64,000 bases of DNA from Eledone cirrhosa (Eukaryota): NCBI GenBank assembly GCA_964016885.1, contig OZ024766.1, positions 14,384,001-14,448,000 on the forward strand. The letters are read 5' to 3'. Position numbers and translations under genes: made by a program. Positions within the stretch are counted from its first letter, which is position 1. Each line of letters opens with the position of its first letter. Of the stretch, positions 1 through 64,000 are shown piece after piece. Under the pieces are notes generated by a model that did not search any database, was not told the DNA's origin, and saw only the letters and a list, made by a program, of their open reading frames with translations.

Positions 1-816
1 GCTATGGAGTGTCTCGTCAGCAGGCCACATTGCTATGTAGTGTCTCACCAGCAGGCCACATAGCTATGGAGTGTCTCACCAGCAGGCCACATTGCTATGT
101 AGTGTCTCGTCAGCAGGCCACATAGCTATGCAGTATCTCATCAGCAGGCCGCATTGCTATGTAGTGTCTCGTCGGCAGGCCATGATATAAAATAAGTAAT
201 GAGAACATATGTAAAAATGAATGCAGTAATATAATAAAATACTCTGACAATTTTAATAAACTCTGACAAAGCCATGACACCTGGCAGTGTATTTAAACCA
301 GGGTTGCCATTTGTTCATTGAACATATTTACTTCTAATAATACTGAACACTTTTAACATAGAAAAATAAATAAACATTGATTATTATCAAATACAGTCCC
401 TTACAGATGTTTTACTAGGAGACAGCTAACTAAAATGAACAATTTTGAGGATGAAATGAAATAACTATGTCAGACATACTGACTTTTTTAGGTAAGTCTG
501 GGTCATTTCACATCCCTGCCATACAGATACTATGTATGTACATATATACACGAATACACACACACAGTCCCTTTGACCTCGATGTCTGATTATTCTATCT
601 CTCTGAGTTTGATTGTTTCTTACTGTCACATTAAAACATTACGTTCAGTTAAGTGAGTCTTGTGGTTAGACGTGTTCTCTAGTTGGTATTTTAATCCCAA
701 ATAATTCAGAACACTTTTTCAGGGGATCGCTTAGTCTAAGATTGAAACCTGTCGGCAGGCCAGATGTGGCCCGCGGGCCAGATGTGGCCTACGGGCCAGG
801 GATTTAATGACCCCTA
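1..816 (+). mobile_element. 3' part of duplicated hAT-type MITE
   Basis: Near-identical to about 3830-4614; ends ...atgaccccta followed by ATCTATAC. Confidence 0.75.
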
Positions 817-1371
817 ATCTATACTATAGTGATATCAACTATTTTATATCTATATCATCTGTACTATATCCCTACAACCTATATTATATCTATAGCTATA
901 CTATATCTATTCCTCTATATTATATCTATTGAAGGCGCAAGGATTAGTGGTAAGAGCGTCAGGCTTACAATCATAAAGTTGTGAGTTCGATGCCTGAATC
1001 TTACTGTGTTTTGTGTTCTTGAACAACTCACTTTATTTCATGTTGCTCAAGATACTCTGCTATAGAAATGAGTTGTGATGTCACACTTTCAATAGGAACA
1101 CACACCTGTCTCTCAGTTACACCTGCTGTTGTTTTATTTCAATATATTATGCTACAACAAAGTTATGCTACATCACTTATCTTATTAGAAATATGGTAAT
1201 GAAAGGGTTAATGACATAGACAGTGTCTTTCATTATAAATGTGGTAATGAAAGGGTTAATGACATAGACAGTGTCTTTCATTAGAAATGTGGTAATGAAA
1301 GGGTTAATGACATAGACAGTGTCTTTCATTAGAAATGTGGTAATGAAAGGGTTAATTACTACACCATATAC

Positions 1372-1509
1372 CTGTATGACAGTTGCTACCTTCATAACCA
1401 GCAGCACATCCTCCACTAGAACACACACCTGTCTGTTTGTTACATTTACTGTTGTCAACACAGTGACATGTGTTGCCACAGTTGGCTCCAAATTTACCTG
1501 ATTTACAGA
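1372..1509 (-). CDS. EGF-like exon (VCKSGKFGANCGNTCHCVDNSKCNKQTGVCSSGGCAAGYEGSNCHT)
   Basis: 138 nt, phase 1-1, tttccag acceptor and G|GTATAT donor; intact. The gene probably continues off the window start. Confidence 0.85.
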
Positions 1510-1617
1510 CTGGAAATAAAATATGAGAACAATGACAATTATAACAACATTTACACTATACAAGATAATAAATATCATAATATTATATCATCTATATTAT
1601 AGTGTTGTCATCTATAC

Positions 1618-4614
1618 CAGAGGTCGGCATCCTTTTGGGGTGTGCGGGCCACATTGCTATGGAGTGCCACACAGGCAGGCCACATTTCTATGCAGTGTCT
1701 CACTGGCAGGCCACATTGTTACGAAGTGTCTTGTCAGTTGCTCACATTGCTATACAGTGTCTTGTCAGCAGGCCACATTGCTATGGAGTGTCTTGTCAGC
1801 AGGCCACATTGCTATGGAGTGTCTTGTCAGCAGGCCACATAGCTATGGAGTGTCTTGTCAGCAGGCCACATAGCTATGGAGTGTCTCACCAGCAGGCCAC
1901 ATTGCTATGGAGTGTCTTGTCAGCAGCCCACATAGCTATGGAGTGTCTTGTCAGCAGCCCACATAGCTATGGAGTGTCTTGTCAGCAGGCCACATTGCTA
2001 TACAGTATCTTGTCAGCAGGCCACATAGCTATGGAGTGTCTCACCAGCAGGCCACATTGCTATGGAGTGTCTTGTCAGCAGGCCACATAGCTATGGAGTG
2101 TCTTGTCAGCAGGCCACATAGCTATGGAGTGTCTCACCAGCAGGCCACATAGCTATGTAGTGTCTTGTCAGCAGGCCACATAGCTATACAGTGTCTTGTC
2201 AGCAGGCCACATAGCTATGTAGTGTCTAACCAGCAGGCCACATAGCTATGTAGTGTCTTGTCAACAGGCCACATAGCTATGGAGTGTCTCACCAGCAGGC
2301 CACATAGCTATGTAGTGTGTCACCAGCAGGCCACATAGCTATGGAGTGTCTCACCAGCAGGCCACATAGCTATGGAGTGTCTTGTCAGCAGGCCACATTG
2401 CAATGCAGTGTTTCACCAGCAGGCCACATAGCTATGGAGTGTCTCACCAGCAGGCCACATAGCTATGGAGTGTCTCACCAGCAGGCCACATAGCTATGGA
2501 GTGTCTCACCAGCAGGCCACATAGCTATGTAGTGTCTCACCAGCAGGCCACATAGCTATGTAGTGTCTCACCAGCAGGCCACATAGCTATGTAGTGTCTT
2601 GTCAGCAGGCCACATAGCTATGGAGTGTCTCACCAGCAGGCCACATAGCTATGTAGTGTCTCACCAGCAGGCCACATAGCTATGGAGTGTCTCACCAGCA
2701 GGCCACATAGCTATAGAGTGTCTTGTCAGCAGGCCACATTGCAATGCAGTGTTTCACCAGCAGGCCACATAGCTATGGAGTGTCTCACCAGCAGGCCACA
2801 TAGCTATGGAGTGTCTCACCAGCAGGCCACATAGCTATGTAGTGTCTCACCAGCAGGCCACATAGCTACTTAGTGTCTTGTCAGCAGGCCACATTGCAAT
2901 GCAGTGTTTCACCAGCAGGCCACATAGCTATGCAGTGTCTCACCAGCAGGCCACATAGCTATGGAGTGTCTCACCAGCAGGCCACATAGCTATGTAGTGT
3001 CTTGTCAGCAGGCCACATAGCTATACAGTGTCTTGTCAGCAGGCCACATAGCTATGGAGTGTCTCACCAGCAGGCCACATAGCTATGGAGTGTCTCACCA
3101 GCAGGCCACATAGCTATGGAGTGTCTCACCAGCAGATCACATAGCTATGGAGTGTCTCACCAGCAGGCCACATAGCTATGTAGTGTCTTGTCAGCAGGCC
3201 ACATAGCTATACAGTGTCTTGTCAGCAGGCCACATAGCTATGGAGTGTCTCACCAGCAGGCCACATTGCTATGCAGTGTCTTGTCAGCAGGCCACATAGC
3301 TATGTAGTGTCTCACCAGCAGGCCACATAGCTATGTAGTGTCTTGTCAGCAGGCCACATAGCTATACAGTGTTTTGTCAGCAGGCCACATAGCTATGGAG
3401 TGTCTCACCAGCAGGCCACATAGCTATGGAGTGTCTCACCAGCAGGCCACATTGCTATGTAGTGTCTCACCAGCAGGCCACATAGCTATGCAGTGTCTCA
3501 CCAGCAGGCCACATTGCTATGCAGTGTCTTGTCAGCAGGCCACATAGCTATGCAGTGTCTCACCAGCAGGCCACATAGCTATCTAGTGTCTCACCAGCAG
3601 GCCTCATAGCTATGTAGTGTCTCGTCAGCAGGCCACATAGCTATAGAGTGTCTCACCAGCAGGCCACATAGCTATGTAGTGTCTTGTCAGCAGGCCACAT
3701 AGCTATGGAGTGTTTCACCAGCAGGCCACATAGCTATGTAGTGTCTCGTCAGCAGGCCACATAGCTATGCAGTGTCTTGTCAGCAGGCCACATTGCTATG
3801 TAGTGTCTCGTCAGCAGGCCACATTGCTATGTAGTGTCTCGTCAGCAGGACACATAGCTATGTAGTGTCTCGTCAGCAGGCCACATTGCTATGTAGTGTC
3901 TCGTCAGCAGGACACATAGCTATGGAGTGTCTCACCAGCAGGCCACATAGCTATGGAATGTCTCACCAGCAGGCCACATTGCTATGTAGTGTCTCGTTGG
4001 CAGGCCATGATATCAAATAAGTAATGAGAACATATGTAAAAAGAATGCAGTAATATAATAAAATACTCTGACAGTTTTAATAAACTCTGACAAAGCCATG
4101 ACACCTGGCAGTGTATTTAAACCAGGGTTGCCATTTGTTCATTGAACATATTTACTTCTAATAATACTGAACACTTTTAACATAGAAAAATAAATAAACA
4201 TTGATTATTATCAAATACAGTCCCTTACAGATGTTTTACTAGGAGACAGCTAACTAAAATGAACAATTTTGAGGATGAAATGAAATAACTATGTCAGACA
4301 TACTGACTTTTTTAGGTAAGTCTGGGTCATTTCACATCCCTGCCATACAGATACTATGTATGTACATATATACACGAATACACACACACAGTCCCTTTGA
4401 CCTCGATGTCTGACTATTGTATCTCTCTGAGTTTGATTGTTTCTTACTGTCACATTAAAACATTACGTTCAGTTAAGTGAGTCTTGTGGTTAGACGTGTT
4501 CTCTAGTTGGTATTTTAATCCCAAATAATTCGGAACAATTTTTAAGGGGATCGCTTAGTCTAAGATTAAAACCTGTCGGCAGGCCAGATGTGGCCAGGGA
4601 TTTGATGACCCCTA
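1618..4614 (+). mobile_element. hAT (Charlie-like) non-autonomous element containing the 31-bp satellite
   Basis: Ends CAGAGGTCGGCATCC and GGATTTGATGACCCCTA; GGGCCACA/TGTGGCC subterminal motifs; perfect 8-bp TSD ATCTATAC at 1610-1617 and 4615-4622. Confidence 0.8.
1645..4007. repeat. 31-bp minisatellite, ~75 copies (also 1-182)
   Basis: Unit gcaggccacatagctatggagtgtctcacca. Confidence 0.97.
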
Positions 4615-4983
4615 ATCTATACTATAGTGATATCAACTATTTTATATCTATATCATCTGTACTATATCCCTACAACCTATATTATATCTATAGCTATACT
4701 ATATCTATTCCTCTATATTATATCTATTGAAGGCGCAAGGATTAGTGGTAAGAGCGTCAGGCTTACAATCATAAAGTTGTGAGTTCGATGCCTGAATCTT
4801 GCTGTGTTTTGTGTTCTTGAACAACTCACTTTATTTCATGTTGCTCAAGATACTCTGCTATAGAAATGAGTTGTGATGTCAAACTTTCAATAAGAACACA
4901 CACCTGTCTCTAAGTTACACCTGCTGTTGTTTTGTTTCAATATATTATGCTACAACAAAGTTATGCTACATCACTTACCTTAT

Positions 4984-5960
4984 TAGAAATATGGTAATGA
5001 AAGGGTTAATGACATAGACAGTGTCTTTCATTAGAAATATGGTAATGAAAGGGTTAATGACATAGACAGTGTCTTTCATTAGAAATATGGTAATGAAAGG
5101 GTTAATGACATATACAGTGTCTTTCATTAGAAATATGGTAATGAAAGGGTTAATGACATAGACAGTGTCTTTCATTAGATATATGGTAATGAAAGGGTTA
5201 ATGACATAGGCAGTGTCTTTCTTTAGAAATATGGTAATGAAAGGGTTAATGACATAGACAGTGTCTTTCATTAGAAATATGGTAATGAAAGGGTTAATGA
5301 CATATACAGTGTCCTTCATTAGAAATATGGTAATGAAAGGCTTAATGACATAGACAGTGTCTTTCATTAGAAATATGGTAATGAAAGGGTTAATGACATA
5401 GAGTGTCTTTCATTAGATATATGGTAATGAAAGTGTTAATGACATAGACAGTGTCTTTCATTAGAAATATGGTAATGAAATGGTTAATGACATATACAGT
5501 ATCTTTCATTAGAAATATGGTAATGAAAGGGTTAATGACATATACAGTGTCCTTCATTAGAAATATGGTAATGAAAGGGTTAATGACATAGACAGTGTCT
5601 TTCATTAGAAATATGGTAATGAAAGGGTTAATGACATAGAGTGTCTTTCATTAGAAATATGGTAATGAAAGGGTTAATGACATATACAGTGTCCTTCATT
5701 AGAAATATGGTAATGAAAGGGTTAATGACATATACAGTGTCCTTCATTAGAAATATGGTAATGAAAGGGTTAATGACATAGACAGTGTCTTTAAGTAGAG
5801 ATATGTAATGAAAGTTTTAATGACATGTCTTTAAGTAGAAATATGGTAATGAAAGAGTTAATGACATAGACAGTGTCTTTCATTAGAAATATGGTAATGA
5901 AAGGGTTAATGACATATACAGTGTCTTTCATTAGAAATATGGTAATAGGAAGTTTAATTA
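4984..5960. repeat. 48-bp minisatellite, ~20 copies (~3.5 copies at 1185-1356)
   Basis: Unit ttagaaatatggtaatgaaagggttaatgacatagacagtgtctttca. Confidence 0.97.
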
Positions 5961-5972
5961 CTATACTACTTA

Positions 5973-6190
5973 CCTCTCTGACAGTTGCTACCTTCATAAC
6001 CAGCAGCACATCCTCCACTAGAACATACACCTGTCTCTATGTTACACCTGATGTTGTTTTGTTTCAATATATTAAGCTACAGACTAAGCTATACTACACA
6101 ACACACTTCATTGGAACACACACCTGTCGCTGTGTTACATCTCGCTGTTTGTTACACCTCTCTGTATGTTACACCTGCTGTTGTCTTGAC
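5973..6190 (-). pseudogene. 3'-half EGF exon fragment and short exon-derived relics
   Basis: ...TGVCSSGGCAAGYEGSNCQR with GTAAGT donor but no 5' half; further acacacctgtc/gttacacctgctg fragments nearby. Confidence 0.7.
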
Positions 6191-6233
6191 CCACTATATT
6201 AAGTTATAAACAAAGCTATACTACACCACTTAC

Positions 6234-6370
6234 CTGTCTGACAGTTGCTACCTTCATAACCAGCAGTACATCCTCCACTAGAACACACACCTGTCTGTTT
6301 GTTATATTTACTGTTGTCAACACAGTGACATGTGTTGCCACATTGGCTCCAAATATACCATTTCTACAGA
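6234..6370 (-). pseudogene. EGF exon copy with 1-nt deletion
   Basis: 137 nt; both splice sites intact. GCCAATGTGGC here versus GCCAACTGTGGC in the 1372-1509 paralog; also a Cys>Tyr change. Confidence 0.8.
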
Positions 6371-6433
6371 CTGTGGAAATAAAAATATGAGAACAATGAC
6401 AACAACAACAACATATAACACTATACAAGATAA

Positions 6434-7150
6434 TCATCATCCTCATCATTACCATATAATGTCCATTTTCTATGCTAGCATGGGTTAGATATACTGTCCC
6501 ATTGTGAGAAAAGTTGGGTCAGATGGCCATGTCTTGCTTATGCAGAACTGATTTGGGATTGGTTTTGATGGCTGGATGCCCTTCCAAATGCCAACCACTT
6601 TACAGTGTGGACTGGGCACTTTTTGTTGTGTCACCAACTTGACCACTTTACAATGAGAGCTGAGCACTTTTTGTTGTGGCATTATCACAACCATTTTACA
6701 GTGTGTGCTGGGCACTTTTTGTTGTGGCATTATCACAACCATTTTACAGTGTGTGCTGGGCACTTTTTGTTGTGGCACTATCACAACCATTTTACAGTGT
6801 CGGCTGGGCACTTTTTGTTGTGACACTATCACAAGCACTTTATAGTGTGGGCTGGGCATTTTTGTTGTGGCACTATCACAACCACTTTACAATGAGGGCT
6901 GGGCACATTTTGTGTCACCAACATGACCACTTTATAGTGTGGGCTGGGCATTTTCGTTGTGGCACTATCACAACCACTTTACAGTGTGGACTGGGGACTT
7001 GAGTGGGGCAGTTGCATGGGGATTGAGGAGGTAGATTTAGGGGCATGGGTGAGGGGTGGGGATTTAGTAGCTCACTGACCTTTCTTCAACCCATTCTCAC
7101 ACTGGCTACTGTGCTTTCAGAACACCTTCCTCCACTGCAAGTAACAGAAA
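6434..7150 (-). mobile_element. RTE-type 3' end with internal 48-bp tandem repeat (6590-7000)
   Basis: (CAT)n tail, ggatgcccttcc motif and about 8 copies of a ...ccactttacagtgtgggctgggcac... unit. Confidence 0.75.
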
Positions 7151-7159
7151 CTATGTACC

Positions 7160-7355
7160 ACTTCTTCATAACCAGCACCACACCCTCTACTGTAACACAC
7201 CTGTCTTACAGTTGCTATCTTCATAACCATCACCACACACTTCACTGGAACACACACCTGTCTCTGTGTTACATCTAGCTGTTTGTTACACCTGCTGTTG
7301 TTAGTACAGTGACATGTGTGTTTACAGTTAGGTCCAAATTTACCTGTTTTACACC
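7160..7355 (-). pseudogene. Scrambled EGF exon copy
   Basis: Acceptor ttttcag then CKTGKFGPNCKHTCHCTNNSRCNKQ, followed by internal duplications and frameshifts; no donor. Confidence 0.75.
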
Positions 7356-7518
7356 CTGAAAATAAAAATATGGAATGTTCTGCATGAGTATGCGGTCGAA
7401 GGACAGCTCCTTGCTCCGATAAATCATGTCACTTCTAACACATGTAGCATACATGTTTCCCTTCCATGTAATAACCCAATATATTAAGTTAGAAACAAAG
7501 CTATACTACACCACTTAC

Positions 7519-7656
7519 CTGTCTGACAGTTGCTACCTTCATAACCAGCAGCACATCCTCCACTAGAACACACACCTGTCTCTTTGTTACACCTGCTGTT
7601 ATCAGCACAGTGACATGTGTATTTACAGTTGGGTCCAAATTTACCTGTTTTACAGA
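7519..7656 (-). pseudogene. EGF exon copy with intact frame but TG at acceptor
   Basis: 138 nt, near-identical to 8383-8520. The acceptor reads ccgactg (no AG); donor GTAAGT intact. Confidence 0.8.
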
Positions 7657-7754
7657 CAGTCGGTATTAAATATGAGAACAATGACAATTACAGCAACATA
7701 TAACACTATACAAGATAATAAATATCATAATTATATCATCTATATATATATGGT

Positions 7755-8128
7755 GGCACATGGCTTAATGGTTAGAGCATTGGCCTTGCAATCGAAAGGT
7801 TGTGAGTTAAATTCTCAGACCGGGTGATGTGTTGTTTCCTTGAGCAAGACACTTTATTGCTCCAGTTTACTCAGCTGTAGAAATGAGATGATAGGGACTG
7901 GGGTCCCTATCATTCCACTGCAAAGTGGTCGTGGAGGTGCCATGGCAAAAAAGCACCCAGTACTCACTGTAAATAAGGTTGGTGTTAGGAAGGGCATCCA
8001 GCTGTAGAAATCAAGCCAGAATCAGTTTCCGTCCCACCCTTGCAAGCAGGGAAAAGCGAACGTAAAATGATGATGAGTCTAACCCATGCTGGCGTGGAAG
8101 ATGGACGTTAAACGAAGATGATGATGAT
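7755..8128 (+). mobile_element. tRNA-derived SINE with RTE-like 3' tail
   Basis: A-box-like tggcttaatggttagagc and B-box-like gagttaaattc; tail ggaagggcatccagc...ggacgttaaacgaagatgatgat. Related heads at 931-1085, 4729-4880, 23604-23770, 23950-24195(-), 26983-27525, 29328-29725, 41268-41457 and 58050-58290. Confidence 0.85.
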
Positions 8129-8382
8129 ATTATAGTGTTGTCATCTATGATATAGTGATATCATCTATACTATATCTCTACAACCTATATGATATCTATA
8201 TCCTATATATTATATCTAATCATCTGTATTATATCTATATCATCTGTATTATATCTATATCATCTGTATTATATCTATATCATCATAACCAGCATCACAC
8301 CTGTCTCTGTCTGTTTTTTTACACCTGCTGTTGTTTTGTTTCATATATCAAGTTAGAAACAAATCTGTACTACAGTACTTAC

Positions 8383-8520
8383 CTGTTTGACAGTTGCTAC
8401 CTTCATAACCAGCAGCACATCCTCCACTTGAACACACACCTGTCTCTTTGTTACACCTGCTGTTATCTGCGCAGTGACATGTGTATTTACAGTTGGCTCC
8501 AAATTTACCTGTTTTACAGA
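8383..8520 (-). CDS. EGF-like exon (xCKTGKFGANCKYTCHCADNSRCNKETGVCSSGGCAAGYEGSNCQT)
   Basis: 138 nt, phase 1-1, ttttcag and G|GTAAGT; intact. Confidence 0.9.
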
Positions 8521-8874
8521 CTGAAAATAAAAATATGGAAGTCTAAATATATTTAATAATTCACATTAATTTCTGATATTTTCATATTTTACATGGTAGA
8601 CATTATTTGAATTTTGAAAATGTGAGACCAGAGAAATTGCTTCATGTGACACTGTAAGAAAACATTAAAGAAAACATTAAAAAAATGAAATGTATATCTT
8701 CTTCTTTATCATTAAGAATGTCAGCAGCAGCAGCAGCAGCACCACACACACACACACATATATATATACAGAGAGAGAGAGAAGAGAGAGAGTAGTTAAT
8801 AATAAATACAAAGACCAAAATCTAGAGAGGGCTCAATAAGATAAGAGTTTTATGTATATGTATATATATGTATC

Positions 8875-9189
8875 AACATCATCATCATTTTACGTCCACT
8901 TTTCCCTGGTTGCGAGGGTGGGATGGCTTGATTTCTACAGCTGGATGCCCTTCCTAACACCAACCTTATTTACAGTGAGTGCTGGGGGCTTTTTTGCTGT
9001 GGCACCTCCACGACCACTTTACAGTGGAATGATAGGGACCGCAATCCCTATCATCTCATTTCTACAGCTGAGTAAACTGGAGCAATGTGAAATAAAGTGT
9101 CTTGCTCAAGGAAACAACACATCACCCGGTTTGAGAATTGAACTCACAACCTTTTGATTGCAAGGCCAATGCTCTAACCACTAAGCCAT
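8875..9189 (-). mobile_element. tRNA-derived SINE (same family) flanked by ~80-bp direct repeats
   Basis: Reverse complement of the 7755-8128 family; flanks 8770-8848 and 9190-9268 are near-identical. Confidence 0.85.
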
Positions 9190-9269
9190 AGAGAGAGAGA
9201 GAAGTGAGAGAGTAGTTAATAATAAATACAAACACCAAAATCTGGAGAGGGCTCAATAAGATAAGAGTT

Positions 9270-12200
9270 ATCATCATCATCATCATCATCGTTTAACGTC
9301 CCTGTTCCACGCTTGCATGGGTTTGGACGGGAGTTTTCCGACTTGAGGCAAGAGTGGTTGTCTTGCTCGCATAGGACTGTCTGGCGGGTTTTCTACAGCT
9401 GGATGCCCTTCCTAACACCAACCACATTTACAGTGTGGGGCTGGGAGGTTTTTACCGTGTTGCCTACACGGCCACATTACAGCGTGGACTGTGTTTTTTT
9501 GTCGTGACACCTACACGATCTCATTTGTTTCGGCCTGGATGTTGTGGTACCAACATAACTTTACATGGAAAGGGGCGGTGTGGATGGGGTGGGGGTGTGG
9601 GTAGTGGGTGAATTTTGTTAGATATGCCTACTGACTGTAGTAGGTTTTACTTTGTATTTAGGTAAGGCGGGTCTTCTCTATTACTGAGTACCGCCAAAGG
9701 TCTCGGTCCAGTGACATTGTCTTGGAGAGGTGTAAGTGTGTGAGGTCGGAATTTATCAGCTCGTCCCAGGTTTTTCTGGGTCTGCCTACTCCGTGGCTAC
9801 CGTCTATCTTTATTGCCCTGCACTTTGTTATACAGTTGTCGTCTTTCATGCGCATCACGTGACCATACCAACGTAGCCTTCTCTCGGGTAAACAACATCT
9901 GATCCCTCTTATTTCTAATTTTTTCCTTAGTTCGTTTATGCTCTGCCGTTCACGTATATTACTATTACACATCCAGCGGAGCATGCAAGCTTCGTTCCTC
10001 TCTAGTCTGCGTATATCCTCTGCACACAATGCCCAGGTCTCACTGCCATGCAACATTGCTGTTCGTATGCAGGCATAATACAACCTGCCTTTCATTCTTA
10101 GGGAGAACCCTTTAGCGGCTAATAGTGGTTGTAGCGGTTGTCTCCCTTGTTGTGACTCACAACCCCAATAGATTAACAACATCTAGACGGGAAGTAGAAC
10201 CCTTTCTGTAACTTCTGGTCAGAACCCTATAAAACTAACAACTTTAAGTTCTCATTCTCTCATTTGCCCTTCCAGCGCCTGGCCCTCGCCAGGCGTCTCG
10301 CCTTTACCAGGCGTCTCGCCTTTGCCTGGCAATCAAAACGGTAACTACTAACTTTGCTTCATTCTATCATCTATTTCTTTGACATGTCAACTATACTGTT
10401 CTATATATATCCATGATTGTTAATTAAATATTATACACACAAACCATGTCTCCTTGTTACATTCATACAACCCAGTATCTACGCTATATGGTATAAGCTC
10501 TCTGAACTTTTTCCATCCAGTTCTGACTCTAGCTACTGTACTTACAGAGCACCCTCCCCCACTGCTGATTTTGTCACCCAGGTAACGGAAGCTGTCCACT
10601 ATTTCTATAGAACCCTCTGCGCAATTGAAAGAGCTAGTATTCTGTGGGCACTTGCTGCTACTTATTGCACCAGAGCACCGGCCACATGTAAAATCTATGT
10701 TCTTAGTAAGCTTACCTGTGATCCCACTACATCTTTTATGCATCCATACTTTGCATTTGGGACATAAAATGGAGTTTCTACCTACGCCTTTCCTACACAC
10801 TGAGCATGGCCACTTCCCGGAAGGGACCGCCGCCTTATTTTCTTTCTTACAAACTAGAACTTTAGTCTTAGCCAGGTTAATTTTAAGGCCTTTTGATTCT
10901 AGGCCATGTTTGGAATTTCTTCTCTAGCTCGGCCATTGATTCAGCTATGAGCGTTAGATCATCTGCGTATAGGAGTTCCTATGGGCAGCCGGTCTTGAAC
11001 TCCTCTGTTATAGCCTGAAGGACAATAATAAATAGTAGGGGGCTAAGAACAGAGCCTTGATGGACACCAACTTTTACGCTAAACTCTTCACTATATTTGT
11101 TGTTAATTCTAACCTTACTGACTGTTTCTTTATACATGGCTTGTATAGCTCTCACAAGCCATTCATAAACACCGAGTTTTCTAAGAGCCCACCAGATAAT
11201 GGAATGGGGGACTCTGTCGAAGGCTTTCTCCAAGTCGACAAAAGCTAAGTATAGGGGTTTACTTTTAGCTAGGTACTTCTCCTGTAGTTGTCGTACAATG
11301 AAAAGAGCGTCTGTGGTACTTTTGCCTGACACAAACCCGAACTGCATTTCATCTAGATCAATTCTCTCTCTGATTAGTTGCGCTATTACTTTTTCTGTGA
11401 CCTTCATGACCTGGTCGATTAATTTAATGCCTCTATAGTTACTCCTATCTAGGGCATCTCCTTTACCCTTGTAACAGTTAATGATGCTGCTGCTACGCCA
11501 GTCCTTCGGAACAACCCCATTCTGTACGACTTGGTTTACTATCCGGGTGACCATGGTGTGTCCCACCGTTCCAGATGCCTTCAGTATCTCAGCAACTATT
11601 TCCGAAGGCCCAGCCGCCTTACCCGTCTTCATATCTTTGATTGCCTTACTTATTATACTACCCTCGACTAACACTGCTGGTCCCTCTATTGGATCGATGT
11701 GGGGGAGACTGTCTTTCTCCCATTTATTCTCCTCATTTAGTAGCCTTTCGTAGTGACACTTCCAAGCTACCTTCTTATCAGCATCGGTGATGGCAAGTAC
11801 GCCATCATCATTAAGTACACACTTCTCCCCAACAATATCACGGTTTTCCTTGACACATTGCCTAGCAATCCTGAACACCTCACGTTTTTGGTCCTCGCAT
11901 TGTAGTACATGCTTGGACTTTCTTTCCTCTGCTTCCCTTCTTTCGAAGTACACTTGTCTCCTAGCTTCCCTCCTGGCCACTTGATAGTTTTCTCTACTTC
12001 CCCATCCCGCCATACTTTCCAAGCCTGCTTTTTGGCCTTAATTGACCCCTCTACCTTACTGTTCCACCACCATGTTACTCTCCTCCTGCCTACAGGCCTG
12101 CTCCAGCCACAGACTTCATCTGCCGCCATCAGCAGGTTTGCTTTCAGGAATTCCCACTGTTCCTCTATATTGTACGACTCTAATTGCTCTTCCTTACTGT

Positions 12201-13178
12201 CGAAAGCATCAAGTAATATGCTTTTAAATTTATTTCTGGCTGTGGGGTCCTTTAGCTTCCATATTTTCCTCCTGAGGATAGTCCTCTTCTGCTGTCTAGT
12301 ACGTCTCGTCCTGACTATTAGGTCGCTAATTATCAGTCTATGTTGGGACGTGCATTCTTCATGGGGGAGGGATTTAGTGTTTACAACAGACACTCTGTCA
12401 CGTCTTCTGGTAAGGATATAATCTACCTGGCTTGTGTGTTCCCCCGATCTATAGGTGATCAGGTGATTGTCTCGTTTTTTGAAGTTAGTGTTACAGATAG
12501 TTAGGTTATTTGCGTCACAGAATTCCAGGATTCTGGAGCCTTCCACATTTCTAGTACCAAACCCATAGCCTCCATGGATTCCGTCGTAGCCGTCACAATG
12601 TTGTCCAACGTGACCATTTAGGTCGCCTGCAATAATTATATAGTCACTGTCAGATATTTGGGAGGTAGTTAGCAACAGTGTCTCATAGAATCTGTCTTTT
12701 ATAGAGCCAGGCAGTCTGGATTGGGGTGCGTACGCAGATATTACTGTCACCGTAGTTCTATTGAGGACAAGTCTTATTTTAATTATTCTGTCGTTCACTA
12801 TATTTACGTCTATTATCTTATCTGCCCACTTTTCTGCTACCATGATTCCTACCCCACCCAGCCTATTGTCATTTCCCACCCAGAAAAGCTTATAGCATCG
12901 TTTTTTACCCACAATGAATCTAGCAGACCCACCCTCCACCTGGTCTCTTGGATACAGCAAACATCAACCTCCTTACGTTCAAGCATTTCTACAACCTCGT
13001 TGGAGCGACCCTTTAAGGTGCCTACATTCATGGTACCAACTCTGAAGTTTTGGATTGCGTTTGGTGGGTGGGAGCGGTGGGGCACGGGGGGAGATGGGGT
13101 TATGTTAGCCATCCGCGGCCGAAACAAAGAGGAGGAGTGCTCGCATTCTCGTCCACGAGGTGAATGAGGTGAATTTGT

Positions 13179-13181
<3 letters not shown>
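9270..13181 (-). mobile_element. Near full-length RTE-clade LINE (APE endonuclease + RT), frameshifted
   Basis: ORF pieces: GTMNVGTL...CCIQETRW, GDLNGHVG, SQVDYIL, FVDLEKAFD, GVHQGSVLSPLLF, YADD region, GRPRKTW; (GAT)n tail at 9270-9290. Confidence 0.95.
10130..10488 (+). mobile_element. Solo LTR (359 bp) inserted in the RTE ORF
   Basis: Termini TGTAGCG...CGCTATA and 4-bp TSD TGGT; removing it restores the RTE peptide ELIPLLA. Internal TATAAAA and ATTAAA. Confidence 0.85.
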
Positions 13182-13232
<51 letters not shown>

Positions 13233-13415
13233 TCAATACATAAACAGAGAAAGCCTTAAGCGATACTCTGACCAACACCATCTCACTCAACAAACATTAG
13301 GATATACCTAAGTATTTTCCTAATTTAGTGTTTGGGGTGCTAACTAATCAGTATTTCGTGGATAGCTGGTTGTATTATTTTATATGAGACATTATTAAAT
13401 AAATATCTCTTTCCT

Positions 13416-13539
13416 TCCAGACGGCCGTTTCTTTATAAGATTTCTACAATTTGGGATAAATAATTTCCAGGTTATGTAGAAACTTGTATATAATCCATAG
13501 TTTTATACACAAGCGGGCTCTTATAAACTCATCAGTGGA
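13416..13539 (-). ncRNA. Type I hammerhead ribozyme-like motif with branched helix II
   Basis: Minus strand: UCCA-CUGAUGA-G UUUAUAAGA...UCUUAUAAA-GAAA-C GGCC GU-C-UGGA. Confidence 0.75.
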
Positions 13540-13797
13540 TGCCCAAATAATATCGATATAAGAATTATATCGACATTAATAGATTAGTGATGGTCTCCCT
13601 CAGCGCTAAGAAGATCCAGCGCTTAGAAAATCCAGCAGTCCTCTCAAAGATAAAATACACGCTGTCCCCAAGAGGGTAAAGGGAGGTCATCTTAAAATAA
13701 AACAATATACACGCTGGTCATTTAAACCTGTTAGGTATTAACCACGTGTATAAGAACTCAATTGGATATTAAAAGAATAACCATATGTATAGACAAT

Positions 13798-13841
<44 letters not shown>

Positions 13842-14089
13842 TATATATATAAATAAATTTATAGAGCAAATATTTCTAATATTTCAGATCAGTGGTTGGC
13901 GTTGGGAAGGGCATCCAGCCGTAAAAAAACAGTCAGAAACTCTCGTATATGAGCGAGACATGGTCACCCGACCCAACATGCCTCTAAATGGGACAACCCT
14001 GTCTAACCCAAGCTAGCATGGAAGATAGACGTTAATTGATGATGATGATGATGATACATATATATATATAGCTACATTACACCACTTAC

Positions 14090-14227
14090 CTGTCTGACAG
14101 TTGCTACCTTCATAACCAGCAGTACACCCTCCACTGTAACACACACCTGTCTCTGTGTTACATTTACTGTTGTCTGCACAGTGACAATTTCTACTACAGC
14201 TGGGACCAAACTTTCCTACAGGACACA
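14090..14227 (-). pseudogene. EGF exon copy with intact frame but AG>GG acceptor
   Basis: 138 nt, VCPVGKFGPSCSRNCHCADNSKCNTETGVCYSGGCTAGYEGSNCQT. Donor GTAAGT intact; the acceptor reads ttttctatgg. Confidence 0.8.
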
Positions 14228-14328
14228 CCATAGAAAATATTTAAAATTCACTTCTAATATTCACTCACTTTTTTCAGGTAACATGTTTGATGTTTGTAAA
14301 ACCTATGAAGACCTGCACTATATATATA

Positions 14329-14387
<59 letters not shown>

Positions 14388-14429
14388 GTTAATATATGTA
14401 AGAGCACTCAGTCCATAGGACGAGTTTAG

Positions 14430-14609
14430 TATAAATAATTACAACAGTGACATAAACAGGTACTCAAGTTTGAATGGGTTCTGGGCCCCAATTTCTTCAG
14501 CCTGTCATGAGATGTTTTCCATTTTCCTCATGACAGGCTGAAGAAATTTGGGGCCGAGAACCCAACGAAACTTGAGTACCTGTTTATGTCACTGTTGTAA
14601 TTATTTATA
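14430..14609. repeat. Inverted repeat (82-bp arms, 15-nt spacer) carrying hammerhead motif
   Basis: 14430-14511 is the reverse complement of 14527-14609 with a few mismatches. Confidence 0.9.
14532..14584 (+). ncRNA. Minimal type I hammerhead-like motif
   Basis: GACAGG-CUGAAGA-(aatUUGGG..CCCAAc)-GAAA-C UUGA GU-A-CCUGUU; base of helix II imperfect. Confidence 0.62.
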
Positions 14610-14611
14610 TC

Positions 14612-14652
<41 letters not shown>

Positions 14653-14759
14653 AATTAATTAAATTAAATTAAATTAGATTAAGGGAGTCATGTCCAAGAC
14701 ATGCGCCATATCCACCGAAGAATAAGCTCAAAGATTTCAATGAATAGATCCGAGCAGTT

Positions 14760-15086
14760 TATATCAACTAGAAATAGATTGACATATATATATATTTAAA
14801 ATAAACACATGAAACAATCACAGGGGATAATTTGTAAAGTGTGTAATCACACATAGCTAGGTAGGTAACTAATTAAAGTTTAACTAGAGCTTCAAATATT
14901 TCCTTTTTAAAAAATTAATCATTTTTTTATTATTTTTTAAAAAGGTAATATTTGAAGCTCTAGTTAAACTTTAATTAGTTACCTACCTAGCTATGTGTGA
15001 TTACACACTTTACAAATTATCCCCTGTCATTGTTTCATGTGTTTATTTTAAATATATATCTATGTCAATCTATTTCTAGTTGATAT
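14760..15086. repeat. Long near-perfect inverted repeat (~158-bp arms)
   Basis: atatcaactagaaatagattgac...aaaaattaat pairs with attatttttt...gtcaatctatttctagttgatat. Confidence 0.92.
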
Positions 15087-15722
15087 ATATATATATATAT
15101 ATATCCAGGGAGTGTAACATGAAGTTACTGTAGGTTCACCCAGGTGAGCACTCAATCTTTAGATTCTCGTCCGTCATTACAACAGCAGAGGTCCGACGAC
15201 CTTTTGATTCCTCAGTCTGGCTAGATCAATACTGATCAAACTTTGAGCTGAGCAATAGCAAAACGTGCATCACCAATCAATAAACGTAATGAAGGCTTAA
15301 CAAATCGTCATTGTATTATTATTATTATACACACACACACACATATATATGTATATATAAATATATATATATTTATATATATATCACAGAAAAAAAGATA
15401 GGAAAATCTGCTTCATAGAATCAAGACGTATCTGAGGACCTTGCGATTTTCAAAGTCAGGTTTGATCATCACATCGATCGTGCCTCGAGCTGGTCGCCAG
15501 AGAAACAATTGTAATATGTCCAATAAATTCCATTCGTCGCAACACTGATTCCCTTTTTTTCTGTGATATCATATTCTGCTCTATGAGAGCATTGAGTGCT
15601 CAAATGGCCTACCTCATACGGACACTTTAAGCATCCAACACCAATTATATATATATATATATATACACACACACATATATATATACACACCCACACACAT
15701 ATATATATATACACATATGTAT

Positions 15723-15759
<37 letters not shown>

Positions 15760-15762
<3 letters not shown>

Positions 15763-17015
15763 CATCATCATCAGGTCGAGCTTGCTCGGCCTTCTACGAC
15801 ACGTTTCCTCCATCCATCTCTGTCTCTCATAGCGTTTGCCAGTTCTTCCACAGTGCATCCAGTATCGTCCTCAAGTTGCTTGACGTATGTCTTCTTGGGA
15901 CGACCAGCGTTTCTTGCTCCAAGAGATGGACTCCATAACAACACATCACCTGCTATTTCTTCCTTGCTGCGCCAACAGTGGCCAGCAAATCTGAGTATCT
16001 GTCCACATATTGACCTCCTGATAGGTGGTATATTGCCATAGAGATCCTTATTTGTTGGGTGTTCCCTCCAAGACACATTTAAAGCAGCGTGGGGCATACG
16101 TGTGTATGCCCCGTCTAGCTTTTTCTCCAGTTTTGACGTTAGCGTCCAAGTGATAGAGCCATAAACAAGCACAGATTCCACAGCAGCTCTGAAGAAATTC
16201 CTTTTCAGTTTGACCAGCAGGTTTGATTTCTATATCTTCTCCATTGCATTCAATGCTCCCCGGGCTTTTCCCAGTCTGATGTTAACATCATGTTCTGTGG
16301 AGATGATATAGCTACCCAGGTATTTGAAGTCGTCAACTTGCTTGATTATATCACCGTTTAGACTTCGCATACCAACTGAGGAGTCTTGGTTCAGGCAAAT
16401 ATATTCTGTTTTGCCTGTCTTGACATAGAGTTGGATTTCCTTTGCAACTGATTCGATGCTGTGAAGTAGTGATGTTGCATCCTTAAGGTAGTCAGCGAGG
16501 ACCGCTAAATCATCCACATAGTCAGCATCGGTGATTTTCTGAGCTGCATGGCGTCTACACTTTCGTTTTGTGAGAGTGAAACCAAGCTCTAAGTTTTCGT
16601 CCAGGGCTTTTCTCAATACATAGTCGAGGCAGATGATAAAAATGTATGGTGCAAGTGTATCCCCTTGGAGTACTCCTGCAATGATGTCAAAGAAGTTGGT
16701 ATCTCCATCAGGTGAGCGCACCATTGCGCAGGTGTTTTTATATAACATCATGATGGCATTTACTGTTTCCCTTGGCAAGCCGTAGGCTAGAAGTATCTCT
16801 CTCATCCTCCCACGATGGATGGAATCGAATGCTTTTGAAAAGTCAATAAACAGGAGAGTTGCTGGGAGGTTTGGGCTTTTACACCTTCCAAGATACGCCG
16901 AATAGTAAGTATTTGCCCTGATGTTGATCTGTTGGTGCGGAAGCCCTTTTGGTTTTTTCTCAGCAAGGGGTCAATGACAGATCTTATTCTGTCAAACAGC
17001 ATGAGATTGTATATC
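15760..17015 (-). mobile_element. 5'-truncated LINE (second RTE-like family), RT and C-terminal part
   Basis: NQKGFRTNRST, GVLQGDTLAPYIF, YVDDL, FKYLGS, LRFAGH, GRPKKTY; (GAT)n tail; stops and frameshifts. Confidence 0.92.
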
Positions 17016-17112
17016 TTTGCGTGTGTGTATATATATACACACACGCACACATATATATGTATATACACACACACATATATATATACTGTAATATACATCA
17101 TAATATACATAC

Positions 17113-17246
17113 CGTGGTGACAGTCAGGTCCCTGGTAACTGGGTTGACAACCTCCACTGGAACACACACCTGTGATGAAGTTGTGGTGACATCAGCACAG
17201 TGGCAGGTTTCTTTACAGTTGAGGCCGTAGTTACCTTGACGACACT
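17113..17246 (-). pseudogene. Disabled EGF exon copy (4-nt deletion, weak GAG acceptor)
   Basis: CRQGNYGLNCKETCHCADVT, then a frameshift, then NFITGVCSSGGCQPSYQGPDCHH. 134 nt instead of 138; acceptor tttgag; donor G|GTATGT. Confidence 0.8.
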
Positions 17247-17269
17247 CTCAAATATTGGACATTATGTAC

Positions 17270-17602
17270 CAACATCACCATCACCACCATCAACATCACC
17301 ATCACCATCACCATTGTCCTCCTCACCACCACCACCAACATCACCACCATCACCATCACCACCACCACCAACATCACCACCACCATCAACATCACCATCA
17401 TCACCATCAACATCACCACCACCACCATCACCACCATCATTATCACCATCACCATCATGACCACCACCATCAACATTATCACCATCATCACCATCACTAC
17501 CACCATCATCAGCATCATTCTTATCACCATCACCACCATCACCATTGTCCTCCTCATCACCACCACCACCACCACCACCACCATCATCATCACCACCACC
17601 AT
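17270..17602. repeat. (CAC/CAT)n trinucleotide microsatellite
   Basis: Direct reading; lies next to the acceptor side of the disabled exon at 17246. Confidence 0.95.
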
Positions 17603-17604
17603 CT

Positions 17605-19740
17605 GGGAGATCAAAAATACTGTTGTGGTCCCATTCCATTACTTCACCAATCTTGTAGACCCTAAATATTGTAATGGTCACTGTCCCTTCTCTTCCACCA
17701 ACCTGAGAGACCCTAAATACTGTTGTGGTCCATGTCCCTTCTCTTCCACCAATCTGGGAGTCACTAAATACTGTCATGGTTCCTGTTCCTCCCTCCAGTA
17801 ATCTTGGAGACCCTAAATACTGTTGTAGTACCTTCCCATTCCTTCCACTAATTTTGGAGACCCTAAATATTGCAATGGTTACTGTCCCTTCCTTCCTTTC
17901 ATTCAATCTAGTGGATCCTAAATACTGTTCTGGTCCCTGTTCCTTCTCTTCCACCAATCAGTGAGTCCCTAAATACTGTCATGGTTCCTGTCCCTTACTT
18001 CTCTTCCACCAATCAGTGAGTCCCTTAATACTGCCGTAGACCCTGTCTCTTCTCTTCCACCAATCAGTGAGTCCCTTAATACTGTTGTGGTCCCTGTCTC
18101 TTCTCTTCCACCAATCAGTGAGTCCCTTAATACTGTTGTGGTCCCTGTCTCTTCTCTTCCACCAATCAGTGAGTCCCTTAATACTGTTGTGGTCCCTGTC
18201 TCTTCTCTTCCACCAATCAGTGAGTCCCTTAATACTGTTGTGGTCCCTGTCTCTTCTCTTCCACCAATCAGTGAGTCCCTAAATACTATCATGGTCTCTG
18301 TCTCTTCTCTTCCACCAATCAGTGAGTCCCTTAATACTGTCGTGGTCCCTGTCTCTTCTCTTCCACCAATCAGTGAGTCCCTTAATACTGTCGTGGTCCC
18401 TGTTTCTTCTCTTCCACCAATCAGTGAGTCCCTAAATACTGTCGTGGTCCCTGTCTCTTCTCTTCCACCAATCAGTGAGTCACTAAATACTGTCGTGGTC
18501 CCTGTCTCTTCTCTTCCACCAATCAGTGAGGCCCTTAATACTGTCGTGGTCCCTGTCTCTTCTCTTCCACCAATCAGTGAGTCCCTAAATACTGTCGTGG
18601 TCCCTGTCTCTTCTCTTCCACCAATCAGTGAGTCCCTTAATACTGTCGTGATCCCTGTCTCTTCTCTTCCACCAATCAGTGAGTCCCTTAATACTGTCGT
18701 GGTCCCTGTCTCTTCTCTTCCACCAATCAGTGAGTCCCTTAATACTGTCGTGGTCCCTGTCTCTTCTCTTCCACCAATCAGTGAGTCACTAAATACTGTC
18801 GTGGTCCCTGACTCTTCTCTTCCACCAATCAGTGAGTCCCTAAATACTATCATGGTCCTTGTCTCTTCTCTTCCACCAATCAGTGAGTCCCTTAATACTG
18901 TTGTGGTCCCTGTCTCTTCTCTTCCACCAATCAGTGAGTCCCTTAATACTGTCGTGGTCCCTGTCTCTTCTCTTCCACCAATCAGTGAGTCCCTAAATAC
19001 TATCATAGTCCCTGTCACTTCTCTTCCACCAATCAGTGAGTCCCTAAATACTATCATGGTCCCTGTCTCTTCTCTTCCACCAATCAGTGAGACCCTAAAT
19101 ACTGTCGTGGTCCCTGTCTCTTCTCTTCCACCAATCAGTGAGTCCCTTAATACTGTCGTTGTCCCTGTCTCTTCTCTTCCACCAATCAGTGAGTCCCTTA
19201 ATACTGTCGTGGTCCCTGTCTCTTCTCTTCCACCAATCAGTCAGTCCCTTAATACTGTCGTGGTCCCTGTCTCTTCTCTTCCACCAATCAGTGAGTCCCA
19301 TAATACTGTCGTGGTCCCTGTCTCTTCTCTTCCACCAATCAGTGAGTCCCTTAATACTGTCGTGGTCCCTGTCTCTTCTCTTCCACCAATCAGTGAGTCC
19401 CTAAATACTATCATGGTCCCTGTCTCTTCTCTTCCAACAATCAGTGAGTCCCTAAATACTGTTGAGTTCCCTGTCTCTTCTCTTCCACCATTCAGTGAGT
19501 CCCTAAATACTGTCGTGGTCCCTGTCTCTTCTCTTCCACCAATCAGTGAGTCCCTAAATACTGTCGTGGTCCCTGTCTCTTCTCTTCCACCAATCAGTGA
19601 GTCCCTAAATACTGTCGTGGTCCCTGTCTCTTCTCTTCCACCAATCAGTGAGTCCCTAAATACTATCATGGTCCCTGTCTCTTCTCTTCCACCAATCAGT
19701 GAGTCCCTAAATACTATCATGGTCCCTGTCCCTTCCCTCT
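17605..19740. repeat. 51-bp minisatellite (~35 homogeneous copies plus diverged left edge)
   Basis: Unit aatactgtcgtggtccctgtctcttctcttccaccaatcagtgagtccctt; intronic, starts about 25 nt past an exon donor. Confidence 0.97.
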
Positions 19741-19767
19741 CTAAAGGGTAAACAGATAAAAACTTAC

Positions 19768-19905
19768 TTGACTGGCAGCTGTGTCCCCTGTAAGCAGGTG
19801 AGCACCTTCCATTGATGCAGATACCATTGTCAGAGTAACATTTGCCATTATTCAGACAGTGGCACTTCTTAACACAGTTGACACCAAACATGCCATGGGC
19901 ACATC
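19768..19905 (-). CDS. EGF-like exon (GCAHGMFGVNCVKKCHCLNNGKCYSDNGICINGRCSPAYRGHSCQS)
   Basis: 138 nt, phase 1-1, tttctcag and A|GTAAGT; 8 Cys. Confidence 0.92.
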
Positions 19906-19933
19906 CTGAGAAAACAACTTCAATATGTAATTA

Positions 19934-20303
19934 CTGTATTTCCTGACGCCGAAGACACTTCGTCCTCGAGGACACACCCTAATTCTGACAACCAAAAATT
20001 TGAAAAAAAATAATTGTTTCTACTTTTGGCACAAGGCCAGCAATTATCCCAGTGTATTACTGGTACTTTATTTTATCCACCCCGTAAGGATGAAAGGCCA
20101 AGTTAACCTCGGCGGGATTTGAACTCAGAATGGCAAGTGCTGTAACTCTATGCGTCAAAGCATGGCGTCCGACCCTCTACCGATACTGCCAATTCACCGC
20201 CCTTTGAAGAAAAATAATAAACAACTTTCGGCCTCCAGGATGCATGGTAGATTTTTGAGACTTATTTTAGTAAAAGTAGCGTCTTTGACGCCGGGAAATA
20301 CGG
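19934..20303. mobile_element. Tc1/mariner-pogo-type MITE with nested SINE
   Basis: TIRs ctgtatttcctgacgccgaagac and gtctttgacgccgggaaatacgg; SINE at 20010-20202. Uninterrupted relative at 47680-47814. Confidence 0.7.
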
Positions 20304-20476
20304 TGAGTTTAATTAATTTAAATTTCAGAGTTGTTATCTTTCATCCTTTGAGTGTATCCCATTTACAATAGTAACTCTATAACCCTGCATGTTGTAGAAA
20401 GAGCCTAAAATAGTTTGGCATCAAGAAGGGCATCCAGCAGCAAAATAATGCCTCAATACTATATATCATCATCATC

Positions 20477-20870
20477 ATTGGATGCGCAATGTCAATGTGC
20501 ATGAATGAGCAAGCATAGACGAGTTGAGAAAGAAATTGTGTATAATAGGGATAAGCTGTAGTGTGTGGGAGAGAAGACTGCGTTGGTATAGACATATGAT
20601 GTGCATGGAGGATGACTGCTGGGTAAAGAAGTGCCAAGAAATCCCAGTAGAAAGAAGATGCAGTAGAGGAAGACCACGAAAATCATGGACGAAGGTGGTG
20701 AGATCTGACCTCAGATTGCTGAAGCTCATGGAGGAGATGACGAAAGACTGTGATGAATGGAGAGATGCTGTGCTGTATAGGACCCATCCCACCCTTGCAA
20801 GCAGGGAAAAGCGGACGTAAAATGATGATGATGATCATCATCATGGTTATCATCATCATCATCATCATTG
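20477..20870 (+). mobile_element. RTE LINE 3' fragment
   Basis: ERRLRWYRHM...RGRPRKSW and (GAT)n tail. Similar fragments at 28260-28650(-), 49200-49690(-), 49860-50400(+) and 62500-63010(+). Confidence 0.88.
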
Positions 20871-21894
20871 TTTAACATCCATCTTCCACACTAGTCTGGA
20901 TTAGATGGTTTTGTTCCACTTGAGGTGAGATTGGTCTGGAGACCGTGTCTTGCTTGTACAGAACTGTCTTTGGTAGGTTTTTTACCCCTGGAGGCCCTTC
21001 CTAACACCAACCACATTTACAGTGTACATCTTCTGTTTATTACATAATTCTGTTATACGTATTTCGAAGATGTCAGAGTGGTTGCATAACTTTCTGACAT
21101 GTTCTCTTCAGACAAGTTGAAATTTGTGTTCTTTTATTTTGTTTTTGATATGCTACCAAGGAGTGGGGGTTAGAGTTGTGTTTGCATTCCTGTCCAGTTG
21201 TTATATGGTTTGGATGGCTATTCTAGTAGGCAGATATAAAGCAGGAGGTGCTATTGTTGCTGACATACTAGGGATGCTAAGTAGGTTAAGGTATCAAATT
21301 ACCAGAGGGGTAAGTCATCACCCCACCCCCCGTTCATATATGTTAAAGAATTTGTTCGAATAATCTACTTATTTTTTTATTTATTTGAACTTTGTTTATT
21401 TGTTTGAACTACATAGCTATATATCCAGGCTGTGTATTATTAGAGAAGGTGATTCTTGTGTAACTATGTAAGGATGCATTAAATGTATAGATTTAGTCAT
21501 TATGTTCAGCTCTAGGTGGAAGTTAGCATGGAACGTGTTAACTATCTAATCTAAGGAAAGTTTTAGATATTTTATGCATACAAGTATTAACTCTTTAGCA
21601 TTTACATTACTCTGTAATGTATTTTCTCTGTAAAGTCTTTACCTCACATAATAATCTCACATAATATCAAATCCACAAGATTTTGATATTATTTATTTTG
21701 AGAACAATACCTTAACAAAAGTATGAGCAGCCAGTTACGGCTGGTTTGAACAGAAAAAGCACCACCTACACTCCACTCCTACTATAACCATGACAGCCAC
21801 CTCCACTCCACCACCACCTACACTCCACTCCCACTATAACCACGACAGCCACCAACACTCCCCTCCCACTATAACCATGACAACCACCACTCAC

Positions 21895-22029
21895 CTTTAC
21901 AAGTGTTATTCACATCAATATATCCATCTTTACATCCAGTCACACATTTGCCAGTCAATTGATCACATGTCTTTCTGCAGTTGTTGCACTCTTCTTTACA
22001 ATTTCTTCCATAGAATCCAGGGAGACATT
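21895..22029 (-). CDS. EGF-like exon (QCLPGFYGRNCKEECNNCRKTCDQLTGKCVTGCKDGYIDVNNTCK)
   Basis: 135 nt, phase 1-1, tttctag and G|GTGAGT; 8 Cys. Confidence 0.9.
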
Positions 22030-22067
22030 CTAGAAAGACAAACAATCTTAGTCATTATTTCAATCTA

Positions 22068-22452
22068 GGGCAGTGGATTGGCAGAATCGGTGGAGCATCG
22101 AACACCATGCTTTGCGGCATAAAGTTATGGCCCTTTATGATCTGAGTTCAAATCGCGCCGAGGTTAACTTTGCTTTTCATCCTTACGGGGTCTTGTGCCT
22201 ATATAAGGAACCATTATTTTAATCAAGGGCGGTGGATTGGCAGTATCGTTAGAGTGTCGAACACCATGCTTTGCGGTATTGAGTTACGACCCTTTCCATT
22301 CTGAGTTCAAAACCCGCCAAAGTTAGCTTGGCCTTTCATCCTTACGGGGTCGATAAAATAAAGTACCAGTCACACACTGGGGTCATTTAAATCGACTTTC
22401 CCCCTTCCCTTCAAATTGCTGGCCTTGTGCCAACAGTAGAAACAATTATTTC
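22068..22452 (+). mobile_element. Second SINE family (two tandem copies)
   Basis: ggcggtggattggcag...ctgagttcaaa...gcctttcatccttacggggtcgataaaataaagtaccag; the core resembles the Meta-type SINE domain. Other copies at 25401-25610, 27922-28090(-), 30000-30895 and 59458-59630. Confidence 0.8.
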
Positions 22453-22480
22453 AATCTGCACTTTGACAATGCTGTTTATT

Positions 22481-23143
22481 TTAACCCTTTAGCATTTACA
22501 TTACCCTGTATTTACTATTGTATTTTCATGGTAAAGGCTTTACCTCACATAATTATCTCACATAACATTTACATTACTCTGTATTTACTATTGTATTTTC
22601 ATGGTAAAGGCTTTACCTCACATAATTATCTCACATAACATTTACATTACCCTGTATTTACTATTGTATTTTCATGGTAAAGGCTTTACCTCACATAATT
22701 ATCTCACATAACATTTACATTACTCTGTATTTACTATTGTATTTTCATGGTAAAGGCTTTACCTCACATAATTATTTCACATAACATTTACATTACCCTG
22801 TATTTACTATTGTATTTTCATGGTAAAGGCTTTACCTCACATAATTATCTCACATAACATTTACATTACTCTGTATTTACTATTGTATTTTCATGGTAAA
22901 GGCTTTACCTTACATAATTATCTCACATAATATTTACATTACCCTGTATTTACTATTGTATTTTCATGGTAAAGGCTTTACCTCACATAATTATCTCACA
23001 TAATATTGAATCTACGAGATTTTAATATTATTTATTTTGAGAAGAAAACCTTAACATCAGTATGAGTGGCCAGTTGCAGCTGATTTGAACAGAGGTTAGA
23101 GAATTCTGGCCGGATATGGCCAGTTTAAATGCTAAAGGGTTAA
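22481..23143. mobile_element. piggyBac-like MITE (TTAA TSD) with 7 internal 73-bp tandem repeats
   Basis: TTAA-CCCTTTAGCATTTA...TAAATGCTAAAGGG-TTAA. Confidence 0.85.
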
Positions 23144-24812
23144 ACTGTTTACATTCCATTATAATTTCATGTAAGAACCTTTGTTAAGTTATATTCCAAA
23201 CCACCTGAAACTGCTCCAGGTTCTATGCTACAAAATTGTTTATTCCAAAGCCTTTATATTATCTAAAAATCTTCCATCTAATTTCATGTAAGAACCTTTG
23301 TTAAGTTACATTCCAAACCACCTGAAACTGCCCTTATTCCACTTTAAGTTTACGGTTCATTTCTTTTTCATTTAGAATTGTCTCCTGCAAGAACATAGAT
23401 GAAAATGGATGAAAATGCACAAAAATTCAAACTGGTTATAATCAACAAGTAAAATCTTTTTCATTTTTTTTTTTTTGGCATGGCATTGGAAAAGCATCAC
23501 ACTGTCTAAAAAAGTCTGTCTTAAACCATAAGGCTTGTTAGGCCAATGCTTATCTCGGTTTCATGGCATGAAGCAACTTGAAGTACAAGACACCTTGCTG
23601 TGAAGGCACATGGCTTAGTGGTTAGAGCATTGGGCTTGCAATTGAAAGGTTGTGAGTTCAATTCTCGGACCAGGTGATGTGTTGTTTCCTTGAGCAAGAC
23701 ACTTTATTTCACATTGCTCCAGTTTACTCAGCTGTAGAAATGAAATGATAGGACTGGGGTCCCTATCATTAAATTACCCTAGACACCTCCAACGAGATAT
23801 ACCTTGGAGGAGGCCAGCTAAACCTGCATATGTGTGAGCTGTAACAACAACAACCTCGCTGGACAGGACACCAGTCCATCACAGTGTTAAACCTCCAGCT
23901 ATTACAGGTACTCATTTTCAGCTATATAATACAATATATTTTTCGTTAGGCTGGTGCTTATCTCTGTTTCATGGCGTGAAGCGACTGGGAGTACAAGATT
24001 CCCCCCTGGACAGGACACCAGTCCATCACAGGGTTAAACCTCCAGCTATTACTGGTACTCATTTTCAGCTGAGTATACTGGAGCAATGTGAAGTGAAGTG
24101 TTTTGCTCAAGAACACAACATGTAACCCAGCTCAGGAATCGAACCCATGACATTATGATTCTATGTCCAACACCCTTACCACTAGGCAATGCACCAAACT
24201 GTGCAACTCCTAAATATTTTTGTATCTCCTCGTGTTTGTGTTTTTGTAGTTTTTATGTCAAATGAATTCAGAGCATAATCGACATGAGATGATTTCAACT
24301 AAAACCTGTTTCCCTATAAATATGAAACACCCTAATATATATGTATATATGTTAAAGGTATATTATAAAGAGAAAGGACCTGCTGGCTGAGCTCTTGCTC
24401 TTTATAAAATAGCCATGCTCTACTACTGTGGGCTTTGTGTTGTGTTCTTGAGCAAGACACTTTATTTCACGTTGCTCCAGATCACTCAGCTGTGGAAATG
24501 GGTTGCGATGTCACTGGTGCCAAGCTGTATCGGCCATTGCCTTTCCCTTGGACAATATCAGTGGCATAGAGAGGGGAGGCTGTTATGCATGGGCTACTGC
24601 TGGTCTTCTACAAAACAACCTTGCCCAGACTTGTGCCTTGGAGGGGAACTTTCTAGACTCAAATTCTATGGACATTCGTGACCGAAGGATCTCTTTACCT
24701 TTTACCCTTACTAACCCATGTATCGAATACTCTGTTCAGTAATGGTCTAACTAGTTTTAAACTGGTTCTATCCTGATTTATGTTAAAGGTATAAAGGTAT
24801 CTATATACTTAC

Positions 24813-25013
24813 GAAAGACCTCCACTTCACACATGCTAAGGCTAGGTCCTGACAGCAGAATTATTGTGATTTTGTTGCCCTTAACAGGACTAGAACATTG
24901 CACATCAATAACTTTTGTCTTCTCTAGATTGGAAATCTTCTTACATATTCTGTGTTTTTTGTCATTTGATACCAACACTATTATTGAGAATTTATTTTGT
25001 GCTGCAGAAAAAC
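24813..25013 (-). CDS. F-type lectin domain, C-terminal exon
   Basis: 201 nt, phase 1-1, ttaccag and C|GTAAGT. Ends ...VQCSSPVKGNKITIILLSGPSLSMCEVEVF, the FTLD LxxCEVEV terminus. Confidence 0.9.
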
Positions 25014-25238
25014 CTGGTAAGAAAGTTAAAACAAAAAACAAATAGCAATGGTATTTGGTGGTGGTGGTGGTGGTGGTGAGGAGGAGGGAGGTTTGGGTAA
25101 AGTTTAGTCAAAAAGTGATTGGCAAACATGGGCTTGGACCAGTGCAAGATTTAGGGCACATGAAGCCCTGTGCTAGTTATGTTATGAGGCCTCTTACTCG
25201 TAAAAAATTCATCATAAAAAATTGTGCCAAATTTAGAA

Positions 25239-26900
25239 TTAACCGTTTAGCATTTAAACCGGTTGTATTCGGCCAGAATTTTCTCAACTCTTTCTATTCA
25301 AACTGGCTGTAACTGGACACTCATACTTATATTAAGGTATTGTTCTCAAAATAAATAACATCAAAATCTCATAGATTCGATATTATGTGAGATAATTATG
25401 AGGGCGGTGGATTGGCAGTAACGGTAGAGGGTCGGACGCCATGCTTTGCCGCATGGAGTTACGGCCCTTTATGATTTTAGTTCAATCCCGCCGAGGTTAA
25501 CTTTGCCTTTCATCCTTATGGGGTTGATAAAATAAAGTACCAGTCACTCACTGGGGTCGATTTAATCGACGTTCCCCTACCCCAAAATTGCTGACCTTGT
25601 GCCTATATAAAAATCCCTTATGTGATATAATTATGAGGTAAAGCCTTTACTGTGAAAATACAATAGTATATATAGAGTAATGTAAATGTTATGTGAGATA
25701 TTATGTGAGGTAAAGCCTTTACTGTGAAAATACAATAGTATATATAGAGTAATGTAAATGTTATGTGAGATATTATGTGAGGTAAAGCCTTTACTGTGAC
25801 AATACAATAGTATATATAGAGTAATGTAAATGTTATGTGAGATATTATGTGAGGTAAAGCCTTTACTGTGACAATACAATAGTATATATAGAGTAATGTA
25901 AATGTTATGTGAGGTAAAGCCTTTACTGTGTAAATACAATAGTATATATAGAGTAATGTAAATGTTATGTGAGATATTATGTGAGGTAAAGCCTTTACTG
26001 TGACAATACAATAGTATATATAGAGTAATGTAAATGTTATGTGAGGTATTATGTGAGGTAAAGCCTTTACTGTGACAAAACAATAGTATATATAGAGTAA
26101 TGTAAATGTTATGTGAGGTAAAGCCTTTACTGTGTAAATACAATAGTATATATAGAGTAATGTAAATGTTATGTGAGATATTATGTGAGGTAAAGCCTTT
26201 ACTGTGAAAATACAATAGTATATATAGAGTAATGTAAATGTTATGTGAAATATTATGTGAGGTAAAGCCTTTACCACAAAAATACAATAGTATATATAGA
26301 GTCATGTAAATGTTATGTGAGGTATTATGTGAGGTAAAGCCTTTACTGTGAAAATACAATAGTATATATAGAGTAATGTAAATGTTATGTGAGATATTAT
26401 GTGAGGTAAAGCCTTTACTGTGACAATACAATAGTATATATAGAGTAATGTAAATGTTATGTGAGGTATTATGTGAGGTAAAGCCTTTACTGTGACAATA
26501 CAATAGTATATATAGAGTAATGTAAATGTTATGTGAGATATTATGTAAGATAAAGCCTTTACTGTGAAAATACAATAGTATATATAGAGTAATGTAAATG
26601 TTATGTGAGATATTATGTGAGGTAAAGCCTTTACTGTGACAATACAATAGTATATATAGAGTAATGTAAATGTTATGTGAGGTATTATGTGAGGTAAAGC
26701 CTTTACTGTGAAAATACAATAGTATATATAGAGTAATGTAAATGTTATGTGAGGTATTATGTGAAGTAAAGCCTTTACTGTGAAAATACAATAGTATATA
26801 TAGAGTAATGTAAATGTTATGTAAGGTATTATGTGAAGTAAAGCCTTTACTGTGAAAATACAATAGTATATATAGAGTCATGTAAATGCTAAAGAGTTAA
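25239..26900. mobile_element. piggyBac-like MITE with nested SINE and ~18-copy 72/60-bp internal satellite (25620-26890)
   Basis: Same TIRs (ttaaccgtttagcattta / taaatgctaaagagttaa); the repeat unit is the reverse complement of the 73-bp unit at 22493-23003. Confidence 0.85.
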
Positions 26901-27184
26901 AACATAACTTAACAAATGTTCTTACATAAAGTTAGGATAGAAGGTTTTAAGATAGTTATAAACATTTTATCATAAACTAAGATGCGTGGCTTTGTGTTTA
27001 GAGTATTCGCCTCACAATCGTAAGGTCATGAGTTTGTTTACCAGCGGAGTGTTGTGTCCTTGAGCAAGACACTTTATTTCATATTGTTCCAGTTCACTCA
27101 GCTGGCAAAAATGAGTTGTACCTGTAATTCAAAGGGTCAGCCTTGTCACACTCTGTGTCATGCTGAATCTCCCTGAGAGCTATG

Positions 27185-27413
27185 TTAACCCTTTAGCATT
27201 TAAACTGGCCGTATCCGGCCAGAATTTTCTCACCTCTTTCTGTTCAAACCAGCCATAACTGGCTGCTCATACTTATGTGAAGGTATTATTCTCAAAATAT
27301 ATAATATCAAAATCTCATAGATTTGATATTATGTGAGATAATTATGTAAGATAAAGCCTTTACCACAAAAATGTAATATTAGATATGGAGTAATGTAAAT
27401 GCTAAAGGGTTAA
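27185..27413. mobile_element. Unexpanded ~225-bp piggyBac-like MITE inserted in a SINE
   Basis: TTAA on both sides with SINE sequence continuing across it. Further copies at 21590-21755, 30700-30995, 46407-46621 and 46618-46883. Confidence 0.85.
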
Positions 27414-27640
27414 GGGTATGCATGTCTGTGGAATACTCAGCCACTTGCACGTTAATTTCATGAGCAGGCTGTTCCAGTAATAGTGTCAACTGGAACACTC
27501 ATTGTTGTAACCGACAGTGCCAGTTCAAGTTCAAGGGGTAGAGTTGATTCAGACAGTTTGGTATCCAAACAGTTAAACAATTAGGAACATGTGTGTTTCA
27601 TGCCATTTATAAATAAATGTCTTTAGGTGACATTCTAGAA

Positions 27641-28819
27641 CAGAAGTTCTCAAACTTTTTGGGGCCATCGCCCCCCACACGGCCTTGTAATACCATCTAA
27701 AACACCACACCTATTTCCAGAGAGACCTACCTACAAGCAAATTGTAAATAATATAAAAAAAAGGAACGATTGACTTTCGTCAAATCGGACCGAGGAAACA
27801 ATGTTTCCGTTGGTCTTTCCAATTGCTAATACTAACTATCGGTCGCAACTCCAGGTAGAAGGAGCAACGTGAAATAAAGTAAATAATATATAATACATAA
27901 AATGGTTGATATATAATAAATAATTCTTTCTACTTTTGGCACAAGGCCAGCAATTACTCCAGTGTATTACTGGTACTGTATTTTATCGACCCAGTAAAGG
28001 TGAAAGGCAAAATTAACCTAGGAGGGATTTAAACTCAGATAATAAAGGGCCGTAACTCTATGCTGCAAAGCATGGTGTCCTACCTTCTATAATATATCGA
28101 AAGTCGATCAACTTCCATCAAATTGGACCACGGAATCAATGCTTCCATTGGTCTTTCCAATTGCTAATACTATCTATCAGTTGCAACTCCAGGTAGAAAG
28201 AACAACCTCACAACCTCACGATTGCAAATCCGATTCTCTAATCACTCAGCCTTCACTATCATCATCATTATCATCATTTTACATCCGCTTTTCCCTGCTT
28301 GTAAGGGTGGGACAGGTCTTATTAAACACAGCATCTCTCCATTTGTCACGGTACCTTGTCATCTTCTCCATGAGCTTCAGTGATCTGAGGTCTGCTCTCA
28401 CCACCTCTGCCCATGTTTTTCGTGATCTTCCTCTACTCTGTCTTCCTTCTACTGGGATTTCTTGGCAGTTCTTTACCCAGCTGTCATCCACCATGCGCAT
28501 CACATGTCCATACCAACACAGTCTTCTCTCCCACACACTACAACTTATCCCTCTTATACACAGTTTCTCTCTCAACTCGTCTATACTTTGTCGTTCACAC
28601 ACATTGACATCACACATGCAACAGCATATACTTGCTTCATTTCTATCCACTATATAATATATACTATGTATCAATAAATATCATATAATTTTTTATTTTA
28701 CTATATTTATATATAAAATTTATCATTTGATATTTGATATACTATTATATCGTCTCCACCCCCATCCTTAAGCCCCAGCACCCCTCTTGGGGCAGTAGCA
28801 CCCACTTTGAGAACCCCTG
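27641..28819. mobile_element. hAT-type MITE with nested SINE and RTE fragments
   Basis: TIRs cagaagttctcaaac and tttgagaacccctg; 8-bp TSD TTCTAGAA/TTCTAGAG. Confidence 0.78.
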
Positions 28820-28898
28820 TTCTAGAGGGAAGTGAAATTGTAAAGTGTAACAGGCAAGAAGACAAAATCTTTCCAAACAAACAAAAAAACCAACTTAC

Positions 28899-29156
28899 TA
28901 TCAATATAGTTATAATATATCCTTAGTTGGGAAATATCGTATGTTTGTCTGAGTTCAAGAGTCCACAATGATGTTGGAGAGCTCATTGTATGAGAACAAG
29001 ATCTGTGTTGTGGGTTTTGATCGAAGTTACCATCTACAGCCAGGTTAGCTGACATTGAGTACATTTCATTGCGACAAACATTGTTTTTCATTAGAATTAC
29101 ACTGCTTGTTTTGTCTGTCGTGGTTTGTGTAGCTACTTTACCAATAGCTATATTTC
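28899..29156 (-). CDS. F-type lectin (fucolectin/F5-8 type C-like) domain, N-terminal exon
   Basis: 258 nt, phase 1-1, ttttcag and A|GTAAGT. Translates to NIAIGKVATQ...ANLAVDGNFDQNPQHRSCSHT...LWTLEL...ISQLRIY, matching the FTLD motifs NVAxGKxAxQ, AxxAIDGN and CxHT. Confidence 0.9.
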
Positions 29157-29787
29157 CTGAAAAAGAATGAAAGAAAATTTAATGAAAGTCAATTACTATG
29201 AAATGAAATGGATCTCAGTCAGTTGAAACGATGATTTATCCAGTGGGAAAAGACAAATTGTTTTCTATATACTAAACTTTTGAAATATCTTTTACGTTAT
29301 CTCTAAATTATTCCATATTTCCAGTAGAGGCATGTGGCCTAGTGTTAAGTGTGTTGGACTTACAATCATAATGTCATGGGTTCGATTTCTGGGGTGGGTT
29401 GTGTGTTGTGTTCTTGAGCAAAACACTTCATTTCACGTTGCTCCAGTATACTCTGCTGAAAATGAGCACCAGCAATAGCTGTGGAGGGTGTAACCCTGCA
29501 ATGGACTGATGTCCTGTCCAGGAGGAAGTCTTGTACTCACAGTCGCTTTATGCCATGAAACCAGGATAAGCATTGGCCTAATGAGCCTTCAGGCTTGAGA
29601 CAGTATAGTCCTATACGAACGAGACACGGTCACCCGACCAATCTTGCCTCAATTGGGACAACTCCCGACTAACCCATGCTAGCATGGAAGATAGACGTAA
29701 ACGATGATGATGATGATGATGATATAGCAACCTCAGCCTCAACAGCGACAGCAACAACAATGGCATGATAATTAGAAATCTACTTAC

Positions 29788-29931
29788 TATAGGTTTTTAC
29801 TTGGCAATCCGGTCCGGTCCATCCTTCTTCCCAGCCATATGGGCAAGCCCCAGTTTGTTGATGGCAGTCAGCATCGTTTAAACAATGGCATTGCTTGTTA
29901 CAAGTATATCCATACCATTGAGATGCACAAC
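29788..29931 (-). CDS. EGF-like exon (GCASQWYGYTCNKQCHCLNDADCHQQTGACPYGWEEGWTGPDCQVKTY)
   Basis: 144 nt, phase 1-1, acceptor aacatag, donor A|GTAAGT; laminin/MEGF-type EGF cysteine spacing. Confidence 0.88.
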
Positions 29932-31052
29932 CTATGTTAAAAGTTAGAATTTATCACACTGATGGACTACATTTCCACAGTTCTCTCTCATCTACAGTTA
30001 ATTGTTTCTACTATTTGGCACAAGGTACCAGTAATACACAGGGGTAATTGCTGAATTACCTCAGTGCATTACTGGTGCTTTATTTTATTGACCCCCCCCC
30101 CCATAAGAATGAAAGGCAAACCTTGGCGGGTTTGAAATCAGAACGTAAAGGGCCATAACTCTATGCTGCAAAGCATGGTGTCTGACACTCTATGGATTAC
30201 TGCCAATCCAATAATAATAATTGTTTCTACTTTTGGCACAAGGCCAGCCAGCAATTACCCCCAGTGCATTACTGGTACTTTATTTTATCGACCTCCATAA
30301 GAATGAAAGGCAAAGCTAACTTCAGCAGGATTTGAACTCAGAACGTAAAGGGCCATAATTCTATGCTGCAAAACATGGTGTCTGATGCTCTACGGATTAC
30401 TGCCAGTCCAATCCAGCAATTACCCCAGTGCATTACTGGTACTTTATTTTATCGACCCCTGTAAGGATGAAAGGCAAAGTTAACCTCGGCGGGATTTGAA
30501 CTCAGAACATAAAGGGCCGTAAACATGATGTCTGACACTCTACCGATTACTGCCAGTCTCACATAATTATCTCACCTAATATTATGGTCTGAGTTCAAAT
30601 CCCGGCGAGGATAACTTTGCCATTCATCCTTACGGGGGTCGATAAAATAAAGTACCAGTAATACACTGGGGTAATTGCTGGCCTTGTGCCCCCAAAAGTA
30701 GAAACATAATATTGAATATATTAGATTTTGATATTATCTATTTTGAGAACATTATCTTAACATTAATAAGGACGGTGGGTTGGCAGTATCGGTGGAGGGT
30801 CGGACGCCATGCTTTCCAGCATAGAGTTACGGCCCTTTACGATCTGAGTAATGCACTGGGTAATTGCTGGCCTTGTGCCTAAAGTAGAAACAATTATCTT
30901 AACATGAATATGAACGGCTGGTTACAGCCAGTTTGAACAGAAAGAGGTGAGAGAATTCTGGCCAGATACAGTCGCTTTAAATGCTAAAGGGTTAACAGTC
31001 ACAGTTTGTAGAGATTAACAACTAAAGTTTGAATGAATAAAGATCAACAGAC

Positions 31053-31202
31053 CTGATAATGATAATGTTTCGATACAGGTACCCTCTCCTTTTATAGAAA
31101 TAGACCAAGCGTTTACATCCCCTGAACAGCTCAAAGGTCTGGTTGTACATATTGATGTACAAAAGGGTTCCTTATTTTTGCCAAAAAATACTGAAACTGT
31201 CT
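31053..31202 (-). CDS. 5'-most visible coding exon of FTL/EGF gene (xTVSVFFGKNKEPFCTSICTTRPLSCSGDVNAWSISIKGEGTCIETLSLS)
   Basis: 150 nt, phase 1-1, acceptor tttcag and donor G|GTCTGT. Open frame, Cys-containing, splices in frame to the next exon. Upstream exons and signal peptide not found. Confidence 0.65.
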
Positions 31203-31240
31203 CTGAAATGAGAAGTGTAAATATATATATATATTTATAT

Positions 31241-32330
31241 ATAACGGAGGAAATGTGGTAAGGAACCAGGTGGACCATAACGCACCAAAGTACTCAATAC
31301 TTAGGGTAGTAGAGTGGGTAATAGGAACGAGTAGGACCCCGACGGCTGAGCTCAAGCCGTTTCGACGGCTAATTCTGGACTAAATGAACATTTTTATCCT
31401 GGTATTTGAATAGCCGAGCTTCTAAAGGGGTAATTCCATATATGGTAAAAGTGATTGTCACGAGGATTGGTCAAAAGTTTGTTGTTGAGACATAATAATT
31501 CTATGATGGCAATTTGTGGAGGGAAGGGGTAGCTGAACCTGCCAGTAGGAGAAAGAGGGAGAGGAGGTGGAGGAGACCCAGTCATGCGTTGATAGTGCCG
31601 ACTACAGCTGGGCATGAGGTCAAAGAGGATACTAGGGAGGGGGAGGAAGTCGAAACAATTAGTAAAACAATTAGTAAAACAATATGGGGTAAATATATAG
31701 AAAAATACCGAGAGTGTTAAAAAGCAATTAAATGTAAAAAAGAAAAAAAATAAACAAATCGACCTAAGTCTCTCACTGGTACTGCTAGGCTAAAGAAAGG
31801 TTTACTAGGTGGGACGGAATTATAATGAGACCCTTTTAAGAGGTATAAGTAATAAACCAAGTATATCTTACGGCGACGGGTCAACAAGTGAGGGGCCAAA
31901 ATACTAAAGAAACTACCACGAAATAATAAATAAAGGTTTCTACCCCAGGCACAAGGCCAGCAACCACCCAGTGCAAAAAGTAAACTAATACGAAATAATA
32001 ATTCAGAGTCCCGAAAAAGAATACTAATACTATCTCTAAGGGTGCCGCCACGATACAAAAGTTCTAGTGCAAACTACATAAAAGCTCGTACGAAGTATAT
32101 GTAAAATTTGATACGGAAAATTAGTTCAGAATCCCCCCCCCCCCAGTAGCGGTGTTGTAGTGGGAAGTGTTTTTCAATGAGCCTAAAGAAGATTTTCCCG
32201 ATAGGAGTTGTCACCTCGGCGTTGTGGGGAGGATTGAACTGGTTACTGCATGTAAACACAGATTGCGTAGGACTTACCTCGCCCTAAAACCCCATAATGA
32301 CCCGTGGGGTAGACTAGGGCTATAACACCC
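31241..32330 (-). mobile_element. Penelope-like element (PLE) relic
   Basis: Peptide QFNPPHNAEVTTPIGKIFFRLIEKHFP (32074-32259) resembles the WFNPP...IGK.FL.LI.KHFP motif of invertebrate PLE ORFs. Terminal segment with hammerhead is repeated at 36090-36300 (direct) and 36481-36545 (inverted). Confidence 0.65.
31336..31431 (-). ncRNA. Hammerhead-like motif, U3-A8 variant, core mutated (UUUAGAA)
   Basis: ACCCC-UUUAGAA-G..CGGCUA...UAGCCGUC-GAAA-CGGCU..AGCCG-UC-GGGGU. Confidence 0.65.
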
Positions 32331-32740
32331 CACTTGCCGATTTTGTAATGGGTAACCCCTGCTTGCAAAGGTAGACGTAAGATCTTTTATATCTTTTTAT
32401 CGCTTCCTCTATATTTCCTTCTTCTCCCCATCCCTCCCTAGTCCTTCCACCCCAGTCCTCTTTCTTTGTCGTCGTCCTTTTCATTTTCTCGCCCACCCGA
32501 GGCAGCCCCTCGGTCCTTTGTAGCTTCAGTAGCCCCACCCCCTTCCCCTATTCTATATATATATATATATATGTGTGGAAAAAATGAAACGAAATTTCAT
32601 TTCTCACTCTTAGTGCGGCTGTTACTTAAATATAAAGTATGTATACATACATACATATATGTATACAGACGTACAGTAGTATATATACATGCACACATAT
32701 ATATATGTACGTATGGCACTCAATGACAATGTCACAGATT

Positions 32741-35700
32741 AAGACAAATTCACCTCCTGCTGCAAGACGAGAATACAAGGACCCCTCTTTATTTCAGACA
32801 CAGATGACCAACAAAATCCCGTCTCCCACACCCCTCCCTGCCCCTCCAACCCATCCATCCCACCCTCCCAACTTCAGAGTTGGTACCATGAACGTAGGCA
32901 CATTGAAAGGTCGCTCAAATGAGGTTGTAGAGATGCTTGAACGTAAAGAAGTTGATGTTTGTTGTATTCAAGAGACTAGGTGGAGAGGGGGATCTGCCAG
33001 ATTCATCGTGGGTAAAAAACGATGCTATAAACTTTTCTGGGTGGGAAATGACAACGGACAGGGTAGTGTAGGAATTATGTTAGCTGAAAAATGGGTAGAT
33101 AAGGTAATTGACGTAAATATAGTGAATGACAGAATAATTGAATTAAGACTAGTTCTAAATAGAATTACTGTGACAATAATATCCGCTTATGCACCCCAAT
33201 CTGGTCTCCCTGATGTTATAAAGGACAGGTTCTATGAGATGCTAATGCACACTACCTCCCAAATAACCGACAGCGACTACTTAATTATTGCTAGCGATCT
33301 AAACAGTCACGTTGGACAACATAGTGATGGCTATGATGGAATTCATGGAGGCTATGGGGTTGGAAATAGAAATGAGAAGGGTTTCAGAATCCTGGAATTC
33401 TGTGATGCAAATAGCCTAACTATATGTAACACAAACTTCAAAAAACGTGAAAACCACTTGATCACCTATAGATCAGGGGAACACGCCAGCCAGATAGATT
33501 ATATCCTTACTAGAAGACGGGACAAAATGTCTGTTGTAAACTCTAAATCCCTCCCCCGTGAAGAATGCCCCTCCCAACATCGCCTAGTAGTTAGTGACCT
33601 CATAGCCAGGAATAGACGTACTCGACGACAGAGGAGGCCTACCTTGAGGAGAAGAATATGGAAGTTGAAGGACCCCATAGCCAGTGACAAATTTAAAAGC
33701 TTATTATTTGTTGCCTTTGACAATAAGGAAGAGCAATTAGAGACGTGCAATAGAGAGGAACAGTGGCAATCCTTGAAAGTGAACCTGCTGAAAGCAACGG
33801 ATGAAATCTGTGGCTGGAGCAGACCTATTGGCAGGAGGAGAGTAACTTGGTGGTGGAACAGTGAGGTGGAAGAGACAATCAAGGGCAAAAAGCAGGCTTG
33901 GAAAGAATGGCAGGATGGGGGGCGTAGAGAGCACTATCAAGTGGCCAGGAGAGAAGCTAGGAGACAAGTGTACCTTGCAAAAAGGGTAGCAGAGGATAGA
34001 AAGTTCAAGCATGTTCTGCAACGTGAGGACCAAAAACGTGAGGTGTTCAGGATTGCTAGACAATGTGTCAAGGAAAACCGTGATATTGTCGGGGAGAAGT
34101 GTGTCCGTAATGATAATGGTGTACTTGCGCTCACTGATACTGATAAGCCTGGAAGAGGCACTACGAGAGACTATTAAATGAGAAGAATAAATGGGAAAAA
34201 GATAGTCTGCCCCAAATCGATCCAATGGTGCAAGGTAAAGGTAGTATAATAAGTAAGGCAATCAAAGATATGAAGACAGGCAAGGCAGCTGGGCCTTTGG
34301 AGGTAGTTGCTGAGATGCCTTCAACATCTGGTATGGTGGGACACACTATGGTCACACGTATAGTTAACCAAGTAATACAGAATGGAGTCATACCGAAAGA
34401 CTGGCGTAGCAGCATCATCATTAACTGCTACAAGGGTAAAGGGGATGCTCTAGATAGGGGAAACTATAGAGGCATTAAGTTAGTTGACCAGGTCATGAAG
34501 ATCACAGAAAGAGTAATAGCGCAACTAATCAGAGAGCGAATTGATCTAGATGAAATGCAGTTTGGGTTTGTGTCAGGTAAAAGTACCACAGACGCTCTTT
34601 TCCTTGTACAACTACAAGAGAAGTACCTAGCTAAAAGTAAACCCCTCTACTTAGCTTTTGTAGACCTGGAGAAAACTTTTGACAGAGTCCCCCGCTCCAT
34701 TATCTGGTGGGCTCTTAGAAAACTAGATGTAGATGAATGGCTGGTGAGAGCTATACAAGCTATGTATAATGAAACAGTCAGTAAGGTTAGAATTAACAAT
34801 GAATATTGTGAAGAATTTAGTGTAAAAGTTGGCGTTCATCAAGGCTCTGTCCTTAGCCCCCTCTTATTTATTATTGCCCTTCAGGCTATAACAGAGGAGT
34901 TCAAGACCCGCTGCCCATGAGAACTCCTATACGCAGATGATCTAACGCTCATAGTTGAATCAATGGCTGAACTAGAGAAGAAATTCGAAACATGGAAGCA
35001 TGGCCTAGAATCAAAAGGCCTTAAAGTTAACTTGTCTAAGACTAAAGTTCTAGTTTGTAGAAAGGAAAATAGGGCACAGGTGCCCTCAAGGAAATGGCTA
35101 TGCTCAGTGTGTAGGAAAGGAGTAGGCAGAAATTCCATTTTATGTCCCAAATGCAAAGTATGGGTACATAAAAGATGTAGTGGGATCACAGGTAAACTAT
35201 CTCAGAACGTAGACTTTATATGTGGCCAATGCTCAGGTGCAATAAGTAGCAAGTGTCCAAAGGATACTAGCTCCTTCCATTGCCCAGATGGTTCTATAGA
35301 AATAGTAGACACTTTCCGTTACCTGGGTGACGAAATCAACAGTGGTGGAGGGTGTTCTGAAAGTACAGTAGCCAGAGTCAGAACGGGATGGAAAAAGTTC
35401 AGAGAGCTTATACCGTTGTTGGCCACAAAAGGTTTCTCTCTAAAAATGAAAGGCAGATTGTATGATGCCTGTTTCTCTCTAAAAATGAAAGGCAGATTGG
35501 TATGGCCATGTGATGCGCATTAAAGACGACAGTTGTATAAAAAAAGTGCAGGGCGATCAAAATTGATGGTAGTTACGGAGTAGGTAAACCCAGAAAAACC
35601 TGGGATGATCTGATAAATTCCGACCTTACATACTTACATCTCTCTAAGACAATGTCTCTGGACCGAGATCTTTGGTGCTATGCAGTAATACAGAAGACCC

Positions 35701-36078
35701 GCCTTGCCTATGTACAAAACGAAACCTACAGTCAGTAGGCACCTCTTAACCAAATATACACCCCAATCTACTACCCCTACCCTATCCTCCCACTCCCACC
35801 AACAGCATGAGAAAATGAAATCGAGTTCGTGTAGGTGTCACGGGAAAGAAAAAAAAAACACACAGTCCACGCTGTAATGTGGTCGTGTAGGTAACATGGT
35901 AAAAAGTTCCCAGTTCCACACTGTAAATGTGGTTGGTGTTAGGAAGGGCATCCAGCCGTAGAAAACCTGCCAGATAGTTCTATATGAGTGAGACACGGTC
36001 ACCCGACCAGCCTTGCCTCAACTCCCGTCTAACCCATGCTAGCGTGGAAAATGGACGTTAAACGAAGATGATGATGAT
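32741..36078 (+). mobile_element. Near full-length RTE LINE (same family as 9270-13181), frameshifted
   Basis: Shared 5' end AAGACAAATTCACCTC; APE (NVGTL, IQETRW, QIDYIL) and RT (GVHQGSVLSP, YADD) motifs; (GAT)n tail. Confidence 0.95.
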
Positions 36079-36097
36079 ATATATAGGAAAATGTATG

Positions 36098-36193
36098 ACC
36101 TCGACAGTAGAGCTCAAGCCGTTTCGACGGCTATTTCTGGACTAAATTAGAATTTTTAGCCTGGTAAATAAATAGCCGAACTTTTCAAGGGGT
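36098..36193 (-). ncRNA. Hammerhead-like motif, U3-A8 core variant (UUGAAAA)
   Basis: ACCCC-UUGAAAA-G..CGGCUAUUU...AAAUAGCCG UC-GAAA-CGG...CUG-UC-GAGGU; paralog of 31336-31431. Confidence 0.68.
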
Positions 36194-36545
36194 ACTTCCT
36201 TATATGGGAAGATTGTAGCTGTCAAGAGGATTGGTCAAAAATTCCTGGTAAACACAATTAAGTCTATCATGGCAGTGGGTGGGAGGTGGGGATGGCTGAA
36301 CTTGCCTGTAGAGCAATGAGGGAGTGGTGGAGCCGGTCAAGCGTTGAAAGTGAAATCTAAACAGCAAATTCTAAGGATTGTGTATGAAAGTAGGCCAACT
36401 TTCATACTTTCCACCATGGCGATTGGACTGCATACCCTGCTTTCCAGGTTACCCTTTGCCACTGATATATATATATTTATATATTGAGTACTCTGGTGCA
36501 TTATGGTCCTTCTGGTTCCTTACCACACCTCCTTTGTTATATATA

Positions 36546-39500
36546 TACAACGGCGGCAAAGATTGGAAACCGAATCTGAGCTTTCCCGCCTCTGGGACAA
36601 GCTGTGGTAAGTTGTTTACGCTCAAGAGACTAACCCCTTGGGAGAGGCTAAACACAGGTCAGAGGTGTTTACGCCTGACAGAAAAGGTCAGAGAATATAT
36701 CCATCTTTCTGAGTTGTTTACGCTTGGCAAACTAATCCCTTGGGAGACTCTAACCAAAGTTCAGAGGATATATCTATCCTTCTAACTTCAACTCTTATAA
36801 ATACAGGGGTTGTTTACGCCCCGACAGATAAGAAGTGATATACAGACAACACAAGTGGCCTTTACAAGCTCTCGTCACGAAATACACCAGTCCGTCACTA
36901 ATTTCCTCTCCTGCCTGGCTGATCGATACAACCACATATTCCGTTACAACTGGTGACCCCGTAAAACAGACACACAACTTCTGATCATCCACTACAAACG
37001 ATGTCTCTAGCACACGACGATTCATCTACGGCAGAAATGGCAGTGAGGGGGGCATTTACATTAAGAATTCCACCATTCTGGGTGCACGATCTAACACTGT
37101 GGTTCGCGCACATCCAAGCGCAGTTCGCATAATAACACACAGCCCACCTGTCGCTGCACGACCTAGAAGGCTACCACCAGACCGGCTGAAGTCCGTCAAA
37201 CAAGAATTTCAGCACATGCTGGATCTCGGCATCATACGTCTGTCCTCACCCATACACTGTGTACCCAAGAAGTCGTCGAACGACTGGCGAATCTGTGGCG
37301 ACTACCGTGCACTGAACAACTGCACCGTTCCTAACTCTTATCCAGTGCCTCATCTACAGGACTTCTCTAGCTCGCTGCACGGGGCTCGCATATTTTCGAA
37401 GATCGATCTTGTGCGAGCTTACAATCAGATACCCGTTGAGCCCGCAGATATTCCAAAGACCGCCGTCACAACACCCTTTGGAATGTTCGAATTTCTGCAT
37501 ATGCCTTTCGGTTTGCGAAATGCAGCGCAAACATTCCAGCGATTCATCGATACAGTCACCAGGGGTCTACCTTTTGTATACGCATACATTGACGACTTAC
37601 TGGTGGCCAGCAGCTCCGACGAAGGACATGAGAAACACCTGGATCTCCTATTCACACGTTTGCGTGAATATGGAATTGTTATCAACCCCAGCAAATGTGA
37701 GTTCGGAGTTGCGTCCCTTCATTTTCTGGGACACATCATTGACAAAGATGGTATTCGCCCACTTAAGGAGAAAGTCAAATCCATCATTGATTTTCCACAA
37801 CCTATATCTCTCCGCAAACTGCGAGAATTTCTTGGCCTGGTAAACTTCTACGGAAGATTTATACCCCACTGTGCAGAGACAGCCCAACCACTCACAGATT
37901 TGCTGCGGCAGCGTACAACCAAAAACGCAAACATCAAGCTCAGCGAAAAAGAATATACCGCTTTCGCTGAGTTGAAGAAAATGTTGTCCGAGGCTACAAT
38001 GCTGAGTTACCCCAAACCTGACACCCCAATGTGTTTATTGACTGATGCATCCGATTTCGGAGGTGGAGGTGTGCTTCAACAACTCTCTGGCGATATTTGG
38101 CGACCTGTATCTTTTTTCTCTAAGCGATTAAAACCCGCTGAAACTAAGTACAGCACATTCAGTCATGAATTATTGGCAGCATACCTTGCTGTCAAGCATT
38201 TTCGACACATGCTAGAAGGTCGTGTGTTCTCTATATACACCGACCACAAACCACTAGTGTACGCGTTCAATGCCAAGCCTGACCGACACTCACCCAGGGA
38301 GGTCCGACATCTGGACTTCATTTCTCAGTACACTACTGATATTCGGTACATTAAGGGTGCCACCAACTCAGCAGCTTATGCCCTATCGCGCATGGAGCTT
38401 AAGGCAATCCACACCACTGCCACTATCGACCTCCAGAAGATTCCAGCGGATCAACAGAATGACGAGGAACTGCTGCAACTCCGGAAATCATCCTTGAAAT
38501 TGAAGGAATGCCCGCTGCCCTCTTCTTCGGGTTATATTTGGTGTGACATATCCACAGGCCGCGAGCGCCCATACGTGCCCCGGAAACATCGACGCGACGT
38601 TTTCTCGGCACTGCATTCTCTGGCACATCCTGGCGTCCGCGCCACGCAGAAACTGATGGTTGCCCGCTTTGTGTGGCCCAACATCAACAAGGACACCCGC
38701 GAATGGGCTAGGAACTGAATCGTGTGCAAGAAGACGAAAATTCACCGGCACATCAAAGCCCCGATCGCTTCTTTCGCAACACCTGATGCACGGTTCCAAC
38801 ATGTGCATATAGACATAGTTGGACCTTTGCGTCCTTCTCAAAACTACACTCAACTTCTCACCTGTGTCGACCGATTTTCTCGCTGGCCAGAAGCTTTTCC
38901 CCTGACGGATATTACTGCGGAAACTGTCGCCAAAACGCTAGTGTTTCACTGGGTTTCGTGTTTCGGCACACCCGCGACCATCACTACGGATAGAGGACGT
39001 CAGTTCGATTCGAACCTATTTACCGAGCTGACTCGTCTCCTCGGGTGCAAACGCATCCGTACAACAGCGTATCACCCTGCCGCTAACGGCATGGTAGAAC
39101 GCTTACACCGCCAGCTAAAAGCATCTATCAAGGCTTACGAAGACTCCACTAACTGGTTCGAATACCTCCCACTCATTCTTCTTGGTATTCGTTCCACTGT
39201 TAAAGAGGGAGTCGGACATTCTCCGGCTGAAATGGTGTATGGCACCGTACTCACTCTACCCGGACAAATGATCACTCCTGTTTCGCCACAAGAACTTCCA
39301 GACCCTACAAAATATGTGCACTGTTTACGGTCATCAATGTCGCATCTGTCTCCTTCAGCCCCTAAACAACAGCACGTTACTTCACACATACCAAAAAGCA
39401 TCGATACATGGACGCATGTTTTCGTTAGAAATGACGGTATTCCATCGCAACTTCGTCCGCCGTATTCCGTCCGGGCCCTACAAGGTGATACAGAAATGCC

Positions 39501-40763
39501 CCAAGTATTTCGGCCTTGACTTGAACGGGAAGCGAAATACCGTCTCCATTGATCGTTTAAAAAAAGCGTTCCTAGAACAGGAATTGCCACCAGTACCCAC
39601 CGTTTCTCCAGACTCACCAACAACTTTGCCCGACACAAACACGGCAAATTCTGCACAACCCCGACACACCAAATCCGGAAGAACAGTCCGATGGCCCACG
39701 CCATGGGATACGTACAAGTTTATCGGGTAAGTACAAATTATGCATCTGGTCGACATTTTGGCTAATTTGTACATTTCAACGAATCGGCCAATTTCTGTGG
39801 TCATGAACTATTGCTACACACAAATCAATTAACTCTGTGCATCACCCACATCAAAAGAACAGACAAAAGAACATTTTCCCGTTTCTATGAAATGAACGAA
39901 CTTTTAATCAACAAACTTTTCGTACGAACATTTTCAATATTATGTAACATCACAGTACATTTTCCTGAATGTAAATTCCTTTTGGTTTGCATGCTTTCTT
40001 TCATGTCTCCTGTTTGTAAATGACTTTCATGTGTTTTTTTATTTTTACTGATTTTCTTCAACAACACACCTAGTCATACCTATCTTCATTTCACATGCAC
40101 CTAGATCGTTCAATCTTAACTTGTTTACGCTCAAGAGACTAACCCCTTGGGAGAGGCTAAACGCAGGTCAGAGGTGTTTATGCCTGACAGAAAATAGGTC
40201 AGAGGATATATCCATCTTTATGACTTGTTTACGCTTGGCAAACTAATCCCTTGGGAGACTAACCAAAGTTTAGAGGATATATCTATCCTTCTAAATTCTA
40301 CTCTTATAAATACAGGGATTGTTTACGCCAAAAACAGAAAAGAAGTGGGATACAGACAAGACAAGACGTTTTACAAGCTCTCGTCACAAAAAAACAGTCT
40401 ACCACTTATTCTCACCTTCCTGGCTGATCGCTGACTCCTGCAATACAAATAAGTAAATATACTGATACGCCGCACACACGCATTCATAGTGACTCCAGCA
40501 TTTGTACACGTATCATTCATTTCTGTTTACACGTATTATAATCGTATTCTGTGATATTTGAATTAACGTGGCTTGAAGAGCCACCAAATTATTGTATGAA
40601 TATTTTGTGTCAATTATTTTATCATTCAATATTCAAATTGAATATTGTTGTAATAAAATAAACTTTGTAACAACACTCCTGGTATTTTTCTTTACACCGA
40701 AACCACCATACCAACAGTTACATCCATCGTTGTCGTTACAATCACACATAATATTCCGTTACA
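36546..40763 (+). mobile_element. Ty3/Gypsy LTR retrotransposon, internally deleted
   Basis: LTR-like repeats ~36546-36948 and ~40121-40763, both ending ATATTCCGTTACA; PBS TGGTGACCCCG at 36951-36961; gag stub and RT-RNaseH-IN order. Confidence 0.93.
37065..39730 (+). pseudogene. pol: Gypsy gag stub + pol (RT YIDD, RNase H TDAS, integrase)
   Basis: [21 protein letters not shown] runs directly into RT; premature TGA at 38716-38718 replaces an integrase Zn-finger Cys; frameshift near 39470. Confidence 0.92.
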
Positions 40764-40904
40764 CCTCCGTCTATATTTCAACCACTGGAACAACCTCACA
40801 CAAGAAACAGTTGTCGCACCTTCAGTCAACATTTTAATGTCAAACATCGAAATAAATGTTATGAGTGTATATAGATAGATGTATATTGTGTGTGTGTATA
40901 TATA

Positions 40905-41160
40905 CAGTAATCCCCCGCTATATCGCGGTTCACTTTTCACGGTCCCGTTACATAGCGGATATTTCTTTGGAATGTATCTAATTTCCTATCGCGGTAATCC
41001 TCGCCACATCGCGGATTATTCGTTAGAACATATCTATTTTCTTATCGCGGTACGTCTGAGTAAAAAGTGTTTAAAATTTAAACTTATTAAATAAGTTTCG
41101 ATGTTATTAAAGAGTATATCGTAAGGAAGGGACATCTTAAGGCTTTAATTATGAACAAAT
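40905..41160 (+). mobile_element. Tigger/pogo-like DNA transposon end
   Basis: TA followed by cagtaatcccccgctatatcgcgg; repeated atcgcgg subterminal motifs; no second TIR found. Confidence 0.6.
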
Positions 41161-41499
41161 GTTTATATTTTCATTCCATTATTGTTTTACTGATTGTGTT
41201 TTGCTCTAATCTACTATAAACCCTTCATAGATTGGTCTCTCTGTAACATGGTTGTTTCTGGAACGTATCATGGCTTAGTGGTTAAAGCATTGGGCTTGCA
41301 ATCTAAAGGTTGTGAGTTCGATTCTCGGACAGGGTGTTGTGTTGTGTCCTTGAGCAAGACACTTTATTTCGCGTTACTCCAGTTTACTCAGCTGTAGAAA
41401 TGAGTTGTGATGTCACTGGTGCCAAGCTATATCAGTCATAACCTTTCTCTTGGACATATATATAGTGTATATATACTGTACACAGTGTATATATATCTA

Positions 41500-43140
41500 T
41501 ATCATCATCACTGTTTTACGTCCCTTCTTCCATGGTAGTATGGGTTAGACAGGTTGTCCTGTTGTGGGCAGTGCCAGGTAGGGTGACCTTGTCTTGCTCA
41601 GATGGGAACCGATTTAGGCTTGATTTCTACAGCTGGATGACCTTCCTAACACCAACCTCACAGTGAGTGATGGGTGCTTTTTTGTTGTGACACCTCCACG
41701 GCCACTTTACAGTGAGTGGGCTGGGGCATATTGTCTATCTGCTTCAGCTTGTACCCAGGGGCTACAACACAACCTCCTCTGCTGCACACAGCATTTGATT
41801 CCTCTTATGTTCAGTCTCTCTCTCAATTTGTTAATGCTTTACCATTCGCGTATATTACTATTACACGTCCATCGGAGCATGCAAGCTTCGTTTCTTTCTA
41901 ATCTACGCAAGTCTTCTACAGACAGTGCCCAGGTCTCACTACCATGTAGCATTGCTGTTCGTATGCACGCATCATACTGTCTGCCTTTCATTTTGAGGGA
42001 AAAGCCTTTTGCAGCTAGCAATGGCAGTAGCTCCCTAAACTTCTTCAATCCTGTTACTGTACTTTCAGAACACCCACCTCCGCTGCTCATTTCGTCACCT
42101 AGGTAGCAAAAGCAGTCTACTGTTTCTACAGATCTCTCCCAGAGTTTGGTGGTGCTTGTTTCTTTAGTTCTGCCATAGATTCAGCTATAAGTGTAAGATC
42201 ATCCGCATATAGGAGTTCCTATGGGCATCAGGTCTTAAACTCCTCTGTTATAGCCTGCATTACTATTATAAACAGAAGAAGGTTAAGAACAGAGCCCTGG
42301 TGGACACCGACCTGTATGCTAAATTCCCCGCTATAGTCATTGTTAACTCTTTGCTGACTGCTCCCCTATACATGGCTTGTACAGCTTTCACAAGCCACTA
42401 ATCTACTCTTAGTTTTCTAAGAGCCCACCAGATTATAGCACGGAGCACTCTGTTGAAGAATTTTTCCATATCGACAAGAGCCAGGTAGAGCGGCTTGCTT
42501 TTAGCTAGGTACTTTACCTGTAACTGCCTCACAAGGAAGAGAGCATCAGTGGTGCTTTTTCCTGGCACAAGCCCAAACTGCATCTCACCTAGTTTTACCC
42601 ACTCCCTGATCAACTGTGCTATGACTCTTTCGATTACTTTCATGACCTGGTCCATCAGCTTTATATCTCTATAGTTTATTCTATCTAGTGCATCTACTTT
42701 ACCCTTGTAGCAGTTGACGATGATGCTGCTGCACCAATCCTTTGGTATGACACCCTCTAGTATTACCTGGTTAACAATATGTGTGGTTATTCCTTTATCT
42801 ACCCATTTGTCAGCTAATAGTATACCTACACCACCTATCCCATTGTCATTTCCCACCCAGAAAAATTTATAGCACTAACTTTTGCCTACAAGGACTCTAG
42901 CGAACTCTCCTCTCCACCTAGTCTCTTGCACACAGCATACGTCAATATCCTTTCACTCTAGCATGTCTATAATTTCTCCTTCCCTTCCTTTCATTGTTCT
43001 TATGTTGATGCTGCCGACTCAGAGTTTTGGACATTTGCCATCATTTGTGGGAAAAGGTGAATTTTTGCAGGGGAGTGTGTATGCTTCCTGTCTCTGAATT
43101 AAAGCTTTGCATGGGTGCTTGGTAACTCGCAGATTCATAT
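41500..43140 (-). mobile_element. Internally deleted, diverged RTE LINE
   Basis: Pieces GIGGVGILLADKWVDK, NYRDIKLMDQVMK, AMLHGSETW joined by deletions. Confidence 0.9.
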
Positions 43141-43215
43141 TCATTTATTTATTCGGGTTGTTCCATTTATCCTTCGCTTCTCCATACATAACAGTAATCA
43201 AGTATACTTTGGTGC

Positions 43216-43662
43216 AGGGCTAGAAGGACAGTAGTAATAATGGCAGAGTTTGTTGGGGCTGGTAAGGGCTAGAAGGACAGTAGTAGTAATGGCAGAGTTT
43301 GTTGGGGCTGGTAAGGGCTAGAAGGACAGTAGTAGTAATGACAGAGTTTGTTGGGGCTGGTAAGGGCTAGAAGGACAGTAGTAGTAATGGCAGTGTTTGT
43401 TGGGGCTGGTAAGGGCTAGAAGGACAGTAGTAGTAATGACAGAGTTTGTTGGGGCTGGTAATGGCTAGAAGGACAGTAGTAGTAATGGCAGAGTTTGTTG
43501 GGGCTGGTAAGGGCTAGAAGGACAGTAGTAATAATGGCAGAGTTTGTTGGGGCTGGTAAGGGCTAGAAGGACAGTAGTAATAATGGCAGAGTTTGTTGGG
43601 GCTGGTAACGGCTAGAAGGACAGTAGTAGTAATGGCAAAGTTTGTTGGGGCTGGTAATGGGT
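43216..43662. repeat. 49-bp minisatellite, ~9 copies
   Basis: Unit agggctagaaggacagtagtagtaatggcagagtttgttggggctggta. Confidence 0.95.
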
Positions 43663-44069
43663 AAGGACATGTTGCTGAGGTTTGATTGGTCAAATAGCCA
43701 ATGGTGGTGAGTGGGAAATTGTGAGATAGGTAGCCATCATGACATATATCATCACAGGAGATTCGGGGGAAATAAGCAGATATAAGTAGGCCTATTAGAA
43801 AAGGCAGATATGCAAGAATTTCGAAGATTGTCACCTAGCTTTGAAAGAAAGGAGAGGTAATTGCAGGGGTTAGGGATGAGTTTGTAGAGAAAGACACAAT
43901 GTCCAACATAGTTTATATCAAAACAAGGTCGAAGTATATACATTGTGGAAACAAGTGAATGATAATAATAATAATAATGTAAACAGAACATTTTGAAATT
44001 GGGGAAGAGAGATAGCTGTAGAATAGAAATAATCTATGGAAGTCTGGGATATAAGTTATATATATATAT

Positions 44070-44580
44070 GTTGTGATGTCACTTGTGCCAAGCTGTATCA
44101 GCCATTGCCTTTCCCTTGGACAACATATATAGCGTATTATATATATTGTACACATCGTATATATACTATATATATTGTGTATATATACTGTAGACAGTGT
44201 ATATATGATATATATATAGTATATATATATGTAGTGATGTAACTGGTACCAAGCTGTATCAGCCATTGCCTTTCCCTTGGACAACATATATAGCGTATAA
44301 TATATATTGTACACATCGTATATATACTATATATATTGTGTATATATACTGTAGACAGTGTATATATGATATATATATAGTATATATATATCTAGTGATG
44401 TAACTGGTACCAAGCTGTATCAGCCATTACCTTTCCCTTGGACAACATCGGTGGCGTGGAGAGGGTAGACTGGTATACTTGGGTGACTGCTGGTCTTCCT
44501 CAAACAACTGGACTTGTGTCTCAGAAGGGAACTTTCTAGTTGCAAATCACATGGTCACTCTTGACCGACAGAGGTCTTCG
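44070..44580 (+). repeat. SINE 3' part with ~160-bp tandem triplication
   Basis: gccaagctgtatcagccattgcctttcccttggacaaca recurs at about 44088, 44248 and 44409. Confidence 0.8.
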
Positions 44581-44719
44581 ATATGTTAGGTGTGTATATA
44601 TAGATGTGTATTGATGTCCATGTGGGAGTCATTGATACCAATGCTAGGGATGGCTGGTCTTCTATATTACTGTATAACACCAAAGATCTCGATCCTGTGT
44701 CATCGTCTTAGAGAAGTGC

Positions 44720-46308
44720 AATTGTGTGAGGTCAGCTGTTATCACCTCATCCCAGGTCTTCCTACTTCATATCTTCCATCAATTGTGTGAGGTCAGCTTT
44801 TATCACCTCATCCCAGGTCTTCCTACTTCATAGCTTCCATCAATTGTGTCAGCTCAGCTATTATCACCTCATCCCAGGTCTTCCTACTCCATAGCTTCCA
44901 TCAATTGTGTCAGGTCAGCTGTTATCACCTCATCCCAGGTCTTCCTACTTCATAGCTTCCATCAATTGTGTGAGGTCAGCTATTATCACCTCATCCCAGG
45001 TCTTCCTACTCTATAGCTTCCATCAATTGTGTGAGGTCAGCTTTTATCACCTCATCCTAGGTCTTCCTACTTCATAGCTTCCATCAATTGTGTGAGGTCA
45101 GCTTTTATCACCTCATCCCAGGTCTTCCTACTTCATAGCTTCCATCAATTGTGTCAGGTCAGCTGTTATCAACCCATCCCAGGTCTTCCTTCTCTATAGC
45201 TTCCATCAATTGTGTCAGGTCAGCTTTTATCACCTCATCCCAGGTCTTCCTACTTCATAGCTTCCATCAATTGTGTTAGGTTAGCTTTTATCACCTCATC
45301 CCAAGTCTTCCTTCTCTATAGCTTCCATCAATTGTGTCAGGTCAGCTTTTATCACCTCATCCTAGGTCTTCCTACTTCATAGCTTCCATCAATTGTGTCA
45401 GGTCAGCTTTTATCACCTCATCCCAGGTCTTCCTACTTCATAGCTTCCATCAATTGTGTAAGGTCAGCTTTTATCACCTCCTCCCAGGTCTTCCTACTTC
45501 ATAGCTTCCATCAATTGTGTGAAGTCAGCTTTTATCACCTCAGACTAGGTATTTTTACTCCATAGCTTCCATCAGTTGTGTGAGGTCAGCTTTTATCACC
45601 TCATCCCAGGTCTTCCTACTCCATAACTTCCATCAATTGTGTGAGGTCAGCTTTTATCACCTCAAACTAGGTCTTCCTACTTCATAGCTTCCATCAATTG
45701 TGTAAGGTCAGCTTTTATCACCTCATCCCAGGTCTTCCTACTCCATAGCTTCAATCAATTGTGTCAGGTCAGCTTTTATCACCTCATCCCAGGTCTTCCT
45801 ACTTCATAGCTTCCATCAATTGTGTCAGGTCAGCTTTTATCACCTCATCCCAGGTCTTCCTACTCTATAGCTTCCATCAATTGTGTAAAGTCAGCTTTTA
45901 TCACCTCATCCCAGGTCTTCCTACTTCATAGCTTCCATCAATTGTGTGAAGTCAGCTTTTATCACCTCAGACTAGGTCTTCGTACTCTATAGCTTCCATC
46001 AATTGTGTCAGGTCAGCTTTTATCACCTCAAACTAGGTCTTCCTACTCCATAGCTTCCATCAATTGTGTGAGGTCAGCTTTTATCACCTCAAACCAGGTC
46101 TTTTTACTCCATAGGTTCCATCAATTGTGTAAGGTCAGCTTTTATCACCTCATCCCAAGTCTTCCTACTTCATTGCTTCCATCAATTGTGTCAGGTCAGC
46201 TTTTATCACCTCATCCCAGGTTTTCCTACTTCATAGCTTCCATCAATTGTGTCAGGTCAGCTATTATCACCTCATCCCAGGTCTTCCTACTTCATAGCTT
46301 CCATCAAA
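44720..46308. repeat. 61-bp minisatellite, ~26 copies, derived from RTE ORF end
   Basis: Unit caattgtgtgaggtcagcttttatcacctcatcccaggtcttcctacttcatagcttccat. Confidence 0.95.
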
Positions 46309-48479
46309 TTTATAAAATGCTTGAAAACAACTTAGAAAAAATGTTACTCAAAATCAAAATTTAATCCCAAAGAGAGGAAATTGGAACATTATCCACTGAA
46401 AGTTGCTTAACCCTTTAGTGTCCAAACCAGCCAAAACTGGCCAGAATTCTCTACCTCTTTCTGTTGAAACTGGCTGTAACTGGTCGCTCAGACTGATGTT
46501 AAGGTATTGTTCTCAAAATAAATACTTTCAAAATCTGATAGATTCAATATTATGTGAGATAAAGCCTTTACCATGAAAATATAATAGTATATATAAAATA
46601 ATGTGAATGCTAAAGGGTTAACCCTTTAACATTTAAACCGGCAATAACTGGCCAGAGTTCTGTCCTCTTTTTCTTTTTAAACCACTCGTAACTGGCCACT
46701 CATACTGATGTTAAAGTATTGTTCTCAATATAAATAATATCAGATTCGATATTATGTGAGGTAAAGACTTTGCCATGGAAATATAATAGTATATATAGAG
46801 TAATGTAAATGTTATGTGAGATAAAGACATTACCATGGAAATATAATAGTATATATAGAATAATGTAAATGTTAAAGGCTTAAACCCTGAAGAAAGGACT
46901 TTTAGGTCCCGAAATATTGGACAGATAAAAGAACAACAAAAAAAAAACAAAACAAAGATTACCAGGTAACTTTTACTTTTCCTTACCTCATCTTATTGTC
47001 CATTTTGCATTGTTTAGCCTTCTATCTCTTTCAACGTTATATTTTATATAGAATGCTTCAAACAAACTACAACATTTAATTATATATCATCATCATCATC
47101 TTCAATTAACGTCCATCTTCCACACTAGCATGTGTTAGACGGGTCCCATTTAGAGGCAAGTGTGGGCTGGATGCTTTTTTGCTGTCTTCTACACGTCCAG
47201 TGTGGGTGAGATATATATATATGTGTATGTATATATCATCACCATTTAGCGTCCATTTTTCCATTCTTGCATGGGTTAGACGGGTCATTCACACCAGGAG
47301 GCAAGTCTGGCCAGGGTTGGCCATGTGTCGCACCTTGCTCAGGTGAGGTCTGTAAATTTGGTGGGGTATTTTACAGCTGGATTCCCTTCCTAACATCAAC
47401 CATGTTTACAGTGTGGAACTGGATGGCTCTGTTATGAGGAGGGACAGGCCAGTTGGCTGCACTGAACTCGTCTCACAGTGGAACTATAATTTTGGGGGCC
47501 TGGTACTGGGTGGTACCACTGTGAGGAGGGGGTAGCCAGTCAGCTGCTCCAAACTCATCTCACGAGGTTACCACAGTTTTGGGGCCCTGTACTAGATGAT
47601 CCCGCTATAGTGATGGTGTAGCTAGTTTATATGAATAAGTAAATCTGACGCAGGTATATTTCTACAGTTTACCAATGTACCGTACTTACTGGCGCCAATG
47701 ACGACCAATTTTTGAAAAAAAATAATAATCAACCTTCGGCCTCCAGGACATATGGTAGATATTTTGGACTTATATTAGGGAAAAAGTAATGTCTTTGATG
47801 CTAGGAAATATGGTGAAAATGTAAAATTTCCACTGTTAAATCTATCCCTGCATTTTAAGTATTCTCTATTATCTCATACTGTTACTTTCTTATAAGTCCT
47901 ATAAGAATGCATTTTTTGCTAAACTGCCATAGAGCAGACCTCTGAAGTGATAGAAGGATATAATTTATAGAGCATGCTGGAATACCACTGCTTACATTGG
48001 AGAGAATTTCTCTGGACAGAATGTTGATATCTACAGTTTACCAATATAGAAATATAACATCTCCACTGTTAAATCTATCTCTGCTTCTAAAGTATTCTCT
48101 ATTATCTCATACTGTTTCTTTCTTATTTCAGAATATCAGATGACATTGGGATAAATTATTATTTTCAATCTTGGATACATCATCTCTATTTATCATCATT
48201 TGAAGACTAAAACCTTCTAAACAGAACTTATATAACACTGTTTATATAAATCTATAGTTCAATTACTGTGAAATATTTCCTCAAAACTGAGTTTATTTTC
48301 TTCACTATAAGATGGTTTTGTATTTTAACTAAACTTGGATGAAACAGAAGTTTGTATTATCTTCAGATATTAACTGAAATCACAGTTGAGGGAAATATAG
48401 AAGAATATTTTATAAGAAATATAATATAAAAAATATTACAAGAAAAACATCTGTATATTCTGTTGAAGAAGAAATCATT

Positions 48480-49200
48480 ATGCCAAATAAATTGATAAAG
48501 AAGATTAAATGTGAAACACAATCTAAAGTGTTTAGTATTGCTGGTGAGATGACAAAGGTTAGAGAAGAGAAGCCATATCACTGTGATATCTGTGATAAAT
48601 CATTCTCTCAAAGTGGTACCTTAACTACTCACAAACGTATACATACAGGAGACAAGCCATATCACTGTGATATCTGTGGTATATCATTCTCTGGGAAAAG
48701 TAGCCTAACTACTCACAAATGTATACATGCAGAAGAGAAATCATAATGCATTGACATCAGTGATAAATCCTTCTCTCAAATTTGTGAATTAATGAGAATA
48801 CAAATACATATCATTGTAACATCTTAGGGAAATCCTTCTCTTTGAATGTTACATTAACTACACACACACATATACATACAGCTGGGAAGCCATATCACTT
48901 TGATATATTTGGTACATCATTCTCTAAATGTTGTGGCTTCACTAGACACCAACATCTACAGGAGAGGAACCATATCACTGTGATGTCTGTGATAAATCCT
49001 TCTCTAAATGTTGTGGTTTCACTAGACACCAACATATACATACAGGAGAGGAACCATATCACTGTGATGTCTGTGATAAATCCTTCTCTAAATGTTGTGG
49101 TTTAATTAGACACTAACATATACAGGAGAGGAACTATATCACTGTGATGTCTGTGGTACATCTTTCTCTTATAAAGATTACTTAATGCAACACAATTAGA
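48480..49200 (+). pseudogene. C2H2 zinc-finger array pseudogene
   Basis: [43 protein letters not shown]..., then about 6 fingers broken by stops and frameshifts; candidate acceptor tttcag at 48130. Confidence 0.9.
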
Positions 49201-52005
49201 TAAAAACCATGTCCCTCACCTAAAATAGTGCCATCAATGTTGTTAATATTTTGAATAAACCTGTTTTACTAAGAAATTCTCCTTTCATTTTATGTCCGTA
49301 CAAACACAGTCTTCTCTCTTACACACCACTTCAGCTCACTCTTAAACCCAGCTTCTTCTTGAACTTGTCCAAGCTCTCCCTTTCTCTCACACTTACACAA
49401 CATATCCTACAAAGCATGGTTGTTTCATATCTCTCCAGTCTACATAACCTCTGCAGTCACAGCCCTTATTTCGTTACCATGCATCATTGCATATCACCCA
49501 CATGTGTCATACAGTTGTCCTTTTGTACAGAGAGAGAGAAACCTTTTGTGGTCAACTGTTGCAGTAGCTCTCTAAACTTTTTCCATCCTATCCTTATTCT
49601 AGCTATACATCTTTCAGAGCAGCCCCCTCCACTTCTAATTAACTCACCTAGATTGCAAAATATATTTGTCAGCATACTTTATGAAGGGTCTGTTTGGAAG
49701 TGCCTCGCCTAATAAACAATGGTGCCATAACTGGACTCAGAAACCAATGGTCACACATACATGGTAAGTTAGCTAAGAACGTAGGTTTTACATTGGTTCA
49801 CTGCGCTGGAGAAGTAAGCAGCAATCACGTTTAGGAGACAAGCTCTATCAAATATTTAAAGGGTTCCATAGAAGCAGTTGACAGTTTCTGTTACCTGGGG
49901 TATCAAATAAGCAGTGGAGGTAGGTGTTCTGAAAGTACAGTAACAAGAGTAAGAACAAGATGGCAGAGGTTTAGGGTGTTACTACTGCTGCTAGCTACAA
50001 AAGGTTGTTTCACCAAATTGATGTGTGCATATAAACAGCAATGCTGCATTGCAGTGAGGACCCCAGAAGATTGGATAGAAATGAAGCTTGAATTCTCCGA
50101 TGGATGTGTAATATTAATATACATGAAGGGGAAAGTGTTAATAAACTGAGAGAGAACCTGGGCATGAGAGGGAAAAGATACAGTATGCAGGAGAGGAGAT
50201 TGCTGTGGTATGGACATGTGATGTGTATGAAGGTAGAGATGCTGTATAAAAGGTTGACCACTTGAAATTGATGGAAGAGGAAGACCTAGGAATGCTTGGG
50301 ATGTGGAGGTAAAAACTGACCTGACACCATTGTACCTCTCAAAGGTGATGACACAGGATTGAAATCTCTGGCGTTATACAGTACTGCAGGAGACCTGCAT
50401 TCCCATGTGCACGGGTTGACACAACATTTAGTGGTTTGAAGTATGCTCCAATTTTCCTCCCTTTCACATCTTAACACTCCACCCCCTTACCAGCTAAGTA
50501 CACCACCCTGACCTACCTCTCCAATCCCCACTCTACATACACACAACCCCACCCCCACTTTCACATCTGATACACCTCTCTTGACCAACCCATGTATACA
50601 AGTAAGGAAAGCTTAACATTATCTCCTCCAATGCTGCTGAAATGGCTAAAAGCCCTCAGGCAACCCTGTAAGGTGGTCATGCAGGTGTCATGACAAAAGA
50701 ACACTGAGTCCACTCTGTTAGGTAACATGACAAAAGAACACCTAACCCTCCCTGCAAGGTAGTCATGCTGATGACATGACAAATAAGCACCCAGTCCACC
50801 CTGTGAGGTAGACATGACAGAAGGCCCCTAGCCCACTCTGTAAAGTAGTCATGCTAGTGGCAAGACTGAAGGGACCCGAAGCACCCTTCAAAGTGATCAA
50901 ATTGGTGACATGACTTGACACCATTTTTTAGTTTACTTCTAAAATATCTCATTTTTATTTTACTTTTAAAATATCTCATATATTTAAAAATTACTTATTT
51001 TAAAAAATTATTATTTATTTCTTAAAAAAATTACTTTTTAAAGATTATTTAAAATTTTTTAATATTTTTAAATATTTTTTTAATATTTTTAAACATTTTA
51101 AATAGTTTAAGTACTTTTTAAGTATTTTATTTTGTTAAAAGGGTTTTTTGAGTATCTTCTGAGATTAAAAAACATTTTTTTTTTTATTTTTCCAGAAATT
51201 TTTTCCAGAACTTTTAATATTTTAATATTTTTAATATTTTTTAATTATTTAATATTAGAGTTATAACCAATAACTAATTCTGGCTATATATATCTTTCAA
51301 CATTTATATCTTCGTCAAAATGGTCTCATACTAACTAATAAATAAACAAAGCTGGGTTTTTCAGTATCTTCCTAATTTAAAACATTAAAAACATATAAAT
51401 AATCTTATTAACTCAGTTAATTTAATTACTTACACTAAATATAAACCAGTATCCCTCATAACTTATTTAAACAATTATCTATAACATGATATAGCCATTT
51501 ATCCACTCATATATCTATTCTTCTATCTATTGATTCTCCTATTTTCTACTTTATATCTATTTATTTTCAATTTATTATTCAATGTCTTTATATATATTTA
51601 TATTTTCTATATATCTATTTTTCTATATACTTATAATAGTAAATATTATATTGTATTATATTAGAATTCTAACAATAATTAGTAAATATACGTAACATTA
51701 ATATAAACTTAATACTTATTTACGTTACATGAGTTCATCCTCTATAAATGTCTTTCTTCTCTCTATCTCTCTATCTATCTCATAACAGTAATTTTTTCTC
51801 TCTCTTTCTTCTCTTTCTTCTCTTTCTTCCCTATCTTTCCCCAGCGTAATTTAAATAAACGGTTGTTTTTTCAATTTTTCATACATTCATTTGCATATTC
51901 ACACATAACTTTGAATTACCCCTAATAAGTTTCCCCTATCCAGCGAATTTCCGACCGTTAAGGTTGATTTCCATGGGTATGTCGTTATTTATAAAACAAA
52001 TTTTG

Positions 52006-52070
52006 TATTTTATCTGATGAAAGAGCACCAAGATTGACTTGGTCGCCCTTGAAATATATATAATAAAATA
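52006..52070 (+). ncRNA. Minimal type I hammerhead ribozyme motif
   Basis: UAUUUUAU-CUGAUGA-AAGAGCACCAAG auuga CUUGGUcGCCCUU-GAAA-U AUAU AU-A-AUAAAAUA; 8-bp perfect helix I and intact core. Confidence 0.85.
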
Positions 52071-53157
52071 AATATGCAAAAGTTCTATTTAAATTGTTGG
52101 GATACAACGAGCAAATATGTTTATAACTGATATAAAGCACTCAACAAGTATTTGGAATAAACATACGATATTAACAATCCTTTTGTATTCTATGTACTCA
52201 ATTATACTATGTACTATATTGATTTATACTTCTCTCTATATGTGAGTATATATGTATATGTGTATATTGACATACATGTACATGTGTTCTATGCATTTTT
52301 ATGAATATATGTCTGTCAGTATGTATGCATGCGTGACGCGTATCTACCAATTGGATGAGGATGCACACACATGTATATATATGTATATGTAAGAATTGTG
52401 TGTGTACATGTACATGTATACCCATACAATTTGATTGCAGATAGACATAACTAACAGCCATAAATGCATAACAGCTAATCTTATATATTTATATATATAT
52501 ATTAAAAAGAAATTGTTATAAAAAATATTTTATTTAATAACACAAAGGATGGATAAGATTAAATTAAAAATTCATTTATGCTTTGTATGTATATATTATA
52601 TACGTGGTTAGATATGGTGTGTATTTTGTGAGTGTGTGTATATATATATTTATGTGTATTTTTGCGTGTGTACGTGTTATATGATATGTAGTTCTCTAGC
52701 AATATATAGATTTCTTAATGTTTAGATTCCAATTTTTAATATATTGATCTCAATTTTTAAACTAAATATCTAATCATAGTTAAACAATGATTAATTTCTC
52801 ATATTATGTATGTATATTCCATTCATGATTATTAATATTTCTAATTTTATTTATTCATTTCATCTCAATTGTTAAGTTAACTTAATATGACATGACTTAA
52901 TGTTTTCGTTCTTTCCCCCTCTCTCTATCTCTATATTTTTCTCTCTGTCTGGTGTTTTGATATATCTCTCTTGTTTTTCTCTCTTTTTTCTGTCTCCCTT
53001 TTCTCTCTCTCCGTCTTTTTCCTTATCTGTAACACAACGACTTATTTTAAAAATACTAATATAAGTAAACAACTCCACTATCCCTGAGTCTTCCAAAAGT
53101 AACGGTTGCATTTTGTAAGGGTATGTCAATATTTATTTATAAAACTGTTATATATTG

Positions 53158-53222
53158 TATTTTGTCTGATGAAAGCATACCATAATTTAACATGGTATCC
53201 TTGAAATATGTATAATGAAATA
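53158..53222 (+). ncRNA. Minimal type I hammerhead ribozyme motif (paralog of 52006-52070)
   Basis: UAUUUUGU-CUGAUGA-AAGcAUACCAU..AUGGUAUcCUU-GAAA-U AUGU AU-A-AUGAAAUA; helices conserved despite sequence change. Confidence 0.83.
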
Positions 53223-53290
53223 GATATGGTTTTATAAATATAGTTTCCATTTGTTAATATCGTATAATAAAATAAATATAATTTTATAAA

Positions 53291-53620
53291 TCATCATCAC
53301 CGTTTTACGTCCGTTCTTCCATGCTAGCATGGGTTAGACGGGTTGTCCTGTTGTGGGTAGTGTCTGGTCGGCTGACCATGCCTTGCTCATACAGGAACTG
53401 ATTTTGGCTTTTCTACAGCCGGATGCCCTTCCTAACACCAACCTCATTTACAGTGAGTGTTGCGTGCTTTTTTCCGTGGCGCCTATGCGTCCACTTTACA
53501 GTGTGGGCTGGGTGCTTTTTTTGTGTGGCACCTCCACGACCACTTTGCAGTGGGAGGGTGTGGGGGCATATTGTCTATATGCTTCAGCTTGAACCCATGG
53601 GAGGTCGGGTACTCTGTATT
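53291..53620 (-). mobile_element. RTE/SINE 3' end
   Basis: (CAT)n, ccatgctagcatgggttagac and ggatgcccttcctaacacc motifs shared with the other RTE tails. Confidence 0.8.
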
Positions 53621-53961
53621 ACTGCGTGACGCCAGAGGTCACGGTCGTGTGTCATCGCCTTTGAGAGGTGTGTGTTTATATATATATATGTATATATATA
53701 CAAATAAATTATCGAGAATCGGAATCTCGGCCCACGAAATAACGAAACACAATCTTCGAAAAGTGTAGCAAAGTGCTCAATAGTTTGGATAAACCAGAGC
53801 TATAACTAATATTTAAATACCAACACACTGAGATAATGCTTAAAATCATTCGCACAGCCGAAAAAACGACCAAGAAAATTCGGGTCAGACAAATAATAAA
53901 TAAATATATATATATATATATTTTTTTTTTCTTTTAACATATATGTGTTTATAAAATATAT

Positions 53962-54038
53962 ACAGGGTCTCCCCAAAAATATAAACACATTTCAACTACA
54001 GTCTATGTAAGTGTGTATATATTTTGGGGGGACACTGT
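53962..54038. mobile_element. Small Tc1/mariner-type MITE (inverted paralog at 55598-55674)
   Basis: TA-cagggtctccccaaaa...ttttggggggacactg-TA. Confidence 0.7.
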
Positions 54039-54827
54039 AATATACATATCATTAAACGTATCTCCTACATGTGTATAAATAAATATACATGTATTTTATT
54101 AACAATTTTCTGTAGAATCTGTTAAACATGGAAGAAAATGTGGAGACTAAATAAAATTAACGTGTTGGTCACATTAACTTAATAATATAACTATATATTA
54201 ATGAAATATGTCGAAATAAAAGTTGTAATTATGACAAAAATATAGATTCGGTAGTTTATTATGACCAAGATTGAATATTTAATGGAATTAAGTGGAATTT
54301 ATTAGGAAATAAGACAATAAAACAGTGAAATGTTGAGGTTAAAAGAGAGAAAAACAAAATGTCCTCTCTTTATAAACTTTAATGTGGTTGAATTAGTAGC
54401 GGCACGGCTTACTAAACTCAGCTCTCTCAAGGGTTCGAATCTCACGTAGTTTACTATAGTGTCTACAGAGTTATCTCCTACTGCTTTTATATAATTTAAC
54501 TGTTTACACTACAGAGGGCGCTACAATCATTTACTAGTGTGACCAATGGTTTGCAGTCTGGCTTACTAACGCCAGGACTAAAGTGTTACATGGTTCCAAC
54601 CGGGCTGGTTCCTTAATTTTTAAAAAGAGTTATCACCCATAGTCTTTCAGAGATTCCTCGAAAGGTGGCGTGGCGATCTGCTTTTATGAGGAGTAGTAAG
54701 AGACAATAATATATGTAAGGAGGAGGAGTGAGAGAGACAAAAACAAAACTGTGTTAATTCTCTCTCCCCCTCTCTTCTTTTACTCTATCTACCTGTTATG
54801 TCTTCATTTCACTGTTTTATTGTCTTA

Positions 54828-54858
54828 CTAGCAGTGTATCCCGGCGTTGCACGGGTAA
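54828..54858 (-). mobile_element. Helitron-like 3' terminus
   Basis: Minus strand ACCCGTGCAACGCCGGGAT hairpin followed by ...CTAG|T. Confidence 0.6.
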
Positions 54859-55284
54859 GAACATTGGTAATAGCACCTCCAATGAGAAACCTTTATTTGT
54901 GAGTGCCTGTTAAAAACTCACAAACTGGACATGCTCACCGACATCCAGAGTTGACACTGCACTCAGTGCTCCTGTGGGAGCCCCTGCATGGACACACTGG
55001 AAGAGGAAGACTGAGGTGAACATATGTTGATGCCCTCAGGACAGACACTGGTTTGTTGGAGGTGCAGGACATGGCAGTGATAATGAGGGACAGAGACCCC
55101 CTGGAGAGACCTCGTCTATGGTTCTTGGGAATTTTACCCGTCCTAGGTAGATAGATATATTTGTATGTGTATATTTATATATATGTATATGTGTATATAT
55201 ATATATATATATGCGTGTATATGTATGTATATCTATACAAATATATAAAAGTGAAATTGTGTGTGTGTGTGTGTCCTGATTTTT

Positions 55285-55470
55285 GCACCGCCAAGGAAGC
55301 ACCAGAGATGTCGCAGCCTCAGGGCGTGTTTGCGCATCATCAGCCGCAGCATGCCAAGCCCTCCACGCAACGGGTGTTGACAGCAGATGAATAGTCTGAC
55401 CATGGGAGCATGTCCCTTCCATAGAAAGCGGAAGAGGAGGTGCTCCATTTTTGTCAGAGTTGGGCCGGGG
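55285..55470 (-). mobile_element. L1/Tx1-clade LINE ORF2 fragment
   Basis: LLFRFLWKG...CCQHPLRGGLGM...ALRLRHLW resembles the FLW...P..GGLG motif of L1/Tx1 ORF2. Confidence 0.75.
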
Positions 55471-55735
55471 CAATATTTCCTAATTCCACTTAATTCCATT
55501 AAATATTCAATCTTGGTCGAAATAAATATTTTCATCTGTGACGATCTGTACAACCAATAATAGTAGGAGTCACGTTACATGATATGTATATATATATACA
55601 GGATGTCCCTAAAATATGTATACACATTTACATAGACTGTAGTTGAAGTGTGTATACATTTTGGGGAGACCCTGTATATATTTTATTTATATATATATAT
55701 GTTAAAAGATGATTGATATATATATCTACACTCAA

Positions 55736-56126
55736 ATAAATTAATAAAATAATGAATAAACAAAGAAACAGTTCTTTATATTAAAAAAATTCATCATTTT
55801 ACGATCGTTTCTAGGATATATATGTGTTAGAGTTGGTATGCATATTCTATAGATCTATGTACAATATTTATACAAACTATCAGAGGGAATATACATACCT
55901 ACACATATATATGCTGTCTTCAGAAATAATATTATTTCTGAAGACAGCATATATATGTGTAGGTATGTATATTCCCTCTGATAGTTTGTATAAATATTGT
56001 ACATAGATCTATAGAATATGCATATAAACCTCTAACACATATATATCCTAGAAACGATCGTAAAATGATGAATTTTTTTAATATAAGGAACTGTTTCTTT
56101 GTTTATTCATTATTTTATTAATTTAT
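55736..56126. repeat. ~390-bp spacerless palindrome
   Basis: Centre cagaaataat|attatttctg at 55930/55931; arms about 195 bp with few mismatches. Confidence 0.93.
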
Positions 56127-56328
56127 CTTGACTCTGTTTTCCGTTTATTTTTCACCGAAAGTAGTTGTTGAATGCATCTTCTCTTTTCATGATATCCGGA
56201 TTACATTGAGTTCTTCATACGGATTGGACACTACCGTAAACTTTTGGTAGATTTATCTACATTCTACACTCAAATGTATATTTATATATTTATATATATA
56301 TAAATATATATAAATATATTTATATATT

Positions 56329-56360
<32 letters not shown>

Positions 56361-57134
56361 AAGATATATATATACTTTTACGTGTATACATCTGAAAATG
56401 TATATATGCATGTAAACATATACGTAAACATACATGTTTATATATAGATGGACAGTTATACATATACAATAACTTATTTATATACATAAATATACCACCA
56501 GGCATGGAGCTGCCAACTAACCAGAGCTCCCTCATAATGGACCAGCTAGATCCCAAAATACAGGCCTGCTAGCCAACACACAGTCCCAATAAGTGTAAAC
56601 TACAGCGCAGCTATCTGGACTGACTTCTCTTAAGACTACTCATTATCCCACTACATCTTTTGTATACTATATATATACTGTATATATACTGTTTATATAT
56701 ATATACACACACACATATAATTGTGTATTCAAACATTATCTTAGTAATGAAATAATAATTTTAGTAAATTGTTCAAAATTCTTCATAAACCCTTTTGGTA
56801 GAAACCCAGCCAAAATAGGTTCTCCTTCTATGGAAATGGTTCCTATCTAAATTAAAGTCTTCCAACGAAATTCTATATAACAACCATATGTTATGTTACT
56901 ATGTTAGTAATTAACTAACAATTGTGATAAATAGCTCATAATTATTCATAATTAATTGAAATACAAGGTTCATAATTATAATAAAATCTTCGAATAGGCT
57001 ACGAAGCCGGTAAACCTTAAAGGTACGCAACACAAACATCGTTATAGCGTTGCACCAGGCAATTCCTTCCTCAATCATTACATAGATGTGTGTATGTAAT
57101 AATTATTTTGTATTGTGTGTCTATTTATGAATAT

Positions 57135-57520
57135 GTATGTGTAGATGTGTGTGTGTGTAACACAGTAGATGTGTGTGTGTGTAACCCAGTAGATGTGTGT
57201 GTATGTAACTCAGCAGATGTGTGTGTATGTAACTCAGCAGATGTGTGTGTATGTAACTCAGCAGATGTGCGTGTATGTAACACAGTAGATGTGTGTGTGT
57301 GTGTAACACAGTATATGTATGTGTATGTAACACACTAGATGTGTGTGTATATATAACACAGTAGATGTGTATGTAACGCAGTAGATGTGTGTATATGTAA
57401 CACAGTAGATGTGTATATATAACACAGTAGATGTGTGTGTATGTAACACAGTAGATCTGTGTGTATGTAACACATTACATGTGTGTATGTAACATAGTAG
57501 ATGTGTGTGTATGTAACTAA
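57135..57520. repeat. ~22-24-bp minisatellite
   Basis: Unit gtaacacagtagatgtgtgtgtat with variable (TG)n. Confidence 0.92.
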
Positions 57521-58377
57521 AGTGTAACGTACGTTACGAATGGACAACTAAAAGATTTTAACTTGTTTTTTAACAATTGATGGTGGAAAAAAATTTAAAT
57601 TGTCTCAATTCAGACCATAAAGGGCCGCAACACACGGTGTTTGACACACTTACCGGCTACATAGCCTCGGAGTCTATTTTACTGAGACCAGCTACATATC
57701 TTCTTCCTAAAATCTTCCAACATAATTTTATACAAGAACCACATGTTAAGTTACTAATAAAATAATTAATAATTAAAAACTTCAGTAAATCCTTCAAATG
57801 ATATCTCAGTAATGAAATAATTAATAATTGTTATAAATACCTCAAAATTCCTCATTAATTAAACCCAAGACAGGTAAAAACTCCAGAGTCTTTCAATCGG
57901 ACATGAAACAAATTAATTTCTAATGGAAGAAGTAAAGATTGTAAAGTCAGCCAAGGGAGATCACTCTCAGCGACTTATTGTAAATCTTGTTCCTGAATTA
58001 ATCCGGATTAAAATATTCCGGTGTATTTTGTGTGGAGGAAACCGGATTTAGGCGGTGATAGCACGCAATACATGAACGTATGGTTCGTGAGTTCGAATCC
58101 CAGACCGGGTGGTCTGTACGTTGGGGCCTTGAACAAGACACTTTATTTCTCATTGTTTTATTTCACCCAGCTGGCAAAGATAATAAGTTGTAATAATTAT
58201 AGTGGAAACGTTGTTACATAGAATTGTCACACTGAATCTCCCTGAGAAGAATGTCAACGGTATACGTGTCAATGAAATACTCAGACACATTATAATATAA
58301 GATGGGTTCTACATGTATTTCAAACGGAAGCCATGCCATACGTCTTGCTGAATCTCCCTGAGAACTAAGTATATACT

Positions 58378-59440
58378 AGTGACTATCAGACATAGTGTAT
58401 CTAGGATTACATTATCTAATGTACAGTACAGTAGTTAGTATTAGTGGCTATAAGACATAGTTTATCTAGGACTACATTATCTAATGTACAGTACAGTAGT
58501 TAGTATTAGTGGCTATAAGACATAGTATATCTAGGACTACATTATCTAATGTAGAGTATAGTAGTTAGTATTAGTGGCTATAAGACATAGTATATCTAGG
58601 ACTACATTATCTAATGTACAGTATAGAAATTAGTATTAATGGCTATAAGACATAGTGTACCTAGGACTACATTATCTAATGTACAGTATAGTGGCTATCA
58701 GACATAGTGTACCTAGGACTACATTATCTAATGTACAGTATAGTGGCTATCAGACATAGTGTATCTAGGACTGCATTATCTAATGTACAGTGTAGTGTCT
58801 ATCAGACATAGTGTATCTAGGACTACATTATCTAATGTACAGTATAGTGGCTATCAGACATAGTGTACCTAGGACTACATTATATAATGTACAGTATAGT
58901 GGCTATCAGACATAGTGTATCTAGGACTACATTATCTAATGTACAGTATAGTGTCTATCAGACATAGTGTATCTAGGACTACATTATCTAATGTACAGTA
59001 TAGTGTCTATCAGACATAGTGTATCTAGGACTACATTATCTAATGTACAGTATAGTGTCTATCAGACATAGTGTATCTAGGACTACATTATCTAATGTAC
59101 AGTATAGTGGCTATCAGACATAGTGTACCTAGGAGTACATTATCTAATGTACAGTATAGTGTCTATCAGGCATAGTGTATCTAGGACTACATCATATAAT
59201 GTACAGTATAGTGGCTATCAGATATAGTGTACCTAGGACTACATTATCTAATGTACAGTATAGTGTCTATCAGACATAGTGTATCTAGGACTACATTGTC
59301 TAATGTACAGTATAGTGGCTATCAGACATAGTGTACCTAGGACTACATTATCTAATGTACAGTATAGTGTCTATCAGACATAGTGTACCTAGGACTACAT
59401 TATCTAATGTACAGTATAGCAGTTAGTATTTGTGGCTATC
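58378..59440. repeat. 65/52-bp minisatellite, ~19 copies
   Basis: Unit gtggctatcagacatagtgtatctaggactacattatctaatgtacagtata, with an extra 13 bp in the edge copies. Confidence 0.95.
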
Positions 59441-60274
59441 ATTATTATAGACTTCAAGTCGGTAGACGGTCAGACGCTATGCTTTCCAGCATAGTTACGT
59501 ACCTTTACGATCTGAGTTCAAATCCCGCCGAGGTTGACTTTGCCTTTCATCCTTACGGGGTCGATAAAATAAAGTACCAGTAATGCACTGGGTAATTGCT
59601 GGCCTTGTGCCTAAAGTAGAAACAATTATTATAGACTTCAAGTAAATCTTTGTCAACTTACCTCCTTCACATATAATCAATGTGTTGTGTTGTTAGTTGT
59701 TACTAAACAACCAAAGAAATAATCTCTTTGTTATCAAATTAAAAGTTTCAAAGATGTTATCAGCTTTATTTCACGACATTAACGTTGGTGTATCTTCTTC
59801 ATCTTTAGTCATAAATTCATATCTTGTCAGAATGAAGTAGTGAGGCTGACTTTATGTCTTTAGCTACAGATTTGATAGGAAATATATATATATTAGGATG
59901 ATATGTGGTCTAAAATATAAATATTGTCTATAAATGACTGATAGCAGATGTTCTGGTGAAATAGTAGTTTTACTACTACAGATTGTAATGGAACTCCTAG
60001 TAGACACAATTGTAAAGTAAGAATAAATATGACAGTGTAAGACTGATGTCGGGGAAAGTAAATTGTGTATATATATATATATATATATAATTGTTACACA
60101 AGATATAATTAGATTAATTAAAGTTATAATGAAGACAGCAGGTACTCGGTGTCATTGACAATATTTCACCCCTCTTACCGGTGTCATACGTTCTTATATT
60201 GGGACACTTTTACTGTATCTGCTGCGATATTTCGTGCCTGCTTTTACTGCAAGTGCAAGAAGGATAACAAAAAG

Positions 60275-62420
60275 TACCCCGTCTACACTGTAAAGTTGTC
60301 ATGTTGGTGACATGATAGTGCCCAGTCCACACAGTAAAGTAGTCATGTTGGTGCCATGATAGTGCCCAGTCCACACTGTAAAGTAGTCATGTTGGTGCCA
60401 TGATAGTACCCAGTCCACACTGTAAAGTAGTCATGTTGGTGCATGATAGTACCCAGTCCACACTGTAAAGTAGTCATGTTGGTACCATGATAGTACCCAG
60501 TCCACACTGTAAAGTTGTCATGTTGGTGCCATGATAGTGCCCAGTCCACACTGTAAAGTAGTCATGTTGGTACCATGATAGTACCCAGTCCACTCTGTAA
60601 AGTAGACATGTTGGTGCCATGATAGTGCTCAGTCCACACTGTAAAGTAGTCATGTTGGTGCCATGATAGTACCCAGTCCACACTGTAAAGTAGTCATGTT
60701 GGTGCAATGATAGTACCCAGTCCACACTGTAAAGTAGACATGTTGGTGCAATGATAGTATCCAGCCCACACTGTAAAGTAGTCATGTTGGTGCCATGATA
60801 GCACCCAGTCCACACTGTAAAGTATTCACGTTGGTGCCATAATAGTGCCCAGTCCACACTGTAAAGTAGTCATGTTGGTGCCATAATAGTGCCCAGCCCA
60901 CACTGTAAAGTAGTCATGTTGGTGCCATGATAGCACCCAGTCCACACTGTAAAGTATTCACGTTGGTGCCATAATAGTGCCCAGTCCACACTGTAAAGTA
61001 GTCATATTGGTGCCATGATAGTACCCAGTCCACACTGTAAAGTAGACATGTTGGTGCCATGATAGTACCCAGTCCACACTGTAAAGTAGTCATGTTGGTG
61101 CCATGGTAGTGCCCAGTCCACACTGTAATGTAGTCATGTTGGTGCCATGATAGTGCCCAGTCCACACTGTAAAGTAGTCATGTTGGTGCCATGATAGTGC
61201 CCAGTCCACACTGTAAAGTAGTCATGTTGGTGCCATGATAGTACCCAGTCCACACTGTAAAGTAGTCATGTTGGTGCCATGATAGTGCCCAGTCCACACT
61301 GTAAAGTAGTCATGTTGGTGCCATGATAGTACCCAGTCCACACTGTAAAGTAGTCATATTGGTGCCATGATAGTACCCAGTCCACACTGTGAAGTAGTCA
61401 TGTTGGTGCCATGATAGTGCCCAGTCCACACTGTAAAGTAGTCATGTTGGTGCCATGATAGTGCCCAGTCCACACTGTAAAGTAGTCATGTTGGTCCCAT
61501 GAGAGTGCCCAGTCCACACTGTAAAGTAGTCATGTTGGTGCCATGATAGTGCCCAGTCCACACTGTAAAGTAGTCATGTTGGTGCCATGATAGTGCCCAG
61601 TCCACACTGTAAAGTAGTCATGTTGGTGCCATGATAGTGCCCAGTCCACACTGTAAAGTAGTCATGTTGGTGCCATGATAGTGCCCAGTCCACACTGTGA
61701 AGTAGTCATGTTGGTGCCATGATAGTACCCAGTCCACACTGTAAAGTAGTCATGTTGGTGCCATGATAGTGCCCAGTCCACACTGTGAAGTAGTCATGTT
61801 GGTGCCATGATAGTGACCAGTCTACAATGTGAAGTAGTCATGTTGGTGCCATGATAGTGCCCAGTCCACACTGTGAAGTAGTCATGTTGGTGCCATGATA
61901 GTGCCCAGTCCACAATGTGAAGTAGTCATGTTGGTGCCATGATAGTGCCCAGTCCACACTGTGAAGTAGTCATGTTGGTGCCATGATAGTGCCCAGTCCA
62001 CACTGTGAAGTAGTCATGTTGGTGCCATGATAGTACCCAGCCCACACTGTAAAGTAGTCATTTTGGTGCCATGATAGTACCCAGTCCACACTGTAAAGTA
62101 GTCATGTTGGTGCCATGATAGTACCAAGTCCACACTGTAAAGTAGTCATGTTGGTGCCATGATATTATTCAGTCCACACTGTAAAGTAGTCATGTTGGTG
62201 CCAGGATAGTACCCAGTCCACACTGTAAAGTAGTCATGTTGGTGATACCGCAGAAAGCACCCAGTACACACTGCAAATGTAGTTGGCGTTATGAAGGGCA
62301 TCCAGTCATGGAAACCGAGACCCGGTCATCTGATCTGAATTGTCTCACAATAGGACAACTCATCTAACCCATGCTAGCATGGAAAAATGGACGTTAAACA
62401 GTGATGATGATGATTATGAT
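60275..62420 (+). repeat. 44-bp minisatellite (~44 copies) running into an RTE/SINE 3' tail
   Basis: Unit gtcatgttggtgccatgatagtgcccagtccacactgtaaagta; continues as agcacccagtacacactg...gaagggcatccag...(GAT)n. Confidence 0.95.
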
Positions 62421-64000
62421 GTTGAAAGTCTACGGTGCTGAGACCACAAATCAAGGGAGTAGTCTATGTGAAAAAGTAGAGTGGGTATAGAGGAAGGTAA
62501 AAACATACCTGAGACATGAGTGTGTAACCTAGTAGTTAGTGACTTTATAGTTATGTCTAGAGGAACTCAGAGACAGAGGGCAACCTGGAGAAGAAGAATA
62601 TGGAAGATAAAGGAGCCCTCAGCCAGTAACAAATTTAGAGATATTTTGTTTGACACTTTTCACAGTAAAGAAGAAGATATAGAGACTCAGAAGATAGAGG
62701 AGGTGTTGGTGTTATATATATGTATGCTCTGATGGATGAGCAGCATTAGGAAACTGAGGGAATAAGTTGCTATAAGAGAAAGTAGATGTAGTGTGCTAGA
62801 GAGAAGACTACGTTGGTATGGACATGTGATGTGTATGAAAGATAGCAGCTGCATAAAGAAATGGAGAAAAACTGATGTGGTTAGGACCATTGGAAGAGGC
62901 AGACCCAGGAAGACATGGGATGAGTGTGTGAAGACCTTAAAAGACATCACAACAGAAATGACAAAGGACCACAAGAGCTGGCACTATGTTATGATAGTGA
63001 AGACCTGGTCAACAGCATACAGTGGCCTGACCTATCCCCTTATCTTCCCTCTCCCTAGCACACCCGAACAGGTATTTCTCACTACACCACCCCAACTCCT
63101 TATCTGCTGCCCCTTCAAAACCTCTAGAATCCCTCACAGTTCACAATCTAGTAGACACTCCCCTCACTGTTATGTTCTCCATCCATGCCCCCTCCACTAG
63201 TACTCCCTAGCAGCTCCCCTCATCTCCACTAAATACCCTCACTCCATCCATGCCCCCTCCACTAGTACTCCCTAGCAGCTCTCCTCATCTCCACTAAGTA
63301 CCCCCACTCCATCCATGCCACCTCCCTCTAGTATTTATCCCTTAGCTTCTGTCTCCCCCACTATAAACCCTTAGAACCCTTCACTATCACACCTTAGTAG
63401 CTACCATGCCCCCTTCCCTATCCCTCTGCTATTCTCTCCATCACTACACCTCCCCGTTTCTGACATCGCTGTTCTCATCTTCATGGAGAAAGACAGGAGA
63501 CAGCTGAAGAGGACCCTTCAGTGGTGTCAAAGACAGGACAATGTTCCTAGTGTTGGTGATCTACAAGATAAACACACCCACTACATGCTATAAAGTTGGT
63601 GCTAGGAAGGGTATCCAGCCATAGAAAGCTTGCCATACAAAGTGCTGGGAGGACCCTTCACTTGTGTTAAAGATATGAAAACCTCTCCTGTGCACTTGAT
63701 AGTATGTGAGATCATACATAAGAGAGATAACAGACTCCTAACCATCCTGGAAGGTCAGCAGCCATGCATCAGTACTGACTTAGTCTATCTATACCCATCT
63801 ATCCCTTACTAGCAAGGTAAGCAGACATTAAAACTATGATGATGATGATAATATATGTATATGTGTGTGTAGTGAAAGAAATGTTTTCCCACAGTCTTCT
63901 CTTATGGACATGGCCACCAAAAAGTGACTTGTGACCTTGCAGAGAAGACAACAGTTCAATTTTCTGGAGGCTAGGTTTACAGCACCATTCCTACAAAGGA

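Follow-up and report, generated by a model that had tools for sequence, protein, structure and literature searches.

Two hammerhead motifs in Eledone cirrhosa as the probable product of one Penelope-like element nested in the hammerhead of another

The window analysed here is a stretch of 64,000 nt from Eledone cirrhosa (assembly GCA_964016885.1, contig OZ024766.1, positions 14,384,001 to 14,448,000). Exons of a multi-EGF gene, among them a galactose-binding-like exon at 28825-29178, occupy its minus strand from 1373 to 29950, and no exon of this gene turned up above 29950 in a search that reached 40 kb beyond the window. The galactose-binding-like exon exists in 27 copies of 98-100% identity, mostly 100-330 kb apart on contigs C20 and C27; these figures point to a very recent expansion of the gene family. 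Broken retroelement frames lie at 36985-39519 (plus), 9658-12963 (minus) and 32636-35523 (plus), and we take these to be a Ty3/Gypsy-like pol and an RTE-like LINE. The window also holds two minisatellites, one at 44597-46421 (61-bp period, 26 overlapping copies listed) and one at 60135-62400 (44-bp period, 45 copies listed), and a near-perfect palindrome at 55736-56126 with arms of ~196 bp and no spacer, which is absent from several of the duplicates described below. The short zinc-finger array of the window (Table 1) has longer paralogs, namely an 813-aa frame with 21 HTG linkers on C12 and a frame of 326 aa with 9 linkers on C18.

Two minimal type I hammerheads stand on the same strand, as the initial annotation had claimed. 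Their CUGAUGA cores start at 52014 and 53166, GAAA is present in both, the predicted cleavage sites after 52062 and 53214 agree with those given earlier and are 1,152 nt apart, and the palindromic helix III is there in each as an 8-nt palindrome; intact core, helices I and II and palindromic helix III together also bear out the assignment to the minimal hammerheads found in Penelope-like elements (PLEs). A generic core scan of the 64-kb window gave 3 matches, 2 of which are these motifs, the third being a hammerhead-like core at 21111 on the minus strand with a non-palindromic helix III; an Rfam scan of the window gave 55 matches at E<=1, none of them to a hammerhead family. The proposed homology upstream of the motifs is equally clear, with an alignment score of 166.5 against 63 +/- 7.5 (maximum 97.5) for 200 shuffles and a BLAST identity of 76.6% over 111 nt between the two ends, and the spacer indeed holds no convincing ORF, none exceeding 93 aa between the motifs and those listed being of low complexity.

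The further claim, that pairing is conserved over sequence, stands with one correction: helices I and II pair across family copies, but hammerhead 1 in the window is without its native distal helix I strand, which a family-B insertion has displaced. In an alignment of 15 family copies 90.7% of cells pair, helix I does so in all cells, and both sides have changed in 4 of 18 pairs, with compensatory changes in helix II; family A has a 1-nt bulge, and its inner helix II count is lower for that reason. The covariation score of these copies, which were picked by hand and whose relatedness the score does not take into account, is 0.248, against 0.181 for shuffled and at most 0.141 for slid alignments.

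Table 1. Features of the hammerhead locus and its surroundings, in window coordinates
Feature	Position	Strand	Remarks
Truncated C2H2 zinc-finger array	48390..49105	+	Pfam zf-C2H2; ~3 fingers; possible read-through source
Family A PLE, 5'-truncated 3'UTR ending in hammerhead 1	50922..52075 (5' edge 50922-50932)	+	From dispersed-copy matches
Hammerhead 1	52006..52070	+	Helix I 52006-13/52063-70; core 52014-20; cut predicted after 52062
Hammerhead 1, inner parts	Helix II 52021-50; palindrome 52054-61	+	
Target-site duplication (17 bp), left copy	52059..52075	+	Spans predicted cleavage site of hammerhead 1; single in L071
Inverted family-B tail (102 nt)	52076..52177	-	Follows the hammerhead in the element's 5' region
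Family B PLE, 5'-truncated 3'UTR	52176..53262	+	Reaches the family's short end, 48 nt past the predicted cut
Hammerhead 2	53158..53236	+	Core 53166-72; helix II 53173-202; palindrome 53206-13; cut predicted after 53214
Target-site duplication (17 bp), right copy	53263..53279	+	Repeats 52059-52075
Displaced remainder of family A 3' end	53280..53289	+	Native distal helix I strand; directly after the single duplication sequence in L071
Unrelated interspersed repeat	53290..53689	+	Also at the empty site; presumably of a SINE-like class

Each of the two hammerheads forms the 3' pLTR end of its own high-copy Penelope-like family; the two families are here called A and B. Searches of the 3.0-Gb genome with each end gave 1853 (end 1) and 1651 (end 2) first-look candidates, of which 40 per end were scored. 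Dispersed family-A copies match the window from 50922-50932 to 52076 at 83-88% identity and then diverge, and the longer ones carry an RT/GIY-YIG ORF upstream; an independent family-B copy with a 678-aa frame (L062) aligns over 52176-53262, at 84.8% over 1201 columns. The stretches 51280-51900 and 52690-53070, which had been put forward for a search for GIY-YIG domains, turn out from the longer copies to be 3'UTR, the ORF stopping ~120 nt (A) and ~470 nt (B) upstream of where the window copies start. The 3'UTR of the elements is AT-rich and 1.35-1.6 kb long.

Long-frame candidates gave an ORF in 13 of the 15 cases fetched, and the A and B ORFs are 67% identical over 387 aa. The frames, of ~742 aa, contain YRDD and a C-terminal YVG/RxxxH region, the arrangement of a single ORF with RT and C-terminal GIY-YIG. 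Pfam assigned no RT or GIY-YIG family to the PLE frames, a PDB sequence search with them returned 2 chance matches and nothing else, and Atlas neighbours of the PLE proteins carry GIY-YIG/RVT_1, which serves as a lead only. Identical paired hammerheads 3839-4234 nt apart flank 6 of the 13 long-ORF copies; the natural unit is the intact element with two identical hammerheads 3.8-4.2 kb apart. Among full-length family-B copies (L114-L127) several combine an uninterrupted ~742-aa frame with identical pLTR hammerheads, and 15193 first-look candidates for the N-terminal part suggest that family B is very abundant and recent. At least four more families of hammerheads, whose helix II sequences are different and which often form inverted pairs, lie within a few kb of A/B copies (at L008, L019, L021, L024, L063, L067, L069 and L139).

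Why, then, do two hammerheads of different families stand 1,152 nt apart? A family-B copy has inserted into the 3' strand of A's hammerhead, and the pair is a nested insertion. The empty site survives in a paralog on C18 (L071), which matches the window over 48560-52075, resumes at 53263 and contains the 17-mer once. Between the two copies of the target-site duplication (TSD) lie an inverted B piece, 88-93% identical over 52076-52177 to the post-hammerhead stretch of full-length B copies, and a truncated B 3'UTR, so that B must have landed in A's hammerhead. Since the two motifs are the tail ends of two PLEs, one of which landed in the other, the distance between them came about by the accident of insertion. 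The event left hammerhead 1 its cut site and proximal helix I and moved the distal strand away. B did not land in a (TA)n run, and for that reason the locus offers a clean 17-bp TSD together with an empty site, which is useful given that the TSDs of Hydra-type elements are usually unreadable.

We also considered whether PLEs systematically target hammerheads. The distal 3' strand motif is kept in 100 of 103 dispersed A/B-type hammerheads, a count that excludes the paralog L022, and 13 of 13 other tail junctions lie in TA runs, so that such targeting finds no support. On C12, L022/L148 represents an older paralog of the window's family-A insertion; here a different sequence interrupts the hammerhead a few bases into its 3' strand, and the right flank of L022 was not rejoined within 10 kb.

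The layout of inverted tail and body recurs in L060, L068, L132 and L136. The elements have two fixed ends, ~48 and ~138 nt after the cut, both UAUA and both upstream of the ATG at 186-188 nt, and the 5' regions of L117, L119, L122 and L124 display both, with a tail of ~90 nt. Of 110 element ends at 87 loci, chosen by similarity rather than as a genome census, 45 are the short end (running into TA), 63 are tailed and 2 are other; the 64 tail ends examined comprise 43 that lead into TA/CA repeats, 19 that extend to the ATG and 2 others. Priming at element ends may use TA microhomology. L1 twin priming likewise leaves two segments of a single RNA between TSDs, one inverted and one in sense orientation, joined to each other; in the present insertion, however, the two priming sites would be at fixed places in the 5' region of the PLE, each containing UAUA. 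B's GIY-YIG endonuclease would have cut both strands, 17 nt apart, in the TA-rich DNA of A's hammerhead; both nicks would then have primed reverse transcription on B RNA at two fixed start sites, ~48 and ~138 nt after the cleavage site, which would leave the tail, in inverted orientation, attached to a truncated body, in the manner of L1 twin priming. Double priming from two nicks is what we infer from the structure of the insertion, and the fixed UAUA ends and the inverted-tail insertions agree with double priming that begins at two internal sites. For an Anolis PLE, two RT start sites defining the tail and cutting of both strands have been reported (PMC11167929). How PLEs come by their tails and inversions is an open question, to which the arrangement seen here is relevant.

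How did the nested locus come to be repeated? The junction query was full-length at 27 of 40 scored places (the remaining 13 matched in the tail only), and since 40 of 1513 junction candidates were scored, 27 is a count among scored places. These lie on C20 (15), C27 (9), C16 (2) and C19 (1). Within 1.5 kb of fetched sequence the 27 have their flanks in common, all 15 copies fetched at 10 kb have common flanks beyond both elements, and a copy of the window's galactose-binding-like exon lies 22-31 kb away in 24 of the 27. The locus probably reached its 27 copies by being carried along in a large segmental duplication. Conserved spacing, on which the idea of a unit depended, was not found: among the 27 copies the distance ranges from 1133 to 3759 nt (1133-1249 in 23 copies, 1715-1720 in 3, 3759 in 1), and it is 1152 in 2. 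Same-strand hammerhead pairs, at spacings of 362-3558 nt, also occur in 7 of 35 dispersed loci sampled, a caution that such pairs arise by chance in this genome.

Among the duplicates the motifs show about half the variation of the remaining sequence, a difference that is not significant (4 of 183 motif columns variable against 90 of 2026 elsewhere, Fisher p=0.18) in a test that has little power, masks columns near gaps and treats copies related by descent. Of the 26 other copies, 9 break the pair that closes helix II of hammerhead 2, and one of these 9 also alters helix III of hammerhead 1; 18 of the 27 keep both motifs pairing as in the window. Taken together, the pair is very probably a truncated B element nested in the 3'-end hammerhead of A, at a locus spread by segmental duplication. 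The retrozyme-like unit of the initial annotation does not hold, for the locus proves to be the case under which that annotation had itself given the idea up, independent PLE insertions with no conserved spacing.

In the parent elements, identical hammerheads would likely dimerise through helix III and process a tandem transcript. Origin by nesting alone leaves room for later use, and an accidental pair might still be active: read-through from A's pLTR or from the upstream zinc-finger gene could let the heterodimer excise an RNA of 1.13-1.25 kb, which may circularise. Folding predictions agree with the earlier suggestion that the two motifs could pair with each other, the helix III palindromes and helix I strands being cross-compatible. 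In silico, all helix I combinations form 8 contiguous pairs, the constrained heterodimer of isolated fragments equals the cofold MFE (-42.9 kcal/mol), and the cis heterodimer is less stable than the ensemble by only 2.1 kcal/mol; since the motifs can fold in this way, a read-through RNA might be cut. As equilibrium predictions on 1.3 kb with few controls, the cis fold gives probabilities of 0.27-0.42 for swapped helix I, ~0.16 for the inter-motif helix III and 0.002 for self helix I, the helix III value being higher than all 5 obtained with shuffled spacers (0.001-0.080) and all 4 from dispersed pairs (0-0.097). The TSD preserved the cut site and proximal helix I of hammerhead 1, a zinc-finger gene lies on the same strand 3 kb upstream, and an internal promoter is reported for Penelope (PMC2377424). 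Against activity, the helix III probability varies tenfold among duplicates (0.03-0.29 in three others), and five AATAAA, a common motif in AT-rich DNA, lie between the zinc-finger ORF and hammerhead 1. Published cleavage of minimal PLE hammerheads is weak too: they cleave weakly even as dimers (PMC4209133), the Anolis hammerhead depends on protein, and its cut site coincided with neither the start nor the end of any RNA-seq read (PMC11167929), and 1 of 9 Xenopus dimers cleaved (bioRxiv 10.64898/2026.07.22.740005). We consider an active heterodimer quite unlikely.

A bolder version would have the locus born as a retrozyme: by inserting, B gave the cut site a second copy and deprived A of its own distal helix I partner, changes in favour of a strand-swapped A/B heterodimer, a non-coding circle of 1.13-1.25 kb would be released from read-through RNA of up to 27 loci, and the circles would be mobilisable by PLE proteins. 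Taken as one joint claim this is quite improbable. Were a circle in fact excised by the heterodimer, this would demonstrate a direct route from PLE debris to retrozymes. That the pair is a true non-LTR retrozyme, or a non-autonomous PLE unit spreading by its own RNA, might be argued from its 27 copies on four contigs and from rotifer PLE pLTRs that mobilised the sequence between them (PMC3846280). Yet flanks beyond both elements are common to every copy checked, neither a tandem array nor a flank-free copy was seen among the 40 scored places, the two ends belong to different families, and the TSD and empty site explain the spacer, so we regard such a unit as exceedingly improbable. The nested pair is likely not a functional circular-RNA unit, and the hammerheads at this locus are most likely passive remnants.

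There are earlier descriptions of hammerheads at PLE ends, of nesting and of segmental duplication; searches by title and abstract found no paper describing this locus or a nested hammerhead pair. PLEs are on record for octopus (PMC13282606), and on octopus hammerhead ribozymes the one relevant source found was PMC8557442, which sets out the motifs of Hydra-clade PLEs and lists Hydra-1_Obim as its octopus family. On their motifs, A and B would file with that clade, with a longer UTR and tail. They share with it the C-terminal GIY-YIG, in family-B frames DKT in place of DKG (as SDKT), and, in the frames of both families, a CxCX5C linker together with CxxC and CxH about the conserved E and N, arranged as in that paper's supplement alignment when compared by eye; family B has RWR near the N-terminus where Hydra-1_Obim has RWK. 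Hammerheads in the pLTR and (TA)n targets, both found for A/B elements, are likewise Hydra-clade features, as are tandem and inverted copies and a tail at one end (PMC8557442). The distance of 3.84-4.23 kb between pLTR hammerheads departs from the short length given there, "generally <3 kb", a tendency rather than a strict criterion, and from the 2507 bp of Hydra-1_Obim; the tail is ~90 nt here against 30-40 in print, and the hammerhead sequence differs from the Hydra-1_oBim row; the families are different ones.

Like the minimal hammerheads of metazoan PLEs as reported in PMC4209133, the motifs have a type I core, a long helix II and a small palindromic helix III, a design of dimer type, and they occur mostly singly, in truncated PLEs, and also in close inverted pairs. 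Unlike those hammerheads, helix II is closed by A-U rather than the usual G-C, the palindrome has 8 nt, and the pair joins two different families. With non-LTR retrozymes (PMC7229834; bioRxiv 10.64898/2026.07.22.740005) the locus has in common two same-strand type I hammerheads, non-coding sequence of low GC content (26%) between them, and PLE ancestry. It differs from them in that it is not a tandem repeat, its ends being 77% alike and alignable only near the motif; in its length of 1152 nt (1133-3759 across copies) against monomers with a conserved length of ~150-450 nt (PMC7229834); in having spread by segmental duplication, with no flank-independent dispersed or arrayed copies among those checked; and in its minimal rather than canonical motifs, known here from DNA and predicted folds. 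The closest precedent for the nesting comes from Adineta vaga, where nested Penelope insertions with TSD and empty site are reported (PMC3846280); at the Eledone locus, by contrast, the TSD measures 17 bp rather than 8-10, the inverted piece is little more than the tail, and the target is the hammerhead of another element.
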